Source of the DNA: Sulfuricurvum sp.
Lineage (GTDB): Bacteria; Campylobacterota; Campylobacteria; Campylobacterales; Sulfurimonadaceae
Length of the DNA: 64,000 bases
Reading direction: 5' to 3'
Assembly: GCF_036279695.1 (NCBI RefSeq)
Contig: NZ_DASUIQ010000065.1
Location: 52,601-116,600 of the forward strand
The notes under the pieces were generated by a model. That model was not told where the DNA came from. It saw nothing but the letters and a program-made list of their open reading frames with translations, and made no database searches. The translations under genes were made by a program, and so were the position numbers. The first letter of the stretch is position 1; each line of letters begins with the position of its first letter. Below, piece by piece: positions 1 through 64,000 of the stretch.

Positions 1-1541
1 TCCTCATCGTAGGGGATCTCACGTATAAAACTTTGATCGATTTTGAGCTTATGGATGGGGAGCCGTTTGAGATACGAGAGAGAGGAATACCCCGTACCGA
101 AATCATCAATAGAGATTTCCAGCCCTAAATCTTTTAGTTCTTTTAAAATATAAATGACCTCTTCGGGATTTTTCATGATATGCGATTCGGTCACTTCGAT
201 CGCTATCCATTCATGGACGCATCCGTAAAAATTTAATATGGAAGCGACCTCTTTGGCAATGAGCGGATTTCCGAGCGTTTTTGCCGAAAAGTTGACGGCG
301 ACTTTCGGAGCGTTTATCCCTTGATTATGCCACTTCACTTGTTGATTGGCGACGCTCTCCAAGACAAAAAAATCGACTTCCGAAATAAGCCCCATCTCTT
401 CACAAAGAGGGATGAAATTGATCGGGGAGACCATCCCGATAGTCGGATGCATCCATCTTACCAGTGCTTCGAGTCCGATTAATTCTCCGTTCACTAAATC
501 GACTTGCGGCTGATAATAGACTTGCAATTGGTTCTCTTTGAGTGCGATGCGCAGGGCATTTTCCATCACAACTCTCTCAAATGCTTTATCTCCCATCTCA
601 TTCGCGTAAAAACGGTAGGTATTGCGCCCTTCATTTTTGGCACGGTACATGGCGGTATCGGCATTTTTGAGCAGGGTTTCGGCACTCATCCCATCATCCG
701 GAGAGAGGGCAATCCCGATACTCAGAGAGGTGTGTAAAAGGCGTCCGTCTATCGCAAAAGGTTCTCGGAATGCGTGGATCAATTTTTCGCAAATATCAAT
801 CAGGTCGTCGACATGGTTGATACTTCCGATGAGGATATTAAACTCATCTCCTCCCATCCTAGCGATAGTGTCGCTTTCGCGTAAGATACTCTTGAGTCGT
901 TGAGAAGCAAGTACGAGCAGTTTATCGCCGACCGGATGCCCTAATGAGTCGTTGATCTGTTTGAAATGGTCAAGATCGATAAACAAAACGGCAATTTTCT
1001 CATCCGAGAAATAATTTTTTTTGAGGGTATTTTGAAGGTGGTCTAAAAAGAGAGTCCGGTTCGGTAGAGCGGTGAGTGAATCATGGGTTGCTAAATAAAG
1101 AAGTTGCTCTTGCGCAGTGACAAGTTCCGTAACATCGGTGCGAAAACCTGCAACGATGAGGGGTTCTCCCGCCTCATCAAAAAGGATTTTTGCCCGATCA
1201 TGAATCCAAATCCAATGCCCGTCTTTATGACGAACGCGGTAACGGACATGGGCACTTTCGATTTTATTGGCAATGGAGTTAAAAAGGACACCCATTGCTT
1301 GTTCAACATCGTCAGGATGAAGTAGATCTTTCCATGCTTCGATGGAACTTTCGTACTCGTTTTCATCATATCCGATGATTTCCAGCCACCGTTTTGAGAC
1401 ATAGGTAGTATTATTTTGGACATTAAATTCCCAAATACCGTCTTCAGAGGAACTGATAGCAAATTTGAGTCGGCGGAACTCTTGCGCCTCTTCCGGCGTT
1501 AAAGGCTGTGTTTGAGAAATCGACGAATGGTTATCATTCAT
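1..1541 (-). CDS. PAS-GGDEF-EAL cyclic-di-GMP signalling protein (C-terminal end cut by window edge)
   Basis: Hand translation of the minus strand from ATG at 1541 (SD GGAGGA about 7 nt upstream) is open to position 1. It contains a PAS-like N-terminus, GGDEF (RMGGDEFNIL) and EAL (QVYYQPQ, EALVRW, DDFGTGYSSLSYL) motifs. It is absent from the ORF track because it has no stop inside the window. Confidence 0.85.
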   Translation of the reverse strand, partial: MNDNHSSISQTQPLTPEEAQEFRRLKFAISSSEDGIWEFNVQNNTTYVSKRWLEIIGYDENEYESSIEAWKDLLHPDDVEQAMGVLFNSIANKIESAHVRYRVRHKDGHWIWIHDRAKILFDEAGEPLIVAGFRTDVTELVTAQEQLLYLATHDSLTALPNRTLFLDHLQNTLKKNYFSDEKIAVLFIDLDHFKQINDSLGHPVGDKLLVLASQRLKSILRESDTIARMGGDEFNILIGSINHVDDLIDICEKLIHAFREPFAIDGRLLHTSLSIGIALSPDDGMSAETLLKNADTAMYRAKNEGRNTYRFYANEMGDKAFERVVMENALRIALKENQLQVYYQPQVDLVNGELIGLEALVRWMHPTIGMVSPINFIPLCEEMGLISEVDFFVLESVANQQVKWHNQGINAPKVAVNFSAKTLGNPLIAKEVASILNFYGCVHEWIAIEVTESHIMKNPEEVIYILKELKDLGLEISIDDFGTGYSSLSYLKRLPIHKLKIDQSFIREIPYDE

Positions 1542-1599
1542 ACACTCTTCCTCCTACTACTAAAACATTGTTCTCACTTATGCAGATTATTCTAAAACA

Positions 1600-2979
1600 T
1601 CATAGCACATTTTTATGCGATTTAAAATAATGTAACGCTTTTTCTGAACTCATTTTATGATTGACAATCGGTGCGGGGTAACCCGTTAATGCCAGTGCGG
1701 ATAATCTTTCTTCGCAGTGGAGTGTTTTAGCGGGGATACCGGCTAATTCAGGAAGCCATCGATGGATATAAACCCCATCGGGGTCAAATTTAGCACTTTG
1801 GGTATAGGGATTGAAAATACGAAAATAAGGTTGCGGATCGATACCCGTTCCCGCGCTCCATTGCCATGAGAGACTATTGGAACTCGCATCATAATCGTTG
1901 AGATGCTCGGCAAAAAAGGCTTCACCCCATTGCCACGGCAAGAGGAGGTTTTTAGTGAAGAACGAGGCGACGATCATCCGAACACGATTATGCATTTCTC
2001 CGCTCTCCAATAGCTCTCTTATTCCGGCATCGACAATGGGGACTCCGGTTTGGGCGGTGCAAAATGCTTTAAAATACGCTTCATTTTCTCTTCCTGCAAA
2101 GTTATAGCGAAAATTTCGATTGCTGAGATGGGGGAAATGGGCTAAGAGCATGGCATAAAATTCCCGAAAGATCAGTTGACGAAAAAAAGGCTCCGTATCA
2201 ACTCCTCGATTTTTTTGAGTTGTCAGCCACCGCAAAACATGACGTATCGAAACGGTTCCGAAGCGTAAATCGATGCTGAGCTCGGAGGTCGCATCCAAGG
2301 CTAAAAAGTCTCTATTTTTTGAGTAGTGATCGAGCTTATCGGCAAACTGATCGAGTTTTGTATAGGGTGAGCGTTGTTGGCTAGATGTCAAGATCTGCGG
2401 GATGAATCCGATTGATTCGAGTGATAGAGGTTTCGGAGTATAGTGAGACCTTTGAACACAATGCAGTGGTGAATAATCAAACGGAATAAGAGCGTGAGTC
2501 TTAGGAAAAAACTCTCTCATGTGCTCAGGTCTAAAAAGGGATTTCACTCGGTTGTAATAGGGGGAAAAGACCAAATAGGGGGTTCCGTCGGGTTTGAGTA
2601 TTTCATCACTTCGGAAGATATAGGTATCATTAATATAGTTAAAGGTGAGAAGATGGGATATTTGTCGGTCTCGCTGAAGAGCGTATGCATCATAATCACC
2701 CGAAGCACTAACTTCATCAAAATGGGCGTGCGCTAGAAGATAGCGGAAAATTTCGGTCGGCTCACCGTAGAAAACAGCTAAATCAAGCCCCAATTGCTGT
2801 AAAGAGGATTTGAGCTGGAAGAGTGCATTGAAAATAAACGTGACACGCCGATCATCCGCTTTGAGCGAAGAGAGAATATGGGTATCAAAAATAAAGATGG
2901 GGAGGAGATCCCCTTCCAATGAGAGGAGGGGGTTGTCGTCAATGCGCAGATCACGACGAAACCATACGATACGTCGCAC
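1600..2979 (-). CDS. phr: deoxyribodipyrimidine photolyase / cryptochrome family
   Basis: N-terminus RIVWFRRDLRIDDNPLL and C-terminal WQWSAGTGIDPQPYFRIFNP are classic photolyase motifs. GTG start lies 2 nt after the upstream stop. Confidence 0.9.
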   Translation of the reverse strand: MRRIVWFRRDLRIDDNPLLSLEGDLLPIFIFDTHILSSLKADDRRVTFIFNALFQLKSSLQQLGLDLAVFYGEPTEIFRYLLAHAHFDEVSASGDYDAYALQRDRQISHLLTFNYINDTYIFRSDEILKPDGTPYLVFSPYYNRVKSLFRPEHMREFFPKTHALIPFDYSPLHCVQRSHYTPKPLSLESIGFIPQILTSSQQRSPYTKLDQFADKLDHYSKNRDFLALDATSELSIDLRFGTVSIRHVLRWLTTQKNRGVDTEPFFRQLIFREFYAMLLAHFPHLSNRNFRYNFAGRENEAYFKAFCTAQTGVPIVDAGIRELLESGEMHNRVRMIVASFFTKNLLLPWQWGEAFFAEHLNDYDASSNSLSWQWSAGTGIDPQPYFRIFNPYTQSAKFDPDGVYIHRWLPELAGIPAKTLHCEERLSALALTGYPAPIVNHKMSSEKALHYFKSHKNVL

Positions 2980-2981
2980 GG

Positions 2982-3929
2982 TTATTTTCCCGCGTCAATA
3001 TGAGATCGCAATGCCAGTGTTTTAGGGTAGGGGTTGAGAAAGGTTTGCTCGTGTAGATAGGTGTTATTGTATTTTTGTGCGTACAGAGAGATCGTTGACA
3101 ACGGAACGATCAGAGGGATGATTTTATCGGTGAAATCGTCGATTTGAGTGTGGAGCACTTTTTTTTCATTTTTGGTCAGGTCGTTTTTGAAAAATCCTGC
3201 TAAATGTTCTAAAACATTGCGTGTTTTTTTAATCGAGCTTTTACGAGAAATGGCGGTTTTAAATCCAAGTTCATAGAGTGCAAGCAGGGTTTCGAGAGGC
3301 AGATTCCCACGGTTGGCTACGATATTACCGAGTTCTCGGTATAGTTTTTCGTCTTTGGATTGAAGTAAAAATTTATGGACGGTATGAAATCGGACCATAT
3401 CTCCCAAATTCGGATGAGAAGCGCTAAATTGCTCATACGCATCATAGGCAAAAATCTGCATGATAAAATTTTCTCTCAACCACGGGTCTTGGAGCCTGCC
3501 TTCCTCTTCCATCGGAAGGAGCGGATAGTGCTCAATACACATCGAAGCGAATATACCGTCTTCTTTCCCCTCACAAAAGCCGTTATCAAGATAGACTTTG
3601 GCACTTTTCATCCCGCAACTTGGGGATTTGGATTTGAAAATGATTCCACACAGCGGTTCATTAGAAATCTTGGAGAGTTCTTCATTACTTAGGGAAATAA
3701 GCTTATCGGTAAGATCGGTACCGTCTTTATTGGATTGAACAACAAGCGCATTCTCATGACGTACCAACCGCATAGAAGGACGCGGTGTACCAAAGGCTAA
3801 GTGTTCGGGACAAAACGGGACGAATTCGGCAAATCGAGAGAGCTCATCAGTGATGAAGTGCTCATGTTTGTGTCCTCCGTCAAAACGCAACTTTTGACCT
3901 AACAAACAGGCGGAAACAGCTATTTTCAA
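2982..3929 (-). CDS. DUF523 (TudS-like) + DUF1722 (YbgA-like) fusion protein
   Basis: N-terminus KIAVSACLLGQKLRFDGGHK is DUF523-like and the C-terminal half is YbgA-like (LLPMEEEGRLQDPWLRENF). It sits immediately upstream of photolyase, as ybgA does in E. coli. Confidence 0.75.
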   Translation of the reverse strand: MKIAVSACLLGQKLRFDGGHKHEHFITDELSRFAEFVPFCPEHLAFGTPRPSMRLVRHENALVVQSNKDGTDLTDKLISLSNEELSKISNEPLCGIIFKSKSPSCGMKSAKVYLDNGFCEGKEDGIFASMCIEHYPLLPMEEEGRLQDPWLRENFIMQIFAYDAYEQFSASHPNLGDMVRFHTVHKFLLQSKDEKLYRELGNIVANRGNLPLETLLALYELGFKTAISRKSSIKKTRNVLEHLAGFFKNDLTKNEKKVLHTQIDDFTDKIIPLIVPLSTISLYAQKYNNTYLHEQTFLNPYPKTLALRSHIDAGK

Positions 3930-4145
3930 CTATTCTTCTTTTTTTGGAGACTGTTGTTGTTCAGGCGGTAGTTTGAGTTGACTCTCTTTATACGCTTTTG
4001 AGAGTTTTTGGAGTTCTGAGTTCATGGTTTTAGGGGGAACTTTGGGTGGATGAAGGGGGAGAATAAAGGCTAAAAGGATAAACACCAAGCTAAAAATAAC
4101 ACCACCCAGAAGTGCTAATACGATTTTGAGCTTTTCGTCATTCAT
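3930..4145 (-). CDS. small single-pass membrane protein, unknown function
   Basis: ATG at 4145 is preceded by a perfect SD AGGGAGG (complement of 4151-4157). The track's TTG start at 4163 is less likely. One hydrophobic helix (IVLALLGGVIFSLVFILLAFIL). Confidence 0.5.
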   Translation of the reverse strand: MNDEKLKIVLALLGGVIFSLVFILLAFILPLHPPKVPPKTMNSELQKLSKAYKESQLKLPPEQQQSPKKEE

Positions 4146-4186
4146 AATAACCTCCCTATTCAAGTGGAAGTATTATAGCTTAAAAA

Positions 4187-4714
4187 TTATGACAGCTTAC
4201 CGGCTGAGACGAGGTGATTTACAATTTGCATATTTTTCATAACCCGATTATAGTAGGTATAGTTGGCGGTTCCGCCGTTGTAACCGCTGATAGCACAAAA
4301 GTGATCAACACGTCGGTTTTGAAGAAGTACAACATAATGAGTAGCAACTTGAGCAGAGAGTTTAATATCGCCTAAGAGACGTCCGGCTAATTGAACATCA
4401 CTAAGATTATTAAGCCAACGAAGTTTTTTGACATTTTGTGAAACGTGACGTGCGGTAGCGACTTGAATCTGCATCGGTCCAAGGGACGCTTTGGTAAAAG
4501 ATGTTTTATGTTTAAAATCGCCGATGGTATATTGACCGGCATCGCTCTCGGTGATACAAATCGCACTAAGGGTATTTTCATACGTCTTGCCGTTTTTATC
4601 GGGAATGGATTTCGCGACATCACGTACGGTTTGTAATACATGGAGTTGTTTAGGGGTCATAGAATCAGCAAAAAGTGACAAAGCAAATAGTAATATTAGG
4701 GAAAGAATTCTCAA
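4187..4714 (-). CDS. secreted lytic transglycosylase-like (SLT domain) protein
   Basis: Signal peptide MRILSLILLFALSLFA. The ICITESDAG (catalytic Glu-Ser context) and ISGYNGG motifs resemble the SLT family. TTG start with GAGGTG SD. Confidence 0.5.
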   Translation of the reverse strand: MRILSLILLFALSLFADSMTPKQLHVLQTVRDVAKSIPDKNGKTYENTLSAICITESDAGQYTIGDFKHKTSFTKASLGPMQIQVATARHVSQNVKKLRWLNNLSDVQLAGRLLGDIKLSAQVATHYVVLLQNRRVDHFCAISGYNGGTANYTYYNRVMKNMQIVNHLVSAGKLS

Positions 4715-4975
4715 AAGTTACACCTCAAAAATGGAATGTGAAATTTTAGGGTACTCTGGAAGATATAACAATGGTGTGAGCTTTCTAAATGAATCAGTTA
4801 AGAAAAAGTAATAGAAAAGGGGTCTATCCTACCCCATAGCGGGAAACAGGTGATTAAGATTGAGCCAAAATACTGTTGTTATATGTTATAAAATGTCATC
4901 ATTGTCGTTGTTGATTTAAGTTTCAGAGTAAAAAGTTTTCTAAAAGTATCAAAAAAAGAGGTAAAAAAAGAGCTC

Positions 4976-5491
4976 ATGAGTAAAAATGAAACAATTTTTG
5001 TCCGATTAATGATTTTCTTGATATGCGTGATACCTTTGCATGCAGAACTTACGATTGGATTGCTTGTATCGATAGATAATAATGCAAAACAAACCCTACT
5101 GTACCAAAACGCTTCGGTAGTATGTGAACCCTTCGGTGTCGTGACATTGGAAAAAATGCTCCAAAACAGTGCTTCGCCGCAAGAGTGCCGATCGGCTATT
5201 GACGCTTTTTATCTATCGCACCCGCATCAGAAACACTATGCTCGTGAGCATTTAATACTTCAGCAATCGTATCATTATGAGAGAATTGAACAGGGGTGTG
5301 TCCTATACGCAAACGGACCTGAGAGTTACAGTGAGATGCTTTTACGAGAAGGGTTAGCAGTTGTTGATCCTGCCTTTAATCAAAAAGAGTGGAATGCGAG
5401 ATTAAAGAGAGCCGAATTCGGGGCTACAAAAGAGAAAATCGGATTGCACGAAACGTTGATTCGAAAATGGTGTATTAAAGAAGAGAAGTAG
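4976..5491 (+). CDS. hypothetical exported protein
   Basis: N-terminal hydrophobic signal or anchor. Only a weak SNase-like string (LLREGLAVV). No catalytic motif recognised. Confidence 0.45.
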   Translation: MSKNETIFVRLMIFLICVIPLHAELTIGLLVSIDNNAKQTLLYQNASVVCEPFGVVTLEKMLQNSASPQECRSAIDAFYLSHPHQKHYAREHLILQQSYHYERIEQGCVLYANGPESYSEMLLREGLAVVDPAFNQKEWNARLKRAEFGATKEKIGLHETLIRKWCIKEEK

Positions 5492-5493
5492 AG

Positions 5494-5793
5494 TTAGTGT
5501 TTCTCATCGTTGGTTGTGAGATAAATCCAGTACTCTTTGTGGCTTTTTCCCTGATCGAGAAAGTAGAGCTGTAAAATGGCAACCCGATAGAGGGTTATCG
5601 CCATTTTGGCATACGGGACAGCCAGCGAGAGGGCGAGCCACCACGGCTGTTCTTTGCTCCCCTTGGAGAGCATCATCTCTTCGACTCCGATATTTTTACT
5701 GAGATAGAGCCCGAACGCGATCGAGAATACGAAATTGAGTATTAGCCCAAATATCGCGTAGGCAAAAAAATCGGGAGAGTCGAAATTGATCAT
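5494..5793 (-). CDS. hypothetical membrane protein
   Basis: Two or three hydrophobic helices. Tightly packed 5 nt downstream of ppa. Confidence 0.45.
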   Translation of the reverse strand: MINFDSPDFFAYAIFGLILNFVFSIAFGLYLSKNIGVEEMMLSKGSKEQPWWLALSLAVPYAKMAITLYRVAILQLYFLDQGKSHKEYWIYLTTNDEKH

Positions 5794-5798
5794 GAACC

Positions 5799-6320
5799 TT
5801 ACTCTTTGTAATTTTTGATAGCGTCTTCGAGGATTTTAGTCGCGGATGCTTTATCTTCAAACCCTTTTACTTTTACCCATTTACCCGGCTCGAGCATTTT
5901 GTACGTTTCGAAGAAGTTTTTGATTTTTGCCAACGTGTGTTTCGGAATATCGCCGAGGTCTTGGATCTCTTCAAACGTCGGATCGATTTTAGAGGTTGGA
6001 ACGGCAAGCAATTTTTCATCGATACCGCTTTCATCTTCCATAATGAGAACACCGACAAGGCGGCAGTTTGTTACACATCCCTCAACCATAGGATACTCGG
6101 TAAGGATTAAAATATCAGCCGGATCGCCGTCTTGTGAAAGCGTTTTGTTGACAAATCCGTAGTTTGCCGGATAGTACATAGCTGAATGCATTACACGGTC
6201 AAGTACCAATGCACCGCTCTCTTTTTCTACTTCGTATTTGATGTTTGATCCACATGCAATTTCAATAATTGCTTTGACTTTATCGGGATTTTCGCCGTAA
6301 CCGATTTTGCTTAGATCCAT
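5799..6320 (-). CDS. ppa: inorganic pyrophosphatase (family I)
   Basis: YPANYGFV and DGDPADILIL motifs, 173 aa. Confidence 0.92.
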   Translation of the reverse strand: MDLSKIGYGENPDKVKAIIEIACGSNIKYEVEKESGALVLDRVMHSAMYYPANYGFVNKTLSQDGDPADILILTEYPMVEGCVTNCRLVGVLIMEDESGIDEKLLAVPTSKIDPTFEEIQDLGDIPKHTLAKIKNFFETYKMLEPGKWVKVKGFEDKASATKILEDAIKNYKE

Positions 6321-6476
6321 GAGATACCTCTGTGTATAAAATAATGAGGCGGATTGTAACGAAAGAAACTAAAAGGTTCATTGAAAGTGCACCTAGTAAA
6401 TCTTTTTTAATGAACTTTATACTAAAATCACGCATCGTGTAAAGATTACGCGTGCAAATTAAACAGGGGATAGTGA

Positions 6477-6773
6477 ATGGCATTACTGAAAAAAGTAATG
6501 AAATATTTAACAATGTTTCAATCCAAGAATGCCCCGGAATCTCAAAACTTTGCAGCTGATGCATCGCATGATCGTGCACAAGGTGCCAAAGTAGCAGCAA
6601 TTGCAGCGGCATTGCACCACCATGATTTGGAAAACAGTGATGTTCGGGCAAAAGTAGCGGCGATTGCGGCTGCTTTGCACCATCATGAAATGGAAAACTC
6701 TCAAAATGGTGGCTTGTTAGGAATCGCGGCACTGGTAGCCGCAATTCACCACCGTAACAATATAAAGAAGTAG
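6477..6773 (+). CDS. small His-rich, internally repeated OadG-like peptide
   Basis: GGGGA SD 8 nt upstream. The repeats AKVAAIAAALHHH (aa 37-49 and 58-70) differ mainly at synonymous positions, and a third degenerate copy is IAALVAAIHH. Stop lies 12 nt before pycB. Confidence 0.65.
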   Translation: MALLKKVMKYLTMFQSKNAPESQNFAADASHDRAQGAKVAAIAAALHHHDLENSDVRAKVAAIAAALHHHEMENSQNGGLLGIAALVAAIHHRNNIKK

Positions 6774-6784
6774 GGATTACGTAA

Positions 6785-8623
6785 ATGGCAAAAAAATACA
6801 TCGATGTGATGGACACCACGTTCCGTGACGGCTTTCAGTCCGTATTCGGCGGTCGGGTGTTGATGGAAGATTTCTTCCCTGCGGTCGAAGCGGCTGCGGA
6901 GGCGGGAATCCGACATTTTGAATTTGGAGGCGGAGCACGTTTTCAAAGCCTTTTTTTCTATCTAAACGAAAATGCATTCGATATGATGGATCGTTTCCGC
7001 GCTATCGTGGGACCGGACGCAAATCTTCAAACCCTTGCACGCGGGGTTAATACGGTTATGCTCGATACCGGCAGCCGTGAAATGGTCGATTTACATGCCA
7101 AAATGTTCAAAAAACACGGAACGACAACGATCCGTAACTTTGATGCATTGAATGATGTCGAAAACCTTAAATACTCGGGTGAACGTATCGTTCATCACGG
7201 GTTGAAACACGAAGTGGTTGTCACCATGATGGATCTCCCTCCGGGGTGTGTCGGTGCGCATGATGTCGCATTTTATGAGAAAACACTTCGCGATATTTTG
7301 GATTCGGGCATTCCATACAGCTCTATCTGTTTTAAAGATGCGAGCGGAACTTCAAGTCCTCAAAAAGTGTATGAAACACTTCAAATGGCTCGTCGTTTGG
7401 TTCCTGAGGGGACCCATTTGCGTCTTCATACCCATGAAACGGCAGGGGTGAGTGTCGCGTGTTATCTTGCGGCACTCGATGCCGGAGTAGACGGTATCGA
7501 TATGGCGGCATCACCGGTGAGCGGCGGTACGTCTCAACCCGATATTTTGACGATGCTTCATGCCGTTAAGGGTAAAAACTACGATCTCGGCGGGCTTGAT
7601 GTCGAAAAGATCCTCAAATACGAAGATGTATTGGGCGATTGTTTGAAAGACTATTTCATGCCGCCGGAAGCGACGCAGGTTTCACCTCTCATCCCGTTCT
7701 CTCCGATGCCGGGGGGCGCACTGACTGCCAATACCCAAATGATGCGCGATAACAACATGTTGGATCGTTATCCTGAAGTTATCCGTGCAATGCGTGAAGT
7801 GGTTGAGAAAGGGGGTTACGGAACATCCGTTACTCCGGTATCTCAGTTCTATTTCCAACAAGCGCTGAACAACGCCCTTATGGGACCATGGAAAAAAATC
7901 GCACCGGGTTATGGCAAAATGGTATTGGGTTACTTCGGTAAAACCCCTACTGCACCCGATGCAGAAGTGGTTCGTATCGCTCAAGAGCAACTCAAACTCG
8001 ATCCGACAACAGACAATGCAATCGACATTGCCGATCGTGATGAGACAAAATCGATCGCTTACTGGACTAAAAAGTTGAGTGACGAAGGACTGGAAGCTAC
8101 CGATGAGAATATTTTCATCGCTGCTTCATGTGATGTCAAAGGGATTGCATTCCTCAAAGGGGAAGCGACCGTAAACGTTCGAAAAAATAGCCCGAAAGCG
8201 GCAGAATCAAAACAACCAAATCAATCAAAACAGGAGAATTTCACAATGGCAAATGGAACGTACACAGTAATCGTAGACGGACAACAATATAACGTACAAA
8301 TCGTAGATGGTAACGCAAATGTTCAATCAGTATCAGTAGCAGCGCCGGTTGCGGCTCCGGTAGCGGCAGCACCTGTAGCGGCACCGGTTGCAGCAGCTCC
8401 GGTAGCAAATGCAAACGCGATTTGTGCAGAACTTCCGGGTTCAGTATTCAAACTTGTTGCCGCTGTCGGTGACAGTGTCAATGCCGGTGATAAAATCATG
8501 ATTCTTGAAGCGATGAAAATGGAGATTGATGTTGTCGCTCCGCGTAACGGAAAAGTTACATCGATCAACGTCAATGTAAACGATAAAATCGAAGCAGGTC
8601 AAGTATTGGCAGTTGTAGAGTAA
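6785..8623 (+). CDS. pycB: biotin-carrying carboxyltransferase subunit (oxaloacetate decarboxylase alpha / pyruvate carboxylase subunit B type)
   Basis: N-terminal DTTFRDGFQS carboxyltransferase motif, Ala-Pro linker, and C-terminal biotinyl-lysine motif EAMKMEI. Confidence 0.88.
   Translation: MAKKYIDVMDTTFRDGFQSVFGGRVLMEDFFPAVEAAAEAGIRHFEFGGGARFQSLFFYLNENAFDMMDRFRAIVGPDANLQTLARGVNTVMLDTGSREMVDLHAKMFKKHGTTTIRNFDALNDVENLKYSGERIVHHGLKHEVVVTMMDLPPGCVGAHDVAFYEKTLRDILDSGIPYSSICFKDASGTSSPQKVYETLQMARRLVPEGTHLRLHTHETAGVSVACYLAALDAGVDGIDMAASPVSGGTSQPDILTMLHAVKGKNYDLGGLDVEKILKYEDVLGDCLKDYFMPPEATQVSPLIPFSPMPGGALTANTQMMRDNNMLDRYPEVIRAMREVVEKGGYGTSVTPVSQFYFQQALNNALMGPWKKIAPGYGKMVLGYFGKTPTAPDAEVVRIAQEQLKLDPTTDNAIDIADRDETKSIAYWTKKLSDEGLEATDENIFIAASCDVKGIAFLKGEATVNVRKNSPKAAESKQPNQSKQENFTMANGTYTVIVDGQQYNVQIVDGNANVQSVSVAAPVAAPVAAAPVAAPVAAAPVANANAICAELPGSVFKLVAAVGDSVNAGDKIMILEAMKMEIDVVAPRNGKVTSINVNVNDKIEAGQVLAVVE
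8336..8407 (+). repeat. degenerate tandem repeat encoding the (V/A)AAPVA Ala-Pro linker of PycB
   Basis: 72 nt encode VAAPVAAPVAAAPVAAPVAAAPVA between the carboxyltransferase and biotinyl domains. Confidence 0.8.
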
Positions 8624-8632
8624 CTCTACTGA

Positions 8633-8653
8633 TTCTCCCTTAACGAGGGAGAA
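8633..8653. terminator. hairpin between convergent pycB and cheV
   Basis: TTCTCCCT-taacg-AGGGAGAA, an 8 bp stem with a 5 nt loop. There is no clear T-tract and it overlaps the last cheV codons. Confidence 0.3.
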
Positions 8654-9602
8654 GCTTCGTTGATTCCTCATTCATTTTTTCTACAATCAGTGCTAAAATA
8701 TTTTCACTTTTCGTTTTATCGATAAATCCGTCAGCCCCCAAAGAAGCCGCTTCACGTTTGTTATTATCACCCGTCATAGAACTGTTGACGATAATCGGGA
8801 TCGATTTGGTAAGAGGATTGGCTTTAAGCGATTGAATAACGGTAAACCCTGACATTTCAGGCATTTCAATATCGGTAATGATGGCCGGTATCGATGCAGG
8901 GCTCGGATGTTTGGCAATGAATTCCACCAAATCCCGTCCGTTGTTAAAAATTTGGTAGCCGATATGGGCATGCTCGAAAATCTGGCGCAAATGGCGCTGT
9001 GCGGTTTTTGAATCTTCGGCGATGAGGACAACACCGTTTTTCAATTTTTCAGGAATAGCGATGTTGTGGAGAGCTTTGGTTGCATTATCAACATTGACCA
9101 TCGCCTGAGGGATAACATCGGCTAAAAGTTTTTCATAATCGAGAACCAAACACAGACTTCCATCATCCAAACGGGTATCGTTGATTACCAGACCGTCGTC
9201 TCCTAATCGGTAACTGTCCGGCGCATGCATTTCGTTCCAGTTTTTCTTGATAACACGGTACGCAAACATAATACGGATACCGATGACAATCCCGTTAAAA
9301 TCGCAGATTAGGAGATTGGATGCTTTGCGTTTCTCATCAGGGAGTTGAACCCCAAGCCATTTCGGCAGATTTAAAATCGGGATTTGAAGTTCACGTAAAA
9401 CAATCGTTCCTTCCAATAGTGGATGTGCTCCCGGGATCTGGGTGAGATGGTGCCGTTTTGACTCGACCACTTCACGGGTTTTAAAAACATTGATGGCGTA
9501 GTATGGGGACTCTTCAGCGGCATCAATTTTAAAAACCAATAATTGTACTTCATTATTTTTGGCTAAGTTGGTGGCGGCGTCGACGTGTTCTAAAAGAGAC
9601 AT
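8640..9602 (-). CDS. cheV: chemotaxis coupling protein CheV (CheW-like domain + receiver domain)
   Basis: N-terminal CheW-like domain and C-terminal REC domain (VLIAEDSKTA, ITDIEMPEMSGF). The ATG at 9602 with GAGGT SD is preferred over the track's TTG at 9641. Confidence 0.85.
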   Translation of the reverse strand: MSLLEHVDAATNLAKNNEVQLLVFKIDAAEESPYYAINVFKTREVVESKRHHLTQIPGAHPLLEGTIVLRELQIPILNLPKWLGVQLPDEKRKASNLLICDFNGIVIGIRIMFAYRVIKKNWNEMHAPDSYRLGDDGLVINDTRLDDGSLCLVLDYEKLLADVIPQAMVNVDNATKALHNIAIPEKLKNGVVLIAEDSKTAQRHLRQIFEHAHIGYQIFNNGRDLVEFIAKHPSPASIPAIITDIEMPEMSGFTVIQSLKANPLTKSIPIIVNSSMTGDNNKREAASLGADGFIDKTKSENILALIVEKMNEESTKLLPR

Positions 9603-9727
9603 AGTGACCTCGAAATATTTATATTCTTTAATCATATCCAAATCAGGGGTTTTTTTTACTAAAAACTAAAGGGTGCTGAGGGTAAAATGTTAAATAACAC
9701 CTATTTTGAAAGAAAATTTTGATTGAA

Positions 9728-11461
9728 ATGAATTCAACCTCGGCTTGCCCTCTTGATTGTTATGATGCCTGTCGTGTAACGCTTGATGAAAACGCTAAGC
9801 TCAAAGGGGACAAAGAACACCCAATTACGCGAGGTTATTTGTGTCCGAATCTGAACCATTTTAACCAAGCCGAACGTTTGACGGCTCCGATGTTTCGAGG
9901 TGAAGAGATTTCGATGGAACGTGCAGTTGAGTTGTTGATTGAAGCGTTAAAAAGCTCTAAATCCTCTGAGACGCTCTATTACCGAGGAAGCGGTAATGTA
10001 GGTTTGATGCAGCGCTCGGTTGAGCATTTTTTTGCCGGTATCAACGCAGTGGGAACCTCAGGAAGTTTATGTGACGGTGCGGGAGAAGCGGGTGTATTGG
10101 CGGGACGGGGGAGTAATGAAGTCCTCATCCCATCGATGCTAGAGGAAAGTGAAGTGGTTATTTTGTGGGGACGAAATCCTCATACGACCCATTCTCATGT
10201 GCTTCCCTTTTTGGAGGGAAAAAAAATCATTGTCATTGATCCCGTGAAAACGGCGATGGCTCACAAAGCGGATCTCCATATTCAGATCAAGCCTCACGGG
10301 GATATGTATCTGGCGCTGTTGCTCAGCCGCTTTGCGATTATCGAAGGGTTGCATGATAAAGATTTTTTGGAAGAATATGCAAGCGGCTACAGCGATTTTT
10401 ACGAGTTGACCCAGAGTGTTCGGATCAAAGCAACGTTGGATGCTATCGATGTTACTTTGGGAGAGATCGGATCGATCCTCGAGATGGTGCAGGGAAAAAA
10501 GACGGCGATTTTAGTCGGTATCGGGGTTCAAAAATACCGTAACGGAGCAGATGTCCTCCGTGCTATCGATGGTTTCGCAGCGGTAATGGGGCTGTTTGGG
10601 AAACGCGGATGCGGTGTCAGTTTTTTAGGTAACTCGTTGAGCGGTATCGAGTTGCCTTTTAAACCCATTTCTCATCGTGTGAGTAAGCCAACTGTTGACT
10701 TTTCAAAGTATAATTGTGTTTTCATTCAGGGATCAAACCCTTTGGCTCAAATGCCCAATAGCGATAGTGTGACACGATCGTTTGAGAGTGCAGGGTTTAG
10801 CGTCTATTTCGGGCTTTATGCAAATGAAACATCACGTTCGTCCGATTTGGTGATTCCGGCGAAAACCTTCTTGGAAAAAAATGATTTTCGCAGTTCGTAC
10901 GGCGATTACACATTACAAGAGATGCCGCAACTGTCGCAGAGTAGTACGGGAATTAGCGAGTATGAGCTGACACATCTATTGTGCGATGCGTTTGGGGTGG
11001 CTTTTGAGCGTGAAGCGTATTATTTGGATTTTTTTCGAAATCAAATCGAATATTCCGAGGGTGTCGGGTATCGAAAAAATGCTCCACAAATCCCCTATGA
11101 AACGGGATTTCAAAATGGAGAATTTGAGTTTTTGGACGAGGTCGATTTGGAAATGGATGCGAGTGAGGGATTTAACCTCATTACCCCTAAATACTCCAAA
11201 GGGCTTAACTCTCAGTTTAAACGCTCTACTGGGGTCTATTTTCATCCTGAAGCGGGATTCGAGGAGGGGGAGATAGTAAGGCTCTCATCTCCAAGCGGGA
11301 GCGTTGAAATGGCAGTGAAACATGATGGGACGTTGAGGCGAGATTGTCTGTTGATCTATTCGGGAACGCCACAAGTGAATGTACTGACTCCCTCATTGCT
11401 CAGCTATGAGGGGGAGAGTGCCGTGTATCAAGAAACTAAAATAAAGGTGACTAAAAAATGA
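9728..11461 (+). CDS. cytoplasmic molybdopterin (MopB superfamily) oxidoreductase, substrate unknown
   Basis: N-terminal Fe-S cysteine cluster CPLDCYDAC...C. Size and overall pattern fit a small bis-MGD enzyme. No twin-arginine signal. ATG at 9728 (track TTG at 9719). Confidence 0.7.
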   Translation: MNSTSACPLDCYDACRVTLDENAKLKGDKEHPITRGYLCPNLNHFNQAERLTAPMFRGEEISMERAVELLIEALKSSKSSETLYYRGSGNVGLMQRSVEHFFAGINAVGTSGSLCDGAGEAGVLAGRGSNEVLIPSMLEESEVVILWGRNPHTTHSHVLPFLEGKKIIVIDPVKTAMAHKADLHIQIKPHGDMYLALLLSRFAIIEGLHDKDFLEEYASGYSDFYELTQSVRIKATLDAIDVTLGEIGSILEMVQGKKTAILVGIGVQKYRNGADVLRAIDGFAAVMGLFGKRGCGVSFLGNSLSGIELPFKPISHRVSKPTVDFSKYNCVFIQGSNPLAQMPNSDSVTRSFESAGFSVYFGLYANETSRSSDLVIPAKTFLEKNDFRSSYGDYTLQEMPQLSQSSTGISEYELTHLLCDAFGVAFEREAYYLDFFRNQIEYSEGVGYRKNAPQIPYETGFQNGEFEFLDEVDLEMDASEGFNLITPKYSKGLNSQFKRSTGVYFHPEAGFEEGEIVRLSSPSGSVEMAVKHDGTLRRDCLLIYSGTPQVNVLTPSLLSYEGESAVYQETKIKVTKK

Positions 11462-12633
11462 CTAAAAATTTTGAACAATATGTATTACCGACCTACGGAC
11501 GCCAAAATGTCAGCTTCGTATCAGGTAAAAATGCGATTTTGATCGACTCTGAGGGGAAAGAGTATATCGATTTCGCCGCAGGGATCGCCGTGTGCAGTGT
11601 CGGACACTCCAATGATCGCCTCACAAAAGCTATATGTGACCAAGTGAGTAAAGTGATCCATGTTTCCAATCTCTATTACATCGCTCCCCAAGCCGAGTGC
11701 GCACGCCGTATCGTTGAACTCAGCGGTTACGATATGAAATGCTTTTTCGGTAACAGCGGAGCCGAAGCGAACGAGGGGGCGATCAAAATCGCTCGAAAGT
11801 ACGGAGAGGTCGAAGGACAGCCGAAGCGCTATAAAATCATCACCCTCGATCACTCGTTTCACGGACGTACGATTACGGCGCTCAAAGCAACGGGGCAAGA
11901 GTCGATGCACAACTATTTCGGGCCGTTTCCTGACGGGTTTGTGTACGCCAAAAATATCGATGAGATCGAATCGTTGATCGATGATCATACGGTTGCGGTG
12001 ATGATCGAACTCGTACAAGGGGAGGGGGGAGTTCAACCTCAGGATCGTGCTAAAGTACAAGCCCTATCAGCAATGCTAAAATCGCGCGATATTTTGCTGA
12101 TGGTGGATGAAGTACAGACGGGGATTTACCGCACGGGTGAGTTTTTAGCGTCTAACCTCTATGGGATCGAACCTGATGTGATTACGTTGGCAAAAGGTCT
12201 GGGGGGCGGTGTCCCTATCGGTGTCGTTATGACAAGCAAAAAAGATATTTTTGCACCCGGGGATCACGGTTCGACGTTCGGAGGGAACTATCTCTCGACA
12301 GCGGCGGCAAATGAAGTACTCGACATTCTCGAAGAGATCAAAGAGAGCGGTGAATTGGATGAACATCTCATCTATTTCGAAACCTCATTGGCTACCTTTG
12401 CAAAAGGGCATCCTGCCATCTTTTTGGAGCACGTCGGGCTTGGGATGATGCGCGGACTTCGTGTGTGTGATGCCGATACGCTGGGCAAGATCATCAATGC
12501 CGCGCGTGATGCGGGGGTAATCGTTCTCAAAGCGGGGCGTAATACACTCCGTTTCCTTCCGCCGCTCACGATTACGAAAGCCGATATTGATGAGGGGTTT
12601 GCACGTCTTGAAAAAGCGGTTGCGACGCTCTAA
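11458..12633 (+). CDS. argD: acetylornithine aminotransferase
   Basis: Class III aminotransferase motifs FHGRT, DEVQTG and LAKGLGGG. ATGA overlap with the upstream gene. Confidence 0.88.
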   Translation: MTKNFEQYVLPTYGRQNVSFVSGKNAILIDSEGKEYIDFAAGIAVCSVGHSNDRLTKAICDQVSKVIHVSNLYYIAPQAECARRIVELSGYDMKCFFGNSGAEANEGAIKIARKYGEVEGQPKRYKIITLDHSFHGRTITALKATGQESMHNYFGPFPDGFVYAKNIDEIESLIDDHTVAVMIELVQGEGGVQPQDRAKVQALSAMLKSRDILLMVDEVQTGIYRTGEFLASNLYGIEPDVITLAKGLGGGVPIGVVMTSKKDIFAPGDHGSTFGGNYLSTAAANEVLDILEEIKESGELDEHLIYFETSLATFAKGHPAIFLEHVGLGMMRGLRVCDADTLGKIINAARDAGVIVLKAGRNTLRFLPPLTITKADIDEGFARLEKAVATL

Positions 12634-12641
12634 GGAAGTAC

Positions 12642-13634
12642 GTGCAATTTAGTCAGTACATGAACGATTGGCTCTACGGTGAGTCAGGATATTATGCTTC
12701 GTATCGTCCGATCGGAAAAAAAGGGGACTTTTACACAGCGGTGAGCACCTCGAAGTTTTTTGGCGGCTCAATTGCCAACCATATCCTCAAACGGCTCGAT
12801 GAGGGGTTTTTGAGACCTGATTCGCTGATTTGTGAGATCGGGGCTCATCATGGCTATCTGTTGGCTGATATTATCGAGTTTCTTCATACCCTCCGACCGC
12901 AACTGTTGCAAACGCTCCGTTTTGGGATCGTTGAACGGTTTGAGAATCTGAGAACGGCTCAAAAGTCTTATTTTGATGAATCGTTCGGCAATGCGGTTGC
13001 ACTGGAACACTATAGCGATCTCGGTGAGTTAAACGAACAATCGACCTTTTTTATCGCAAACGAGATTTTTGATGCATTCGGATGTGAACTTTTTTACAAA
13101 GGGAAAATCGCTCGCGTAGAGAATCATGAGATTGTTTTTGATATTGATGATCCTAAAATCACGGCATTGGCTGAAAAATATAAGCAAGATCGAGGGGAAA
13201 TCGCACTAGGATACGAATCGTTTGCCGAGGCGATGAGCCGCGCATCAAAGCGTTTTGAATTTATGACATTTGATTATGGTGAGTTGGAAGCTCGGAGCGA
13301 TTTTTCGATCCGTGTTTATCAAGAACATCAGACGTTTCCCCTTTTCGATGAGGCTCTTAAGCGATTAGAGGCATTCGGTAAAAGCGATATTACGTACGAT
13401 GTGAACTTTACCCATGTTAAAGAGGCGTACGAGGCACAAGGGATCAAATGTGCACAGTACGCGACACAACTGGTGGCGTTGGTGGAGATGGGGATACTCG
13501 ATTTGTTGGCGATGCTCAAAGAACATGCGGGTGATGAGATTTATACCCAAGAGCTGGAAAAAGTGAAAATTTTGATCACCCCGTCCTTGATGGGAGAGCG
13601 GTTTAAGATGATACGTTTTATCAAGGAGTCGTAA
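12642..13634 (+). CDS. SAM-dependent methyltransferase, DUF185 (MidA/NDUFAF7) family
   Basis: LYGESGYY N-terminus and EIGAHHGYLLADI SAM-binding region. GTG start after AAGGAAG. Confidence 0.7.
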   Translation: MQFSQYMNDWLYGESGYYASYRPIGKKGDFYTAVSTSKFFGGSIANHILKRLDEGFLRPDSLICEIGAHHGYLLADIIEFLHTLRPQLLQTLRFGIVERFENLRTAQKSYFDESFGNAVALEHYSDLGELNEQSTFFIANEIFDAFGCELFYKGKIARVENHEIVFDIDDPKITALAEKYKQDRGEIALGYESFAEAMSRASKRFEFMTFDYGELEARSDFSIRVYQEHQTFPLFDEALKRLEAFGKSDITYDVNFTHVKEAYEAQGIKCAQYATQLVALVEMGILDLLAMLKEHAGDEIYTQELEKVKILITPSLMGERFKMIRFIKES

Positions 13635-14146
13635 TGGTACGGATACCATTTTTACTGCTCGTTGCGATTGCGCTATACGGCGGAGTACTGCACGATGCGG
13701 CGTATGAGGGAGATGTGTCGAAAATCAAAGCTCATTTGGCTACCAAGCACAGTGTAGATGAACAAAACGCAGCTGGATTGAGCGCGTTGCACGTAGCGAT
13801 CAAAATGGGTGATTTAAAAGTTGCGCAACTCTTGCTCGATAACGGTGCGGATATAAATGCGCAGGATTTCAACGGGTATACGCCCCTGATTTTAGCCATC
13901 AAGATGCGTAATCTTGAGCTGGTCACCTTTGTGGTATTGCACGGTGCGGATGTCAATCTTGCCAACAAAGACGGGGTCACACCGCTTCACCAAGCGGCGT
14001 TTAGCGGTAACGAAGCGGTGGTCGATTTTCTCTTAAAAGCCAAAGCCGATCCCCATCTCAAAAATAATGACGGGGCCACCGCGTATGATTTCGCGATTGC
14101 CAAGAAAAATTTTCAAATCGCTCAACTGATTAGAATGTCGATGTAG
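13634..14146 (+). CDS. exported ankyrin-repeat protein
   Basis: Signal-like N-terminus followed by about four ANK repeats (G.SALHVA, GYTPLILA, GVTPLHQAA, GATAYDFA). Confidence 0.8.
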   Translation: MVRIPFLLLVAIALYGGVLHDAAYEGDVSKIKAHLATKHSVDEQNAAGLSALHVAIKMGDLKVAQLLLDNGADINAQDFNGYTPLILAIKMRNLELVTFVVLHGADVNLANKDGVTPLHQAAFSGNEAVVDFLLKAKADPHLKNNDGATAYDFAIAKKNFQIAQLIRMSM

Positions 14147-14154
14147 GAGTAGCT

Positions 14155-14355
14155 ATGCAGATCAAAGTAAACGGTGAAATGAGAGAGTTAGCAGAGGGAT
14201 CGAGTATGCTCGATCTTATCAGATCTTTGGGATTGGAAGAGCGTGTTATGGCATCGGCTCTGAATATGGAGATTGTGAAACAAGACGCATGGGGAAATGC
14301 AGTTCTCAAAGAGGGTGATACGATCGAATTGCTTGATTTTGTCGGGGGAGGGTGA
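14155..14355 (+). CDS. thiS: sulfur-carrier protein ThiS
   Basis: 66 aa beta-grasp-type sequence ending in GG. Confidence 0.8.
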   Translation: MQIKVNGEMRELAEGSSMLDLIRSLGLEERVMASALNMEIVKQDAWGNAVLKEGDTIELLDFVGGG

Positions 14356-14356
14356 T

Positions 14357-14653
14357 TTAGTTTTCACCCTGCAATGCTAATAGTCTTTCGTATTTGGTCT
14401 TTAGGATCAAATACTCTTTGTTCAAATCTTCGTACGCTTTTTTGTAATCGATCTCAAACTCTTCACTAGCGGTACTGTTGAAATCGTTTTTAGGCTGAGT
14501 GGAAGAAGAGTTCATCACAATATAGGTTACTTCTTTACCGTTCTCTTCTTTGACGACGGTAGGCAATTCTCCGCTCATCGTTTTTTTAATGACGTTAAAT
14601 GTACTGATATGGTGTTTGGAGGCATATTTTTGAATGCTTAGGAGTTCTTGCAT
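14357..14653 (-). CDS. hypothetical protein
   Basis: 98 aa ORF co-directional with acpS-fliL, 10 nt downstream of acpS. No motif recognised. Confidence 0.45.
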   Translation of the reverse strand: MQELLSIQKYASKHHISTFNVIKKTMSGELPTVVKEENGKEVTYIVMNSSSTQPKNDFNSTASEEFEIDYKKAYEDLNKEYLILKTKYERLLALQGEN

Positions 14654-14663
14654 AGGTTTACCT

Positions 14664-15026
14664 TTAAGAGATTAAGAGATAGGATTCGAGTGCGACGACG
14701 GCAATGGCATACTCTCCGTCATGGGTGATTGAAACCGATAGTGAGGTGACCCCAAATCGCTGTTTGACCTCTTCGGAGAGGGAAATGATGGGTGAGCCTT
14801 TGGGGGTTTTGGAGAGGATGATGTCGTGAAAGCCGCAATCGCTTCCGATACCGCACCCCAGTGCTTTTGCACATGCCTCTTTTGCCGCCCAAAAGCCTGC
14901 CGCATTACGATGGTTTTTGATTAAAGATATTTCATTTTCGGATAAAAATTTTTGAAGTCCCCGATCGCCGAAACGCTCGATTAGACGTTTCATGCGGTCA
15001 GTTTTGATGAGGTCGATGCCGATCAT
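14664..15026 (-). CDS. acpS: holo-[acyl-carrier-protein] synthase
   Basis: MIGIDLI start, 120 aa, typical AcpS layout. 4 nt overlap with fliL. Confidence 0.88.
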   Translation of the reverse strand: MIGIDLIKTDRMKRLIERFGDRGLQKFLSENEISLIKNHRNAAGFWAAKEACAKALGCGIGSDCGFHDIILSKTPKGSPIISLSEEVKQRFGVTSLSVSITHDGEYAIAVVALESYLLIS

Positions 15027-15601
15027 TGCACCACGAAGTCGGTAAAGTGGACATTTTTGATTTTACCGTCTTTCAAACGAGTATTCAAGTCTCTGACAAT
15101 CTCTTCTTTTAGTTTTTCTTTCCCTTTACTGGTCGAAATCTCTTCAAGTGATTTAGAACTTAAAATACGGATAATAATATCGCGGAATACCGGTTTTTTC
15201 TCTTCCAATTCCGGTGAGAGCTCTTTTCCGTCCATTTCCAAATTCATTTCGCATTTTAGATAGCGACGTCCGCTTTCACTGAGAAGATTAACGGTAAACG
15301 GTTCGAGAGGAAACATAATACCCACTTCCGTCAGTGCCTCGTTACTCACTTCTGTGGCTTTGGCTTCACCATCGTGAGTTGCTTCGCCTTCTGTCGCATG
15401 TCCCTCTGCAGCTACTTCGGTTTTTGCCCCTTTGCCGGCTTCGGCTTCTGCATCATGGTTTCCCATCATGAGTGCGGCAACAACCCCTCCGATTACTAAA
15501 ATGAGAACCAATACTGCGATGATAATAATCAGGAGCATATTCCCCGATTTTTTCTTTCCGCCTTCTTCGGCTTCGTGTTCTTCTTTTTCTTTTTCAGCCA
15601 T
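15023..15601 (-). CDS. fliL: flagellar basal-body-associated protein FliL
   Basis: N-terminal TM helix, acidic low-complexity spacer, and a conserved FliL C-terminal domain (PFTVNL, YLKCEMNLE, FTDFVVQ). Confidence 0.85.
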   Translation of the reverse strand: MAEKEKEEHEAEEGGKKKSGNMLLIIIIAVLVLILVIGGVVAALMMGNHDAEAEAGKGAKTEVAAEGHATEGEATHDGEAKATEVSNEALTEVGIMFPLEPFTVNLLSESGRRYLKCEMNLEMDGKELSPELEEKKPVFRDIIIRILSSKSLEEISTSKGKEKLKEEIVRDLNTRLKDGKIKNVHFTDFVVQ

Positions 15602-15715
15602 CCATAGCTCCTAGGATAAAGTTAATTCTTTATTGTAGCGAGAAACTTATGAAATTTGCCACGGTACCTAATGGAAATTTTGGTAAACTTAGCAGATGAA
15701 ATGAAGGGAATCTTT

Positions 15716-16510
15716 ATGGTAGAAAGACTTTTAGGTTATATCGGTCGTCCATTTGTCCGATTTTATGAAACAATTGAGCGGTTCGGTCAGTTTATTCTAT
15801 TTCAATTACATCTTTTTAAACTCTATCCGGATATTTTCAAACGTCCGAAAATCTTATTCACTCAAATCGAAACGGTCGGTATGGGATGTATGGGTGTAAT
15901 CACCTTAACGGCGTTATTTACGGGAATGGTCGAAGCGATCCAGCTCTATAACGGGTTTCATCAATTCGGAGCCGAAAATTTTACCGGATATACGATTTTT
16001 TATTCGATTACCCGAGAATTGGGACCTGTTTTTGCCTCATTGATGCTGATCTCTCGCTCTATCAGTGCGATGGCGGCGGAGCTCGGGACGATGCGGGTGA
16101 GTGAACAGATCGATGCAATCGATATTTTGGGGGTGGATTCCAAAGGATATTTGATAACCCCGCGTATTGTGGCAACGGTTATTTCTCTGCCGTTACTGGT
16201 CATTTGGTTTGATTTTATCGCCATCAGTTCAGCGTATGTAATCTCAATAGGGGTATTGGGGATTAATCCTATCGCATATCAAGATGTATTGATGCGTTTG
16301 GGTGAGTTTGATGACATTATGATCGGGGTGATCAAAGCGGCGGTATTTGGATTTATTGTCAGCTCTATCGGAAGTTATATCGGTTACCATACAAGCGGCG
16401 GAGCACGTGGGGTAGGGCAATCGACGATTTATGCCGTTGTTTACTCGGCTGTCGCGATCTTTGTTGCTAACTACTTTTTATCGGCTTTGTTCTTATACTT
16501 GGATATGTAA
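15716..16510 (+). CDS. mlaE: MlaE-family ABC transporter permease
   Basis: 264 aa polytopic protein with MlaE/Ttg2B-like sequence. The ATG at 15716 after AAGGGA is preferred to the track's TTG at 15656. Confidence 0.75.
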   Translation: MVERLLGYIGRPFVRFYETIERFGQFILFQLHLFKLYPDIFKRPKILFTQIETVGMGCMGVITLTALFTGMVEAIQLYNGFHQFGAENFTGYTIFYSITRELGPVFASLMLISRSISAMAAELGTMRVSEQIDAIDILGVDSKGYLITPRIVATVISLPLLVIWFDFIAISSAYVISIGVLGINPIAYQDVLMRLGEFDDIMIGVIKAAVFGFIVSSIGSYIGYHTSGGARGVGQSTIYAVVYSAVAIFVANYFLSALFLYLDM

Positions 16511-16521
16511 AACGGGGAAAA

Positions 16522-17202
16522 TCAATCCCCCAACTCACTGAGCGGACGAAATTCATAGGTATCGGGATCATAATACTCGATAGCACCCGTTTCAATATCG
16601 TAATACCATCCGTGGATAAAGAGTTTTTCCTCTTCTACCATTTTTTTCACGTATGGATAGGTGAGAAGATTTTCGATTTGGGTCACAATGGAGAGCTGTT
16701 CTGTGGCACGTAGTAGCTCTTCGCGCGGTGCATTCTCTCCCAATGCGATCATTGCCATCGATTTTGCTTTTTCTCCGAGGGTAAGCCATTTGGCGGTATG
16801 GATCATCGAAGTGTCACACGATGATTTATAGAGTGCTTCGATAGCTCCGCAGTGGGAGTGTCCGCAAATAATGATTTCGGATACTTCCAATACCAATACC
16901 GCATACTCTATCCCTGCCGCCGTTGAGTGAAAATCCTCATCGGGTTTATAGGGTGCGACGAAATTGCCGACGTTACGGACGACAAACAGATCCCCCGGAC
17001 TCGATTGGACGATGAGATCGGGAATAACCCGAGAATCAGAACATCCGATAAAAAGGGCGCGAGGGTTCTGCCCCTCTTTGACGAGACTGAGTAGTTGCGT
17101 CTCATGTTTTTTAAAATAGGTTTGTTGAAACGTTTCGTTGCCGTCGGCAAACTCTTTGAGACGCTGGACGCTTTGATCGGCAGGATTTTTGCTTAGCGAC
17201 AC
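16522..17202 (-). CDS. can: beta-class carbonic anhydrase
   Basis: Zinc-ligand motifs CSDSRV and HSHCGA. Confidence 0.88.
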   Translation of the reverse strand: MSLSKNPADQSVQRLKEFADGNETFQQTYFKKHETQLLSLVKEGQNPRALFIGCSDSRVIPDLIVQSSPGDLFVVRNVGNFVAPYKPDEDFHSTAAGIEYAVLVLEVSEIIICGHSHCGAIEALYKSSCDTSMIHTAKWLTLGEKAKSMAMIALGENAPREELLRATEQLSIVTQIENLLTYPYVKKMVEEEKLFIHGWYYDIETGAIEYYDPDTYEFRPLSELGD

Positions 17203-17465
17203 GCTTCAATCCCCAAGTGCTTAATAATCGCATCATATACTTTTCCGCCCTCACGGTCACAATCATCATGATATTCGATCGTAATCATCCGTTTTCCCTC
17301 TGTCACGGCACCGCCGTAAACATTCGGTTGGATTGAACATAGCGGTGTACATTCCGCTATCGCTTTCTCGATCATTTGGTGTTCTTCTTCGGTTGAATAA
17401 GCGAGTGAGAGTTTCGTGTATCGCTCTTCGGATTTATGGTCGGCAACAATAGAACATACTGGCAT
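17193..17465 (-). CDS. hypothetical small Cys-containing protein
   Basis: 90 aa ORF overlapping the carbonic anhydrase start by 10 nt. No family recognised. Confidence 0.45.
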   Translation of the reverse strand: MPVCSIVADHKSEERYTKLSLAYSTEEEHQMIEKAIAECTPLCSIQPNVYGGAVTEGKRMITIEYHDDCDREGGKVYDAIIKHLGIEACR

Positions 17466-17509
17466 AAAAAATCCTTCGTTTGTAATGGGTAATTATACGG
17501 AAATTTTGG

Positions 17510-18862
17510 TTAAAACCACTCAAGTAGTTTACTTACTTCGTCAATTTCGTAACATTTGATCGCTGTTTTCTCAATCGGTTTTTTAGGAATCAGCGCTTTG
17601 GTGATCTGTTGAGAAGCCGCCTCTTTGAGACGCTGATCGAGTTGGTATACTTCACGAATATCCCCTACGAGGGAGACTTCGCCGATAAAGACCGTCTCTT
17701 TGGAGATAGCACGGTTGCGAAAACTGCTGATGATGGCGGCGAGAATTGCCAAATCGGCGGAGGTTTCGGTGATTTTGATCCCCCCCGTGATATTGATAAA
17801 TACATCATAGCTGTTGAGAGGGATTTCGAGTTTGCGCTCCAGCAGTGCGAGAAGCATATTGAGGCGGTTGTTCTCAAACCCCGTTGCCTGACGTTTCGGA
17901 TTGGGGGCGTGAGTGTCGCTTACCAGCGCTTGTACTTCGAGGACGATGGGGCGAGTCCCCTCCATGATAACGGTGAGGGCGGAACCGCTTTGGGATTTTG
18001 TGCGGTTGAAAAAGCGCGAGGAGAGGTCTTTTGCCGAGACCAGACCGTCGTGACGCATCTCGAATACTCCGATTTCGCTTGTAGGTCCGAAACGGTTTTT
18101 AAACCCTCTCAAAATTCGCAGTTCATGTCCGCTGTCCCCCTCGAAATAGAGGACAACATCGACCATGTGTTCCAAGACGCGCGGCCCTGCAATGGAGCCC
18201 TCTTTGGTGATATGTCCGATGATGAAGATAGCGATACGGCGCTCTTTGGCGATACGCATCAGATCAAAGGTGATCTGTCTCACCTGCGTCACCGATCCGG
18301 GAGCCGAAGCGATCGTTTCGGAGTAGAGGGTTTGTATCGAGTCGATGATGATACACTCATAAGCGCGTTCATGCAGTTCGGCAAGGACTTGTTCCAGTCG
18401 TATCTCGGCGAGGAGATAGAGGTTATCGACATTGGCTCCCAGCCGGTTGGCTCGGAGTTTGATCTGCCCTTCGCTCTCTTCGCCCGAGACGTAGAGGACG
18501 TTGCGGTTTTGTTTCGCGAGATTCGAGCCGATTTTGAGGAGGAGGGTCGATTTCCCGACCCCCGGACTCCCGCCGATTAGCACCAATGAACCGGGGACGA
18601 CACCTCCGCCGAGAACCATATCCAGCTCGGCATCGTCACTGCTGAAGCGTTCGGTATGTTCTTCGACGATCTGAGTGATCTCTTTGGCTTTTACTCCGCC
18701 GGAGGGGGAAGAGGTAGAGGTGAGTTTGATCACCTCCTGCTGTTGCTCACTCAGTTCGACAAAGCTGTCCCATCCGCCGCAATTGGTACATTTTCCCATC
18801 CATTTGGGGGTAGTGAATCCGCAGTGTTGACATTCAAAGAGGACGTTTTTTTTCTTGGCCAT
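17510..18862 (-). CDS. radA: DNA repair protein RadA
   Basis: N-terminal zinc finger CQHCG...CTNCGGW, Walker A GGSPGVGKST, KNRFG motif, and Lon-like C-terminus. Confidence 0.95.
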   Translation of the reverse strand: MAKKKNVLFECQHCGFTTPKWMGKCTNCGGWDSFVELSEQQQEVIKLTSTSSPSGGVKAKEITQIVEEHTERFSSDDAELDMVLGGGVVPGSLVLIGGSPGVGKSTLLLKIGSNLAKQNRNVLYVSGEESEGQIKLRANRLGANVDNLYLLAEIRLEQVLAELHERAYECIIIDSIQTLYSETIASAPGSVTQVRQITFDLMRIAKERRIAIFIIGHITKEGSIAGPRVLEHMVDVVLYFEGDSGHELRILRGFKNRFGPTSEIGVFEMRHDGLVSAKDLSSRFFNRTKSQSGSALTVIMEGTRPIVLEVQALVSDTHAPNPKRQATGFENNRLNMLLALLERKLEIPLNSYDVFINITGGIKITETSADLAILAAIISSFRNRAISKETVFIGEVSLVGDIREVYQLDQRLKEAASQQITKALIPKKPIEKTAIKCYEIDEVSKLLEWF

Positions 18863-18986
18863 TTGGGAATCTTTTTTTAAAATTAACGTATATGTTCTTT
18901 ATTGTATCAAAGCTAATGTCAAAATTAGATTTATATATGTTTTTTTTGTTATTATTAAAAATATTTTTCAACATAAGGATCATTAA

Positions 18987-19442
18987 ATGCGATTTGTATT
19001 GAAATCACTCCTGATAATATCTCTGTCTCTTTCGCAAATGTACGGAGCCAGTATCTTTATACGGCAAAAACAGACGTTATTAAAAGAGACCCCCTCCTTT
19101 TTAGCCAAAACGGTTGCTACGTGTAAGTTCGGAGATGAAGTGAAAGTAATTGAAGAGAAAGAGAACTGGAAAAAGGTGAGCTTCGCTTCTAAAAAGGGGT
19201 GGATTCATGCATCATCAGCCGTCGACAATTTATCAATGAGTGAGGCCAATACAAATGCCCCTTCGTCGGTTTCCAGTAATGAAGTGATGCTGGCGGGAAA
19301 AGGGTTCAATAAACAAGTTGAAGCCAGCTATCGGGAACAAAATCCAAAAATGCGTTTTGATTTGGTCGATTCCATGGAGAAACGGACGATTAAGCCGCAG
19401 TTACAAACCTCTTTTGTCCTTAACGGGCAATTAAAACAATGA
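18987..19442 (+). CDS. exported SH3b-domain protein
   Basis: Signal peptide followed by a bacterial SH3-like segment (CKFGDEVKVIEEKENWKKVSFASKKGWIHAS). First gene of the cyclase operon. Confidence 0.6.
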   Translation: MRFVLKSLLIISLSLSQMYGASIFIRQKQTLLKETPSFLAKTVATCKFGDEVKVIEEKENWKKVSFASKKGWIHASSAVDNLSMSEANTNAPSSVSSNEVMLAGKGFNKQVEASYREQNPKMRFDLVDSMEKRTIKPQLQTSFVLNGQLKQ

Positions 19443-20356
19443 GACGGGGTGTCAATATGAAAAAAGCATTTTTTATGGGAACTTTTGTTTTGTTATTAAG
19501 CGGGTGCAGCACCAACATGCAGCAGCAAATTATGCCTTTGGCTGATACACTTTTGCCGCATACGGGGATTTCAGCGGAGAAAAGAGAACAAATACTGAAA
19601 ATCGGAAACTCTTTTGTCAAAAGTATCGAAGATATTACCCCCGATCAGGAGTATTACATCGGTCGAACCGTATCGGCCAAGGTTTTTTCCGAATACCAGC
19701 CCTACAAAAATCAATCGATGGATGAATACGTAACGATGGTCGGAAACCAGTTAAGCTATCACTCGGATACTCCGATAACGTTCGGGGGATACCATTTTCA
19801 GATTTTGAATTCCGATGAGATCAATGCATTTGCCGCTCCGGGCGGGTTTATTTTTATTACACGCGGAATGTTGCGCTGTGCACGGAATGAAGATCAATTA
19901 GCGGCAATTTTAGCGCATGAAATCGGACATATCAGCAACACACATGGGCTGAAAACGATTAAAAATAGCCGATGGAGCGAATTCGGATCTGTTTTAGCGG
20001 TAGAATCGGCAAAACAGTATTCGAAAAAAGATGTCGCGAAACTGGTAAGCGTGTTTGAAAACAGTATTAATGACGTTGTGAGTAATCTGATGGTAAACGG
20101 GTATTCGCGAGAATACGAATATGAAGCCGATGCAACGGCGATTAAAATTTTGGAGCGATCAGGGTATGATCCAACGGCGTTAACACAAATGCTTCATGAG
20201 ATGGAAAAGAAAGTGAAATCGGGGGACAAGGGGTTTGGTTCTACACATCCATTGCCGCTGGAGAGAATTGAGAATCTCAAAGAAGCACGTTTTGAAGCCG
20301 TGCAAATTCCGATGATAAGAAATCAACGTTTTGCTAAAAACATGAAAAATATTTAA
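19439..20356 (+). CDS. M48-family zinc metalloprotease lipoprotein
   Basis: Lipobox LLSGC, HEIGH zinc motif (AHEIGHISNTHG), and C-terminal GSTHPLPLERI. ATGA overlap with the upstream gene. Confidence 0.85.
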   Translation: MRRGVNMKKAFFMGTFVLLLSGCSTNMQQQIMPLADTLLPHTGISAEKREQILKIGNSFVKSIEDITPDQEYYIGRTVSAKVFSEYQPYKNQSMDEYVTMVGNQLSYHSDTPITFGGYHFQILNSDEINAFAAPGGFIFITRGMLRCARNEDQLAAILAHEIGHISNTHGLKTIKNSRWSEFGSVLAVESAKQYSKKDVAKLVSVFENSINDVVSNLMVNGYSREYEYEADATAIKILERSGYDPTALTQMLHEMEKKVKSGDKGFGSTHPLPLERIENLKEARFEAVQIPMIRNQRFAKNMKNI

Positions 20357-22422
20357 TGAAAATCAAAATTTACCAAGCGGCACTATGGGCATTCGTCTGT
20401 ACTCTTAGTCTCTATTTTTTTGGTAAGAGCCCGTTTCTTCAGACATTTGAAAATAAGCTATGGGATGTTCGGGTCGCGAATCTACAGAACGCGGAAGATC
20501 ATGACAAAAGTATAAAACTCATTTTGATCGATCAGAGTTCGTTGGACTGGGCAAAAGAGAACTATTCGCTTTCTTGGCCGTGGCCGCGTGAAATGTATGC
20601 GAAGATTATCGACTATTGTGTTCAGCACGGGGCTAAAGCTGTCGTCTTCGATGTTCTTTTTCAAGAGCCGTCGCTCTATGGGGTGGAGGATGATAAACGG
20701 CTGATAAGCGCATTAGAACATGCTAATGGTGTAGGCTCATTCGTTTTGAGCCGTAATCAGGGGAATGATCGCCGATGGCCCTCAGAGATACTCAAACCTT
20801 CCTATCCTCCTCTCTCCGAGGATCTATCTGCTAATGCTGTCTATCCTTTGGCCTCTTTTCCGGATAGGGCTATTGCAAAGGGGTATAAACAGATCGGTTC
20901 GGTCAACTCCCACCCTGATTCTGACGGTATTATCCGAAAGGCACATCTAACCTCGGTCTTTGACCTAGGTTATGTCCCCTCATTACCTATGGCGGCTTGT
21001 TTATCGACGAAAGAGTGCGCTCCGAGCGTCGATACGGATCTGAAAATCATTAATTACTATGGACCTGCGCAAACGTATGAGACGATTAATGCGGCATCTA
21101 TCGTTCAGGCTCAGTTATCGAACGAAGCGGGTGACATTCATCACGTCAAACAATATGATCTCAATCAAAGCTACGTTTTCATCGGCATGAGTGCCCCCGG
21201 TTTAATGGATTTGAAAAGTGTACCGATGCAAAATATCTATCCCGGAACGGAGATAAACGCCGCAGTTTTAGATAATATTTTGCATCAGAATTTTATCTCT
21301 GAACTCCCTTATTCTATTACGTATTCGTTGCTTTTTCTAGTCACATTCGTTACCTTTTTCGGGATACGTCATCATATATCGTTGAAGATCGGACTCCTCT
21401 ACTCAGCGATACTGTTGACCCTCGCAGTCGCCTCAAGCATTGTTTTGTACTACGGCGGTTTTTGGTTCAATGTGAGTATTTTTATTTTAGGGATAATCGC
21501 GTCGTGGTTTGTGGCGTTTAGCATTAACTATTTTCACGAAGGTGCACAACGCCGTTTTATTAAAAGCGCTTTTGCACGCTACATCAGTCCGCAAGTCATT
21601 GACGAACTTATCAAATACCCCGATAGACTCCGATTAGGGGGAAGTAAAGAGGTATTGACGATTCTTTTTACCGATATTGAGGGGTTTACCGCCATTTCAT
21701 CGAAGCTAGAACCGGAAGTTTTAGCCAAATTTTTGAATGAGTATTTGGGATTGATGAGTGATGTGATTTTGGAAGCCGGCGGTACGATCGATAAGTATGA
21801 AGGAGATGCGATTATCGCTTTTTGGAATGCGCCGCTGCATCAGAAAGATCATGCAAAACGTGCGGTGGCATCCGTATTGAACTGCCAACGCGCTATACAA
21901 GCCTACAATCCTATGTTAGAAAAGAAATACGGATTTAGCGTGAGAACACGCTTCGGTATACATACCGGAGAGGTCATTGTCGGAAACTTCGGTACCGAAA
22001 AGCGCTTTGATTATACGTTTATCGGGGATGCGGGGAATTTGGCTTCTCGACTCGAATCGGCGAACAAGCAGTTCGGATCGAGCTGTATGATGTCGGAAGA
22101 GACTAAAATGTGTTTGAATCGTGACGATCAAGTGATTGTTTGCAGGGAGCTTGGGACGATTCAGGTGGTCGGTCGAACGTCTGGCGTCAAGGTATTCGAA
22201 CCCATCGATAGCGCACTCTCAGATGAGTATATTCAGTGGATCGATGAGTATAATAGTGCATTGGAATACTTTTATCACGCCGATTTTGAGAGGGCTTTAT
22301 CTATTTTTGATAAACTCTCTTCCATCGATAGAGTGAGTGCCTCCTATGTCCGACTCATTCATAAAATCGCGACGGGAAATTTAAAATTCGAGAATGCAAC
22401 ATTGATTTTGGATGAAAAATAA
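20356..22422 (+). CDS. CHASE2-sensor class III adenylate cyclase
   Basis: TM helix, about 300 aa extracytoplasmic CHASE2-like region, and three TM helices. The cyclase domain has FTDIEGFT, DKYEGDAIIA (Lys at the adenine-specifying position) and IGDAGNLASRLE. TAATG overlap with the M48 gene. Confidence 0.85.
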   Translation: MKIKIYQAALWAFVCTLSLYFFGKSPFLQTFENKLWDVRVANLQNAEDHDKSIKLILIDQSSLDWAKENYSLSWPWPREMYAKIIDYCVQHGAKAVVFDVLFQEPSLYGVEDDKRLISALEHANGVGSFVLSRNQGNDRRWPSEILKPSYPPLSEDLSANAVYPLASFPDRAIAKGYKQIGSVNSHPDSDGIIRKAHLTSVFDLGYVPSLPMAACLSTKECAPSVDTDLKIINYYGPAQTYETINAASIVQAQLSNEAGDIHHVKQYDLNQSYVFIGMSAPGLMDLKSVPMQNIYPGTEINAAVLDNILHQNFISELPYSITYSLLFLVTFVTFFGIRHHISLKIGLLYSAILLTLAVASSIVLYYGGFWFNVSIFILGIIASWFVAFSINYFHEGAQRRFIKSAFARYISPQVIDELIKYPDRLRLGGSKEVLTILFTDIEGFTAISSKLEPEVLAKFLNEYLGLMSDVILEAGGTIDKYEGDAIIAFWNAPLHQKDHAKRAVASVLNCQRAIQAYNPMLEKKYGFSVRTRFGIHTGEVIVGNFGTEKRFDYTFIGDAGNLASRLESANKQFGSSCMMSEETKMCLNRDDQVIVCRELGTIQVVGRTSGVKVFEPIDSALSDEYIQWIDEYNSALEYFYHADFERALSIFDKLSSIDRVSASYVRLIHKIATGNLKFENATLILDEK

Positions 22423-22447
22423 GTTGACGTGAAAGAGGGAAAAGCAG

Positions 22448-24853
22448 ATGTCGGATACTAACACGCAAAAAAAGAAACTAAACCCGATAAATCCTCGTGT
22501 TATCGAGTTTTTGGGGACGGCAGGGACATTGTCTCCCAACAAAGAGACCACCTGTTTGCGTGTTTCGAAACACTGTGTCATCGATGCGGGAAATCTTATT
22601 CGCGGGATGGGGCGTGATATATTTGATATTGAACACATCTTTTTGACCCATTCGCATTTGGATCATATCGTCGACATTCCGTTCGTTGCCGAGCTTTTCG
22701 TGACGCATAAAAAAACACCGTTGAAAATTTATGCGTTGGCGGAGACGCTCAACGATTTGCGCGCATTTATTTTTAACTATCGTATCTGGCCGAATTTTCA
22801 AGAGATCGATTTATTGCTGGAAAATACCAAAACCGTAGATTTGATCGAGATACTCCCCGATAGGGCCTATTCGATCGATGATATTACGATCACTCCATTT
22901 CTCAATAATCACACCGAGGGGAGCTGCGGATTTGTGATTCGACATCAGGAAGACGGGGTCTTATTTACCTCGGATACCTATAAATGCGACCGAATATGGG
23001 AGCTGCTGGAAAGCGATCATTCGATCCACTCGTTGGTCATCGATGTCTCTTTTTCGTCTGAATACGAAGCGGTCGCCCGCAACAGCAAACATTTGACTCC
23101 CGCATTACTGGCGGAGGAGCGATTAAAATCCAAAAGAGACGATTTCGCGATTTATCCGGTTCATCTAAAATCCCATTTTGAGGCGGATATTCGACAGGAG
23201 TTAAAAGAATCAAAGATTAAGGGGCTTGTCCTCAAAGAGGTGGACGATTATACGGTTCTCCCGTTTGACCCGACGGTTCCGGTGTACAAAAAAGATCACA
23301 ACCACTCGTTTTCGTCCCAAATCCTGATGATCGGGACGGCACTCTCTTCGGAAAAAAATATCGATTCGCTTTTGGAACTCATCATCAAGCAGTCAAAACT
23401 CCTGACCAATGCCGATGCGGGTACGTTGTATCTGTACAATGAAACGTCCAAACAGCTTGAGTTCAAGGTGATCCAAAATGATACCTTGAACATCAGCATG
23501 GGGGGGCGATCTGAACCGATACAGTGGATACCGTTGGAAATGTATCTGCCGCTAGGGGATCAAAATCGGCATATGGTGGCAACGGTGTGTGCGCTCGATG
23601 GCTATATCATTAACATCCCCGATGTCTACGACTGCGAAGAGTATGATTTTAGCGGTACCAAAACGTTTGACGCTCAAACGGGGTATCGATCCCAGAGTAT
23701 GCTCGTTATTCCGCTCAAAGATCATGAAGACAATCTGATCGGAGTGCTGCAACTGATCAATAAGCGAAACAGTTTCGGTGATGTCGTCGAGTTTGAGTTT
23801 GATGATGAAGAGTTGGCGCTCTCCATCGGTTCTCAAGCCGCCGTTGCCCTCACAAAACAAAAACTGATCAACGACTTAGAGGTTTTATTGGAGTCGTTTT
23901 TACATACGATCAATATGGCCATCGAAGAGAAATCTCCCTATACGGCGGGGCATATCGATCGGATGATGGATTTGTCGTTGTCGTTGGCAAATGCGATCAA
24001 TATGGATCAGACAACATTCGCAGAGACATTCTATTCTGACGAGCAATTGAAAGAGATCAAGTTTTCGGCATTGATGCATGATATTGGGAAAATCGTCCTT
24101 CCCGAATATGTTGTGGACAAATCTACGAAGTTAGAAACCCTTTATGACCGTATTGAGACGGTTAAACTCAAATATGAACTGCTGAAACGGGATGCTCAGA
24201 TCGCCTTTTTGCATTCATCCCAATCGGATGAAGACAAAGCATTGCGGGATAAGACATTGAGCGCGTTGGACGAGGAGATTGCCTTTTTGGTTGCGGCAAA
24301 TGAAGGGAGCGAGTATTTTAGCGATGAGAATATTGAGAGAATCAAATCGATTGCGGCACGCCAAATCGAGTTGTTCGGAACGTGCGAACCGGTATTGAGC
24401 GAAGACGAAATCGCGAATCTCACCGTGCAAAAAGGGACATTGACGACGGAACAACGAGAGATTATCAACAATCATGCCGATATTAGTTTAAAGATGCTGC
24501 AAGCGTTGCCGTTTCCTAGAAAACTATCCCGTGTCCCCGAAATCGCAGGCGCCCATCATGAAAAGATCAACGGGTTAGGCTATCCGCGTGGATTAAAGGG
24601 GGATCAGCTGAGTATCGAGGCTCGTATTTTGGCGATCGCCGATATTTTCGAAGCACTCTCCGCCTCCGACCGACCGTATAAAAAAGCGAAAAAACTCTCT
24701 GAAATCATGAAAATCTTATCGTTTATGGCAAAAGATAATGAGATTGACAAAAATATTTTGTCGTTGTTGTATACGAGCGGTGTTTATAAGATATTCGCAA
24801 CCAAATATTTGCAACCGGAAAATATTGATGAGGTGGTTTTTGAGGGGTTTTGA
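22448..24853 (+). CDS. three-module protein: MBL-fold / class II cNMP-phosphodiesterase-like + GAF + HD-GYP
   Basis: N-terminus LGTAG...VIDAGN...THSHLDHI, a central GAF-like region (ADAGTLYLY...VLQLINK), and a C-terminal HD-GYP (HDIGK, GAHHEKINGLGYPRG). Confidence 0.8.
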   Translation: MSDTNTQKKKLNPINPRVIEFLGTAGTLSPNKETTCLRVSKHCVIDAGNLIRGMGRDIFDIEHIFLTHSHLDHIVDIPFVAELFVTHKKTPLKIYALAETLNDLRAFIFNYRIWPNFQEIDLLLENTKTVDLIEILPDRAYSIDDITITPFLNNHTEGSCGFVIRHQEDGVLFTSDTYKCDRIWELLESDHSIHSLVIDVSFSSEYEAVARNSKHLTPALLAEERLKSKRDDFAIYPVHLKSHFEADIRQELKESKIKGLVLKEVDDYTVLPFDPTVPVYKKDHNHSFSSQILMIGTALSSEKNIDSLLELIIKQSKLLTNADAGTLYLYNETSKQLEFKVIQNDTLNISMGGRSEPIQWIPLEMYLPLGDQNRHMVATVCALDGYIINIPDVYDCEEYDFSGTKTFDAQTGYRSQSMLVIPLKDHEDNLIGVLQLINKRNSFGDVVEFEFDDEELALSIGSQAAVALTKQKLINDLEVLLESFLHTINMAIEEKSPYTAGHIDRMMDLSLSLANAINMDQTTFAETFYSDEQLKEIKFSALMHDIGKIVLPEYVVDKSTKLETLYDRIETVKLKYELLKRDAQIAFLHSSQSDEDKALRDKTLSALDEEIAFLVAANEGSEYFSDENIERIKSIAARQIELFGTCEPVLSEDEIANLTVQKGTLTTEQREIINNHADISLKMLQALPFPRKLSRVPEIAGAHHEKINGLGYPRGLKGDQLSIEARILAIADIFEALSASDRPYKKAKKLSEIMKILSFMAKDNEIDKNILSLLYTSGVYKIFATKYLQPENIDEVVFEGF

Positions 24854-24862
24854 AGCATCTCG

Positions 24863-25750
24863 TTAGGGATGCTCGTTTTCTCCGTAGATCGCGTCCAAAA
24901 TGCCGTCCACAAATTGGTATTTGTCAAACGGTATCAGATGCTCGGGCTGTTCTCCGACACCGATGTAGAGGATAGGAAGCGAAAGGGCGTAGGCGATCGA
25001 GAAAACCGATCCCCCTTTCGCCGTTCCGTCGAGCTTGGTGATAATGATGCCGTCCACACCTACCATTTCATTAAATGCTTTGGCTTGGGCGATAGCCGAA
25101 GAGCCTTGCGTACCGTCTAGGATGAGGATTTTGCGGTGCGGTGCTCCGCTATGGGCTTTGTCACAGATACGGACGATTTTTTTCAGCTCATTCCCAAGAT
25201 TCGTTTGGGTGTGGAGCCGACCGGCGGTGTCGATGATTACCTGCTCAAATCCGCGTGCTTTTGCCGACTCGATCGTATCGTATGCTACGGCACTCGGATC
25301 GTGTCCTTGGCGAGACGAGATGATCGGGACATCGAGTTTGTCCGCCCAGCGGGTGAGTTGTTCGATGGCGGCGGCGCGGAAGGTATCTCCAGCTCCGAGG
25401 ATAACCCGCTCACCCTTGTTCAAATGGTGTTGCGCGAGTTTCGCGATGGTGGTTGTTTTCCCCGCCCCGTTAACGCCGATGATGAGGGTAACCGTCGGTT
25501 TTTCAGGATTATCGGGCAAAGTATTTTGGGCATAGCTGAGGGTTGCGAGGAGTTTGGAACGGAGCTGATCGCGGGTGATGTTCTCTTGATAGAGCTCTCG
25601 GAGGATGATTTCGACCAGATCGTATTCGACATCGGCTTCGAGGAGGATATTTTCGAGTTCATCTTTGCTGATCGTCTCTTTTTTCTCAGGGATAATCGCG
25701 CTGATCGCTTCGAGTGTTTTTTGAAGCCCCTTTTTGATAAATGAGAACAT
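24863..25750 (-). CDS. ftsY: signal recognition particle receptor FtsY
   Basis: SRP GTPase motifs GVNGAGKTTT and DTAGR. Confidence 0.93.
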   Translation of the reverse strand: MFSFIKKGLQKTLEAISAIIPEKKETISKDELENILLEADVEYDLVEIILRELYQENITRDQLRSKLLATLSYAQNTLPDNPEKPTVTLIIGVNGAGKTTTIAKLAQHHLNKGERVILGAGDTFRAAAIEQLTRWADKLDVPIISSRQGHDPSAVAYDTIESAKARGFEQVIIDTAGRLHTQTNLGNELKKIVRICDKAHSGAPHRKILILDGTQGSSAIAQAKAFNEMVGVDGIIITKLDGTAKGGSVFSIAYALSLPILYIGVGEQPEHLIPFDKYQFVDGILDAIYGENEHP

Positions 25751-25752
25751 GG

Positions 25753-26307
25753 TTATTTTCCTAATGCCATCGCGATGTCGCGATCGATGATCTCTTCTTG
25801 GGTAGCCCCTTCGTAATGGGTGACGTATTGACCGTTTTTATACAAAACCATCAAAGGGATCGGGAACTGTTGACCCACGCCGATAGTGGATGCGATCGCA
25901 CGAGCGAGGTTCTGGTTATCGGCTTTGTTGGAGATCAGATACGTACCCCCTCGGTATTTTTCGCGGAACGCATCGAGTTCGGCATTGCTTTTGTCTTCTT
26001 CTATTGTGATCCCCATAACGATCAAGTCATCACCGTATTTTTTTTGCAGATTTCCTAACGCCATGACTTCAGCTTGGCAAGGAGGGCACCATGTGGCAAA
26101 AATATCAAACAAGACCACTTTGTCTTCTCCCGCATCGAGGGTAAAGTCAGCTCCCCGTTTTTCTACCGTATAACTTTTGCCTTGGGTATCCATTAACGTG
26201 AAAGCGGCGGTTGAAACCAGTGCCTCTTCGGAAGACTCTTTCTTGTTACATCCTTGAAAGAGGAGGGAGAGTGAAAATAAAGAGATTATTAAATGGGTCA
26301 AACGCAT
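25753..26307 (-). CDS. TlpA/ResA-like thiol:disulfide oxidoreductase lipoprotein
   Basis: Lipobox LFQGC and thioredoxin-fold active site WCPPC. Confidence 0.8.
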   Translation of the reverse strand: MRLTHLIISLFSLSLLFQGCNKKESSEEALVSTAAFTLMDTQGKSYTVEKRGADFTLDAGEDKVVLFDIFATWCPPCQAEVMALGNLQKKYGDDLIVMGITIEEDKSNAELDAFREKYRGGTYLISNKADNQNLARAIASTIGVGQQFPIPLMVLYKNGQYVTHYEGATQEEIIDRDIAMALGK

Positions 26308-26362
26308 ACAAAACCTTTTTTAGAGTAAAATAATGAAGATTATAACGAAGCAAAGGTAAAAA

Positions 26363-27007
26363 GTGACCAAAAGCGATTTTAGAGGAGAATGTCTAAAACG
26401 GTTGAAAAGTTCTAACCCCAATACTAAAACATGGCGTAATGCGAAGGTGAATCAAACATTACAGCATATCCTTCAAACATTGGATGTAAAGCGGATACTG
26501 TTTTATTGGCCGATGGGATTTGAAGCGGATATTCGCAAAACCGTACTTTCTTCGCGGACTAAAAAAAAGGTATTTTTACCGTTTATGGATGGCGTCAGTT
26601 TCAAAATGGTACCATTTAGATACCCGTTGGAACGTAAAGCTTTTGGGATTTATGAGCCGCGGAATTCGTATAGAAAATATAATTTAATAGATGTAGCTAT
26701 TGTCCCTGTAGTAGGGGTAGACGGATCTTTGCGCCGAGTAGGTTTCGGTAAAGGGATGTATGATCGATTTTTTCCGACCCTAAAAACGAAACCGTTTACT
26801 ATTTTTATTCAATCGTGCGCGTGTCGAACGACGTATGATATTTGTGATGATTATGATGTGCAAGGAGATCTACTCATAACTCCCTATGGGGTTCAAAGTA
26901 TGAGGAAAACCAATGTTGAACGAACTACTCGTAGGAAGCGGCATCGCCGCTGTGAGCGGGTTGGTCGGATTTTTAATTTCAAAAAAGATTACCGCAGCTC
27001 ATTTTGA
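26363..27007 (+). CDS. 5-formyltetrahydrofolate cyclo-ligase
   Basis: VPVVGVDGSLRRVGFGKGMYDRFF matches the 5-FCL core. GTG start. The very basic C-terminal tail is encoded inside the first 95 nt of rny. Confidence 0.75.
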   Translation: MTKSDFRGECLKRLKSSNPNTKTWRNAKVNQTLQHILQTLDVKRILFYWPMGFEADIRKTVLSSRTKKKVFLPFMDGVSFKMVPFRYPLERKAFGIYEPRNSYRKYNLIDVAIVPVVGVDGSLRRVGFGKGMYDRFFPTLKTKPFTIFIQSCACRTTYDICDDYDVQGDLLITPYGVQSMRKTNVERTTRRKRHRRCERVGRIFNFKKDYRSSF

Positions 27008-28481
27008 TCTCTATTTGGAACAGGCGAAAGCCAAATCCAAAGCGATCGAGAATGAAGCGCAAATGATGTTAGAACGCTCCTCGCTTCGCTCTCGAGAGAT
27101 CGAGAAAGAGGCGCAAAAGCGGTACGATGAAACGTCTGAACAAGTAAAAAAAGATTTTGCTTTTCGTGAAGAGAAGATTGAACGTTCAGAACGGGAGTTT
27201 GAAAATCTTCGACAAAACGAAGTGGAAAAGCTCTCACAAGAACGTGCCGCACTCGAAAACAGACGACTTAATATTGAGCGTAATGAACGAGCATTAGAGA
27301 AATTAAAAGAAGACTACCGCCAAAAAAGTGAACAAATTAAGGTGATCGTCGAACAGCGTGCCGGATTATCGGCACACGAAGCGAAAACGATTTTATTGGA
27401 TCAAATTCGTGAGAACGAACGGCTGGAATTAGCGAGAGAGCTACGCAAATTAGAAGAGCAAACCAAAGAGCAACTCAAACGCAAAGCCGAATATATTTTG
27501 GCACAGGCAACATCACGATTTGCGGGGGAATATGCCGCAGAACGACTGATTAGTGTAATCCATCTCGATGATGATGAGCTCAAAGGGCGCATTATCGGCA
27601 AAGAGGGACGTAATATCAAAACCCTCGAAATGGTGAGCGGTGTCGATATTATCATCGATGAGACACCGAATGCGATTATCGTGAGTTCATTCAACCTCTA
27701 TCGCCGTGCCATTGCGACGAAAACGATTGAGCTTTTGATCCAAGACGGACGTATTCAGCCTGCTCGGATCGAAGAGGTGTACCAAAAAGTATCCGATGAG
27801 TTTGAAGAGGCGACAACGCGAGAAGGGGAAGAGGTTGTCCTTGAATTAGGGATAGGGGGTGTCCATCCTGAATTGATGAAACTGGTCGGTCGGCTCAAAT
27901 ACCGCTCGAGCTACGGTCAAAATGCCCTTGCCCATACACTCGAAGTGGCGCATTTAGCGGGAATTATGGCTTCTGAGATGGGGGGTGATGTCAAACTCGC
28001 CCGCCGTGCGGGATTGCTCCATGACATCGGTAAAACTCTGACCCAAGATAACGGGGGGAACCATGTTGACATCGGGGTGGAACTGTGCCGTCGCTACGGT
28101 GAAGATCCGGTCGTTATCAATGCGATTTATGCCCATCACGGTCATGAAGAGATCAAAAGTATCGAGTGTGCGGCGGTGTGTGCCGCCGATACCCTCTCCG
28201 CCGCCCGTCCGGGAGCACGACGCGAAGTGTTGGAGAGTTTCTTACGCCGTGTGAGTGAGATCGAAGAGATCGCCACTCAAAAAGCGGGTGTTAAACAAGC
28301 TTACGCGATCAATGCGGGGCGTGAAGTACGGGTTATCGTCAGTGCCCAAAATGTGAGTGACGATGAGACGACTTTGATCGCCCGCGAGATTGCCGATGAG
28401 ATTTCTCAAAAAGTGCAGTTCCCCGGAGAGATCAAAGTAAGCGTTATCCGTGAAAGCAGAGCTGTCGAGTACGCGCGTTAA
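26913..28481 (+). CDS. rny: ribonuclease Y
   Basis: N-terminal TM anchor, long coiled-coil, KH domain (GKEGRNIKTLE) and HD domain (LLHDIGK). Confidence 0.95.
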   Translation: MLNELLVGSGIAAVSGLVGFLISKKITAAHFDLYLEQAKAKSKAIENEAQMMLERSSLRSREIEKEAQKRYDETSEQVKKDFAFREEKIERSEREFENLRQNEVEKLSQERAALENRRLNIERNERALEKLKEDYRQKSEQIKVIVEQRAGLSAHEAKTILLDQIRENERLELARELRKLEEQTKEQLKRKAEYILAQATSRFAGEYAAERLISVIHLDDDELKGRIIGKEGRNIKTLEMVSGVDIIIDETPNAIIVSSFNLYRRAIATKTIELLIQDGRIQPARIEEVYQKVSDEFEEATTREGEEVVLELGIGGVHPELMKLVGRLKYRSSYGQNALAHTLEVAHLAGIMASEMGGDVKLARRAGLLHDIGKTLTQDNGGNHVDIGVELCRRYGEDPVVINAIYAHHGHEEIKSIECAAVCAADTLSAARPGARREVLESFLRRVSEIEEIATQKAGVKQAYAINAGREVRVIVSAQNVSDDETTLIAREIADEISQKVQFPGEIKVSVIRESRAVEYAR

Positions 28482-28496
28482 GCGCGAAGGCAAAAA

Positions 28497-29381
28497 TCAA
28501 TCTAAATGCTGTTCTTCAGAATCGTCATACGGATCGAGATGGATCAGTGCATGTACTGTATCGTCTGGGAAGAGATTTTTGAGAGCAAGTTCGATTCGAT
28601 CTCCTACCATATGAGCATCGTAGAGTGAGGTGCTGATGCTAAATACGATATGGACGCTCATGTAAACATCGCTTCCTGAGCGTCGTGTTCGTAGATCGTG
28701 GTGAGAACTAATATCGGCTTGGGAATTTAAGAGTTTGTTGATTCGCTCAACACTTTGGGTATCGAGTGCCGCATCGAGGAGCATCAAAGTCCCCTCTTTG
28801 ATCAGAGGAAATGCCGAATAGAGCATATACGCACTGATACCGATCCCTAATATCGGATCGATCAGGGGAATGTCGGTGAGGGCGATCAGTCCCAGTGCAA
28901 CGAGTACCGCACCGTTGCTGAGGAGGTCCGTTTGGTAATGCAGGGCATCGGCTCGAATCACCATGTTTCCTGTTTTCTTGGCTACATATCGTAAAAATAC
29001 CACCAATGCCGCAGTAATCACGATAGAAAGCATCATTACGATGATAGAGGCATCTAAATGTTCTACACTGCTTCCCTGCACAATTTTAGAGATCGACTCA
29101 TAGAGGATAAAGAGGGCGGAAAGGCTGATGATCGTCCCCTCGATAACCGCGGCAAGGGGTTCGAGTTTACGTCGTCCGAAGTTGAAATGCTCATCAGGTT
29201 CTTTGTCGGAGTGGTGAAGGGCAAAGTAGTTGAACGCAGAGACGACGAGGTCAAGCAAAGAATCGATAGCCGAGGCTAATACGGCAACAGAGCCGCTGAT
29301 GATACCGAATGTGAGTTTTAACGCTACCAATGTCAGGGCAACGGAACTGGAAATGAGGGTGGCTTTTTGTTCTATACGCAT
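28497..29381 (-). CDS. cation diffusion facilitator family transporter
   Basis: Six TM helices with DSLLD (TM2) and HYQTD (TM5) metal-site motifs, plus a cytoplasmic C-terminal domain. Confidence 0.85.
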   Translation of the reverse strand: MRIEQKATLISSSVALTLVALKLTFGIISGSVAVLASAIDSLLDLVVSAFNYFALHHSDKEPDEHFNFGRRKLEPLAAVIEGTIISLSALFILYESISKIVQGSSVEHLDASIIVMMLSIVITAALVVFLRYVAKKTGNMVIRADALHYQTDLLSNGAVLVALGLIALTDIPLIDPILGIGISAYMLYSAFPLIKEGTLMLLDAALDTQSVERINKLLNSQADISSHHDLRTRRSGSDVYMSVHIVFSISTSLYDAHMVGDRIELALKNLFPDDTVHALIHLDPYDDSEEQHLD

Positions 29382-29436
29382 GGGGGCATTTTAGCCTAAT
29401 ATCGCTAAAATTTCGAGATTATTATGAGGAGACGGT

Positions 29437-30330
29437 ATGGATTTAAATGCAGTTCGAGAAGAGCGCCAAAAATGGATGACATGGAAAAACATCGCTCCAT
29501 TACGTGAAGCGCTAAATCAGCTCCCGCAGATCGAAGCTCAGATTGAACTGGGTAATACCGTTGCCCTCACATCGGATGAGGCGGTGGATGTAAACGAACT
29601 CGAACGTATCGCCCGCCTTATGATGCCGTGGCGAAAAGGGCCGTTTGATCTGTTCGGGCTGTTTATCGATACCGAATGGCGCTCAGACCTCAAATACAAC
29701 TTTCTCCGTCCCCATTTCAATCTTCACGGCAAAAAAGTAGCCGACATCGGATGCAACAACGGCTATTATATGTTCCGTTTTCTCGAAGACGCTCCGGCAA
29801 AAGTGGTCGGATTTGACCCCTCGGCGCTCTTTAAATCACAGTTCGATTTCATCAACCATTTTGTCAAAAGCGATATTGTGTATGAACTCCTTGGCGTGGA
29901 ACATCTGCCCTTTTACGAAGAGAAATTTGATGTGATCTTTTGTCTGGGGGTACTCTACCATCGAAGCGATCCCGTAGCGATGATCAAAGCATTGGGACAA
30001 GGGTTAGCCGAGGGGGGCGAGATTTATCTCGATACCTTTATCATCGACGGAGAGGAACCCGTCGCTCTTTGTCCGAGCGGAAGCTACTCCAAAATCACCA
30101 ATGTCTATTTCGTTCCGACTCTCAAAGCGCTCGAAAACTGGTGTACCCGCGCCGGATTTAACTCCTTTGAGGTGTTGGGAACGGTGGTAACGACATCCGA
30201 TGAACAACGCAAAACCGACTGGATAGAATCGCAAAGCCTTGAAGATTTTCTTGATCCTGCCGATAGTACCAAAACAGTAGAGGGATACCCTGCACCGAAG
30301 CGGGGATACATTCGGATTAAAAGAGGGTAA
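29437..30330 (+). CDS. cmoB: tRNA U34 carboxymethyltransferase
   Basis: MPWRKGPF motif and SAM-fold DIGCNNGYY. Confidence 0.85.
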
Positions 30331-30332
30331 GT

Positions 30333-30803
30333 TTGGAAAAAGATCAACTGGATTTAATGAATGAAGAGATTCAAGTCGCGATAAACCCGCAGACAGCGCT
30401 CAATACCCATGAGAGAATCAACACCGTTTACAGCGGAGAGATCGTAAAAATGGAAGCGGGATATGCAAAAATTATGTTGGAAACGGTTGAAGCTATGCGT
30501 GCCGATGAGATAGGATTGGTGCACGGTGGATTTATTTTCAGTGCCGCCGATTTTGCCGCTATGGCATCGGTAAATGAACCTAATGTCGTATTGGCATCGT
30601 GTAACTGTTTATTCTTAGCTCCCGTACGCGTAGGGGATACGGTAACGTTTGAAGCGACGGAGCACCAAAAAGAGGGGCGAAAGCGAAATGTGACCGTTCG
30701 CGGATTTGTCCATGAAATCAAGGTATTCGAAGGGGAATTTAAAACCGTCGTAACTGAACGCCATGTTCTCCGTTTGGATCTTTTGAAAAATATCGAAGGT
30801 TAA
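30333..30803 (+). CDS. PaaI/hotdog-fold thioesterase
   Basis: GLVHGGFIFSAADFA hotdog core. TTG start. Confidence 0.7.
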   Translation: MEKDQLDLMNEEIQVAINPQTALNTHERINTVYSGEIVKMEAGYAKIMLETVEAMRADEIGLVHGGFIFSAADFAAMASVNEPNVVLASCNCLFLAPVRVGDTVTFEATEHQKEGRKRNVTVRGFVHEIKVFEGEFKTVVTERHVLRLDLLKNIEG

Positions 30804-31393
30804 ACCATCCTCATCCAATACTCGACATTTCGTTGTTCCGCTCGAACCGATGTTGAGTTTCCATGCCCCGGATATAGGGGCTTATCGATCGTCCATGCCG
30901 CAAACTTTTTCAAACTTTCACGCATAGAGTTTGCATCGGAGTAGGGGAAATCCCATCGCCCGATAGAGCCTTCAAACAAAAAATCTCCGCTAAAGATAAC
31001 ATCTCCGATTTCGATCATAGAACACCCCGGACAATGCCCCGGAAAATGGTGAAATTTGACCTCAATCCCGCTGATGTCGAGCGTTTGATCACCGTCTACT
31101 TCAACATCGGGTGTTGATGGGGGGAGTTCCGGCATCCATGTGCTGTTTTTGAGGAGCATCACATCCCCTTTGGGAGAGTAGAGGGGGATATTCAGCTTTT
31201 CTTGCAGGGCACTGTTGCTCCATACGTGGTCGAAATGACCGTGAGTGTTGAGGATCGCAACAGGGTTTTTGACATTCGCCATAACCCACTCGGTCGCCCC
31301 CATCCCCGGATCGATGATGATCTCTTTGCCGTCAATTTTAACAATATAACAGTTGGTTTGATAATCGCCCATCGGGCGTTTTAGGATTTCCAT
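30800..31393 (-). CDS. MBL-fold metallo-hydrolase (glyoxalase II-like)
   Basis: HGHFDH motif in LNTHGHFDHV, 197 aa. Confidence 0.8.
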   Translation of the reverse strand: MEILKRPMGDYQTNCYIVKIDGKEIIIDPGMGATEWVMANVKNPVAILNTHGHFDHVWSNSALQEKLNIPLYSPKGDVMLLKNSTWMPELPPSTPDVEVDGDQTLDISGIEVKFHHFPGHCPGCSMIEIGDVIFSGDFLFEGSIGRWDFPYSDANSMRESLKKFAAWTIDKPLYPGHGNSTSVRAEQRNVEYWMRMV

Positions 31394-31429
31394 AATGTGC
31401 TCTTTTTTAGTCGGATTGTAGCATAAAGA

Positions 31430-31687
31430 TTAGCTCCACAATCCCTCTTTTGTGGTGCGTTTCATCCGTTTGATAGCGAGTTCCCGTTTCAACGCACTGC
31501 TTTTATCACTGCACGTTTCACTGTACATCAGTGTTACCGGACGGCGCGAACGGGTGTATTTGGCTCCCTTTTCCGAGGAGTTATGCTCAGCGAGCCGTTT
31601 TTCCACGTCGATAGCGATCCCCGTGTAGTAGGTATCGTCACTGCACTTTAGGATATAGAGGGTGTAGGCTTTTTCGGATGATTTCAT
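31430..31687 (-). CDS. GIY-YIG domain protein (YhbQ/UPF0213-like)
   Basis: YTLYILKCSDDTYYTGIAIDVEKRLAEHN is a GIY-YIG core. Confidence 0.8.
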   Translation of the reverse strand: MKSSEKAYTLYILKCSDDTYYTGIAIDVEKRLAEHNSSEKGAKYTRSRRPVTLMYSETCSDKSSALKRELAIKRMKRTTKEGLWS

Positions 31688-31707
31688 AAGCGAGAGTATA
31701 CGATATA

Positions 31708-32529
31708 ATGGCTTTTATGGAACTCTATAGCACTTTAGAAACTCTTTTAACCACCTCTGCTCCGAATGAAAAAATAGCTCTTTTCAGAGCGTTTTACGAT
31801 CTCTATCGTCGCGGCGAGATCACACGCAATAGCACAGCTGAACCTATCGTTTTTAGCTACCCCTCGTATCGAAATCATTGTACGATCATCGATCCAAAAG
31901 AGGTTCCCAGACGGACAAAACTGGGTACCCCTCACGGACAAATTTTACTCCTCCATGCGATTGCCCATATCGAATACAGCGCTATCGATTTGGCGCTCGA
32001 TGCGGTGTACCGTTTTCGCGGGTTGGGTGAAGCATTTGAAGATGATTGGCTCGTTGTTGCCGATGATGAGGTGCGCCATTTCGAGATGATTGAGGGTTTG
32101 TTAAAAGAGCTAGGGGGCTATTACGGCGAGTATCCGGTGCATGATGCCCTGTTTGAAGCATCTATGCGGACACTGAACCTCTACGAGCGGATGGCGGTCG
32201 TTCCGAGGTATCTCGAAGCCAACGGCTTGGACGCGACCCCTCTCATCCTTCGTAAATTAGAACCTCATAAGAGCGATCCGATGATCCAAAAAATCATGGC
32301 GGCGTTGCACGTTATACTCAGTGAAGAGGTCGATCATGTCCGTAAAGGGGATGTCTGGTTTGCCTATGCGTGCGAATGGGAGCAAAAAGAGCTCTCCAGC
32401 TATTTCGAGATCATCGAAAAATACTATCCCAACAGTTTTCCCCGCAGGATTGACATCAATTGCAGTGCGAGAAAAAGTGCCGGTTTTGATGAGGGAGAGC
32501 TGGAATGTATTTCGTTAACGAAGTGTTGA
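31708..32529 (+). CDS. DUF455 ferritin-like protein
   Basis: LLLHAIAHIEYSAIDLALD and EEVDHV di-iron-like helices are typical of DUF455. Confidence 0.7.
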   Translation: MAFMELYSTLETLLTTSAPNEKIALFRAFYDLYRRGEITRNSTAEPIVFSYPSYRNHCTIIDPKEVPRRTKLGTPHGQILLLHAIAHIEYSAIDLALDAVYRFRGLGEAFEDDWLVVADDEVRHFEMIEGLLKELGGYYGEYPVHDALFEASMRTLNLYERMAVVPRYLEANGLDATPLILRKLEPHKSDPMIQKIMAALHVILSEEVDHVRKGDVWFAYACEWEQKELSSYFEIIEKYYPNSFPRRIDINCSARKSAGFDEGELECISLTKC

Positions 32530-32590
32530 CTATCTTTGATAATAAAATTAGTTATAATACAAATAGTTAATACTAAAATAAGGTTAAGCG

Positions 32591-33391
32591 GTGAGTAAAT
32601 ACGAGCTGATCAGCCGGTATTTGAGTGAATTTCTCAATCAGGAAGTTCGTAAAACCGGTTTGAAAAAAGTGGTAGTGGGTTTAAGCGGAGGGATCGATTC
32701 TGCGGTCGTGGCGGTGTTGGCACACCGTGCGTTCGGGGATGATCTGCTTTGCGTCAAAATGCCCTCACACTATTCATCTCAAAACTCTTTGGACGATGCG
32801 GATGAATTATGTAACGTTTTTTCGCTTCGTTCAGAGGTCAAAAGTATTGAACCGATGCTACGAGCGTATGAAACGTCCGATATGTCACCGCTTCGGGTCG
32901 GGAATCTCTCAGCACGGTTACGAATGGTAACATTGTTCGATATTTCGGCGCGCGAGGGGGCTTTGGTTTTGGGAACCAGTAACAAAAGCGAACTGATGCT
33001 CGGATACGGGACTCTTTATGGCGATTTAGCCAGTGCGCTCAATCCTATCGGCGATCTGTATAAAACGGAAGTGTTCGAGTTGGCTCGCTATTTAGGGGTT
33101 CCAAGCTCGATTATCGATAAGCCCCCCTCGGCAGATTTGTGGGCGGGGCAGAGTGATGAAGCGGAGATCGGCTACCCCTATGCGGATCTTGATCGTGTCC
33201 TAAAACGGTATGTGGAAGAGCGTCATACCGCCGAAGAGATGATAGCTGATGGTGAAAACCCTGAATTAGTCGGTATGATAGTAAAAAGAATTTATCAGAA
33301 TCAATTCAAACGGCGTATGCCGGTAATCGCAAAATTGACGTCACGGACGCTCAATCATGATTTCAATTATCCCAGAGATATTACCCTATGA
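32591..33391 (+). CDS. nadE: NH3-dependent NAD+ synthetase
   Basis: PP-loop GLSGGIDSAV. GTG start. Confidence 0.9.
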   Translation: MSKYELISRYLSEFLNQEVRKTGLKKVVVGLSGGIDSAVVAVLAHRAFGDDLLCVKMPSHYSSQNSLDDADELCNVFSLRSEVKSIEPMLRAYETSDMSPLRVGNLSARLRMVTLFDISAREGALVLGTSNKSELMLGYGTLYGDLASALNPIGDLYKTEVFELARYLGVPSSIIDKPPSADLWAGQSDEAEIGYPYADLDRVLKRYVEERHTAEEMIADGENPELVGMIVKRIYQNQFKRRMPVIAKLTSRTLNHDFNYPRDITL

Positions 33392-34524
33392 AAAAGGAAC
33401 AGACTATGAGTATCCCATTTTACCGTGTTGAAGTCGGCGGAGATGAACGTGAGAAGATTGACGAAGTATTTGACGGAGAAGCACCGAACATCGTCGAAGA
33501 TTTAGAAGCGGCATTTGAGTCCTATACGGGAGCCGGATATGCGCTGGCGACATCGCACGGAACGGCGGCGCTCCATTTGGCGATGTTGGCGATAGATCTC
33601 AAACGGGGTGATAAAGTACTCTGTTCGATCAATGCTTATCCGTCGGTTCCGGAAGTGGTGCGCCATTTCGATGCGGAGCCGATTTTCATCGACATTAATC
33701 CCGATACCTTTACGATCGATTTGGATAAACTCGAAGCCTATTTGGCGGAAAACAAATCCAAAAAACTCAAAGCGGTGATCGTCTCTCACGTAGCGGGTCA
33801 AAGCGTTGAACTCGATCGACTCTACGCCATGGCGAAAGAGTATGATGTCAAAATCGTCGAAGATGCTTCCGACGCGCTGGGGGCAACCTATAACGGTCAA
33901 AAAATCGGTTCTACCGGTGCCGACATCACCTGTTTTGATTTCAGTCCCCATTTGCGTCGCAACGTTTGCAACGGCGGGATGTTGGTGTGTGATGATGAAG
34001 AGATCATGGAGCGTGCGCGCTCGCTTCGCAACCACGCGATGGTGATTGATGAAGAGGGGTTGGGGTATATCTATGATGTTGTCGACATCGGAAGTCAGTA
34101 TATGATGAGCCCGCTCGATGCTGCTACGATTTTGGTACAGCTTGAAAAACAAGATGAGAATATCGAACGTCAGCGCGCCATCGCCGAAATTTTTAACGAG
34201 CGTTTGGCGGATGCACCGCATATCCGTACCCCTATCGCGAATGAAGAGCATCCGTATTCGCTTTATATTATCAAGGTCGATAAAAACCGTGACTCGTTTG
34301 CACGCGAACTCGCCGCTCGCGGAATCGAGTGCGGGTTGCACTATATACCGCTCCATTTGCTCAGCTATTACAAAACGAAATACTCATTGAGAGTCAACGA
34401 TTTCCCGATCGCACTGCGCAACTATCAGCAAGTACTCTCGATCCCGAATTACGCGGCTCTTAGCGATGATCAGGTTGAAGAGATCTGTGACGCAATTTTG
34501 GATGTAGCTTCTACACGCGTTTGA
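33388..34524 (+). CDS. DegT/DnrJ/EryC1/StrS-family protein, apparently lacking the PLP lysine
   Basis: Family pattern VEDASDALGA...CFDFSPHLRRNVCNGGMLV. By hand alignment to FSFHAIKNITCAEGG, the Lys position is Leu. Confidence 0.75.
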   Translation: MKKEQTMSIPFYRVEVGGDEREKIDEVFDGEAPNIVEDLEAAFESYTGAGYALATSHGTAALHLAMLAIDLKRGDKVLCSINAYPSVPEVVRHFDAEPIFIDINPDTFTIDLDKLEAYLAENKSKKLKAVIVSHVAGQSVELDRLYAMAKEYDVKIVEDASDALGATYNGQKIGSTGADITCFDFSPHLRRNVCNGGMLVCDDEEIMERARSLRNHAMVIDEEGLGYIYDVVDIGSQYMMSPLDAATILVQLEKQDENIERQRAIAEIFNERLADAPHIRTPIANEEHPYSLYIIKVDKNRDSFARELAARGIECGLHYIPLHLLSYYKTKYSLRVNDFPIALRNYQQVLSIPNYAALSDDQVEEICDAILDVASTRV

Positions 34525-35435
34525 AACGTTTCTGGGTTCAATGGGGGGAACGCTATCTGTATAACCCCTCGCTGATCCAAAAAATCCTCTCTCTCCTCCT
34601 TTTACCGCTCAGCTGGATCTACTGTTTATTGGCCTATATCCGTTATCTGCGAAGTCGTCCTAAATCGTTTGGAATACCGGTGGTGAGTGTCGGAAATCTC
34701 ATCGTCGGCGGGAGCGGTAAAACCCCGATTGTGGTTGAACTCGCCAAACATTTTGAAAAACCGGCGATCGTGTTGCGCGGTTACGGACGGCAAAGCCGCG
34801 GTATGGTGGTCGTCAAAGACAAATCGACGATCCTCTGCGATGTGATTAAAAGCGGTGATGAAGCGATGCTCTACGCCCAGATGCTCGACAGTGCGATGGT
34901 TATCGTCAGCGAGATCCGTGAACGGGCGATTGCGGAAGCGGCGTCGATGGGATGCGATGTCGTATTGCTTGATGACGGGTATGGGAAACACTCGATAGAG
35001 AAACTCAACCTCCTCATTGCCGTCCCCACCCCAAACCCGTATTGTCTCCCATCAGGGGCGTATCGGGAGAAGTTGTGGAGTACCAAAAAGGTTATCGTGA
35101 TGATGGAGAGGGTCGATTTCAAACGCTCCGTTACCCTCAAAAATCCAACCGAAAAAATGGTATTGGTGACCGCGATTGCACGCCCAGAGCGGCTTGATCC
35201 TTTTTTACCGGAAGTGATAGAGAAGGTCTATTTTGAAGATCACCATTTCTTTACCCAAGGGGAGTTGGAAATGATTGTGGAGCGCACGGGTGCTACGAGC
35301 CTCTTGGTAACTTCAAAAGACTTGGTTAAAATGTCGTCTTTTAAACTCAATATCTCGGTTTTGGAACTCTCTATTGAGTTAAATGAGACGATAATTACTA
35401 CAGTGAAGGATTATGTAAATGCAGCGAAAAATTGA
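34521..35435 (+). CDS. lpxK: tetraacyldisaccharide 4'-kinase
   Basis: P-loop VGNLIVGGSGKTP. TTGA overlap with the upstream gene. Confidence 0.88.
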   Translation: MKRFWVQWGERYLYNPSLIQKILSLLLLPLSWIYCLLAYIRYLRSRPKSFGIPVVSVGNLIVGGSGKTPIVVELAKHFEKPAIVLRGYGRQSRGMVVVKDKSTILCDVIKSGDEAMLYAQMLDSAMVIVSEIRERAIAEAASMGCDVVLLDDGYGKHSIEKLNLLIAVPTPNPYCLPSGAYREKLWSTKKVIVMMERVDFKRSVTLKNPTEKMVLVTAIARPERLDPFLPEVIEKVYFEDHHFFTQGELEMIVERTGATSLLVTSKDLVKMSSFKLNISVLELSIELNETIITTVKDYVNAAKN

Positions 35436-36270
35436 TACCGTTAAAACTCTTATGGACGCGATGCCGTTCATCAAAGAGTTTCGTGATGAGATCGTTGTCA
35501 TTAAATACGGCGGGTCGGCTCAAACCTCCGATGAACTCAAAGCCAAATTTGCCCAAGACATCGTACTGCTTCACCTCGTCGGGGTGAAAGTGGTGATCGT
35601 ACACGGCGGCGGAAGCCGTATCTCTCAGCTCTTGTCCGATCTCAAAATCCCGACCGAGTTTATCGACGGTGAGCGGGTCAGCACCCCTGAAGTGATGCGG
35701 ATTGTCGAGATGGTACTTAGCGGCGAGATCAACAAAGAGATCACCTCTCTCCTCAACTCCTACGGTGCCAAAGCGATCGGTATCAGCGGTAAAGATGCCC
35801 ATTTCTTGCGTGCCAAGCCCAAAGACGAAGCGAAATTTGGTCTTACGGGGCGAGTCGAGAGTGTGAATGGCTCGGTTATCCATAACCTTTTGCAAGAGGG
35901 TTTCATCCCCGTCATCGCTCCTATCGGGTGTGATCCTATCGTCGGTCATCCGGGATATAACATCAACGCCGACCTTGCCGCATCGGCTATCGCGGCGGCT
36001 ATCGGTGCGTGCAAAGTGATCTTTATGACGGACACTTCGGGAGTGCTAAACAAAGATAAAGAGCTTTTCTCAACCCTCACTGAAGCGCAGGTTGAAGCGC
36101 TTAAAGCGGACGGTACGATTAGCGGCGGGATGGTTCCAAAAGTCGATTCATGTCTCGAAGCAGTCGATGCGGGGGTTCAAAAAGCCCACATCATCGACGG
36201 ACGTATCGAACACGCGATCTTGCTCGAACTCTTCACTTCTGAGGGGGTTGGGACACAGATTACTCTGTAG
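35419..36270 (+). CDS. argB: acetylglutamate kinase
   Basis: VIKYGGSA and VVIVHGGG amino-acid-kinase motifs. Confidence 0.92.
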   Translation: MQRKIDTVKTLMDAMPFIKEFRDEIVVIKYGGSAQTSDELKAKFAQDIVLLHLVGVKVVIVHGGGSRISQLLSDLKIPTEFIDGERVSTPEVMRIVEMVLSGEINKEITSLLNSYGAKAIGISGKDAHFLRAKPKDEAKFGLTGRVESVNGSVIHNLLQEGFIPVIAPIGCDPIVGHPGYNINADLAASAIAAAIGACKVIFMTDTSGVLNKDKELFSTLTEAQVEALKADGTISGGMVPKVDSCLEAVDAGVQKAHIIDGRIEHAILLELFTSEGVGTQITL

Positions 36271-36273
36271 TCC

Positions 36274-37746
36274 TTAGCGATATTTCTCTTCGATCCCGAC
36301 AAGGGTTCGATAGAGTTTCTCCCCTTCGTCATTTTCCCCTTTGGCATACACCTTCTTCCCATCATGCGCAAAAAATGTCAGTTCCAACGGAGCATTGGTA
36401 TCTCCTGAGGCGAGGACGGCGATGTCATCGGGTGAGATCGTAAAGCTCGTCAATACTTTTTTCGTCACAAAATCGATCTGCGGATAGGCAACATAGACGA
36501 GTTCAGAACAGACGATGGTTTCGGTGGTGTTGACGTTGAAATCAAAATCGTACTTTTTACCGTAATTGCTCAGTGCCAGATCCAATGAACCGCGTATCTC
36601 ATCGGAGGATAAATGGCTCGGACGGAGTGTCGCAACGTCATCGATATTCATAAAATGCTCGACGCTGTTAAGTACGACCCCCTCGCGAAGCGCTTCGAGG
36701 ATCACTTTGCCCTCTTTGATCTCATCGAGATGGCGTTTAATAAACGGTTCGTTCAATGCTCCCAAATCGCGAAGCTGTTCATACGTTCCGATGTAGAGCG
36801 CCGCATGACCGAAATGCCCCGGAATCGTTTTGTCGGTCAAAGCAAATGGGGTCTTTTCCAGCAATACGTCTCCGGGTTTGAGCTGTGCCGAAAAATCAGC
36901 GAGAAATGCTTTGTCCTCACGCAGTTTTCCGCTGCGCCATCGTACCATCCCCATCGTGTTGCCTAGCACTTTTGAAAAGGTGAATTTGAGTTTTTCGACG
37001 GTTGAGAACGGCAATTCAGCGGTACGGGAGACGAGTACGCTCACCTGATCGGCAATCTCTTTGAACGCGTTATCTCCCCCTAACGTCGCACGCATCGGTG
37101 AGTGGTCGATGTAATCGTATAGATAGCGGATCGAAGGGTCACCTTGAGCGATATAGAGAGCAATCGTCTTGCGGTTATCCTCGAAAAAGCGGATGGCATC
37201 GAGCATCGTGGAGCGATAGGTGAGGGTATTGGCTCTCATCAGTGAGTCTTTGTAAAAGTTTTCATCCACTCCGTACTCGGGATAGGCTTCATTGAGTTTA
37301 GCGCGGATTTCGCTTTTGTCATGCATATGATCTTGCATAAATTGGGCATTGTCATAGAGAGTCAGCGCCGCCGCCATTGAAATCACGATTGATTCGATAC
37401 GGTCGCGATCCCCTAACGATTCATCGGTGCGGTAAAGCGCATTACGGTAGCGCAACGCATACGGAAATAAACTGGTTCGTACGGCATCGGCTTCACGGAT
37501 CGATTTGGCGATTCTCACCGACAGGGTCGATGGGAGTGCCCCTTTGTGCGAGCGAATTGAGCTTTCCGCTTCACTCATAAAAGGGGGGATCTTTTCCCGA
37601 AGATCGAGAGAACGGCGGATAAGGTCTTCTACCGCTATCGCGTCGTTTTGACGGGCGGTATTCACCAGCTGTGCCAAATCCGATTCGGCGGAGAGGAGGG
37701 TAAATGCGGCTAGGGTCAGTGAGATTATGAGGGTTCTATAATTCAT
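36274..37746 (-). CDS. secreted protein with C-terminal YiiX-type permuted papain/NlpC-P60 (LRAT-like) domain
   Basis: Signal peptide, about 300 aa helical N-domain, then His-before-Cys order (GHFGHAALYIG ... VCSELVYVAY). 11 nt overlap with lplT. Confidence 0.65.
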   Translation of the reverse strand: MNYRTLIISLTLAAFTLLSAESDLAQLVNTARQNDAIAVEDLIRRSLDLREKIPPFMSEAESSIRSHKGALPSTLSVRIAKSIREADAVRTSLFPYALRYRNALYRTDESLGDRDRIESIVISMAAALTLYDNAQFMQDHMHDKSEIRAKLNEAYPEYGVDENFYKDSLMRANTLTYRSTMLDAIRFFEDNRKTIALYIAQGDPSIRYLYDYIDHSPMRATLGGDNAFKEIADQVSVLVSRTAELPFSTVEKLKFTFSKVLGNTMGMVRWRSGKLREDKAFLADFSAQLKPGDVLLEKTPFALTDKTIPGHFGHAALYIGTYEQLRDLGALNEPFIKRHLDEIKEGKVILEALREGVVLNSVEHFMNIDDVATLRPSHLSSDEIRGSLDLALSNYGKKYDFDFNVNTTETIVCSELVYVAYPQIDFVTKKVLTSFTISPDDIAVLASGDTNAPLELTFFAHDGKKVYAKGENDEGEKLYRTLVGIEEKYR

Positions 37747-39010
37747 TTTTTGCCTTTGTGTGGATTAGTCGTGCAATGATTCCTGCAACGAGCAAAGTCG
37801 TAATGCCGACGAGGAGAAAAATATCGGGGATACTCCAACCATCTCCTAGAAGTAGTATCGTCACAACCGCACCTGAAACCATAAAAAGGGCATTGAGGAT
37901 ATTGTTGGCGGCGATGATGCGGGAGCGAGAATGGGCTTCGCTTCGCCCTTGCATCAGGGCATACAGCGGAACGCTATAAAGCCCGCCGAACACTCCGATG
38001 AGGGTTAGATCAAAGAGAATATGGAAAAACTGCGGGTTTGCGTATATATCTCCTGTCGTGGTGAAGTGTTGCGCGGCAAGGGCAAAATCGATCCCCGACA
38101 GCCCCATTCCGATAGCTCCGATAACAACCAGCGAGACGCGGAGGCTATGGTGGCTGAGCCGCTCACAGAGGATGGAACCCGCACCGATCCCGAGGGTAAA
38201 GAGGCTCAGCAGTATCGTCACCGTCGTCTCATCCCCCATCAACACCGATTGAACGAATGAGGGGAACTGAGAGAGGAGCAATGCCCCATAAAGCCAAAAC
38301 CATGAGATCGCCAAAATAGAAAGAAAAACCATCCGATTTTGGTACGCCAATCGGATAGCGTTGCGTGTTTGGGCAATGAGGTTGAGCGAAAACGGCATCT
38401 CAGGGCTCAGGGAGGGGGCGTTTGGGATATAGCGGCTGAGGGTGTATCCGATGATGGCGACCGCGATGGAGGCGATACCGGCAATCACTCCGCCGTTGGG
38501 GATTCCCGATAGTACCCCGCCGATGAGTGTCCCCAGTAAAATCGCGGCGAATGTCCCCGATTCGACGAGGGCGTTGGCGCTGACCAGCTCATTTTCCCCC
38601 ATGTGCTGAGGGATGATCGAGTATTTGATCGGACCGAACAGCGTCGAGTGCATCCCCATCCCGAACACGACGATCATAAGGGTGATAAACGAATGGGTCG
38701 CAAATCCCACCGTGGCGATCACCATCAAAAAGATCTCCCACACTTTGACGATACGTGCGAGACGCGCTTTATCAAACTTATCCGCCAACTCTCCCGCCAC
38801 TCCTGAGAAAAGGAAAAAGGGGAGGATAAAGACGGCTCCGATCAGCGGAGCGAGGAGGGCGGAGGAGATCGAAGTCCACTCGGCGGCTTGAAAGGTGAGG
38901 AGCACCGCAAGGGTATTTTTAAAGAGATTGTCGTTAAATGCCCCTAAAAACTGGGTTCCGAACAGCGGGGCAAAACGGTGTGTTTTGAGCAGATAAAGTG
39001 GACTGCTCAT
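37736..39010 (-). CDS. lplT: lysophospholipid transporter (MFS)
   Basis: 12-TM MFS with a LplT-like N-terminus (FGTQFLGAFNDNLFKN). 4 nt overlap with aas, as in the E. coli aas-lplT pair. Confidence 0.8.
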   Translation of the reverse strand: MSSPLYLLKTHRFAPLFGTQFLGAFNDNLFKNTLAVLLTFQAAEWTSISSALLAPLIGAVFILPFFLFSGVAGELADKFDKARLARIVKVWEIFLMVIATVGFATHSFITLMIVVFGMGMHSTLFGPIKYSIIPQHMGENELVSANALVESGTFAAILLGTLIGGVLSGIPNGGVIAGIASIAVAIIGYTLSRYIPNAPSLSPEMPFSLNLIAQTRNAIRLAYQNRMVFLSILAISWFWLYGALLLSQFPSFVQSVLMGDETTVTILLSLFTLGIGAGSILCERLSHHSLRVSLVVIGAIGMGLSGIDFALAAQHFTTTGDIYANPQFFHILFDLTLIGVFGGLYSVPLYALMQGRSEAHSRSRIIAANNILNALFMVSGAVVTILLLGDGWSIPDIFLLVGITTLLVAGIIARLIHTKAKNEL

Positions 39011-41136
39011 GCATCCGCCGCCATTGATTTGAGGGTGACGTAATCGGTTTTGCCTGTCCCCAAAACAGGGATGGCATCGACATAAACGATTTTGCGAGGA
39101 ACGGCGATTTCAGGGTATCCTCGCTCCCGTGCGGCTTGTTGGAGGGTATCGCGTTTTAGCTCTCTGTCGGTCGTAAAGAGGACGAGGGCTTCCCCTCTGG
39201 ACTCATCATTTTGGGATGATGTCGCATGAAAATGGCTCGGTGAAGCGGTGAGGGCGAGTTTCTCAACCGATTCGAGGGAGATCATCTCCCCCGCGATCTT
39301 GGCGAACCGTTTGACCCGTCCCGCTATGCGAACAAATCCACGCTCATCGATCGTGACGATGTCTCCCGTATCGTACCACCCCTCTCCCGCATCAGAGGTC
39401 GGTTTTTCCAAAAATCCGGGACGCTCAGCACGTAGATAGCCGCTCATAACGTTCGGTCCTTTGACGTGCAAGATTCCCCCCTCATCGATCCCCGGAACAC
39501 TAATGAGTTTTGCCTCAATCCCCGGCAAAATCTGTCCTACGGTGCCGCTTCGGTACGCCATCGGGGTATTGACGGCGATAACGGGAGCCGTTTCGGTCGC
39601 CCCGTACCCTTCGAAAATCCGTATCCCGAATTTCTCGAACCACAGCTCTTTGACACTCTCCGAGAGCTTTTCAGCTCCGGCTACGACGTAGCGGAGGCGA
39701 TAAAAATCGTAGGGATGGGCATGGGCGGCATAATGGTTCAAAAAGGTGCTGGTTCCAAAGAGGATCGTGCACGATCGGTCATACGCGATCTCTGGGATAA
39801 CGCGGTAATGCAGTGGGGATGGGTACAAAAAGAGGGGAATCCCTCCCATAATCGGCAACAATGTCCCCGCTGTCAAACCGAAGGAGTGGAAAATCGGCAG
39901 GGCATTGAGCATTTTGTCTTCCGTCGAGAAATCGACGATGGAACGCAGTTGAGCGATATTTGCCATAATCGCATCGTGCGAGAGGACAACCCCTTTGGGT
40001 TTCCCTTCCGACCCTGAGGTAAAGAGGATCACCGCCGTATCTTCAGGAGCTACTTTGTGCATCACTGCACGCGGGAACCATCGTGCGAATCCCATGAGCC
40101 AGAGTTTGTCGATGAGACGCATTTGAGGACGGAGGTCTTCGAGATAGAGGATCGTTACACCGTGTAACCCCTCCAGTTTGGGTTCGAGTTTCCCTTGTGT
40201 TACAAAAGCACGGGAGGTGATGATCGTGTTGATCTGTGCGGCGGTGCAGGCATTTTGTAATCCATCGCTTCCGGCGGTAAAGTTGAGCATTGCGGGAGTT
40301 CGTCCAAACGCATTGAGTCCGAGAATAAGCCCCAATGTCGGAACCGCTGTGGGCATCAATACCCCAACCGCTTCTTTGGGAGCGGTATGAGGGGAGAGGA
40401 GTCTCCCCAATCCCAATGCCATCGTTAGCACCTGTCGGTAGGTGTACTCGATTTGTTTGGTGTCTTCGGCAATGCGGTGCGAATAACCGTAATCTTCCGC
40501 CGCATCGACGAATGCTCCGAAAAGGGTATTTGGGGTTCGCGATTCGAAGATACACTGTTGCAACAGTGTACGCATCGCTTCGCCCGATTTGGTACGTTTT
40601 TCATGAGCACTTCCCCCCTCAGAGATACGCAGACGGGTCGGGGTGCAATAGGTGAGGGTGATTTGCGGAAACCACCGTTTCGGATGTTCCGTGTGCATCC
40701 GTGAGAGGGTACTGAATGTCGCCCCCTCGATAATCACGGGATGGATCGTCGCCTCCGTTTTGACCGTGACGAACGCCGACCCCTCATAAATCTTCATCAA
40801 ACTTCCCGTCGTCGTGATCCGCCCCTCAGGGAAAATGACGACAGGACGACCGCTTTCGACGAGACGGATGATCTGTTTGATCGCCATCGGATTGGAGGGA
40901 TCGATGGCGAGGTATTCGCTCAGCGATAAAAATGCTCTTACCAGCGGGCGTTTGGCGATTTCGGTATTGACCACGAAAACCGGTTTGATCGGAAGTACCA
41001 ACCCCAAAATCAGCCCGTCTAAAAACGATTGATGGTTGGCTATGATAATCGTATGGTTTTCTTCGCGTTGAAACTCTCCGACTACTTTTATCCGAAATAA
41101 AAGACGGACGATTACATATAAAATCGATTTAATCAT
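39007..41136 (-). CDS. aas: bifunctional 2-acylglycerophosphoethanolamine acyltransferase / acyl-ACP synthetase
   Basis: N-terminal PlsC-type HX4D (ANHQSFLDG, FPEGR) and a C-terminal adenylate-forming domain (FTSGSEGKPKGV). Confidence 0.88.
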   Translation of the reverse strand: MIKSILYVIVRLLFRIKVVGEFQREENHTIIIANHQSFLDGLILGLVLPIKPVFVVNTEIAKRPLVRAFLSLSEYLAIDPSNPMAIKQIIRLVESGRPVVIFPEGRITTTGSLMKIYEGSAFVTVKTEATIHPVIIEGATFSTLSRMHTEHPKRWFPQITLTYCTPTRLRISEGGSAHEKRTKSGEAMRTLLQQCIFESRTPNTLFGAFVDAAEDYGYSHRIAEDTKQIEYTYRQVLTMALGLGRLLSPHTAPKEAVGVLMPTAVPTLGLILGLNAFGRTPAMLNFTAGSDGLQNACTAAQINTIITSRAFVTQGKLEPKLEGLHGVTILYLEDLRPQMRLIDKLWLMGFARWFPRAVMHKVAPEDTAVILFTSGSEGKPKGVVLSHDAIMANIAQLRSIVDFSTEDKMLNALPIFHSFGLTAGTLLPIMGGIPLFLYPSPLHYRVIPEIAYDRSCTILFGTSTFLNHYAAHAHPYDFYRLRYVVAGAEKLSESVKELWFEKFGIRIFEGYGATETAPVIAVNTPMAYRSGTVGQILPGIEAKLISVPGIDEGGILHVKGPNVMSGYLRAERPGFLEKPTSDAGEGWYDTGDIVTIDERGFVRIAGRVKRFAKIAGEMISLESVEKLALTASPSHFHATSSQNDESRGEALVLFTTDRELKRDTLQQAARERGYPEIAVPRKIVYVDAIPVLGTGKTDYVTLKSMAADA

Positions 41137-41447
41137 TGAGAATTTCCTTGTAAATAGTTGAGTACATTGCCAAACGTTTGCTCCAGTAGAGGTTTATTGA
41201 TCCAAAACCACACCTCTTTCCCTTTTTTCTCGCTCAAGAGCACTTCGGCCTGACGGAGGATTTTGAGATGATGCGATACGGTGGTGCGTGCTAGTGTCGA
41301 GGCATCGGCGATTTGCCCCGCTGTGAGCCGCTCATCCGGCTCGAACAGCATCAGCATCCGCTGACGGTGTTCATCCCCCAACGCGGTAAAAATATCGGAC
41401 ATCGGTTTCCATTCGGGCGGAAGAGCATGGGTATAATTGGTTTTCAT
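41133..41447 (-). CDS. ArsR/SmtB-family HTH regulator (no metal-binding Cys motif seen)
   Basis: Winged-helix core GQIADASTLARTTVSHHLKILRQAEVL. No ELCVCDL-type cysteines. ATGA overlap with aas. Confidence 0.85.
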   Translation of the reverse strand: MKTNYTHALPPEWKPMSDIFTALGDEHRQRMLMLFEPDERLTAGQIADASTLARTTVSHHLKILRQAEVLLSEKKGKEVWFWINKPLLEQTFGNVLNYLQGNSQ

Positions 41448-41450
41448 CGT

Positions 41451-41481
41451 TATAATCCTAAAAACTTAAACATATAGATAT
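41451..41481 (-). promoter_or_regulatory. conserved leader/operator-like motif, copy 1 (upstream of arsR-family gene)
   Basis: The plus-strand string tataatcctaaaaacttaaacatatagatat is 27/31 identical to 45523-45553, at the same offset (+4) from a start codon. It contains the SD (TAGGA on the coding strand) and the inverted repeat CATAT-ag-ATATG. Confidence 0.5.
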
Positions 41482-41496
41482 GATAATAAATCTGAG

Positions 41497-42828
41497 CTAA
41501 TATGAGACTGAATCACTCGCGCGAAGTGATTCTAAATGCGATTGATACAGACCCAGTGCCACATACACGTATTTCGATTTGACATAGGCACTACGGATAC
41601 TATTGAGCCGCTCTTCGATCTGCTCCATCGTGTGTCCACGGTACAACATCCACGCACCGATCGCCATAACACTGCGAGAGAGCCCTAGAGCGCAATGGAC
41701 ATAGACACCGCGCTCTTTTTTATCTTCGATCATCATAACGACGCGGTGCAGTGCCTCGGGAGAGGGGATCGTCAAATCCAAAAATGGTATTCTCGTCTGC
41801 TCCAGTGTAGAGCGGTTGATCTGATGTTCCAATGCCAGATTGATCGCGTGGTTGATCCCAAGGGATCGGATAAGGTCGTATTCGTGGGATGATGGGTGAC
41901 GTCCGAAATAGATGCGTTCCTCCACGTGGCTCATTAACGGCAATTTTTGTTTGTACCATCGCCATGAGAGGTTTGTCCCGATAAAATAGGGGGCAAACAC
42001 GATCCATTGCCATAATGAAGCCTTTGACTCTTCCCCTGCAATGAGATGATTGAGTCCAAACGCATAGACGATAGCTACCGCTGCCATCGAGAGAAACAGC
42101 CACAGTGCGATGAGGGAGTGATATGCGAACGCTGCGACGAGAAACAAAACCGCCGCACCCAAATAATAAAGCCCCACTTTGAGACTGCGCGGAGTGGTGA
42201 ACTTCTCCAGAAGCCGGTTATTCGGACGGATTAGGGCGATAGCGAGTGCCCCCATGAGTGCCCCCGTCGGGAGATCGATAAAATGGTGCTGATACACCAG
42301 CAGTGTGGAGAGGGCGATGAGCCAAAGCCACAGAGCAACGGCGTATTTTAGAAAAACGTTTTTCAAATGAGCGCGCATCGACATCCACAGCACGATGGCA
42401 AAACTGATGTGCAACGAGGGGAGCTGATTGTAAGGCAGATCGGCACTGAGAACCCCAAAGAGCCATTGATACTCATCGCTTTTGGGTTTTTCAAATCCGA
42501 ATTGGAGCGGAAAAAGGGTAAAGATGAGGACTGATAAAGCAACGATAAAGAGCACCCGCAACGCAAGGATACGAAGCTCCAAACGGCTCTGCGGAAGCAA
42601 AAATGCGATACAAAACATCACATCCGAGGACATATAGGGGATGATGAATGAGGGGACGAACGGAATGTGCCGCTCCCACTCCATAAAAATCGAGGGGTGG
42701 GGGGTGAGCGAAGCGTACTGATTCGCCGCACCGTAGAGGATAAAAAAGAGCGCTCCCATAAAAAGTACCCATACAAATCGCTCTTTGAGGGTGGCAGAGG
42801 CATCTAGGGCAGGATCAAACGGATACAT
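41497..42828 (-). CDS. ynbD: membrane PAP2_C (sphingomyelin/IPC-synthase-like) + dual-specificity phosphatase fusion (YnbD-like)
   Basis: Polytopic N-domain with PSLHISFA and YQHHFIDLPTG. C-domain CX5R P-loop VHCALGLSRS. Architecture and size (443 aa) match my recollection of E. coli YnbD. Confidence 0.65.
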   Translation of the reverse strand: MYPFDPALDASATLKERFVWVLFMGALFFILYGAANQYASLTPHPSIFMEWERHIPFVPSFIIPYMSSDVMFCIAFLLPQSRLELRILALRVLFIVALSVLIFTLFPLQFGFEKPKSDEYQWLFGVLSADLPYNQLPSLHISFAIVLWMSMRAHLKNVFLKYAVALWLWLIALSTLLVYQHHFIDLPTGALMGALAIALIRPNNRLLEKFTTPRSLKVGLYYLGAAVLFLVAAFAYHSLIALWLFLSMAAVAIVYAFGLNHLIAGEESKASLWQWIVFAPYFIGTNLSWRWYKQKLPLMSHVEERIYFGRHPSSHEYDLIRSLGINHAINLALEHQINRSTLEQTRIPFLDLTIPSPEALHRVVMMIEDKKERGVYVHCALGLSRSVMAIGAWMLYRGHTMEQIEERLNSIRSAYVKSKYVYVALGLYQSHLESLRASDSVSY

Positions 42829-42830
42829 GG

Positions 42831-44534
42831 TTATCTACGTCGCGCCGATGAGACGGTGAAAATACCCCAATCATCGATCCGCATCCCCTCTTTATCAAAC
42901 CCGTAGGAGCCAAAGAGGGTATCGAGTTCATACTGGCTTCGGCGGCGCATTATCCATTGCGTTTGCTGATGGTTCCCAAGCACATGGGCGATTTGTTCCA
43001 ACTGCGGATGCCACGGCTGACCCGTATAGACCAAATACCCATTCGGTGCGATCATCGAAGTGATCCCCTCAATGGCATTTTGGATCAGTGCATTTTGTTC
43101 AAACAGCTCAAATACCCCTGAGACGACAACGATATTCGGCTCGTAGGTATTTCGGTCGTAATTGGTTTTATCAAACGCATCGGCTTGCTCGTAACGGATA
43201 TTAGAGAGACCCCGCTCTTTTGCCAATGCGCGCCCTTGCTCGACGTTTTGTTCCTGATAATCGCGCACCAGTACCTCAATGTCGGGGTACTCCTCTGCGA
43301 GTTCGATGAGATAGCGGGCGGGTCCTCCGGCAATATCGAGAATTTTTACATTTTTCCCCTCGCCGCGCAGCTGATCGATTTTTTCGCGGATAGTAATGAT
43401 AGCGTTGACTTTACGCTGACGAATCCCTCTCCATCCGATGCTCTCGAGATAGTTTTTATCGGAGAGTTTCCCTAGCAGACCCACACCGCTTGGGGTATTT
43501 TTGTAGACATAATCGAGTGTAACCCCCGAATCGAACCCGTATTTCAGCCCGATTTTCATCCCATCACTCATCCACCCCAAGGTGTTTAGCATAAAACGCT
43601 GAACCCCAAAAGAGAACTTTTGACACGTGGTGATCTCCCCTCGTGCGATTTTATCTTTTTCATTTTGGGTCAACGCGATGAGATGCTCACTCTTATCGGT
43701 TTTAGGGGTGTTGAAACACTCCTCCATAAACACTCCGATGGCATCGATCGCTTTGTGCGCTTCCGCTTCATAGAGGACACCGTGATAAAACCCTTTCAAC
43801 TCCACGAACCGTTTTAACGGGGAACTGAGACGCTCATAAAATACCTTTTGAACGCGACTGTCCACGACATAATCCGATGTTGCCGAGAGTACCAATGTCG
43901 GGGTGACGATGTGGCTCGCATCCTCCACAATCCGTTTTGCGGTATCGAGGAGTGTCACGAGTTGTCGTGCGGGGATGTTGGGAGTGATGAGCGGATCGGT
44001 GTTGTATCGCTCCTGCTCTATCGTATTATGGGTCAAAAACTTCGCTTTGACGTAGGATTTGATGTTCATGCGGGGATTAAACCGTATCATCAAATCGAGT
44101 GAGGGTTTGGCGAGAGGGATATAGAGTTTGATGACAAACGCCGGAGCGACCAGTGCCATCCCCGCGATACGCGGAGCATAATCGTGCACCCACGTCGAAG
44201 CGACGACCCCCGCGACCGAGTTGGCGACGACGAAAATATCTTCGGCGCTTTTTCCCTCTTTGGCACAGACAAAGCGGACAAACGCCTCCAAATCGCGTAC
44301 CAGATTCATAAACTCATAGGTCGCCTCGGCTCTAGTGTATCCATGCCCTCGATTGTCATACGAGAACACTTTGTACCCCTCGAAAATCGCGTTACGGGCG
44401 ATGGGATCGAGTCGCTCTGAGTGCTCATGTCCGCGATGGAGGAGCAGCACGATTTTGCCGTTAGGATTTTGCGGCGACCATTCACGATAAAAAAGCTCTG
44501 AGCCATCGAAGCTTGCGAAATTTCCGGTTGTCAT
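42831..44534 (-). CDS. ynbC: alpha/beta-hydrolase (lysophospholipase-like) + class I SAM methyltransferase fusion (YnbC-like)
   Basis: LLLHRGHEHSERL and nucleophile elbow VANSVAG in the N-half. SAM motif I ILDIAGGPARY in the C-half. 567 aa. Confidence 0.65.
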   Translation of the reverse strand: MTTGNFASFDGSELFYREWSPQNPNGKIVLLLHRGHEHSERLDPIARNAIFEGYKVFSYDNRGHGYTRAEATYEFMNLVRDLEAFVRFVCAKEGKSAEDIFVVANSVAGVVASTWVHDYAPRIAGMALVAPAFVIKLYIPLAKPSLDLMIRFNPRMNIKSYVKAKFLTHNTIEQERYNTDPLITPNIPARQLVTLLDTAKRIVEDASHIVTPTLVLSATSDYVVDSRVQKVFYERLSSPLKRFVELKGFYHGVLYEAEAHKAIDAIGVFMEECFNTPKTDKSEHLIALTQNEKDKIARGEITTCQKFSFGVQRFMLNTLGWMSDGMKIGLKYGFDSGVTLDYVYKNTPSGVGLLGKLSDKNYLESIGWRGIRQRKVNAIITIREKIDQLRGEGKNVKILDIAGGPARYLIELAEEYPDIEVLVRDYQEQNVEQGRALAKERGLSNIRYEQADAFDKTNYDRNTYEPNIVVVSGVFELFEQNALIQNAIEGITSMIAPNGYLVYTGQPWHPQLEQIAHVLGNHQQTQWIMRRRSQYELDTLFGSYGFDKEGMRIDDWGIFTVSSARRR

Positions 44535-44535
44535 C

Positions 44536-45519
44536 TTATTCTCCTAATAGTTTGGTGTAGTTGGTATAGATGGGACTCTCTGCCGGGAAGTACTCTAAAA
44601 TCGCCTTGGCATAGCGATCAAATGGGTTCGCTTCGCGTGAGAGAGAAAAGCGTTTGCGATAGGGGAGATCGTAGCTGTTGAGCATCGTGCTAAAGGGTAC
44701 GGGGAAATCGGTGCCGAAGAGGAGCTTGTGATGGATGTCGCTCTGTCTGCTCAGATGGCGCAATACTTTTGCTCTCACGGGGGTGAGGAGGGCGCTTATG
44801 TCAGCATAGAGATTATCATGTTCTCTAAGCATTTCGAGAAGGATAAAGTACTCGTCGTTAAAATGTTTCGGATTTTTGGAGAGGGCTTTGAATATTTGGC
44901 GTGGTTCATAGGTGAGTGCCATATGTGCGCAGATCACCTGAACCCCCGCTTCGAGTGGATGACTCAGCATATCGATACTCTCACACGATTTAAAAGAGTG
45001 AACACTGCTCTCACTCCCCACATGGACGATCAGCGGCAGATCGCGCTGTGCGAGTTTGTCGAAATAGGGACGATAACGCGCTTCGCGGGTATCGACCCCC
45101 CAGTAGTTTTGCAAAAACTTTGCCCCCGCAAATCCCGCATCGGCGTAGCGGTCGATGAGATCGAGCGCATCGGGGCGTTTGGGATTGATGGAGAAAAAGG
45201 GGATGATGACATCCTCGTTCCCTCGGTACAACGCCGCTACGTCTTCGTTGGTCGCACACACGGTGATGTCTTTGTGAAGAATTTCTCCCTCTTCATCAAC
45301 CCGTGCATCGACACCGAAGAGGACGATTTTCTCAACGTGTCGTGAACCTCTGACCGATTCGACCAGTGCGCGGGTGTATTCGCCGTAGGGATCGCGGACG
45401 AGTGCTTTGGGGTTCATTCCGAACTTTTTGGCAAAAAAACGCAATGCCAATTTGTCGTAAAAACGATCAAACGCTACATCACTGCTGAGAAGGTGGGTAT
45501 GGATATCAATGGTTTTCAT
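44536..45519 (-). CDS. amidohydrolase-2 / TIM-barrel metal-dependent hydrolase
   Basis: IDIHTHL metal motif at the N-terminus, 327 aa. 1 nt gap to the ynbC-like gene. Confidence 0.7.
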   Translation of the reverse strand: MKTIDIHTHLLSSDVAFDRFYDKLALRFFAKKFGMNPKALVRDPYGEYTRALVESVRGSRHVEKIVLFGVDARVDEEGEILHKDITVCATNEDVAALYRGNEDVIIPFFSINPKRPDALDLIDRYADAGFAGAKFLQNYWGVDTREARYRPYFDKLAQRDLPLIVHVGSESSVHSFKSCESIDMLSHPLEAGVQVICAHMALTYEPRQIFKALSKNPKHFNDEYFILLEMLREHDNLYADISALLTPVRAKVLRHLSRQSDIHHKLLFGTDFPVPFSTMLNSYDLPYRKRFSLSREANPFDRYAKAILEYFPAESPIYTNYTKLLGE

Positions 45520-45522
45520 AAC

Positions 45523-45553
45523 TATATTCCTAAAAACTTAGACATATCGAAAT
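45523..45553 (-). promoter_or_regulatory. conserved leader/operator-like motif, copy 2 (upstream of amidohydrolase)
   Basis: tatattcctaaaaacttagacatatcgaaat is 27/31 identical to 41451-41481. A partial extra copy, ttcctaaaa, follows at 45566-45574. Confidence 0.5.
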
Positions 45554-45586
45554 ATTAAATGTGTTTTCCTAAAATTATCCTGAAAT

Positions 45587-46207
45587 TTATACATCCTTCT
45601 CCCCCGCCTTTTTAATCACCTCTTCCAACCGCTCCGTAAACGCTTGAGTATCTTCTTCGCCGATCATCATCGGCTCATTGATATGAACATCGATGATAAA
45701 GGGGACGAGTAGCGCTTCCCCTTTGGGGAGCACTTTTCCCGCGCCGCCGAGATAGATGGGGACAACGCTGATATGGGGAGCCATTTTTGCCAAATGGGCG
45801 ACTCCTGATTTGAATTTACTCATCTGCTCCGCTTCGCCGCGACTCCCCTCGGGGAAGAGGATGATGCTGTTCCCCGCTTCGAGGGCTTGGCGCACCGATT
45901 CGAGGGGATGCGTGTGCGATCTCTCTACTTTTCGACTTAGGGGGATAATCCCGATGAACTGGGTCGAGAACCACGCGATGAGGCGGTTTTTCATAAAATA
46001 GTCCGCCGCCGCGACGGGGCGGATACGGTGGATTTTGCGCAGGGGAAAGAGGCTCATGAGTACCAGCGTATCGAGATGGCTGTTATGGTTAGCGACGATG
46101 ATGCAGGGTTTGTCGTGACTTAGGTGTTCGCGCCCCCGCACATGCACTCCGAAGACCAGCAATACCGTAGGACGGACGATGAGGGCGAAAAAGAGCCATT
46201 TTAGCAT
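45587..46207 (-). CDS. PlsC-type lysophospholipid acyltransferase
   Basis: HX4D block ANHNSHLDT and FPEGSRG block, 206 aa. Confidence 0.8.
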   Translation of the reverse strand: MLKWLFFALIVRPTVLLVFGVHVRGREHLSHDKPCIIVANHNSHLDTLVLMSLFPLRKIHRIRPVAAADYFMKNRLIAWFSTQFIGIIPLSRKVERSHTHPLESVRQALEAGNSIILFPEGSRGEAEQMSKFKSGVAHLAKMAPHISVVPIYLGGAGKVLPKGEALLVPFIIDVHINEPMMIGEEDTQAFTERLEEVIKKAGEKDV

Positions 46208-46216
46208 CGTGTTATC

Positions 46217-47155
46217 CTAATAGTAGAGATAGTAGGTGAAATGGAAAAAAAGCGGTGCGGTATAGGTGAGACTATCGACACGATCAAGTATCCCCCCATG
46301 CCCAGGCAGCAGATGCCCCGAATCTTTTACCCCGATGTCCCGTTTGACCATCGAAATGACGACATCGCCGACGAACCCCGCGCCGCTGATGAGCATCCCC
46401 GCCGCGAGCGCTTGAAGCGTCGTAAAAGGGGTGAGAAACGAAAATGCCACCGCGAGAGCACTGAGGGTGATAAATGCACCCACGAACCCCTCGATCGTTT
46501 TGTTGGGGCTTACTTTCGGGACGATTTTATGTTTACCCAGAGCCTTGCCCCAGAGATATTGTAATACATCGTTGAGTTCGGTGAGGACGACGAGATAGAG
46601 CACCAACTCTTTTCCCCCGACATCATGCCCCGCCACAGCAGGGAGAGTCATCATATAGGCGAGGTGGCTCAGACCGAAGACAAACATCATCAGCCCCCAC
46701 TGCACGCGGCTCGTGTTCTCTAAAAATCCCTGCGTCTCCCCGATGAGTACCTGACGAAACGGGAGGAGCAAAAAGAGGTAGACGGGTATCCAAATGATAA
46801 ACATCCCATACCACTGCGCCCCCGCGAACCAGTACTGAAACACGATGGAGAGGTAGGCGTAAAAGATGATACGACGATCGGTGCGACGGGTGGGGATAAG
46901 GGTGAAATACTCTTTGAGGGCGAGATAGCTGATGAGAGCGAAAAAGAACATCGCTACGGTCGTGTTGAGCATCGCCCCGAGTATAAATGCGCCGATAATG
47001 ATCCACCACGAATAGACGCGGTCTTTCAACTCTTGGGACGTTTTGGTGCGAAAGATCACCGATACGATCAACGTGGCAAACGCCAATATCCCTAAAATAA
47101 TCAGCAAAACAATCCCGCTTTTACCCGAAAAGAGTGTGGTGATTGTCTCTATCAT
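46217..47155 (-). CDS. ynbB: phosphatidate cytidylyltransferase paralogue (YnbB-like)
   Basis: CdsA signature SMVKRDIGVKDSGHLLPGHGGILDRVDS. The ATG at 47155 forms an ATGA overlap with the upstream stop (track start 47194 is less likely). Confidence 0.75.
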   Translation of the reverse strand: MIETITTLFSGKSGIVLLIILGILAFATLIVSVIFRTKTSQELKDRVYSWWIIIGAFILGAMLNTTVAMFFFALISYLALKEYFTLIPTRRTDRRIIFYAYLSIVFQYWFAGAQWYGMFIIWIPVYLFLLLPFRQVLIGETQGFLENTSRVQWGLMMFVFGLSHLAYMMTLPAVAGHDVGGKELVLYLVVLTELNDVLQYLWGKALGKHKIVPKVSPNKTIEGFVGAFITLSALAVAFSFLTPFTTLQALAAGMLISGAGFVGDVVISMVKRDIGVKDSGHLLPGHGGILDRVDSLTYTAPLFFHFTYYLYY

Positions 47156-47751
47156 GATTTTAACCCCCGCACAGAGCGTCGAAGCACCGTCCATCCCCCC
47201 ATCAGCGTGGCGATGATCATAATGGCATCAAACCACCCATCAGGCAAAACTCCCAGCCCAAGAGCCAGCGAGAGGGCGCCGATCACAAACGCTCGATCGC
47301 TTTTCCCCATCGGTCCATCATAGCGTCTCACTCCCCCGATGAGTGCTCCCAACACCCCCGCCATTTCTGTGAGGATAGCCATAATAACAAATAACACAAC
47401 CCAAAGTGCCGAGACACCGCCGATCAGAGCAAAAGGGAGATAAAGCGCCGCATCCGAGAGGACATCGCTCATTTCATTCAGCATCGCCCCTGCGTCGCTT
47501 TTCATATCGTGCTCTTTGGCGAGCATCCCATCGATCGCATTAAGCGCCATCCGCACAAACATCACCGCAGGGATAGATAGCAGTGTCCAGAGCGCACCGT
47601 GGGTGAGTGCAACAGCACCCCCCGCGATAAAAGAGAGAGCGAGTGCCGCATAGGTGATTTGATTCGGAGTTGCCCCTAAGCGCGCCAAATTTTGGACTGT
47701 AGGACGAAGAAGATTTTGGAAAGCGGGTTTGAGATCGTAGATGGTCGCCAT
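47152..47751 (-). CDS. ynbA: CDP-alcohol phosphatidyltransferase family protein (YnbA-like), variant motif
   Basis: NAIDGMLAKEHDMKSDAGAMLNEMSD aligns to Dx2DGx2ARx8Gx3Dx3D, with Asn at the first and third Asp positions. 199 aa polytopic protein. Confidence 0.7.
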   Translation of the reverse strand: MATIYDLKPAFQNLLRPTVQNLARLGATPNQITYAALALSFIAGGAVALTHGALWTLLSIPAVMFVRMALNAIDGMLAKEHDMKSDAGAMLNEMSDVLSDAALYLPFALIGGVSALWVVLFVIMAILTEMAGVLGALIGGVRRYDGPMGKSDRAFVIGALSLALGLGVLPDGWFDAIMIIATLMGGWTVLRRSVRGLKS

Positions 47752-47816
47752 ATATATTCCGTCTTAAAAGATGGTGTATTCTAGTGTAAAAAAACAAAAA
47801 ATACTATTTTTTGGGC

Positions 47817-49082
47817 TTAACACTCCGAACTAATGACTTGGTTCCGTCCGTTTGCTTTGGCTTGGTAGAGGGCACGGTCGGCACGTAAGAGAAGATCATC
47901 CATTTTTTGATCGCTTGGGAGGATAGAGGCGACACCGACACTGACAGTAAAAAAGATGGGTTCCTTTTCGGAATAGATGGCTATTTTGGAGGTGCTTTGG
48001 ACGATTCGTTCCGCCAATAGGATACTCTCCTCTAAAGATGTTTCAAACAGCAATGCCGTAAACTCTTCCCCTCCCATCCGTCCGAAAACATCACTTTCAC
48101 GGAGATGCTTTTTACAGTTATCGGCGAATTGTTTGAGTGCCTGATCTCCCACTTGATGCCCGTATGTATCGTTGATCGCCTTAAAATTATCAAGATCGAA
48201 TGACAAAACACAGAGCTCTTTTTGATTTCGTTTTGCCATAACGAAATATTGATCTCCGACATCAAAAAAACTTCGTCGGTTTCGAATGTTGGTGAGGTAA
48301 TCGGTTGTAGCGATATGGGTTAACCCTATGTTGAGTTGTTCGAGTTCTAATGTCCGTTCTTTCACCTCTTGCTCCAGTTGAGCGGCATAGTCGTGTTCGG
48401 CATTTAAAATGATATTTTTTTGTTGATTAAGTTTTTCAATCATCAAATTAAACTTTTTTTGGAGGAGATCAAGCTCGCTGCTTTTAGGAACATTTACACT
48501 GATTTTATGCTGATCGAGATTGTCAAATTCAATGTCGCCGATTTGATTGGTAAGATCGGTAAGGGGTTCAACGAGATTTTTTTGAAATGCCCAAATAAAC
48601 AAAAATAACAATATCACGCTTTTGATCATGGCATTGAGGATTATCAGAATTACCCCTGTTTTGACAATGTCGATAACACTGTTTTGATCGGAGGAGATGA
48701 TCGCTTTTGCTATCACTATTTTTTGCATATTATGTACTTTAAATATGTTAAATTCATGAGAAAAACGGTTGGTTATGTTATGTGCTTGATGATGAGTGAT
48801 AATATTTCCGGAAGGGTCCAAAAGGATGACCTCTTTTACAAATGACAGTTTGGAAATGGAATCGCTCAAACTCTCTATTTGATCCACATCCATATCCCAA
48901 ATAGCATTTTGGAGTGAATTTATATAAGTATTTTCGAGGGAGACTAGATCTTTTTGGACATTGTTTTTGGTATCGTAATATTCAATCATAATCTGAGTAA
49001 TCGTCATGATCAAGGTGATGACAAAATAGATCAAAAATATTTTTTTGAGTAGCTTTACTGATATGGAATTTTTAATAAACAT
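47817..49082 (-). CDS. membrane sensor diguanylate cyclase
   Basis: Two TM helices flank an about 110 aa extracytoplasmic segment. These are followed by a coiled coil and a GGDEF domain (RMGGEEFTAL). The start abuts the stop of the SBP gene. Confidence 0.85.
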   Translation of the reverse strand: MFIKNSISVKLLKKIFLIYFVITLIMTITQIMIEYYDTKNNVQKDLVSLENTYINSLQNAIWDMDVDQIESLSDSISKLSFVKEVILLDPSGNIITHHQAHNITNRFSHEFNIFKVHNMQKIVIAKAIISSDQNSVIDIVKTGVILIILNAMIKSVILLFLFIWAFQKNLVEPLTDLTNQIGDIEFDNLDQHKISVNVPKSSELDLLQKKFNLMIEKLNQQKNIILNAEHDYAAQLEQEVKERTLELEQLNIGLTHIATTDYLTNIRNRRSFFDVGDQYFVMAKRNQKELCVLSFDLDNFKAINDTYGHQVGDQALKQFADNCKKHLRESDVFGRMGGEEFTALLFETSLEESILLAERIVQSTSKIAIYSEKEPIFFTVSVGVASILPSDQKMDDLLLRADRALYQAKANGRNQVISSEC

Positions 49083-50315
49083 CTATTCGGACTTTTTTAA
49101 TATAGTGTTGAGTCTTTTTTCTGCTTTAATCATGACATCATCCACCGAATCATGACTCATCAAAAAATCACTCAAAATCGTAATCATGGCATCATTGCAC
49201 TCTTTGAGTTTGAGATTTTTAGGATAGAGTGCCATATCATGTGCCGATTTAACGTAAACTTTTCTAAAAGGGAGTTTTTTGAACTCTTCTGTTTTTAAAA
49301 CGTTTAGATTGGCGGGAACCTGACCTGAGATCGCCCAGTCATAGGAGTTTTCTGAAATCCATTTGATAAATTCGGCTGAGGCTTTTTGTTTGGACAAATC
49401 ATTGGATTTTAGGATGACAAAAGTATGTGAATCTCCGAAATTGGCACTCTTATCAAAAAGTTTCGGAAACTCAACGACACCAAAATCAAGCTCTTTATTT
49501 TGTTGAAAATTCCACGTCGTCCAAACCCCTGTAATCATTGTTGCTGCTTTGTTAAATTTAAAGAGGTTGTAGCCTTTTTCATCGTGTATCTCTTGATTCC
49601 AAACTTTGGCTTCTCTCATTTTGTAAAAAAAATCAAACGCTTTTTTCCCCGCCGGATTGTTAATGGCTGCTTTGTTGTTGAGTATATACCCTCCGTTTTC
49701 TTGTTGAGAATAGAGACTGTACCAAATCCACCAGTTAAGTACATTGTCGTTTGGGGTAGAGAATGCCACGACATCAGGCGGCAGTGATTTTTGAAGTTTT
49801 TGTAAGAATTCTACGAATCCCTCAATGCCGCTTCTTATGATTGGATTACCGTTTTTATCCAAAAGATGAGCCTGTGCCAAATATTTTTTGTTGAAATACA
49901 TAACTTGTGGATGCATATCCAGAGGGAGAGCATAATGTTTTTGTTCAAATCGGATCGCTTGAATCAAATGGGGGGAAAAATTCTTCCACGGTATCTCATA
50001 AGAATTTAAATCGGCTAAGGCATTTTGATGCACATACCACGGGAGTAGTGATGCGTGAACGATAGCGATATCAGGAGCATTTTTGGTGTGAATATTTTTA
50101 TTTAGAGTGGGGTAATACTCTGCCCATTTTATAATTTTCATCTTAACATTGATGTGTTTATGGGAGGCATTAAACTTATCCACCATCAGTTGCATCGGTC
50201 TGGCATCTCCGCCACTAAAGAGAACCCAATATTTCAGATTAGTGAGTGGTGGTTCATTACCCATCAATCCAACAATGAACAATATTTGAGCGAAAAATAG
50301 TGTAAAAAGCTTCAT
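49083..50315 (-). CDS. orphan periplasmic solute-binding protein (SBP family 1-like)
   Basis: Signal peptide and 410 aa with sugar/polyamine SBP-like sequence. No ABC permease or ATPase genes are adjacent. Confidence 0.7.
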   Translation of the reverse strand: MKLFTLFFAQILFIVGLMGNEPPLTNLKYWVLFSGGDARPMQLMVDKFNASHKHINVKMKIIKWAEYYPTLNKNIHTKNAPDIAIVHASLLPWYVHQNALADLNSYEIPWKNFSPHLIQAIRFEQKHYALPLDMHPQVMYFNKKYLAQAHLLDKNGNPIIRSGIEGFVEFLQKLQKSLPPDVVAFSTPNDNVLNWWIWYSLYSQQENGGYILNNKAAINNPAGKKAFDFFYKMREAKVWNQEIHDEKGYNLFKFNKAATMITGVWTTWNFQQNKELDFGVVEFPKLFDKSANFGDSHTFVILKSNDLSKQKASAEFIKWISENSYDWAISGQVPANLNVLKTEEFKKLPFRKVYVKSAHDMALYPKNLKLKECNDAMITILSDFLMSHDSVDDVMIKAEKRLNTILKKSE

Positions 50316-50388
50316 CTGATTATTCTACCATACGTTTTGCTAAGATTTAATGTATCTTTTCTAACTAAGCAAGTGCTGAGAGGCTCTT

Positions 50389-50397
50389 TGTTATAAT
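50389..50397 (+). promoter_or_regulatory. putative extended -10 box for thrC
   Basis: TGTTATAAT lies 26 nt upstream of the thrC ATG. Confidence 0.35.
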
Positions 50398-50422
50398 CAC
50401 GAAAATTGTATAAAGTGAACCA

Positions 50423-51892
50423 ATGAAATTTATTGAAACACGCGGAAATGACGGAATCCATCCACAACAGGTTACCTTTTCAGAGGCGATTTTAAGTCCC
50501 ATCGCATCGTTCGGCGGATTGTATGTTCCGAGCGAATTGCCCAATCTTGGAGAAGCGTTCCTCTCTAAGCATTTGAACTCCAGTTATAAAGAGCTGGCGA
50601 AAGATTTACTCACAATGCTTGCCATCGATATTGACGGCTCCGTAATCGATGAAGCCCTCTCCCTCTATGATAAATTCGACGATCCGACCAACCCCGTTCC
50701 GGTCGTCAAAGTGCGTGATGATTTGTATGTGAGCGAACTCTATCACGGACCGACCCGTGCGTTCAAAGATATGGCACTTCAACCTTTCGGTGTGGTTCTT
50801 AGCTCTATCGCTCAAAAGCGCGGAGAGGAATATCTGATTCTAGCGGCAACGAGCGGCGATACGGGTCCTGCGGCGTTGGAAACTTTTAAAAACAGAGCGA
50901 ACGTTCGTGTCGCGTGTCTCTATCCTGATGGGGGAACCTCGGACGTTCAGCGCCTCCAAATGGTGACCGAAGATGCCCAAAATCTCAAAGTGATCGGGAT
51001 CAAAGGGGATTTCGATGATGCTCAAAGTGCATTGAAAAAGCTTTTGGGTTCTCAAACGTTCAAAGATGCCCTTAAAGCGAAAAACATTTCCCTCTCTGCG
51101 GCAAATTCGGTCAACTTCGGACGAATTATTTTTCAAATCATCTACCACATCCACAGCTATCTCGAACTGGTTCGCCAAAACGTCATTGCTATGGGTGAGA
51201 AAGTCTATCTCGATGTCCCAAGCGGGAATTTCGGAAATGCTCTTGGCGGGTATTACGCCTATAAAATGGGTCTTCCTGTCGAGAAGATCATTATCGCATC
51301 CAACGAAAATAACGTCCTTACCCGTCTTATCAACACGGGGCGCTATGATTTGCGCGGCGAGCATGTCGTTGCGACCACATCACCTGCGATGGATATTTTG
51401 ATCTCTTCCAATGTCGAGCGTATCTTGTTTGATCTTTTCGGTTACGAGCGAACCAAAGAGCTGATGGCGGGTCTCGAAGCGGAACGTTTCTATGCGTTGA
51501 GCGATAATGAGACGATGAAGCTACAAAGCTTTTTTGCCGCCGATTATTGTAACGGTGCGGAGGGGAAAGGGTATATCAAAGAGGCGTTTGATACGGGCTA
51601 TTTGATGGATCCGCATACGGCGACCTGTTTCAAAGCGTATGACTGCTGTGCCACCAAGCCTCTTAAAACTATCGTTTATTCAACCGCAGAGTGGACGAAG
51701 TTTTCTCCGACGATTGCGAACGCCCTCACGGGTGAAAAGGATGCGAACGACATCGATGCCCTAGCATCCATCTCAAAAACGGCTAAAACACCGATTCCCG
51801 CTATGATCAAAGGGCTGTTCACTAAGCCGATCACACAAAGTACCGTCATTGAAAAAGAGAATATCGAAGCCGAAATCCTTAAGTTTATCTAA
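50423..51892 (+). CDS. thrC: threonine synthase
   Basis: PLP-lysine motif HGPTRAFKDMALQ, long-form ThrC of 489 aa. Confidence 0.92.
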   Translation: MKFIETRGNDGIHPQQVTFSEAILSPIASFGGLYVPSELPNLGEAFLSKHLNSSYKELAKDLLTMLAIDIDGSVIDEALSLYDKFDDPTNPVPVVKVRDDLYVSELYHGPTRAFKDMALQPFGVVLSSIAQKRGEEYLILAATSGDTGPAALETFKNRANVRVACLYPDGGTSDVQRLQMVTEDAQNLKVIGIKGDFDDAQSALKKLLGSQTFKDALKAKNISLSAANSVNFGRIIFQIIYHIHSYLELVRQNVIAMGEKVYLDVPSGNFGNALGGYYAYKMGLPVEKIIIASNENNVLTRLINTGRYDLRGEHVVATTSPAMDILISSNVERILFDLFGYERTKELMAGLEAERFYALSDNETMKLQSFFAADYCNGAEGKGYIKEAFDTGYLMDPHTATCFKAYDCCATKPLKTIVYSTAEWTKFSPTIANALTGEKDANDIDALASISKTAKTPIPAMIKGLFTKPITQSTVIEKENIEAEILKFI

Positions 51893-51909
51893 CCCTATTT
51901 AAGGGTTAG
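51889..51909. terminator. hairpin terminator between convergent thrC and ppk2
   Basis: CTAACCCT-attta-AGGGTTAG followed by CTTTTTGTG on the plus strand. It overlaps both stop codons. Confidence 0.5.
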
Positions 51910-52853
51910 CTTTTTGTGTGGGGCTCTTTATTGTCACTGCGGAGTATTCCGCTCTCCATCAGTTTGATCTCTTCGTCACCCCAAATCAGAATCTTTTTGG
52001 ATGTTTTTAGATCGGGCGGATTTTTGGACGGATATTGAACACTCGATAAGATGTGTTTGATACAGTTGACACGGGCTTTTTTCTTGTTGTCGGATCGGAT
52101 GATGATCCACGGTGCCGTTCCGGTATGGGAAGCTTTTAACATAGAGAGTTTTGCCCCCGTGTATTTATCCCACATATCTTGAGATTTGGCATCGACGGGA
52201 GAGAGCTTGAATTGCTTGAGAGGGTCGGTTTTACGCTCTTTGAACCGTTTGGCTTGTTCAGCTTTGGAGACGGAAAAGTAGAATTTAAAGAGGATGATCC
52301 CTGAGTTGACGAGCATTCGTTCAAACTCGCTGACATGATTCAAAAATTCTTGGTGTTCTTCGGGGGTACAAAATCCCATAACCGGCTCAACGCCTCCGCG
52401 ATTGTACCAACTACGGTCAAAGAGGACGATTTCGCCCGCACTCGGGAGATGTTTGATGTAGCGTTGAAAATACCATTGGGTTTTTTCGACATCGGAAGGT
52501 TTTTCGAGTGCGACGATACGGGCACCGCGAGGGTTGAGATGTTCGGTGATCCGTTTGATCGTCCCCCCTTTGCCTGCCGCGTCACGCCCTTCAAAAATCA
52601 TGAGAATTTTGTGTCCCTCGTCCTTGACGTGGTTTTGGAGTTTGAGAAGTTCGATTTGGAGATTTTTTAGCTCTTTTTCGTATTCCAAAACCGATTGTTT
52701 GACCCAAACGGGGAGTCTCTCTTCGACTTTGCTTCTTTTGCGGCGCTCTTTTTTATTCTCTTCCGGCGTTTTGCGTCGGTCGTCGTGAACGACATCATCT
52801 ATCTTTTCAGCTTCCGTGATCTCAGCTTTTGCCATTGCGCTTTTTGCACCCAT
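51906..52853 (-). CDS. ppk2: polyphosphate kinase 2
   Basis: PPK2 Walker A FEGRDAAGKGGTIKRI. Lys/Arg/Glu-rich N-terminal extension. Confidence 0.9.
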   Translation of the reverse strand: MGAKSAMAKAEITEAEKIDDVVHDDRRKTPEENKKERRKRSKVEERLPVWVKQSVLEYEKELKNLQIELLKLQNHVKDEGHKILMIFEGRDAAGKGGTIKRITEHLNPRGARIVALEKPSDVEKTQWYFQRYIKHLPSAGEIVLFDRSWYNRGGVEPVMGFCTPEEHQEFLNHVSEFERMLVNSGIILFKFYFSVSKAEQAKRFKERKTDPLKQFKLSPVDAKSQDMWDKYTGAKLSMLKASHTGTAPWIIIRSDNKKKARVNCIKHILSSVQYPSKNPPDLKTSKKILIWGDEEIKLMESGILRSDNKEPHTKS

Positions 52854-52876
52854 TCACTGCCCCTTACTTTTTTTGA

Positions 52877-54793
52877 TTATAACGTTGATGAGATTAATTC
52901 GTCAAGTTTTGTTATCTCTTTTGTTGCCGCAAAACATGAATTCTCTCCGCAAATGGTGAATTCTTGAAGCGTTTCATCGTTTTTGAGGAGAACAAAGGGG
53001 TAATTCAGATGGGCAGTTATGTTTGATAGATTCTCTGAGTTGCTTTTGATCAACCGTTGCTCTTTAAGATGGCGGATCACTTCAGCGGTGAGGGTAGGGT
53101 AATAGATCGGTGTTTTCATCAGTTTGAGGGAGACGTATTCGAGGCTTTTAAAGGCGAAACGGCTGTATTTCGGATCGACGAGGAGTCCGAGACTTTGCAG
53201 TGCATTGACCATGACTCCGAGCGCGCTCGGGTAGGTACCATCATCCATCTCGGCTACCGTCGTAAAGGCACCACGGCTGAAATACCATTTCCCCTCTTCA
53301 TAAAAGAGCTCCAACGCTTTGTTGGCATATCGCTGTGCATCGATGAGATAGCGCTCATCAAACGTCGATTGGTATCCTTCGATCAATGCACTGCACAAAT
53401 AGGCGTAATCCTCTAAAAAGGCATCAATTTTTGGTGTTTTATGGATAAGGGTCGAGTGTTTGAGGAACCCGTTTAAAAACATCGTTTCGCTCAGTTTTTC
53501 GAGGGAACGGATCGCTTGCGCTTGGTAGGTGCTGTTCGATTTTCCCAAAACAAACAGCGATTGAATCATCATCGCATTCCATGCCGTGATCACTTTGCGG
53601 TCGATAAAGGGGTAGGTTCTGCTTTGACGTAAAATGCCGAGTTCTCGGCAAAAAGGTTCAAACCATTCAGGACGTTCGTTATTGGAGAGGCGGATGATGC
53701 AGTGCCCCTCGAAATTCCCCCCCCCTGTTGCGCCGATGGAGTGCGCCGCTTCATGGACATTCGAGATCGAGAGCTTTTCGAGTACGGTGATGATCTCATC
53801 GTAGGAGAAGACAAAGTATTTTCCCTCTTCTCCCTCGCTATCGGCATCGCTGGCGCTGTAAAACAGATCATCCTCCATCATAAATTGCATCATGAAATCG
53901 GCGCTCTCTTTAGCGATTTTGAGGTATCGATCATCGCTATACACCATCCCTGCATGGGCATAGAGTTCGCAGAGGAGGGCATTGTCATAGGTCATTTTTT
54001 CGAAATGGGGAACGAGCCACGACTCATCGGTGCTGTAGCGGCAAAATCCGCCGTCCACATGATCGTATAATCCCCCCAACGCCATCGAGTCGAGCGTATG
54101 AGTTATGATTTTTTTGATTTTCTCATCGCTTTGGAGCCGCTCGAGCGTGAGGAGTGTTTTTAGGGTGGAAACATGGGGGAATTTCGGAGATTTGGAAAAT
54201 CCGCCGTTGCTCTCATCGTAGTTGTGCTGAGCTTGGAGGATAAATTGGGTGATGATTTTCTCGTTCAAAACAGTCGCTTGGACACTTTCGTTTTTCGGAC
54301 GCATAAACGCGGTGATCTCATCGGCGTTTTGGAAGAGTTTTTCGTCATTTTGGGCTACTTTTTCGGCGATGATAGCAGTGAGCTCACTGAATCCCATCAT
54401 CTGATTTTGATTATGGGGCGGTATATAGGTAGCGGCATAAAAGGGTTTGTTCTGCGGGGTGGCGAAAATAGAGAGAGGCCATCCGCCGCTTCGTCGGTTG
54501 AGGAGATTATGGAGCTCTTGGTAGTGCTTGTCGATGTCGGGACGCTCTTCCCGATCGACTTTGATGCAGACGAAGTGTTGATTGACGAACTCGGCGATCT
54601 GCGGATTTTCAAATACCTCATGCTCCATCACATGGCACCAGTGGCAGCTGCTGTATCCGATAGAGATAAAGATCGCTTTGTGTTCACGACGGGCTTTTTC
54701 GAACGCTTCGTCGCACCACGGATACCACTCCAGTGGGTTATCTTTATGTTGTTGTAAATAAGGGGAATCTTCGAGGGCGAGTCGGTTGGACAT
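52877..54793 (-). CDS. thioredoxin-domain protein, DUF255 / YyaL (SSP411-like) family
   Basis: SPYLQQH and [12 protein letters not shown] motifs plus a six-hairpin-glycosidase-like C-domain. The ATG at 54793 after GGAG is preferred to the track start at 54829. Confidence 0.85.
53717..53725 (-). repeat. G9 homopolymer (C9 on plus strand) inside the DUF255 gene
   Basis: Counted directly: nine consecutive C at 53717-53725, encoding GGG in ...ATGGGNFEG... It is the longest G/C run I found in the window. Confidence 0.9.
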
Positions 54794-54826
54794 AGGATGC
54801 TCCGTGTAAAATTGCGGGTAGTGTAG

Positions 54827-54859
54827 CATTTACGGCTATGTCTAAGCTGAAAAATATTA
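54827..54859. repeat. 33 bp direct repeat, left copy
   Basis: catttacggctatgtctaagctgaaaaatatta is identical to 55537-55569. Confidence 0.95.
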
Positions 54860-54928
54860 TTTTATCCTCATTCTAAACGAGGAAATAAAATATGCTATAC
54901 TAGTGATAATAAAATATGGGATTTTCAG

Positions 54929-55156
54929 TTGCCGACGTTATTGAATCTAAATGGTTTTAAATTCTTTTTTTATGCAAATGAACATGAACCTAAACATATT
55001 CATGTGATGAAAAATGAAGGGTTTGCAAAGGTTGAATTGGAAAGTTTAACAGTAGTGCAAAACTATTTAAAAGCCAAAGATTTAAAAGTAGCACTTGAAA
55101 TTATCAAAGAAAATAAAAATGAATTTGAAAGGATGTGGGATGAGTGGTTTAATTAA
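54929..55156 (+). CDS. DUF4160-family small protein
   Basis: MPT...GFKFFFYANEHEPKHIHV is the DUF4160 signature. TTG start. Confidence 0.75.
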   Translation: MPTLLNLNGFKFFFYANEHEPKHIHVMKNEGFAKVELESLTVVQNYLKAKDLKVALEIIKENKNEFERMWDEWFN

Positions 55157-55382
55157 AGGGAAAGAAGTCCATTTCGATGATACTTATTTGCATGTCAAGT
55201 TAGAAGATGAGAGAATTATATCTACACCTATCGAATGGTACAAACCACTTAAAAAAGCGACCATATCTCAACTAAAAAACTATAAATTAATTTGCATGAA
55301 TACAGGTATCGAGTGGGAAGAGTTGGATTATCACCTCAATATCGAAAGTATGTTGGAAGTTACCGATAGTAAAGTTGCCTAA
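55140..55382 (+). CDS. DUF2442-family small protein
   Basis: ISTPIEWYKPL...IEWEELDYHLNIESML is DUF2442-like. The ATG at 55140 overlaps the DUF4160 gene end by 17 nt. Confidence 0.7.
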   Translation: MSGLIKGKEVHFDDTYLHVKLEDERIISTPIEWYKPLKKATISQLKNYKLICMNTGIEWEELDYHLNIESMLEVTDSKVA

Positions 55383-55460
55383 ACAAAATTGTAAAAGTGA
55401 AGATTGAATACCTGACCCTGTTTTTCTGTTTTTATTAGACTTCTTGCATAATCTACTTTT

Positions 55461-55523
55461 CCGTTCGTGGTGAGCTTGTCGAACCATGAACAAAACACCC
55501 TTCGACAGGCTCATGGCGAACGG
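55461..55523. repeat. imperfect palindromic (REP/MITE-like) element
   Basis: Arms ccgttcgtggtgagcttgtcgaa and ttcgacaggctcatggcgaacgg pair at 19 of 23 positions, with a 17 nt loop. Translated, the arms give PFVVSLSNHE and FDRLMANG. Confidence 0.6.
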
Positions 55524-55536
55524 TGTTATATTTTCT

Positions 55537-55569
55537 CATTTACGGCTATGTCTAAGCTGAAAAATATTA
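55537..55569. repeat. 33 bp direct repeat, right copy
   Basis: Identical to 54827-54859. Confidence 0.95.
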
Positions 55570-55605
55570 ACAATGTTTCTCTATGAGTTTCGTAACAGCT
55601 AATTG

Positions 55606-55614
55606 TGATAAAAT
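55606..55614 (+). promoter_or_regulatory. putative extended -10 box for dsbD
   Basis: TGaTAAAAT lies 28 nt upstream of the dsbD ATG. Confidence 0.3.
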
Positions 55615-55641
55615 AGAGACGATTTTTCAAGAAGGTTATGT

Positions 55642-57444
55642 ATGCGTGGACTATTGTTTTTACTTATTTCATTAAATGTTTGGGCGGTTGGTTTTTTACA
55701 GCCGGATGAGGCATTCAAGCCCTCAGCCAAAATGGTTGACTCTAAGACAATCGGTGTTGAGATGATTATGGGCGATCAGATCCATATCTATGCCGATAAG
55801 CTCAAAGTAGAAGATGCGGATAAAAAAGACGGGATCGATTTTAAATCGGTAACGATGGTTGAACCGATCGAGCTTGACGGTGAGCGCGTATATGAGTCCT
55901 CCCCCGCGATCCGCATCGCGCTCTTAAAAACCAAAGAACTCAGCGGCGAAAAAAAGGTGAAAATCAAACTCTCCTATCAGGGGTGCTCAAGCGCAGGGTT
56001 GTGTTATGAACCGATGGAGAAAACGTTGGAGGTGACGTTGGACGCTTCCAAAGTTCCGATGAGTGAATCATCTGTTCTAAAAGCCCCTGCGGTGGAAACC
56101 AAAGCGATCGATGTCGCAGCCTCTCCTGCACCTAAAGCAGAGGTTAAAGAATCCGAAACGGATCAAATCGCCGGAGTGATCAAAGGGGGAAGCCTTTGGT
56201 TTATCATTCTGAGCTTCTTCGGATTCGGTTTGTTGTTGGCACTTACTCCGTGTGTATTCCCGATGATTCCGATCATCTCTTCGGTTATTCTTGCCCAAGG
56301 TAAAGGGATGGGGACAAAGCGAGCTTTTTTACTCTCTCTTGTTTATGTATTATCCATGGCGGTTGCATACACGATCGCGGGTGTTTTAGCCGGTCTGTTC
56401 GGAGCGAACCTCCAAGCTGCGTTCCAAACACCGTGGATTATTACCGCATTTGCGCTCATCTTTGTCCTCTTGTCGTTATCGATGTTCGATGTGTATGAGT
56501 TGCAAATTCCAAATTTCATCCAATCACGTCTCAGTAAACTCGGCTCTCAGCGTAGCGGAGTGATCGGAATCGCGATCATGGGCTTCTTGTCGGCACTGAT
56601 CGTCGGACCGTGTGTCGCGGCACCGTTGGCGGGAGCACTGATCTATATCGGTCAAACGGGTGATGCACTGCTCGGTGGGGTAGCCCTCTTTTCCCTCTCT
56701 ATCGGAATGGGGATTCCGTTGCTGATTGTCGGGACAACGTCGGGTCGCTTTATGCCGAAACCGGGAATGTGGATGGATGTCATCAAAGCGGTATTCGGGG
56801 TTATGTTGCTCGGTATTGCGATATGGATGATGGGACGTGTGTTGGATGAAAATACAACCTTGTTGTTGTGGGGCGGTTTAGCGGTGTTTGTAGCAATCAA
56901 TATGAATGCGTTAGAACCCTTAGGCGTTCATCCGTCATGGAGTTCCCGTGCAAACGTCAAAGCGCTCGGATTTATGATCTTATTGTATGGAATTAGCCTC
57001 TTGGTCGGAGGTATGGCTGGTGCTAAAAATATTTTACATCCGCTTGATCCGTTTATTTCCCAAGCACAGGCTGCGACAATTTCGGTAAAAGAGCATAAAA
57101 AATTTGAAAAGATCACCTCTATCGAAGAGTTAAATGCTATTTTGGCAGAAAACAAAGGGAAACGTGTGATGGTCGATTTTTATGCCGACTGGTGCACCGC
57201 GTGTAAAGAACTCGAAGAAAAAACCTTTAGTGATGAGGGGGTTAAAACCGCGATGGACAGCTATGTTTTGGTACAGGTTGATCTCACCGCTAACGATGAA
57301 GCCTCACGTGCGATCAGCAGCAAATTCGGAATTTTCGGTCCTCCGGCGATATTGTTTTTCGATGAAAACGGAACACGCCAAAAAGATGCCGATATTGTAG
57401 GGTTCAAAGAGCCGCAAGAATTTATCAAACACTTAGGACAATAA
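55642..57444 (+). CDS. dsbD: thiol:disulfide interchange protein DsbD
   Basis: nDsbD GCSSAGLCYEP, membrane CVFPMIP, and C-terminal thioredoxin WCTACKE. Confidence 0.92.
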   Translation: MRGLLFLLISLNVWAVGFLQPDEAFKPSAKMVDSKTIGVEMIMGDQIHIYADKLKVEDADKKDGIDFKSVTMVEPIELDGERVYESSPAIRIALLKTKELSGEKKVKIKLSYQGCSSAGLCYEPMEKTLEVTLDASKVPMSESSVLKAPAVETKAIDVAASPAPKAEVKESETDQIAGVIKGGSLWFIILSFFGFGLLLALTPCVFPMIPIISSVILAQGKGMGTKRAFLLSLVYVLSMAVAYTIAGVLAGLFGANLQAAFQTPWIITAFALIFVLLSLSMFDVYELQIPNFIQSRLSKLGSQRSGVIGIAIMGFLSALIVGPCVAAPLAGALIYIGQTGDALLGGVALFSLSIGMGIPLLIVGTTSGRFMPKPGMWMDVIKAVFGVMLLGIAIWMMGRVLDENTTLLLWGGLAVFVAINMNALEPLGVHPSWSSRANVKALGFMILLYGISLLVGGMAGAKNILHPLDPFISQAQAATISVKEHKKFEKITSIEELNAILAENKGKRVMVDFYADWCTACKELEEKTFSDEGVKTAMDSYVLVQVDLTANDEASRAISSKFGIFGPPAILFFDENGTRQKDADIVGFKEPQEFIKHLGQ

Positions 57445-57446
57445 TC

Positions 57447-57830
57447 ATGGGAAAAATAATCTTAGCACTTTCATTGTTGGCAAGTCTGGCAAGTGCCGAA
57501 CTCAAATGGGCTTCGTCGTATGATGCGGCATTAGCACAGGCTAAAAAAGAGAAGAAAAAAGTTATGGTGATGCTTTCAAGGGAGAACTGTCCGGCATGTG
57601 AGTATATGAGTGACATCGTTTTTGAGGAAAATGCAGTTATTAACGAGGTACACAAAAACTTCATCCCTGTTCATATCGATATTCATAACGATTTTATCCC
57701 TGATGGGTTAGGGTATATGGGGACTCCGACATTTCATTTTCTCGATGCGAATGGTAAAAAGATCGGTCGCTATGACGGTGCGGCAAATATCCCTTCATTT
57801 ATCGGGATATTGGGAAAATACAAAAAGTAA
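57447..57830 (+). CDS. periplasmic thioredoxin-fold protein
   Basis: Signal peptide and CPAC active site. 2 nt after dsbD. Confidence 0.75.
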   Translation: MGKIILALSLLASLASAELKWASSYDAALAQAKKEKKKVMVMLSRENCPACEYMSDIVFEENAVINEVHKNFIPVHIDIHNDFIPDGLGYMGTPTFHFLDANGKKIGRYDGAANIPSFIGILGKYKK

Positions 57831-57883
57831 CGTTTTCGATTCCGCTATAATTTCACCATGTTCTAAGCGGTAGGTGTTTATAG

Positions 57884-58669
57884 GTGCGATGCAGTAGTGT
57901 CATCTTGATAATGTTCGCGACGGCATTGATGGGGGCGGATTATAGTGTCGTCACACCATGTGATAGCTCTCTTCCGACGTGGGCTTATTCTCAGAATCAG
58001 TGTACTAAAAAAGCATTGCAATACACGAAAAATGCCCCTTTAGTTCCTCTATTGGGGGGTGAGACACGTATCATCTACGATATGAAAAAAAATACGACTG
58101 CTGATACCGTGTCGATGGGCGCCCAATACTCAAATGATCAGTTCATCGCAAAAGTTCAAGGCTCATACATCAAGCCCAAAGTGGATAATACCCCTTCCAG
58201 CGGAAAAACAAATCTCTTACTTCAGTATCGTCAAACATTATGGGATTCGTTGTCTCTGAACGCTGCGGAGAATGTCACAATACCGGTAAAAACTGCCTAT
58301 GATGTACCTGAGCCTACGAAATATACGAGTGTGCTCAAAGCCCACTATCCACTCAATGGTATTTATAATCTCTTTGCGGAGGGGAGCTATTCATTATTGG
58401 AGGTTCCCGCATCTGAGAGTACTTTGTACCGAAACCCCTACAGTTATACGACTGGGGTGACCTACTCAGACGGTAACATCACTACGATCAACGCTTCGTA
58501 TGTGTTGGAACAATATTCCGACCCGACACTTGGGGCGAACAAAAAAATCAAAGTAGCGCACAAACATAAAATTAACAAAAAATTGAAAACGTCACTTAGT
58601 GTCACGAAAAGCTTAGAAGCGGATCAACCCGATAATAAGGCTTCTCTTGATCTTATCTATGCTTTTTAG
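57884..58669 (+). CDS. putative outer-membrane beta-barrel protein
   Basis: Signal-like N-terminus, alternating-hydrophobic strands, and a C-terminal aromatic ending LDLIYAF. GTG start. Confidence 0.5.
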   Translation: MRCSSVILIMFATALMGADYSVVTPCDSSLPTWAYSQNQCTKKALQYTKNAPLVPLLGGETRIIYDMKKNTTADTVSMGAQYSNDQFIAKVQGSYIKPKVDNTPSSGKTNLLLQYRQTLWDSLSLNAAENVTIPVKTAYDVPEPTKYTSVLKAHYPLNGIYNLFAEGSYSLLEVPASESTLYRNPYSYTTGVTYSDGNITTINASYVLEQYSDPTLGANKKIKVAHKHKINKKLKTSLSVTKSLEADQPDNKASLDLIYAF

Positions 58670-58673
58670 AGGA

Positions 58674-59243
58674 TTATTTATTCTCTACTAATTTATCTAA
58701 AATGTAGAGCTGTATATTTTTATGCGGGATCTCTTTTTCCAACGCTTCCGAATAAATCTTTGCGACTTCTTTAGCATGAAGGTCATAATCAAAATGGGGA
58801 AAATGGTTTTCCCATCCGTTTTTGATGATTTTTAAAGCAACCGTATCGATGAGGTACTCTTTATAAATAGCGTACGTCGCAAAAAACATCCCCGTAAACA
58901 AGATTGCCATGATGATGAGCAGATGGCAGTCGATTTTTGCCAAAAAGGGGTGAAATGCAACTGATACAGGGAGGATAAATAGGTGCCAAAGTCCGATGAA
59001 TACGAGATAACTTCGTCCGATACTGAGACGAAATCCCGGTATTTTCCCCTCTAATTTCAACCCCTCATGGTACATTTTATTGGTTTTGAGCATATCCCGA
59101 AAGAGCATCGGCTCGTCGCTCAATGTAAAAACATAAGGGATGATTTTTTCATCCGTAAATTTGCGACTAGAGGTTTGAATCCATGAAAAAATTCTAAGCA
59201 TTGGTATCCTTGATAATTTGGCTGACACGTTTAGCACTGCCAT
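58674..59243 (-). CDS. hypothetical membrane protein
   Basis: Two or three TM helices. Overlaps the lpxB 3' end; the true start may be the internal Met at 59201. Confidence 0.5.
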   Translation of the reverse strand: MAVLNVSAKLSRIPMLRIFSWIQTSSRKFTDEKIIPYVFTLSDEPMLFRDMLKTNKMYHEGLKLEGKIPGFRLSIGRSYLVFIGLWHLFILPVSVAFHPFLAKIDCHLLIIMAILFTGMFFATYAIYKEYLIDTVALKIIKNGWENHFPHFDYDLHAKEVAKIYSEALEKEIPHKNIQLYILDKLVENK

Positions 59244-60243
59244 GCCCTAAAAGTTCTCGTAGATGGGAAGCGTCTTTGAAAAAAGCTTCTCTATCCATTT
59301 CTTGATAAGCATTATACAGATTTTGAGCATTGACGGAGTTTTGAATGAACTCAGGGTGAATGGCTCGTCCGTATTGATGAAAAAACAGGAGATTGCCTAG
59401 TCCCGCATAATCGAGTTTCACTAACCGTTTTCCAATGGCGTAATCGAGTGCTTTGGCGATATAGACGAGAGCAAACGGCGTTCCGATCAATGACGCTTCG
59501 AGGGTTGCCGTTCCGCTGCAGATAAAAGCGAAATCAGAATCAGCAAGGCTTTGATGCGCTTCATGGGTGATTTCAAACGTCGAAATATCTCCGTAAAGCT
59601 CTTTGACCTGCTCATTGGTGAAGTGCGGCGGAATGACGATCAATGCGCGTGTATCAATCATAGTGCGCAGTTCACGGAAAATACTCATAAGTCGTTTGAT
59701 CTCTCCGGGACGGCTGCCGGGCATAAAGGTGATTTTTCCGCTGGGTGTCAGATCGGTTTTGCGGATGGTAATCTCATCGAGCAGAGGGTGCCCGACGTAT
59801 TCGATAGGAGCGTTAGGGGAATAGTACGAGGGTTCAAACGGGAGGATTGAACAGAGTTTGGTAATTGTTTTTTCGAGTACGGGGATACGCTTTTTCTTCC
59901 ATGCCCACGCTTGAGGGAGGATATAGTAAATGATCTCTTTGTCAGGATAGCGTTTTCGGATCGCTTTTGCCAAGGGGAGATTAAACCCCGAAGAATCAAT
60001 GAGAAGGACTTTGTCGGCATCACGAGCTAGTTCTACCATCTCATCTTTGAGAGCAAAAAAGAAAGGGAGCTTTTTGAGCGCGTCGACAAACCCCATGATC
60101 GAAGTAGAACGCAAATCGACGATACTATCTCCTAACGCACTGTCAAAAATCCCTGATAAAGCTACTTCGTCTCCGAGCTCTTTCACCAGATATTTCAAAT
60201 GGATGTTGGCAGAATGTTCGAGTGCGCTGACTAATAATTTCAT
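59194..60243 (-). CDS. lpxB: lipid-A-disaccharide synthase
   Basis: 349 aa with LpxB-like sequence throughout (ALEHSANIHL N-terminus, CSGTATLE). Confidence 0.88.
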   Translation of the reverse strand: MKLLVSALEHSANIHLKYLVKELGDEVALSGIFDSALGDSIVDLRSTSIMGFVDALKKLPFFFALKDEMVELARDADKVLLIDSSGFNLPLAKAIRKRYPDKEIIYYILPQAWAWKKKRIPVLEKTITKLCSILPFEPSYYSPNAPIEYVGHPLLDEITIRKTDLTPSGKITFMPGSRPGEIKRLMSIFRELRTMIDTRALIVIPPHFTNEQVKELYGDISTFEITHEAHQSLADSDFAFICSGTATLEASLIGTPFALVYIAKALDYAIGKRLVKLDYAGLGNLLFFHQYGRAIHPEFIQNSVNAQNLYNAYQEMDREAFFKDASHLRELLGHGSAKRVSQIIKDTNA

Positions 60244-60599
60244 GATCCCCCGTCTCCTCTGGCACCTAAATCAGGTTTATAGTTACTTTTATTTTCGTGA
60301 TACTCGCTAAAAAAAGTGGTCAATGCGTCAATCTCTTTATCGCTGAGTCCCATTGCAAAAGGGATCATAAGCTGGGATTGTTGTGTAGAACCTTGTTTGG
60401 AGCGATAGTTTTGTAATTTATTCATCAAAAACACTTTACGGCGATAAGCGAGGGCGGGGTATTGATTGGTTCCACCCGCCGAGATGCCGTGACAGCCGCT
60501 GCACCCTTTGGCGAAATAGAGGTTTTTGCCTTGTTCATAGGATGAAGGTGCTGCCATTAGCACCATCATCGGTAAGATCAAGAGAATGATTTTAGACAC
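60240..60599 (-). CDS. monohaem c-type cytochrome (c553-like)
   Basis: Signal peptide, CSGCH haem-binding site, and a distal Met region. ATGA overlap with lpxB. Confidence 0.8.
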   Translation of the reverse strand: MSKIILLILPMMVLMAAPSSYEQGKNLYFAKGCSGCHGISAGGTNQYPALAYRRKVFLMNKLQNYRSKQGSTQQSQLMIPFAMGLSDKEIDALTTFFSEYHENKSNYKPDLGARGDGGS

Positions 60600-60661
60600 T
60601 CTAACCCTTTTTAAACGTTACTTAGATTAAAATTGCGTAATTATAGCGAACGGGAGCGATT

Positions 60662-61879
60662 ATGATCATAACGGGGGCAATTATCTGCGACATCAACGGA
60701 GAACGTCGCGGCGATGTTCGGATTGAAGAGGGGATCATTACTGAGATCGGAGAAAATTTAAGCGGGGATGAAATAGTATCTGCCGAGGGGTGCTATCTGA
60801 TTCCGGGGTTAGTCGATACCGATGTGCGTCTTAAAGATGCTCAACTCAGTCGTACCAACCTCGAAAAGCTCTCCTACCGTGCGCTGAGCGGGGGAGTAAC
60901 GACAGCCGTATTAGCGAGTGACACCCACCCGAGAATCGATGATGAGATCACTTTGGAGTTTGTTCAACAACACCGCTATTCACAAAACGGTGCGACGATC
61001 GAATCTTCAGTAAGCGCGTTGAATGATACGGGTGTGTTGAGCAATATCGCTATCATGCTGAAAAAAGGGTGCGTTGCACTGCACACATCGACGATCAATG
61101 ATTACAATCTCATTAGCCGTATCGCCCAATACGCAAAAATGGCAGAAAAGGCTATTTTCTATAAAGCGGAAGAGAAAAGTTTGATTGAGAGCGGTGTTAT
61201 CTCCGACGGTGCCGTTGCATCTCAGCTGGGATTGCCGGGGATACCTCCGATTTCAGAAGTGGTTCATGTCGCATCGATGATTGAGATCGCGCGCTATTTC
61301 GGAATCAAAATCATATTCAAAAGTATAAAAGAGCCTCGTTCCATCGAGTTGATTAGCGAGGCTCGTAAAAACGGTGTCGCAGTTGAGTGTGAAGTATCGA
61401 TCCACCACCTCTTTAAAAACGATTCGGCATGTTTAGGCTTTGATACCGATGCGAAGATCAATCCGCCACTGGTCAATGAGAGCAAACGTCTTGCACTCAT
61501 AGAAGCCTTGAAACGAGGAGATATACACTCTTTGAGCGCATTGCATCAGCCGAACTCCGATATTCATAAAGATATTACCTTTTACGATGCTCACGTCGGT
61601 ACGACCTCTATCGCAGAATATTTGCCGTTGTTGTATACGTATCTCATCTCAGAGAATATTATTGATATGGCAACATTGCTCAAGGTAGCTTCTCACGCTC
61701 CCGCAGCGCAGATAGGCCTAGATGCGGGAGAGATCAAAATCGGTTCATCTTGTGATTGTATTGTGTTTGATCCGGCGCAAAGTACGAGCGTTCCGCACCA
61801 CCATAGCCTTTATAAAAATGAGACGCTAAAAGGGAAAGTGGTGATGGCTCTTTGTCGGGGAGAAGTAACGAAGTTTTAA
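60662..61879 (+). CDS. dihydroorotase-like protein lacking the HxH metal motif (PyrC'-type, probably non-catalytic)
   Basis: DHOase-like N-terminus, but GLVDTDVRLKD replaces the usual DxHVHxR. Confidence 0.7.
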   Translation: MIITGAIICDINGERRGDVRIEEGIITEIGENLSGDEIVSAEGCYLIPGLVDTDVRLKDAQLSRTNLEKLSYRALSGGVTTAVLASDTHPRIDDEITLEFVQQHRYSQNGATIESSVSALNDTGVLSNIAIMLKKGCVALHTSTINDYNLISRIAQYAKMAEKAIFYKAEEKSLIESGVISDGAVASQLGLPGIPPISEVVHVASMIEIARYFGIKIIFKSIKEPRSIELISEARKNGVAVECEVSIHHLFKNDSACLGFDTDAKINPPLVNESKRLALIEALKRGDIHSLSALHQPNSDIHKDITFYDAHVGTTSIAEYLPLLYTYLISENIIDMATLLKVASHAPAAQIGLDAGEIKIGSSCDCIVFDPAQSTSVPHHHSLYKNETLKGKVVMALCRGEVTKF

Positions 61880-62175
61880 AGGGACTTGGCATTCCTAAAC
61901 TCTGAAATCTCCGCTTCAACCATCGCATCGATCATGATGGAGTAAAGTTTTGTGAGAAGATTGGGAGAGACGCCGAACTCCATCGCACGCGATCTTACCC
62001 GATCCATTACCGCTTCCATGCGCTCATTGGCTTTGATCTCTTCGAGTGAGTGTTTGAAATTGGCAGCTTGTTTCACATAGCCGTTACGAGCGGCGATCAG
62101 TTCGACGATTTGATCATCCAATTGATCGATATGGCTGCGTACCTCTTCTAGGCTTTGGCAATTATTGACTTCCAT
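61876..62175 (-). CDS. AroQ-type chorismate mutase
   Basis: LEEVRSHIDQLDDQIVELIAARNGYVKQAA is CM_2-like. The ATG at 62175 after GGGAGAG gives a typical 99 aa protein (track start at 62250 is less likely). Confidence 0.75.
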   Translation of the reverse strand: MEVNNCQSLEEVRSHIDQLDDQIVELIAARNGYVKQAANFKHSLEEIKANERMEAVMDRVRSRAMEFGVSPNLLTKLYSIMIDAMVEAEISEFRNAKSL

Positions 62176-62261
62176 GGTTCTTACTCTCCCTGTACGGAAT
62201 TTTAATTTCTCATAATGATAGCATAAAGTTGTGGGCGCGTCGCTCATCACATTATTATCAC

Positions 62262-62272
62262 ATAAAAATGGA
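62262..62272. promoter_or_regulatory. 11 nt exact repeat ATAAAAATGGA, copy 1
   Basis: Repeated exactly at 62315-62325, 53 nt away, in the divergent intergenic region. The related TGATAAAAAT lies at 62277-62286. Confidence 0.3.
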
Positions 62273-62314
62273 AGTTGATAAAAATATAAGAGGCTGCTTT
62301 GTGGCTAAAATGTG

Positions 62315-62325
62315 ATAAAAATGGA
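62315..62325. promoter_or_regulatory. 11 nt exact repeat ATAAAAATGGA, copy 2
   Basis: See copy 1. Confidence 0.3.
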
Positions 62326-62408
62326 TTAAAACTCCTATTTTAACGGATAGAGTCAAAATAAAAATGTGAGATTTAATTTTTACTTATAGTACCTATAAAA
62401 TTAAAAAT

Positions 62409-62414
62409 TATAAT
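62409..62414 (+). promoter_or_regulatory. putative -10 box (TATAAT) for the fccB-like gene
   Basis: TATAAT in a very AT-rich tract about 83 nt upstream of the ATG. A strong SD, AAGGAG, lies at 62482-62487. Confidence 0.3.
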
Positions 62415-62496
62415 ATTTAAAAATCATTAAGCTAAGCGTAGATAGACTGCTGGCTGATACAAAAATCTTATACTTGAAGATGAAGGAGAATTCATT

Positions 62497-63897
62497 ATGA
62501 ATATTTCAAGACGGGACTTATTTAAATTTGCCGGTATTAGTGTAGCGGCAGCTGCTGTTTCCGGTTGTACAACTGCAACTGGTGCAACTCCGGGTGCACA
62601 AGGAACTTCCGTTAAAATGCTCGGTAAACATCAAGTGGTTATTATCGGTGGAGGTTGGGGCGGTTTGACCGTTGCCAAAGAATTGAAAAAAATCGATCCT
62701 AAATTCGATGTTGCGATTATCGAAAAAAATGACAGCTTTATGTCGTGCCCATTCTCTAACTGTAATCTTGGTGGACTTAAAGGGGTAAGTCTTAGTACTT
62801 TGACTCATGACTATTCTCAAGCGGTAGAGAAAAACGGTTACGGTATGTTGACCGCAGTTGTTACCGGAATCGATCGTGTTAATAAAGTGGTTCATACTTC
62901 TAAAGGCGGCGTAGGTTATGATATTCTTGTCCTAGCACCGGGTATCGACTATAACTATAAAGGGCAATTCCCGACATGGTCAGATGCAAAAATCGCAAAA
63001 GCTCGTCGTGTTGCACCTGCGGCATTGGTTCCGGGCGGTGAACACGTAGCATTGGATCGTTTGGTTAAAACGATGGAAGACGGAGATGTTGTTATCACGG
63101 TTCCGGCAGGTAAATATCGTTGTCCTCCTGCACCGTTCGAGCGTGCAAGCATGATCGCGAATTACATGAAAAAAGAGGGATTGAACGGTAAAGTTATTAT
63201 CCTTAACGAAACAGCTGAAATTGCTAAAGGTGCTGCGTTCAAAGAATCATGGGCTGAAATCAATAAAGGTGCCGTAGTTCACGAAAGTAACTGTAAAATT
63301 TCTGATGTTGATTTCGATAAAAAAGAGATCACGTACGTTCAAACGGTATTCAAAGACAAAGATGATACCGAAGGGACAAAAACAACCAAAACAATCAAAT
63401 ACGGTATTTTCAACTTTATTCCTCACAATATGTCAAATCCGGTCATCGAGATGGCTGGTGTTGCGACAACTCCGGACGGATTCAAAAAAGTTAAAATGGC
63501 AACTAGCCCTGAAAAACCGGTCTCTTTTGCAACGGCTACTGATGCAGCTGTATTTGCTGTCGGTGACGTTGTTGGACACGCTATCCCACCGAGCGGTCAA
63601 TCAGCTATCTGGTCAGGGAAAGAGTGTGCTAAAGAGATTGCTCATATCCTTCACGGTAAAAGCTATAGTGTTGCATCGGCACTTCCGTATAAAAGTGCGA
63701 ACGTATGTTATTCAATGGTCGGTGAAAATCCTGAAGAAGCAATCATGGTTAATCATGAATTTATGGTTGCAGGTCCGGTTATCGGTTCAAAAGGAAGCGT
63801 TCCTAAAGATGAAGCGTCAGGTAAATTCCGTACTACAGGTCTTGCGAAAGCAACTCATGACTGGTACAAAGGCGCAATGCGCGACTTGTTTAATTAA
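62497..63897 (+). CDS. FccB/SoxF-like flavocytochrome-c sulfide dehydrogenase flavoprotein, with Tat signal and lipobox
   Basis: RRDLFKF twin-arginine motif followed by AVSGC. FAD fold VVIIGGGWGG and an FCSD-like FMSCPFSNCNLGG segment. Confidence 0.8.
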   Translation: MNISRRDLFKFAGISVAAAAVSGCTTATGATPGAQGTSVKMLGKHQVVIIGGGWGGLTVAKELKKIDPKFDVAIIEKNDSFMSCPFSNCNLGGLKGVSLSTLTHDYSQAVEKNGYGMLTAVVTGIDRVNKVVHTSKGGVGYDILVLAPGIDYNYKGQFPTWSDAKIAKARRVAPAALVPGGEHVALDRLVKTMEDGDVVITVPAGKYRCPPAPFERASMIANYMKKEGLNGKVIILNETAEIAKGAAFKESWAEINKGAVVHESNCKISDVDFDKKEITYVQTVFKDKDDTEGTKTTKTIKYGIFNFIPHNMSNPVIEMAGVATTPDGFKKVKMATSPEKPVSFATATDAAVFAVGDVVGHAIPPSGQSAIWSGKECAKEIAHILHGKSYSVASALPYKSANVCYSMVGENPEEAIMVNHEFMVAGPVIGSKGSVPKDEASGKFRTTGLAKATHDWYKGAMRDLFN

Positions 63898-63908
63898 TAC
63901 AAGTTATC

Positions 63909-63930
63909 TTACTCTCCACTCGGAGAGTAA
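63909..63930 (+). terminator. strong intercistronic hairpin after the fccB-like gene
   Basis: TTACTCTCC-actc-GGAGAGTAA, a 9 bp stem with a tetraloop. No T-tract follows, so it could be a terminator, attenuator or processing site. Confidence 0.4.
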
Positions 63931-63981
63931 AAGAAAATTCTGCTAAACTAACTCCTCAAAATAATTCACACGGAAAACATC

Positions 63982-64000
63982 ATGGACAGAAGAAATTTTT
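63982..64000 (+). CDS. start of another probable Tat-exported protein (only 6 codons in window)
   Basis: ATG GAC AGA AGA AAT TTT encodes MDRRNF, the beginning of a twin-arginine signal. Confidence 0.3.

Follow-up and report, generated by a model that had tools for sequence, protein, structure and literature searches.

The closest described relative of the locus reported here is a Campylobacterota gene cluster, TPR-FecR-CHASE2 adenylate cyclase-phosphodiesterase, already reported by comparative genomics (mBio 2022, PMC9239204). Cyclases were found there in only 21% of Campylobacterota species, all of the CHASE2 type and on comparative genomics evidence only (PMC9239204), which bears out an earlier sequence-only reading of our DNA in its remark that cAMP signalling is poorly documented in this phylum. 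In Sinorhizobium meliloti, the signal to which CHASE2 cyclases respond is a protease-sensitive protein, uL2, and it acts via the envelope accessory protein NsrA (PMC7529298, PMC13001267); in Burkholderia and Pseudomonas, the gene for a CHASE2 histidine kinase shares an operon with that for a periplasmic LysM-FecR protein (PMC5192318).

In a 64,000-nucleotide stretch of DNA from Sulfuricurvum sp. (the window), we describe a variant of the PMC9239204 cluster in which an SH3b protein and an M48 protease replace TPR and FecR. The concept of a cyclase/phosphodiesterase (PDE) cluster is not new, and the novelty lies in the SH3b/M48 partner set only; we found no mention in the searchable literature of this pair with a CHASE2 cyclase. 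Our best explanation of the whole, to which we assign a probability of roughly 0.6, is an envelope-to-second-messenger pathway made of two modules, with genes 1-3 as an envelope input device and gene 4 as a cAMP reader and terminator. The spread of the trio over several phyla offers a concrete lead to what the poorly understood CHASE2 domain senses.

The four genes and their flanks

The locus comprises four + strand ORFs spanning 18987-24853 (Table 1), exactly where the sequence-only reading had placed them. The junctions were also confirmed: genes 1 and 2 overlap in ATGA (19439-19442), genes 2 and 3 in TAATG (20354-20358), and the 25 nt spacer between genes 3 and 4 (22423-22447) contains a Shine-Dalgarno-like run, AGAGGGA. 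One caveat is that gene 2 may start at its second ATG, at 19457 (Met7), in which case genes 1 and 2 would not overlap but lie 14 nt apart, and MKKAFFMGTFVLLLSGC would be a canonical lipoprotein signal peptide. The M48 gene of the closest relative starts at the Met7 equivalent (the alignment begins at residue 7), and gaps of 6-13 nt separate SH3b and M48 genes in relatives' gene calls.

The four genes are probably co-transcribed. The promoter-like site 5' of gene 1 is not significant alone, because the 16 such sites in the region do not exceed the number in shuffled sequence (12.9 +/- 4.0); the hairpin behind gene 4, which overlaps the 3' end of the convergent ftsY, is likewise weak evidence for a terminator, as the 12 terminator-like sites do not exceed shuffles (7.6 +/- 2.9).

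Table 1. Features of the Sulfuricurvum locus (positions in the window).
Feature	Residues	Positions	Strand	Basis or remark
Promoter-like site 5' of gene 1		18855-18883		consensus scan
AT-rich intergenic region		18863..18986	+	separates gene 1 from divergent radA (-)
Gene 1 ribosome-binding site, AAGGA		8 nt 5' of ATG		sequence read
Gene 1, secreted SH3b protein	151 aa	18987-19442	+	Pfam SH3_3
Signal peptide	1-21
SH3b barrel	22-79
Low-confidence linker	80-96			low pLDDT in AF2 model
C-terminal module	97-147			four helices, conserved
Gene 2, BepA-like M48 zinc metalloprotease lipoprotein, no TPR domain	305 aa	19439-20356	+	PF01435
Gene 3, predicted receptor adenylate cyclase	688 aa	20356-22422	+	Pfam, hydropathy
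N-terminal TM helix	before CHASE2		+	hydropathy
Periplasmic CHASE2 domain	16-318	20401-21309	+	Pfam, 147.5 bits
Three TM helices	317-393	21304-21534	+	hydropathy
Predicted class IIIb cyclase domain	432-608	21649-22179	+	Guanylate_cyc, 75.6 bits
C-terminal helical tail	after cyclase domain
Gene 4, cytoplasmic MBL-GAF-HD-GYP protein	801 aa	22448-24853	+	Pfam, NCBIfam
MBL-fold class-II-PDE/Apyc1-like domain	~20-285	22505-23302	+
cNMP-type GAF	295-475	23330-23872	+
HD-GYP	480-801	23885-24850	+
Terminator-like hairpin		24854..24873	+	8-bp stem then T-rich tail, immediately 3' of gene 4

Domain content was taken from a Pfam profile search, with NCBIfam also run, and the earlier domain calls for all four genes proved right. 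In gene 1, SH3_3 (28.6 bits, cut-off 27) is matched in all 81 family members; the C-terminal module has a Pfam match in none of the 81 and carries the conserved signature E99-x2-LAGKGF-x3-VE112 ... D128xME131 ... F143 ... G147. The AF2 model (pLDDT 86) shows a barrel and a confident helical module joined by the linker. Foldseek places the modelled barrel within an rmsd of 1.5-2 A of SH3b domains from cell-wall hydrolases, a resemblance of fold that suggests a peptidoglycan-hydrolase-type domain and makes the protein a candidate peptidoglycan binder.

Gene 2 matches Peptidase_M48 (118.5 bits), and its PDB relatives include 3C37 (2.5e-27) and BepA (6AIT/6SAR, 2e-20). Its LLSGC lipobox with Cys23, HEIGH motif (160-164), third zinc ligand E227 and His270, which aligns to the autoinhibitory His246 of BepA, are conserved in the family (C23 in 63 of 65 members; H160, E161 and H164 in all 65; E227 and H270 in 64 each). 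Autoinhibition of M48 proteases by such a His ‘plug’ has been published (10.1101/2020.07.07.192476; PMC7950410; PMC13655028), and with the plug retained the protease is predicted to be latent until activated.

The metal, substrate and transition-state residues of the gene 3 cyclase are all intact: D440, K480, D484, N561 and R565 are kept in all 81 homologues and T554 in 79. K480, in the DKYEGDA motif (residues 479-485), is the lysine that had been singled out as adenine-specifying; together with T554 it indicates an adenylate cyclase of class IIIb, with cAMP as the presumed product. The closest solved cyclases are Pseudomonas aeruginosa CyaB (3R5G, 4.8e-34), Cya2 and CyaC.

The MBL domain of gene 4 matches Lactamase_B_2 (50.1 bits) and PDEase_II (33.3 bits, limited to residues 61-121); gene 4 type proteins also have precomputed matches to PF02112 and PF23023 (Anti-Pycsar_Apyc1), and yeast PDE1 (4OJV) is a weak PDB match (E = 0.0019). 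The GAF (42.5 bits) is nearest to the cAMP/cGMP-binding GAFs of CyaB2 (1YKD, 2.2e-16), PDE5, PDE2 and PDE10, while the HD-GYP (HD_5, 134.5 bits), in which HDIGK and HHE motifs flank a ~100-aa insertion, best resembles the cGAMP/c-di-GMP phosphodiesterases V-cGAP3 (5Z7C, 7.2e-23) and PmGH (4MCW). Across 120 homologues, the MBL metal ligands, the NKFDE motif of the GAF, HD and HHE...GYP are all invariant. Genes for PAS-GGDEF-EAL and GGDEF proteins are also present in the window.

Conservation of the trio and of gene 4

When the neighbourhoods of CHASE2 cyclases were surveyed, as had been suggested from the sequence alone, SH3b and M48 genes lay directly 5' of the cyclase on the same strand in 60 of the 64 informative loci (those with >=1.6 kb of upstream DNA). 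The hosts belong to at least six phyla: Thermodesulfobacteriota, Spirochaetota, Verrucomicrobiota/PVC, Pseudomonadota (including the cultured Nitrincola alkalilacustris), Fibrobacterota and Campylobacterota (contexts L001, L002, L084, L085, L088 and L089). SH3b and M48 genes overlap by 4 nt in 36 of 62 loci and by 1 nt in seven. Four close cyclase relatives (L022, L049, L050, L071) have neither partner adjoining, so the cyclase can occur without them.

Partner type follows cyclase clade rather than host. SH3b/M48-type cyclases share 35-61% identity between phyla, but their identity to FecR-type cyclases from within one genus is no more than 27-34%, and both systems are present in one Sulfuricurvum MAG. 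Together with the cross-phylum linkage, this backs the earlier proposal that the exported pair belongs with the CHASE2 sensor. Relative to its nearest relative, the window cyclase is 61% identical (CHASE2 57%), against 78% for SH3b and 80% for M48; a cyclase that has diverged beyond its neighbours is not the simple pattern for tightly co-evolving binding partners.

The packing of the four genes is operon-like here, as the sequence-only reading had it, but only the first three form the conserved unit. Gene 4 is an addition characteristic of Campylobacterota: it adjoins a CHASE2 cyclase in seven of eight contexts in that phylum, in three different arrangements and beside either type of partner (the window, L083, L085, L086, L088, L090 and L091; alone only in L087), and is absent from most of the trio neighbourhoods examined outside it. 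In Desulfovibrionaceae, one trio is accompanied by a convergent gene for an MBL-GAF-HD-GYP protein, and two trios have a REC-GAF-HD-GYP gene upstream. A stand-alone MBL gene lies 4-176 nt 3' of the cyclase in trios L045, L047 and L070 (Verrucomicrobiota, Kiritimatiellae) and in L074 (Krumholzibacteriia), an M48-cyclase pair whose contig stops before any SH3b gene; the gene-4 MBL profile picks up only one of these MBL genes from other phyla, and that one weakly.

Proposed pathway and alternatives

In the pathway that we favour, an envelope cue, for which peptidoglycan state and an unfolded or mislocalised envelope protein are candidates, would lift the autoinhibition of the M48 protease, which would then cut the SH3b protein, probably at its linker, or another periplasmic protein. 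Cleavage would alter what CHASE2 has bound and so switch cAMP synthesis. Binding of cAMP by the NKFDE-type GAF of gene 4 would regulate both flanking catalytic domains, the MBL hydrolysing cAMP as feedback and the HD-GYP hydrolysing c-di-GMP or 3'3'-cGAMP, and the envelope signal would thereby be coupled to the organism's c-di-GMP network.

The four genes could instead form a closed cAMP module, with gene 4 merely the cAMP off-switch and the SH3b and M48 proteins presenting or processing a ligand, a reading we consider unlikely. That gene 4 is a dedicated degrading and sensing enzyme, as first proposed, holds as far as its PDE-like MBL domain, in which the metal site is complete and the HxHLDH signature of class II PDEs is present, and its cNMP-type GAF; the stand-alone MBL genes behind cyclases in some other phyla also fit an off-switch. 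However, two thirds of the protein consist of this GAF and a fully intact HD-GYP closest to cGAMP/c-di-GMP phosphodiesterases, a pure cAMP off-switch needs no HD-GYP, and a gene of this kind is missing from the surroundings of most trios. Judged by its domains, gene 4 is more likely a cAMP reader that links cAMP to c-di-GMP/cGAMP hydrolysis and also degrades cAMP.

It is rather improbable that the protease trims or degrades CHASE2 itself, for cyclase maturation or turnover, with the SH3b protein as adaptor or inhibitor and no separate ligand fragment. While the short distance between the M48 and cyclase genes (at most 25 nt in 49 of 72 loci), the latency predicted from the conserved His plug of this BepA-like protease and the faster divergence of CHASE2 would all suit such cleavage, CHASE2 is modelled as a compact domain, confidently throughout (pLDDT never below 70) and without any obvious exposed stretch of disorder, and it is the SH3b protein that has a low-confidence linker fit for cleavage.

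Still less probable is that SH3b and M48 serve envelope maintenance in general and are merely co-expressed with or regulated by the cyclase, outside sensing, even though gene 2 is nearest to BepA-type quality-control proteases, cell-wall enzymes typically carry SH3b domains and Mla genes lie nearby in several loci. Linkage with translational coupling is kept in several phyla amid variable surroundings, the switch to TPR/FecR partners coincides exactly with the cyclase clade switch, and gene 1 and gene 2 both score below the cut-offs of all curated housekeeping families in NCBIfam. Finally, a Pycsar-kind anti-phage system is extremely improbable. In its favour, PADLOC PycC models hit the cyclase domain (best 8.7e-32), gene 4 has the Apyc1 match and the locus varies among relatives. 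However, those models describe ordinary homologues of class III cyclases, the K480/T554 pair is purine-specifying, the cyclase sits in the membrane as a receptor whose sensor is periplasmic, the locus contains no gene for a cNMP-activated effector, and SH3b, M48 and gene 4 have no PADLOC matches.

Comparison with known systems

Like BepA of E. coli and its M48 relatives LoiP and YcaL, gene 2 encodes a periplasmic protein that has an M48 fold, a zinc site formed by HExxH + Glu and the His246-type autoinhibitory residue. It differs from BepA in having a lipoprotein anchor and no TPR domain, in falling far below the equivalog cut-off of the NCBIfam BepA model (109 against 570 bits) and in sitting in a signalling operon, whereas BepA is encoded alone.

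Gene 4 shares the MBL fold, HxHLDH and the full set of metal ligands with class II PDEs (yeast PDE1, PF02112) and phage Apyc1, although the match is weak and partial, and its MBL is fused to GAF and HD-GYP. The cAMP-activated GAF-HD-GYP protein Tlr0485 (10.1101/2021.11.05.467447) and the cAMP-sensing EAL protein Bd1971 (PMC6717892) likewise fuse a cNMP-binding sensor to a c-di-GMP phosphodiesterase, providing the cAMP to c-di-GMP cross-talk that we propose for gene 4; unlike them, gene 4 has an additional N-terminal MBL domain and the HD-GYP insertion, and adjoins a cyclase.

The S. meliloti pathway (CyaD1/CyaD2/CyaK-NsrA-Clr) also has CHASE2 receptor cyclases that need an envelope accessory protein, and FecR-domain and TPR-domain genes are associated with it. 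NsrA, however, is an outer-membrane beta-barrel rather than a protease or an SH3b protein, and the output is the CRP-family regulator Clr, of which we saw no counterpart at the window locus. The PMC5192318 operon likewise encodes a secreted partner of peptidoglycan-binding type, but this partner carries FecR, a protease is absent, and a histidine kinase with a response regulator forms the output in place of a cyclase. With the PMC9239204 cluster, the window locus shares the phylum, a CHASE2 class III cyclase, two exported accessory genes 5' of it and an adjoining orthologous MBL-GAF-HD-GYP gene (the L086 copy is 72% identical and occupies the identical radA/ftsY slot). It differs in its accessory pair and in its cyclase, which belongs to another clade, and, unlike that cluster, the SH3b/M48 trio occurs far beyond Campylobacterota, mostly without a PDE.

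Layout and predicted products of the locus

The four same-strand open reading frames (ORFs) picked out by an earlier sequence-only reading, together with the ATGA overlap, the TAATG overlap and the 25-nt spacer that it noted between them, can all be read in the window sequence (see table). A good ribosome-binding site is present in the 25-nt spacer before gene 4, a 124-nt AT-rich region lies 5' of gene 1, and a terminator-like hairpin stands immediately 3' of gene 4. This region does not exceed shuffled sequence in its number of promoter-like and terminator-like sites, so support for co-transcription comes from comparative evidence and gene packing only. For the M48 gene, the second ATG (19457) may be the true start: its closest relatives use it, and the protein then has a canonical lipoprotein signal peptide. 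Scanning the window for Rfam families and tRNAs returned no match.

Coordinates of the operon, its flanks and other features mentioned in the text (positions are those of the sequence named in the second column)
Feature	Sequence	Position	Strand	Remark
Gene 1, SH3b protein	window	18987-19442	+	ORF, 151 aa
Gene 2, M48 protease	window	19439-20356	+	ORF, 305 aa
Gene 3, CHASE2 cyclase	window	20356-22422	+	ORF, 688 aa
CHASE2 region modelled	window	20437-21330
Gene 4, MBL-GAF-HD-GYP	window	22448-24853	+	ORF, 801 aa
HD-GYP insertion	window	24080-24560		residues ~550-700 of gene 4
radA	window	17510-18862	-	flank of operon
ftsY	window	24863-25750	-	flank of operon
radA/ftsY slot	window	18863-24862
beta-carbonic anhydrase	window	16522-17202	-	two genes upstream of operon
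MlaE-like gene	window	15656-16510
PAS-GGDEF-EAL	window	3-1553	-	cut by window start
GGDEF	window	47817-49082	-
CHASE2 cyclase of nearest relative	L085	4884-6944
MlaE-like gene	L001	12511-13305
Stand-alone MBL gene	L045	7977-8849
Stand-alone MBL gene	L047	12116-12988
Stand-alone MBL gene	L070	12063-12845
Stand-alone MBL gene	L074	2524-3261

By its Pfam match and predicted beta-barrel fold, gene 1 encodes an SH3b-domain protein, with putative peptidoglycan binding. It has a signal peptide, and its match to SH3_3 (PF08239; 28.6 bits against a cut-off of 27) is borderline but real, the same domain being matched by all 81 aligned family members. In the AlphaFold2 model (pLDDT 86) an SH3 barrel (residues 22-79), which superposes on the SH3b domains of cell-wall hydrolases with an rmsd of 1.5-2 A, is followed by a linker of low confidence and then by a four-helix module (97-147) that is modelled with confidence. 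This C-terminal module belongs to no Pfam family and the model gave no PDB structural match outside the SH3 barrel; it holds the most conserved positions of the family (E99, L102-A-G-K-G-F107, V111-E112, M130-E131, F143 and G147).

Gene 2 is an M48 metallopeptidase by its HExxH motif and downstream Glu ligand (PF01435, 118.5 bits; H160, E161 and H164 present in 65 of 65 homologues and E227 in 64), and the lipobox criterion [LVI][ASTVI][GAS]C marks it as a predicted bacterial lipoprotein (L-S-G-C23, with the Cys kept in 63/65). Its nearest structures are the Geobacter M48 protein 3C37 and E. coli BepA. We rejected gene 2 as a BepA equivalog (NF052400, 109 bits against a cut-off of 570, spanning only positions 10-262 of the 483 in the model); given that score, and since the protein ends after its protease domain and is without the C-terminal TPR domain of BepA, it is best called BepA-like. 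In BepA and other M48 enzymes a His residue serves as an autoinhibitory plug (10.1101/2020.07.07.192476; PMC7950410; PMC13655028). His270 of gene 2, conserved in 64/65 homologues, aligns to residue 246 of 6SAR (BepA His246), and the protein thus appears to carry the BepA-type plug residue, from which autoinhibition is predicted.

Gene 3 consists of a TM helix, CHASE2 (PF05226, 147.5 bits, residues 16-318), three TM helices (hydrophobic segments at 317-393) and a class III cyclase domain. Because CHASE2 is placed between the N-terminal TM helix and the TM block, the protein is predicted to be a receptor with an extracytoplasmic sensor. The CHASE2 motifs WPWPRE and SAPGLxD are invariant. The AlphaFold2 model of this domain is an alpha/beta fold (pLDDT 93.5, pTM 0.92), for which Foldseek found no meaningful match in the PDB (best E = 0.05, TM <= 0.22) and a sequence search of the PDB found no relative; on this model, the CHASE2 fold appears to have no solved representative. 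The cyclase domain (Guanylate_cyc, PF00211, 75.6 bits against a cut-off of 21.9) is closest in the PDB to P. aeruginosa CyaB 3R5G (4.8e-34), then to Cya2 and CyaC. Its metal-binding Asp residues (D440, D484) and transition-state residues (N561, R565) are invariant in 81/81 sequences. As for the specificity residues, K480 is found in 81/81, aligning with the Lys of CyaB, the engineered Lys of 6FHT and the Glu of the guanylate cyclase Cya2 (2W01), and T554 in 79/81, with Ser in the other two; this pair marks gene 3 as a predicted class IIIb adenylate cyclase.

The product of gene 4 lacks a TM segment and combines three domains. Its MBL domain bears the class II PDE signature HxHLDH (HSHLDH; H68-x-H70-L-D72-H73) and a complete metal site, and these residues, with H155, D176 and H239, do not vary among 120 homologues. 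Its resemblance to characterised cAMP phosphodiesterases is nonetheless thin: the PF02112 match (33.3 bits against a cut-off of 23.7) has an alignment confined to residues 61-121, the similarity to yeast PDE1 is weak (E = 0.0019), and NF041851 scored 20 bits against 400. There is also a precomputed match to the Apyc1 family. The GAF domain keeps the NKFDE motif (N438, K439 ... F449 ... D453, E454) in 109-120 of the 120 homologues, and its best PDB matches are the cAMP-binding CyaB2 1YKD (2.2e-16), followed by PDE5, PDE2A and PDE10A; motif and nearest structures point to a cNMP-binding type, with ligand binding predicted. The HD-GYP domain (PF13487, 134.5 bits) is intact as judged by its HD, HHE and GYP motifs (H544-D545, H703-H704-E705 and G711-Y712-P713, kept in 114-119 of 120), and its nearest solved structures are the cGAMP phosphodiesterase V-cGAP3 and the HD-GYP protein PmGH (4MCW). 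An insertion of ~100 residues, predicted helical or charged, lies between HDIGK and HHE...GYP, and accounts for the Pfam HD_5 matches falling in two stretches. The window also encodes GGDEF and EAL proteins, so the organism has c-di-GMP signalling and c-di-GMP is a plausible HD-GYP substrate. The GC content at window positions 48001-50000 is 0.366, compared with 0.40-0.54 elsewhere, a dip that overlaps the GGDEF gene region.

Distribution of the trio and of gene 4

From a cyclase scan that used one genome per species, the best 80 of at least 591 matching stretches were analysed as loci; there were no Campylobacterota among these best 80, and the Campylobacterota contexts were looked up individually. 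Linkage was counted over the 64 loci whose upstream sequence is at least 1.6 kb long. In 57/64, automatic filtering detected SH3b and M48 genes upstream of the cyclase on the same strand; two more loci (L061, L072) also hold both genes, missed through ORF-calling quirks, and a third (L073) has both 2.7 kb away; SH3b and M48 genes therefore lie upstream in 60/64 loci, the four exceptions having unrelated neighbours. The proposed linkage of CHASE2 cyclases to M48 and SH3b genes is thus borne out. The four-gene unit of the sequence-only reading survives only as to genes 1-3, which are a conserved unit, with gene 4 a lineage-specific addition.

Hosts of the trio (SH3b, M48, cyclase) include Thermodesulfobacteriota, Spirochaetota, Verrucomicrobiota and other PVC lineages, Fibrobacterota, Campylobacterota and Pseudomonadota, the last with the cultured Nitrincola alkalilacustris (L080). 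One Krumholzibacteriia locus (L074) has M48 and cyclase genes on a contig that stops before any SH3b gene. When start codons are assigned by a homology-guided heuristic, SH3b and M48 overlap by 4 nt in 36/62 loci and the M48/cyclase gap is <= 25 nt in 49/72. The cyclases that have SH3b/M48 partners make up a single clade and are 35-61% identical to one another across phyla, in contrast to only 27-34% identity between SH3b/M48-type and FecR-type cyclases of the same genus (the latter being those found with TPR and FecR genes). The SH3b family itself, of which a word-index search gave just seven proteins, was sized instead by exhaustive search at about 512 clusters (50% identity, E <= 1e-10); no SH3b-M48 or SH3b-cyclase fusions were visible among the best 150 SH3b matches.

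Two other kinds of gene recur near the trio. MlaE-like genes lie 2-5 kb from it in the window and in seven loci (L001, L033, L038, L045, L047, L053, L070), PVC-group genomes included; by BLAST they cluster with the MlaE of L001, which is annotated by Pfam, and they have ABC-ATPase-like and MlaD-like neighbours. This proximity could be lineage synteny or a tie to outer-membrane lipid homeostasis. A gene of ~136 aa, which we take to resemble QueF by sequence, occurs within about 20 nt downstream of the cyclase in five PVC-group loci (L033, L053, where it overlaps, L058, L062 and L064; Verrucomicrobiota, Victivallales and an unclassified PVC bacterium), an arrangement that is probably lineage synteny.

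Among the matches listed, full-length orthologues of gene 4 (45-81% identity) come from Sulfuricurvum, Sulfurimonas, Arcobacter and Sulfurospirillaceae. We compared eight of its contexts: the window and seven relative loci (L083, L085, L086, L087, L088, L090, L091). The order SH3b-M48-cyclase-gene 4 is found in the window, in its nearest relative (L085) and in L083; the operon sits between radA and ftsY in the first two, and the contig of L083 is too short for flanks. In L086 the same slot holds TPR and FecR genes, then a distinct CHASE2 cyclase (29% identity) followed by gene 4. Elsewhere, gene 4 lies upstream of the trio at another genome location (L088), together with TPR, FecR and cyclase genes (L090, L091) or by itself (L087). 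On these contexts, gene 4 is a lineage-specific addition repeatedly linked to CHASE2 cyclases. One Sulfuricurvum MAG (GCA_028687865.1) carries a PDE-less trio (L002) and, elsewhere in its genome, gene 4-TPR-FecR-cyclase (L090), so the SH3b/M48 and FecR-type systems are not mutually exclusive.

Outside Campylobacterota, linkage to genes of these types is patchier. A convergent MBL-GAF-HD-GYP gene accompanies one trio, from Desulfovibrionaceae, and two trios have REC-GAF-HD-GYP upstream. In loci from Kiritimatiellae, Verrucomicrobiota and Krumholzibacteriia the cyclase is followed, after 4-176 nt, by a stand-alone MBL gene; the cyclase belongs to a trio in L045, L047 and L070 and to the M48-cyclase pair in L074. 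The gene 4 MBL profile did not recognise these MBL genes, except L070 weakly, and against NCBIfam they gave only sub-threshold RNase Z and cNMP-PDE matches; their equivalence to gene 4 is therefore positional only. They may represent cAMP phosphodiesterases that were recruited independently.

The radA/ftsY slot is variable among close relatives, with flanking proteins about 82-98% identical. It contains SH3b-M48-cyclase-gene 4 in the window and L085, TPR-FecR-other cyclase-gene 4 in L086, and the trio alone, inverted relative to the flanks, in L001, L002 and L089, arrangements that suggest a site at which sensory cassettes are swapped. Between the window and L085, the cyclases are 61% identical overall (CHASE2 57%, TM block 46%, cyclase domain 70%), compared with 78% for SH3b, 80% for M48, 81% for gene 4 and 90-97% for the flanking genes. 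The divergence of the cyclase could reflect allelic replacement or fast sensor evolution. The window probably comes from Sulfuricurvum or a near relative of it: its RadA is 96% identical and Sulfuricurvum MAGs share its local synteny, with a flank nucleotide identity of about 77%. The beta-carbonic anhydrase gene near the operon is also of note, as class IIIb cyclases are often bicarbonate-responsive. Because the carbonic anhydrase-hypothetical-radA block is syntenic in relatives whichever cassette comes next, its proximity to the cyclase operon is probably a coincidence.

A candidate envelope input device

The placing of SH3b and M48 with the CHASE2 cyclase in the sequence-only reading holds up on linkage, but its view of gene 4 as the off-switch is probably incomplete, given the GAF and HD-GYP domains. 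In the reading with the most support the locus has two modules. The trio would form an envelope input device made of a latent lipid-anchored protease, an SH3b protein and a CHASE2 receptor, in which the anatomy of the SH3b protein (anchor domain, flexible linker, invariant module) would be that of a tethered substrate or adaptor. Gene 4 would read cAMP via its GAF domain and terminate it through its MBL domain, and its HD-GYP domain would lower c-di-GMP or cGAMP. Regulation of c-di-GMP phosphodiesterases by cAMP is known for Tlr0485 (GAF-HD-GYP; 10.1101/2021.11.05.467447) and Bd1971 (PMC6717892).

For the input step we favour proteolysis-gated control of CHASE2, at a probability of about 0.4 for that specific step, because of the predicted latency and lipid anchoring of the protease, the tethered-substrate anatomy of the SH3b protein and the protein signal of studied CHASE2 cyclases. 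According to a 2016 paper (PMC5192318), it was not known at that time what CHASE2 domains recognise, and the signal information for CHASE2 cyclases in the literature that we examined comes only from those of S. meliloti, which respond to a protease-sensitive protein signal (uL2) through the outer-membrane protein NsrA (PMC7529298; PMC13001267). Alternatively, the protease might process the receptor directly, or the SH3b and M48 proteins might act as a simple co-receptor binding to CHASE2. Weak points of the mechanism are that cyclases without adjacent SH3b/M48 genes exist and that, between close relatives, divergence has been faster in the cyclase (61% identity) than in its partners (78-80%). 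Proteolytic gating can be elaborated into a scenario that we regard as unlikely in its entirety: an envelope cue would free the latent M48 protease, which would cut the linker of the peptidoglycan-tethered SH3b protein; the freed invariant LAGKGF module would be the actual ligand, or anti-ligand, of CHASE2, which would sense a periplasmic protein or peptide, not a small molecule; and the whole would be a new proteolytic trans-envelope device leading to cAMP and, via gene 4, to c-di-GMP.

If true, SH3b and M48 would be the missing input machinery for one large CHASE2 receptor clade. A conserved, translationally coupled, multi-phylum partner set makes the question of what CHASE2 senses directly testable. 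Gene 4 is a candidate node at which one protein would read cAMP and degrade two messengers, and this suggests how a cAMP system of sporadic acquisition is wired into the large c-di-GMP network of free-living Campylobacterota.

Comparison with known CHASE2 systems

An anti-phage (Pycsar) reading was rejected, as PADLOC gave only generic PycC homology for the cyclase and no match for the other three genes, and the K/T specificity residues are of purine type, not those of a pyrimidine cyclase.

Adenylate cyclases have been reported from 21% of Campylobacterota species; every one of these cyclases carries CHASE2, and most lie in a cluster, spread by horizontal transfer, with a cAMP phosphodiesterase and FecR-domain and TPR proteins (mBio 2022, PMC9239204). 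FecR and TPR genes are also associated with the S. meliloti CHASE2 cyclases, and Burkholderia CHASE2 kinases adjoin a LysM-FecR protein (PMC5192318). SH3 and peptidase go unmentioned in PMC9239204; no paper in the searchable literature brings CHASE2 and M48 together, nor did that literature yield anything relevant linking CHASE2 to SH3, peptidase, lipoprotein or protease. The SH3b/M48 pair and its cyclase clade are, on the genomic comparison, a widely conserved three-gene module, of which we found no description in that literature.

Like the published Campylobacterota cluster (PMC9239204), the window has a CHASE2 cyclase adjoining a PDE gene (genes 3 and 4), and orthologues of gene 4 lie in FecR-type clusters (L086, L090, L091). 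It differs in its accessory genes, which are SH3b and M48, not FecR and TPR. A FecR/TPR search of all loci found these genes adjoining the cyclase only in L086, L090 and L091, one further FecR match, in L018, lying some 8 kb upstream of the trio and on the other strand. By gene content, then, the locus is the published CHASE2 cyclase/PDE cluster with SH3b/M48 in place of TPR/FecR. Since one chromosomal slot and one downstream PDE take either the SH3b/M48 or the TPR/FecR cassette, the accessory proteins apparently serve CHASE2 receptors as clade-specific input adaptors that can be exchanged.

Follow-up and report, generated by a model that had tools for sequence, protein, structure and literature searches.

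The ten tightly packed membrane-lipid genes found between positions 36274 and 47751 of the window, i.e. the whole 64,000-nucleotide stretch of Sulfuricurvum (Campylobacterota) chromosome analyzed here, are best seen as a composite. Two membrane-lipid modules, each conserved independently of the other, are interleaved in Sulfuricurvum and probably co-regulated, a reading that we favor with moderate confidence. The first gathers ynbA-, ynbB-, ynbC- and ynbD-like genes and a plsC-like gene; the second comprises genes for an amidohydrolase, an ArsR-like regulator, Aas, LplT and a YiiX-like enzyme. The initial annotation announced eleven genes in its title, and the ORF check gives ten, all on the minus strand. 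They are listed here with the letters used below for gene orders and with the two copies of a 25-nt element.

47152..47751, minus strand: A, ynbA-like CDP-alcohol phosphatidyltransferase, 199 aa (Pfam CDP-OH_P_transf 26.9 bits, cut-off 22)
46217..47155, minus strand: B, ynbB-like CdsA paralogue, 312 aa from the ATG at 47155 (Pfam CTP_transf_1 223 bits)
45587..46207, minus strand: P, plsC-like, PlsC/Aas-type lysolipid acyltransferase, 206 aa (Pfam Acyltransferase 89 bits)
45523..45547, minus strand: 25-nt element copy 1, ATATGTCTAAGTTTTTAGGAATATA, in the 67-nt gap just upstream of the amidohydrolase start
44536..45519, minus strand: H, Amidohydro_2-family metal-dependent hydrolase, 327 aa (Pfam Amidohydro_2 59.6 bits)
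42831..44534, minus strand: C, ynbC-like fusion of alpha/beta hydrolase and SAM methyltransferase, 567 aa (Pfam Hydrolase_4 180 bits, Methyltransf_20 338 bits)
41497..42828, minus strand: D, ynbD-like fusion of a membrane PAP2-type domain and a C-terminal CX5R dual-specificity phosphatase, 443 aa (Pfam PAP2 28 bits, DSPc 45 bits)
41451..41475, minus strand: 25-nt element copy 2, ATATGTTTAAGTTTTTAGGATTATA, in the 49-nt gap just upstream of arsR
41133..41447, minus strand: R, arsR, ArsR/SmtB-family winged-helix regulator, 104 aa (NCBIfam HTH_metalloreg 61.7, cut-off 55; Pfam HTH_5/ArsR)
39007..41136, minus strand: S, aas, bifunctional acyl-ACP synthetase/lysophospholipid acyltransferase, 709 aa (NCBIfam equivalog NF005959 951.5 bits, cut-off 886, full length)
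37736..39010, minus strand: T, lplT, LplT-type MFS lysophospholipid transporter, 424 aa (MFS half of LplT-Aas fusion proteins, 423 bits)
36274..37746, minus strand: X, secreted YiiX/YebB-like permuted NlpC/P60 cysteine hydrolase, 490 aa (Pfam Peptidase_C92 66.8 bits, residues 288-442)

The junctions, once their coordinates were rechecked, proved to be as first described. ATGA overlaps occur at 47152-47155 (the ynbB ATG on the ynbA stop), 41133-41136 and 39007-39010, the lplT-like and yiiX-like ORFs overlap by 11 nt (37736-37746), and there are short gaps of 1 nt (44535), 2 nt (42829-42830) and 9 nt (46208-46216). The only two real gaps are those of 67 nt (45520-45586) and 49 nt (41448-41496), and scans of the locus for promoters and terminators stayed at chance level. 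The co-directional run is longer by two genes, GGDEF (47817-49082) and SBP (49083-50315), which are compositionally foreign (37-38 % GC vs 51 %) and are missing from the same site in the related strain L095. Pfam and NCBIfam confirmed all the initial domain calls except PAP2_C in the YnbD-like protein, which is absent at E <= 0.01, the domain scoring as PAP2/PAP2_3.

The enzymes of the first module can be placed along a putative pathway, the steps of which we infer from their sequences. The PlsC-like enzyme, which carries an HX4D motif (HNSHLD) and an FPEGSR motif and has the acyltransferase domain of LplT-Aas fusion proteins as its top NCBIfam match, would acylate a lyso-precursor to phosphatidate. 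YnbB would turn phosphatidate into CDP-diacylglycerol; since it scores 104.6 against the NCBIfam CdsA equivalog, far below the cut-off of 385, it counts as a paralogue and not as CdsA itself. YnbA would then transfer the phosphatidyl group to an acceptor, probably a phosphorylated one, through an unusual Asn/Asp/Asn/Asp active site. Its signature is a variant, N-x2-D-G-x2-A-K-x8-G-x3-N-x3-D, in which the positions aligned with Asp1 and Asp3 of AF2299 and of the M. tuberculosis PIP synthase are occupied by Asn, as they are in 79 of the 79 ynbC-linked YnbA homologues. The YnbD-like protein has the motifs PSLH, HHFID and HCALGLSRS, and among its matches in structure databases are DUSP23 and PTPMT1, a phosphatidylglycerophosphate phosphatase; its CX5R domain may remove a phosphate, and its PAP2-type domain may dephosphorylate or transfer a head group. 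Finally, YnbC would deacylate through its N-terminal half, which resembles the monoglyceride lipases of human and M. tuberculosis (E 1e-16) and in which the invariant S106, D221 and H251 form a predicted catalytic triad, and would methylate the product.

This five-gene cluster, ynbA-ynbB-plsC-ynbC-ynbD, is common across phyla. It reads A-B-P-C-D in Sulfurovum, Thiofilum, Arcobacter, Iodobacter and Desulfuromonas (where transposases surround the cluster), Psychromonas has all five genes but orders them differently, and Chromobacterium has A-B-P-C, a search for ynbD there giving zero matches. In most other taxa the ynb core comes with no gene of the second module, and aas or lplT adjoining ynb was absent in the Sulfurovaceae and in all the non-Campylobacterota loci examined.

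The second module would be a regulated unit for the recycling of lysophospholipids and fatty acids. Lysolipids released by the periplasmic YiiX-like enzyme or by other phospholipases would be flipped inward by LplT and re-acylated by Aas with fatty acid that Aas itself activates. The initial annotation was right as to the presence of aas and lplT: Aas has the Acyltransferase and AMP-binding domains (Pfam), and the transporter matches MFS_1 (Pfam) and scores 112 bits against the E. coli LplT equivalog (NCBIfam), below the cut-off of 297. The YiiX-like protein has a signal-peptide-like N-terminus (MNYRTLIISLTLAAFTLLSA/ES), an all-alpha N-terminal domain, invariant H311, H314 and C413, and full-length homologues in Sulfuricurvum and Methylophilaceae; its whole AF2 model (pLDDT 74) gave zero significant matches in the PDB. 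Permuted NlpC/P60 enzymes are known for lipid binding and for phospholipase or acyltransferase activity (PMC3142127, PMC7387801, PMC12994826). For the amidohydrolase, the family alignment shows no variation at D5, H7, H9, H166, H199 and D271, residues which, as we read them, would fit the metal-ligand pattern of the superfamily. The PDB folds nearest to its AF2 model (pLDDT 89.5) are ACMSD/LigW-type barrels (TM 0.5-0.58), and these structural neighbours, at a TM of about 0.5, are aromatic decarboxylases or hydrolases. The regulator contains no Cys and also resembles SdpR (NCBIfam).

This module also occurs alone. Another Campylobacterota genome has H-ArsR-aas-lplT (L092), a further locus has MerR-LplT::Aas-H (L091), both with no ynb genes nearby, and in Methylotenera (L093) we find ArsR-aas-M28-YiiX-Amidohydro_2-...-DUF2339-DUF3999-MFS, again without ynb. 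The Methylotenera proteins are 54 % (ArsR, which heads the aas cluster), 53 % (Aas), 47 % (YiiX) and 28 % (amidohydrolase) identical to those of the window, and the N-terminal part of an LplT, 51 % identical, stands at the end of the locus. The amidohydrolase, first taken for a step of the ynb pathway, is thus a gene that travels with regulator, aas and lplT where ynb is missing. The Methylotenera module adjoins arc3A/arc3B, known lysophospholipid-defence genes. LplT/Aas carries out lysophospholipid repair, arc3 (PF10101/PF13163) adjoins aas in many bacteria, and Arc3 and Aas guard against a phospholipase toxin (PMC8926400).

Such a neighborhood lends something to the idea that the locus as a whole responds to membrane damage and does not make a special lipid: the second module would clear lysophospholipids produced by foreign phospholipases, as Arc3/Aas do, and ynb would serve in an emergency to rebuild ordinary phospholipid from lyso-precursors that have been salvaged. 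An acyl-chain enzyme is indeed always present in ynb clusters, PlsC-like in Proteobacteria and Campylobacterota, a patatin with an SDR in Chryseobacterium, and E. coli ynbA is reportedly among the BglJ-RcsB targets listed in a paper about envelope-stress signalling through Rcs. However, Arc3 genes are absent among the window proteins scanned, and a route to ordinary phospholipid would hardly need a CdsA paralogue of its own, a methyltransferase or a divergent active site in YnbA. Moreover, YnbB is no substitute for CdsA in bulk synthesis (PMC6362211). We regard this idea as quite improbable.

Five or more arrangements of the linked modules, adjacent or interleaved, occur among Sulfuricurvum, Sulfurospirillum, Sulfurimonas and other Sulfurimonadaceae:

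A-B-P-H-C-D-R-S-T-X: the window, L002 and L085 (in L085 up to aas, at the contig end)
A-B-P-H-C-D-R-S-T, without yiiX: L090
H / A-B-P-C-D-R-S-T: Sulfurospirillum, where an integrase adjoins the cluster
A-B-P-C-D-MerR-T::S: Sulfurimonas, the ynbD stop overlapping the merR start
T-S-A-B-P-C-D-H: L009
A-B-P-H-R-S-T-X, without ynbCD: L095, sister Sulfuricurvum strain
A-B-P-H-C-D-X, without arsR-aas-lplT: L003, sister Sulfuricurvum strain

The linkage of ynb to aas-lplT noticed by the initial annotation is therefore recurrent and not a one-off, but the single self-contained pathway that it proposed does not follow. According to that proposal, the ten genes are one dedicated, co-transcribed pathway that starts at phosphatidate and ends in a lipid with a special head group, possibly methylated and dephosphorylated, with the amidohydrolase as a step and aas-lplT as a built-in recycling arm. 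The very tight spacing, the three ATGA overlaps, the failure to find convincing terminators, the fact that in Sulfuricurvum and L090 the amidohydrolase gene separates plsC from ynbC, and the aas/lplT linkage in several genera would all suit it. We nevertheless find it unlikely, given that the modules each occur alone and that the amidohydrolase gene takes three different positions relative to ynb. Since sister strains lack ynbCD or arsR-aas-lplT, the coupling of ynb to the second module is at most facultative. In addition, internal conserved elements and an insertion in one gap favor separate promoters: L002 has a foreign 1.5-kb insertion in the plsC-H gap, so that H and the later genes are independent of read-through from ynbA there, and an internal promoter is likely.

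The conserved element is the 25-nt one. The window contains exactly two occurrences of its pattern (0 expected), and it is found at the same position in L002, L003, L085, L086 and L095, upstream of the relocated amidohydrolase gene of Sulfurospirillum (L082, L088) and upstream of the amidohydrolase gene in L092; at the start of H it is thus conserved across genera. Its presence before both the amidohydrolase gene and arsR points to shared regulation. The ribosome-binding site falls within it, a clean dyad is missing, and L003 retains it while arsR is absent from that short contig; instead of an operator, it may represent a shared leader or the scar of a duplication. L095 has arsR right after the amidohydrolase gene and, of the two copies, the upstream one only. 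Together with the 67-nt and 49-nt gaps, the element shared by H-ynbC-ynbD and arsR-aas-lplT-yiiX suggests that the locus is divided into three transcription units, two of which would have a common control, probably through ArsR as the putative partner of the element.

It is also conceivable, but very unlikely in our opinion, that the modules are functionally unrelated neighbours, joined by rearrangement in a variable region and kept adjacent by inheritance within one Campylobacterota family. The site is plastic, as the low-GC GGDEF/SBP insertion of the window, the PIN-like insertion of L002, the integrase and the transposases indicate, and the modules can stand alone. Yet the linked forms differ in their regulator (ArsR or MerR), in whether aas and lplT are split or fused, in the side of ynb on which they lie and in the position of the amidohydrolase gene (three in all), which is more than one accident passed on by simple vertical descent, and in Sulfuricurvum ynbC-ynbD is flanked by the two copies of the module-2 element. 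Returning to two co-regulated modules, their recurrent linkage suggests that the ynb pathway may consume or generate the lysolipids and fatty acids handled by the second one, and this pairing with lysolipid recycling is a concrete lead to the role of the ynb genes.

As the initial annotation had proposed, the four proteins are full-length orthologues, in the same order, of E. coli YnbA (46 % identity over 191 aa), YnbB (48 %), YnbC (41 % over the full length) and YnbD (33 %). The literature that we searched for the function of YnbA, YnbC and YnbD gave none, and the link of YnbB to MPIase given by the initial annotation was borne out (PMC6362211). The E. coli ynb genes differ by the lack of a plsC-like gene. 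This gene had been considered as an expansion of ynb; as it lies between ynbB and ynbC in many phyla, it rather belongs to the common five-gene form, of which the E. coli ynb genes are a reduced one.

The ten ORFs that run on the minus strand from 47751 down to 36274 were read in the initial annotation as a supercluster serving a single lipid pathway. The related loci speak for a different organization, in which two modules are each conserved separately and some strains and taxa lack one or the other. Module 1 comprises ynbA-D and a plsC-like gene (letters A, B, C, D and P below), and module 2 an amidohydrolase gene (H), arsR (R), aas (S), lplT (T) and a yiiX-like gene (X). The layout that had been described is matched exactly by the ORF table and the junction sequences, with three ATGA stop/start overlaps, gaps of 1, 2 and 9 nt, one 11-nt overlap and no real intergenic gaps other than those at 45520-45586 (67 nt) and 41448-41496 (49 nt); the title of that annotation counted eleven genes, a miscount of its own list of ten. 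The argB gene is convergent with the cluster, its stop lying 3 nt from that of the yiiX-like gene, and two co-directional genes stand upstream of ynbA:

47817-49082, minus strand, GGDEF diguanylate cyclase gene
49083-50315, minus strand, SBP_bac_1 solute-binding protein gene

These two genes have a GC content of 37-38 %, against 51 % in the cluster and about 45-51 % in the surroundings, and both are missing at the matching site of the related Sulfuricurvum strain L095, where the cluster is found between thrC and argB. They thus have no place in the cluster unit and represent a strain-specific insertion, probably a recent one (47817-50315); by composition, they are the only clearly foreign DNA here. 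Horizontal acquisition of the cluster itself was considered and set aside, the signal being weak: its GC is 51 % and that of the rest of the window 45 %, but the adjoining housekeeping genes reach 47-51 %.

The domain calls of the initial annotation were all reproduced with Pfam and NCBIfam, save for one label: YnbD does carry a PAP2-type domain, but this domain scores as PAP2/PAP2_3 and not as PAP2_C. The proposed likeness to E. coli YnbA-D also stands, since BLASTP against the E. coli K-12 reference proteins (from NC_000913) gave full-length matches with E values of 5e-47 to 4e-156 and the order A-B-C-D is kept (identities of 46 % for YnbA, 48 % for YnbB, 41 % for YnbC and 33 % for YnbD). 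The YnbB-like protein scores 223 bits with Pfam CTP_transf_1, above the cut-off, and 104.6 bits with the NCBIfam CdsA equivalog, below its cut-off of 385; it is, judging from its sequence, a YnbB-type CdsA paralogue. The PlsC-like acyltransferase (Pfam, 89 bits) has both the HX4D (HNSHLD) and FPEGSR motifs, and its score of 76 with TIGR00530, below the cut-off of 103, argues that it is not the housekeeping PlsC; of its named matches, the acyltransferase domain of LplT-Aas fusion proteins ranks first. YnbC is similar to monoglyceride lipases in its N-terminal half (E 1e-16), with S106, D221 and H251 invariant, and the protein has more than 4000 relatives at E <= 1e-20, the closest of them in Sulfuricurvum MAGs (96 %) and then in Sulfurospirillum cavolei (75 %). 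As for YnbD, the structural-database matches of its CX5R domain include PTPMT1, a phosphatidylglycerophosphate phosphatase, and its PAP2-type domain lacks the conserved KX6RP motif. Sphingomyelin/IPC-synthase-type PAP2 members likewise lack this motif; AUR1 is itself a member of the PAP2 superfamily.

YnbA passes the Pfam PF01066 cut-off of 22 with 26.9 bits, and it departs from the canonical D-x2-D-G-x2-A-R-x8-G-x3-D-x3-D signature with its four Asp: the first and third Asp are Asn (N68 and N91) and the Arg is Lys. Asn occupies signature positions 1 and 3 in all 79 ynbC-linked YnbA homologues, E. coli YnbA included, so that the YnbA family forms a distinct clade of the CDP-alcohol phosphatidyltransferase superfamily, whose acceptor, metal use or chemistry may differ from those of the classical enzymes. 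The comparison took in the window (47152-47751), E. coli locus L001 (3622-4227) and the 79 loci; of the 79 proteins, 30 have Lys, Asn or Ser in place of the signature Arg. The top named NCBIfam matches of YnbA, the phosphatidylinositol-phosphate and archaetidylinositol-phosphate synthase equivalogs, both remain below cut-off (68 bits against 180 and 41 bits against 170).

To place the cluster in a wider context, the ten window proteins were mapped by tblastn onto 80 loci with a YnbC relative and onto loci fetched around single proteins. The order A-B-P-C-D is found in Sulfurovum, Thiofilum, Arcobacter, Iodobacter and Desulfuromonas, and in the Sulfurovaceae it stands alone; Psychromonas has all five genes in another order, and Chromobacterium has A-B-P-C, with ynbD not matched. 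E. coli lacks P, and Chryseobacterium has a patatin-like phospholipase and an SDR at its position. The plsC-like gene had been described as an expansion of the ynb set, which does not agree with this common five-gene form: most non-enterobacterial clusters carry P, and as either P or the patatin-like phospholipase and SDR occupy that position, an acyl-chain enzyme seems to be part of the ancestral ynb cluster. In the Chryseobacterium locus L021 (5301-11701), the order is ynbA-ynbB-patatin-like phospholipase-SDR-ynbD-ynbC, with a CTP synthase gene divergent and upstream; its YnbD homologue matches PAP2/PAP2_3 (the AUR1/IPC-synthase-like family) only and gave no DSPc match. The spacing between ynbB and ynbD is likewise about 2 kb in other Bacteroidota loci (L015-L057). 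No aas or lplT was found within 10 kb of ynb in the non-Campylobacterota loci examined.

Within the Campylobacterota, the neighbourhood comparison that the initial annotation had proposed shows that the linkage of ynb to aas/lplT recurs, in differing forms.

Table. Gene orders in the window and in related loci (letters as defined in the text)
Window and L002 (Sulfuricurvum MAG): A-B-P-H-C-D-R-S-T-X
L085 (Sulfuricurvum relative): A-B-P-H-C-D-R-S; contig ends inside aas
L090: A-B-P-H-C-D-R-S-T; yiiX absent
Sulfurospirillum cavolei: H, 200-bp gap, A-B-P-C-D-R-S-T
Sulfurimonas: A-B-P-C-D-MerR-(LplT::Aas fusion)-C45-type hydrolase; ynbD stop overlapped by merR start
L009 (Sulfurimonadaceae MAG): T-S-A-B-P-C-D-H
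L003 (Sulfuricurvum sister strain): A-B-P-H-C-D-X, without R-S-T
L095 (Sulfuricurvum sister strain): A-B-P-H-R-S-T-X, without C-D

Some details of these loci deserve mention. In L090 (11178-12673), the ynbD homologue is split over two matches (query residues 5-358 and 343-443) where no gene is called, possibly a frameshift or pseudogene. The Sulfurimonas locus L083 has a PF03417 (AAT/C45) protein (17191-18264) after the fused lplT-aas, at the place that the YiiX-like C92 enzyme holds in the window. Phage-type integrases or transposases and a reverse transcriptase lie beside ynb or aas modules in Sulfurospirillum L088 (4940-6163), Desulfuromonas L087 (1-5966 and 13929-16818) and Sulfurimonas L091 (3463-4554), which hints that both modules move horizontally.

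Turning to the module 2 proteins, Aas exceeds the cut-off of its NCBIfam equivalog NF005959 (951.5 bits against 886, residues 1-708). The LplT-type MFS protein stays below that of NF008397 (112 bits against 297) and has a 423-bit match in the MFS half of the LplT-Aas fusions (PRK06814); these fusion partners and its coupling to aas point to an LplT-type transporter function. The ArsR-like regulator scores above the NF033788 cut-off (61.7 against 55); with no cysteine in its sequence, it does not qualify as a thiolate metal sensor. The YiiX-like protein, of 490 aa, combines a signal-peptide-like N-terminus, a conserved 250-aa all-alpha N-terminal domain and a Peptidase_C92 domain (66.8 bits, cut-off 27) in which His precedes Cys; H311, H314 and C413 are invariant among 30 homologues, and full-length relatives of about 50 % identity occur in Methylophilaceae. 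Neither its sequence nor its whole AF2 model gave a PDB match, the model yielding only non-significant helical repeats. In the amidohydrolase (Pfam PF04909, 59.6 bits), D5, H7, H9, H166, H199 and D271 are invariant and the HxH...H...H...D metal-ligand set is apparently intact. Its confident TIM-barrel AF2 model finds PF04909-type structures with Foldseek down to E 1e-8, generic barrels only, and searches gave no NCBIfam model, no PDB sequence match and no informative structural neighbour. Close homologues (66-96 % identity) are common, and the named ones among the best 120 matches are all from Campylobacterota.

The amidohydrolase had been taken for a step of the ynb pathway, yet its gene accompanies the regulator-aas-lplT genes where ynb is absent. 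In L092, a 2.75-Mb genome, it heads an H-ArsR-aas-lplT cluster without ynb within 9 kb, and in Sulfurimonas L091 it directly follows the MerR-LplT::Aas pair. Downstream of the latter (9994-17097) come genes for a FabH-like KAS III, a NAD-dependent reductase/epimerase, a metallo-beta-lactamase-fold protein, an ATP-grasp and a Rieske protein, a run that suggests another pathway recruited to the aas module. Outside the Campylobacterota, module 2 has its nearest relative in Methylotenera (L093), where the order is ArsR-Aas-M28 peptidase-YiiX-Amidohydro_2-x-DUF2145-Hydrolase_4-DUF2339-DUF3999-MFS, with identities to the window proteins of 54 % (regulator), 53 % (Aas), 47 % (YiiX), 28 % (amidohydrolase) and 51 % (LplT); DUF2339 and DUF3999 were found in this relative only. 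DUF2339 (PF10101) is the Arc3A family and DUF3999 (PF13163) the Arc3B family, which in P. aeruginosa prevent lysophospholipid build-up under phospholipase-toxin attack, and aas genes adjoin arc3 genes in many bacteria (PMC8926400). The clusters without ynb and the arc3 neighbourhood of Methylotenera indicate that module 2 is a conserved unit by itself, with lysophospholipid handling as its theme, and the amidohydrolase and the YiiX-like protein are to be grouped with aas/lplT and not with ynb.

The two real gaps of the cluster, upstream of the amidohydrolase gene and of arsR, have about 40 nt in common, with the core ATATGTYTAAGWWWTTAGGAWTATA. This 25-nt element is present in exactly two copies, both on the minus strand of the 64-kb window, at 45523-45547 and 41451-41475 (none expected), and each of its halves matches exactly at these two sites only. 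Apparent operator half-site copies near 54.8-55.5 kb were rejected, being part of an unrelated 31-bp direct repeat (TTTACGGCTATGTCTAAGCTGAAAAATATTA) that encloses, at 54830-55570 between DsbH-like and DsbD genes, a ~700-bp cassette with two small ORFs; the cassette looks like a small inserted element with target duplication. All Sulfuricurvum loci have the element ahead of the amidohydrolase gene, and so do L092 and Sulfurospirillum, the latter with H relocated to the upstream side of ynbA. There is one copy in L095, where arsR directly follows H, and a second copy stands before arsR in the window, L002 and L085, where ynbC-ynbD lie between; L003 keeps the element, arsR not being on that short contig. 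Upstream of arsR in Sulfurospirillum and L092, the core 9-mer is inverted (CTTAAACAT). The element includes a Shine-Dalgarno sequence and its dyad is weak; promoter and terminator consensus scans remained at chance level. An Rfam scan of 35000-56500 found no family, which excludes a known riboswitch or other known RNA as the shared leader. In L002, whose adjoining proteins are otherwise 95-98 % identical to those of the window, a 1.5-kb insertion of 33 % GC (3517-5016) occupies the plsC-H gap upstream of the element, carrying a putative membrane ORF as well as, on the opposite strand, a PIN-like one; this insertion argues that H and the genes behind it are independent of the ynbA promoter. We infer three transcription units, ynbA-ynbB-plsC, H-ynbC-ynbD and arsR-aas-lplT-yiiX, of which the last two would share a putative promoter/operator region, most simply bound by the ArsR-like protein of the cluster.

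CdsA-type enzymes make CDP-diacylglycerol, CDP-alcohol phosphatidyltransferases pass on its phosphatidyl group, and Aas and LplT re-acylate and flip lysophospholipids. Onto the gene content, orthology, modular distribution and conserved element observed here, a mechanism can be projected in which the PlsC-like enzyme would supply phosphatidate, YnbB would activate it and YnbA would couple the activated lipid to some acceptor. The CX5R domain of YnbD would then take off a phosphate, its PAP2-type domain would dephosphorylate or transfer the head group, and YnbC would deacylate and methylate. Lysolipid produced by the presumably periplasmic YiiX-like enzyme, by foreign phospholipases or by both would be imported by LplT and re-acylated by Aas. 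This reading of module 2 agrees with published work on permuted NlpC/P60 enzymes, as such enzymes make lysolipids, the substrate of LplT/Aas: YiiX was crystallized with a bound fatty acid (PMC3142127; cited also in PMC7387801), LRAT/HRASLS enzymes and the toxin Tox-Act1 are phospholipases A or acyltransferases (PMC12994826), and LnsA has a role in lipoprotein N-acylation (PMC7387801).

Functional coupling of the modules appears supported by their repeated, non-identical linkage and, in Sulfuricurvum, by the position of ynbC-ynbD inside the putative ArsR regulon; since either module is missing from some strains and taxa, it can be no more than facultative. Rather unlikely, in our estimate, is the more specific proposal of a mechanistic tie between ynb and lysolipid turnover, in which the Asn-substituted YnbA and the dedicated CdsA paralogue would use re-acylated lysolipids supplied by LplT/Aas to make a phospholipid of unconventional structure, possibly methylated or with a pyrophosphate link, and a Cys-less ArsR-like repressor on the 25-nt element would turn on both arms upon a lipid signal. 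If true, it would provide the first physiological context for ynbABCD, as a membrane remodelling or repair programme.

All the protein families, the ynbABCD unit, the lplT-aas unit and the presence of aas beside lysolipid-defence genes are already known. The association of ynb with aas-lplT, for which the initial annotation knew of no description, was likewise not found in the literature searched, which also yielded no description of the five-member ArsR-aas-lplT-YiiX-amidohydrolase module, the 25-nt element or the Asn/Asn YnbA variant, and no product or role of the ynbABCD operon. The main use of the finding is thus a testable physiological context for this orphan operon, whose conservation extends from E. 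coli to Bacteroidota, Planctomycetota and Campylobacterota: its recurrent, variable linkage to a regulated aas/lplT module leads to the hypothesis that ynb chemistry uses or makes lysolipids. Experimental handles are the candidate operator, the natural "knock-out" strains without ynbCD or arsR-aas-lplT, and the invariant Asn/Asn active site of YnbA. The lysophospholipid repair module is itself extended by two conserved partners, the Amidohydro_2 enzyme and the secreted YiiX-like enzyme.

Among known systems, E. coli K-12 ynbA-ynbB-ynbC-ynbD (b1408-b1411) shares the architectures and order of the window, as well as the Asn-for-Asp substitution of YnbA. The window differs by two additional genes between ynbB and ynbC, the PlsC-like gene and, before ynbC, the amidohydrolase gene, and in E. 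coli neither aas/lplT nor a regulator nor a YiiX-like gene is adjacent to ynb. Overproduction of YnbB leads to more MPIase in E. coli (PMC6362211). The likeness to E. coli LplT-Aas lies in an Aas above its equivalog cut-off and a translationally coupled LplT-type MFS protein, which, however, resembles E. coli LplT less than it does the MFS half of LplT-Aas fusions; the window pair also has an ArsR-like regulator ahead of it, an amidohydrolase and a secreted YiiX-like enzyme. In the window, aas precedes lplT, the reverse of the E. coli order. The Arc3A/Arc3B-aas neighbourhoods (P. aeruginosa antagonism resistance cluster 3, PMC8926400) have in common with the window the control of lysophospholipid accumulation; Arc3A (PF10101) and Arc3B (PF13163) were absent from the ten cluster proteins, nine flanking proteins and ten large window ORFs, and the described arc3 neighbourhoods lack ynb. 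The Bacteroides inositol-lipid cluster BT_1522-BT_1526 follows a similar logic, from a CDP-alcohol phosphatidyltransferase through a phosphorylated intermediate and a phosphatase to a head-group transferase homologous to yeast IPC synthase AUR1 (PMC9246714). In contrast to it, ynb includes a CdsA paralogue of its own together with a lipase-methyltransferase fusion, its inositol-lipid equivalog scores are far below the cut-offs, and neither the cluster nor the scanned flanking ORFs showed an inositol-phosphate synthase gene; the Bacteroides/Prevotella inositol-lipid pathways use other gene sets and were ruled out as the ynb cluster. Finally, the C92 domain of the window has His before Cys, as do the permuted NlpC/P60 lipid enzymes (YiiX, LRAT/HRASLS, LnsA, Tox-Act1), members of which bind fatty acids, have phospholipase A or acyltransferase activity and give rise to lysolipids (PMC3142127, PMC7387801, PMC12994826); compared with them, the window protein is a predicted enzyme set apart by its length and its all-alpha N-terminal domain.
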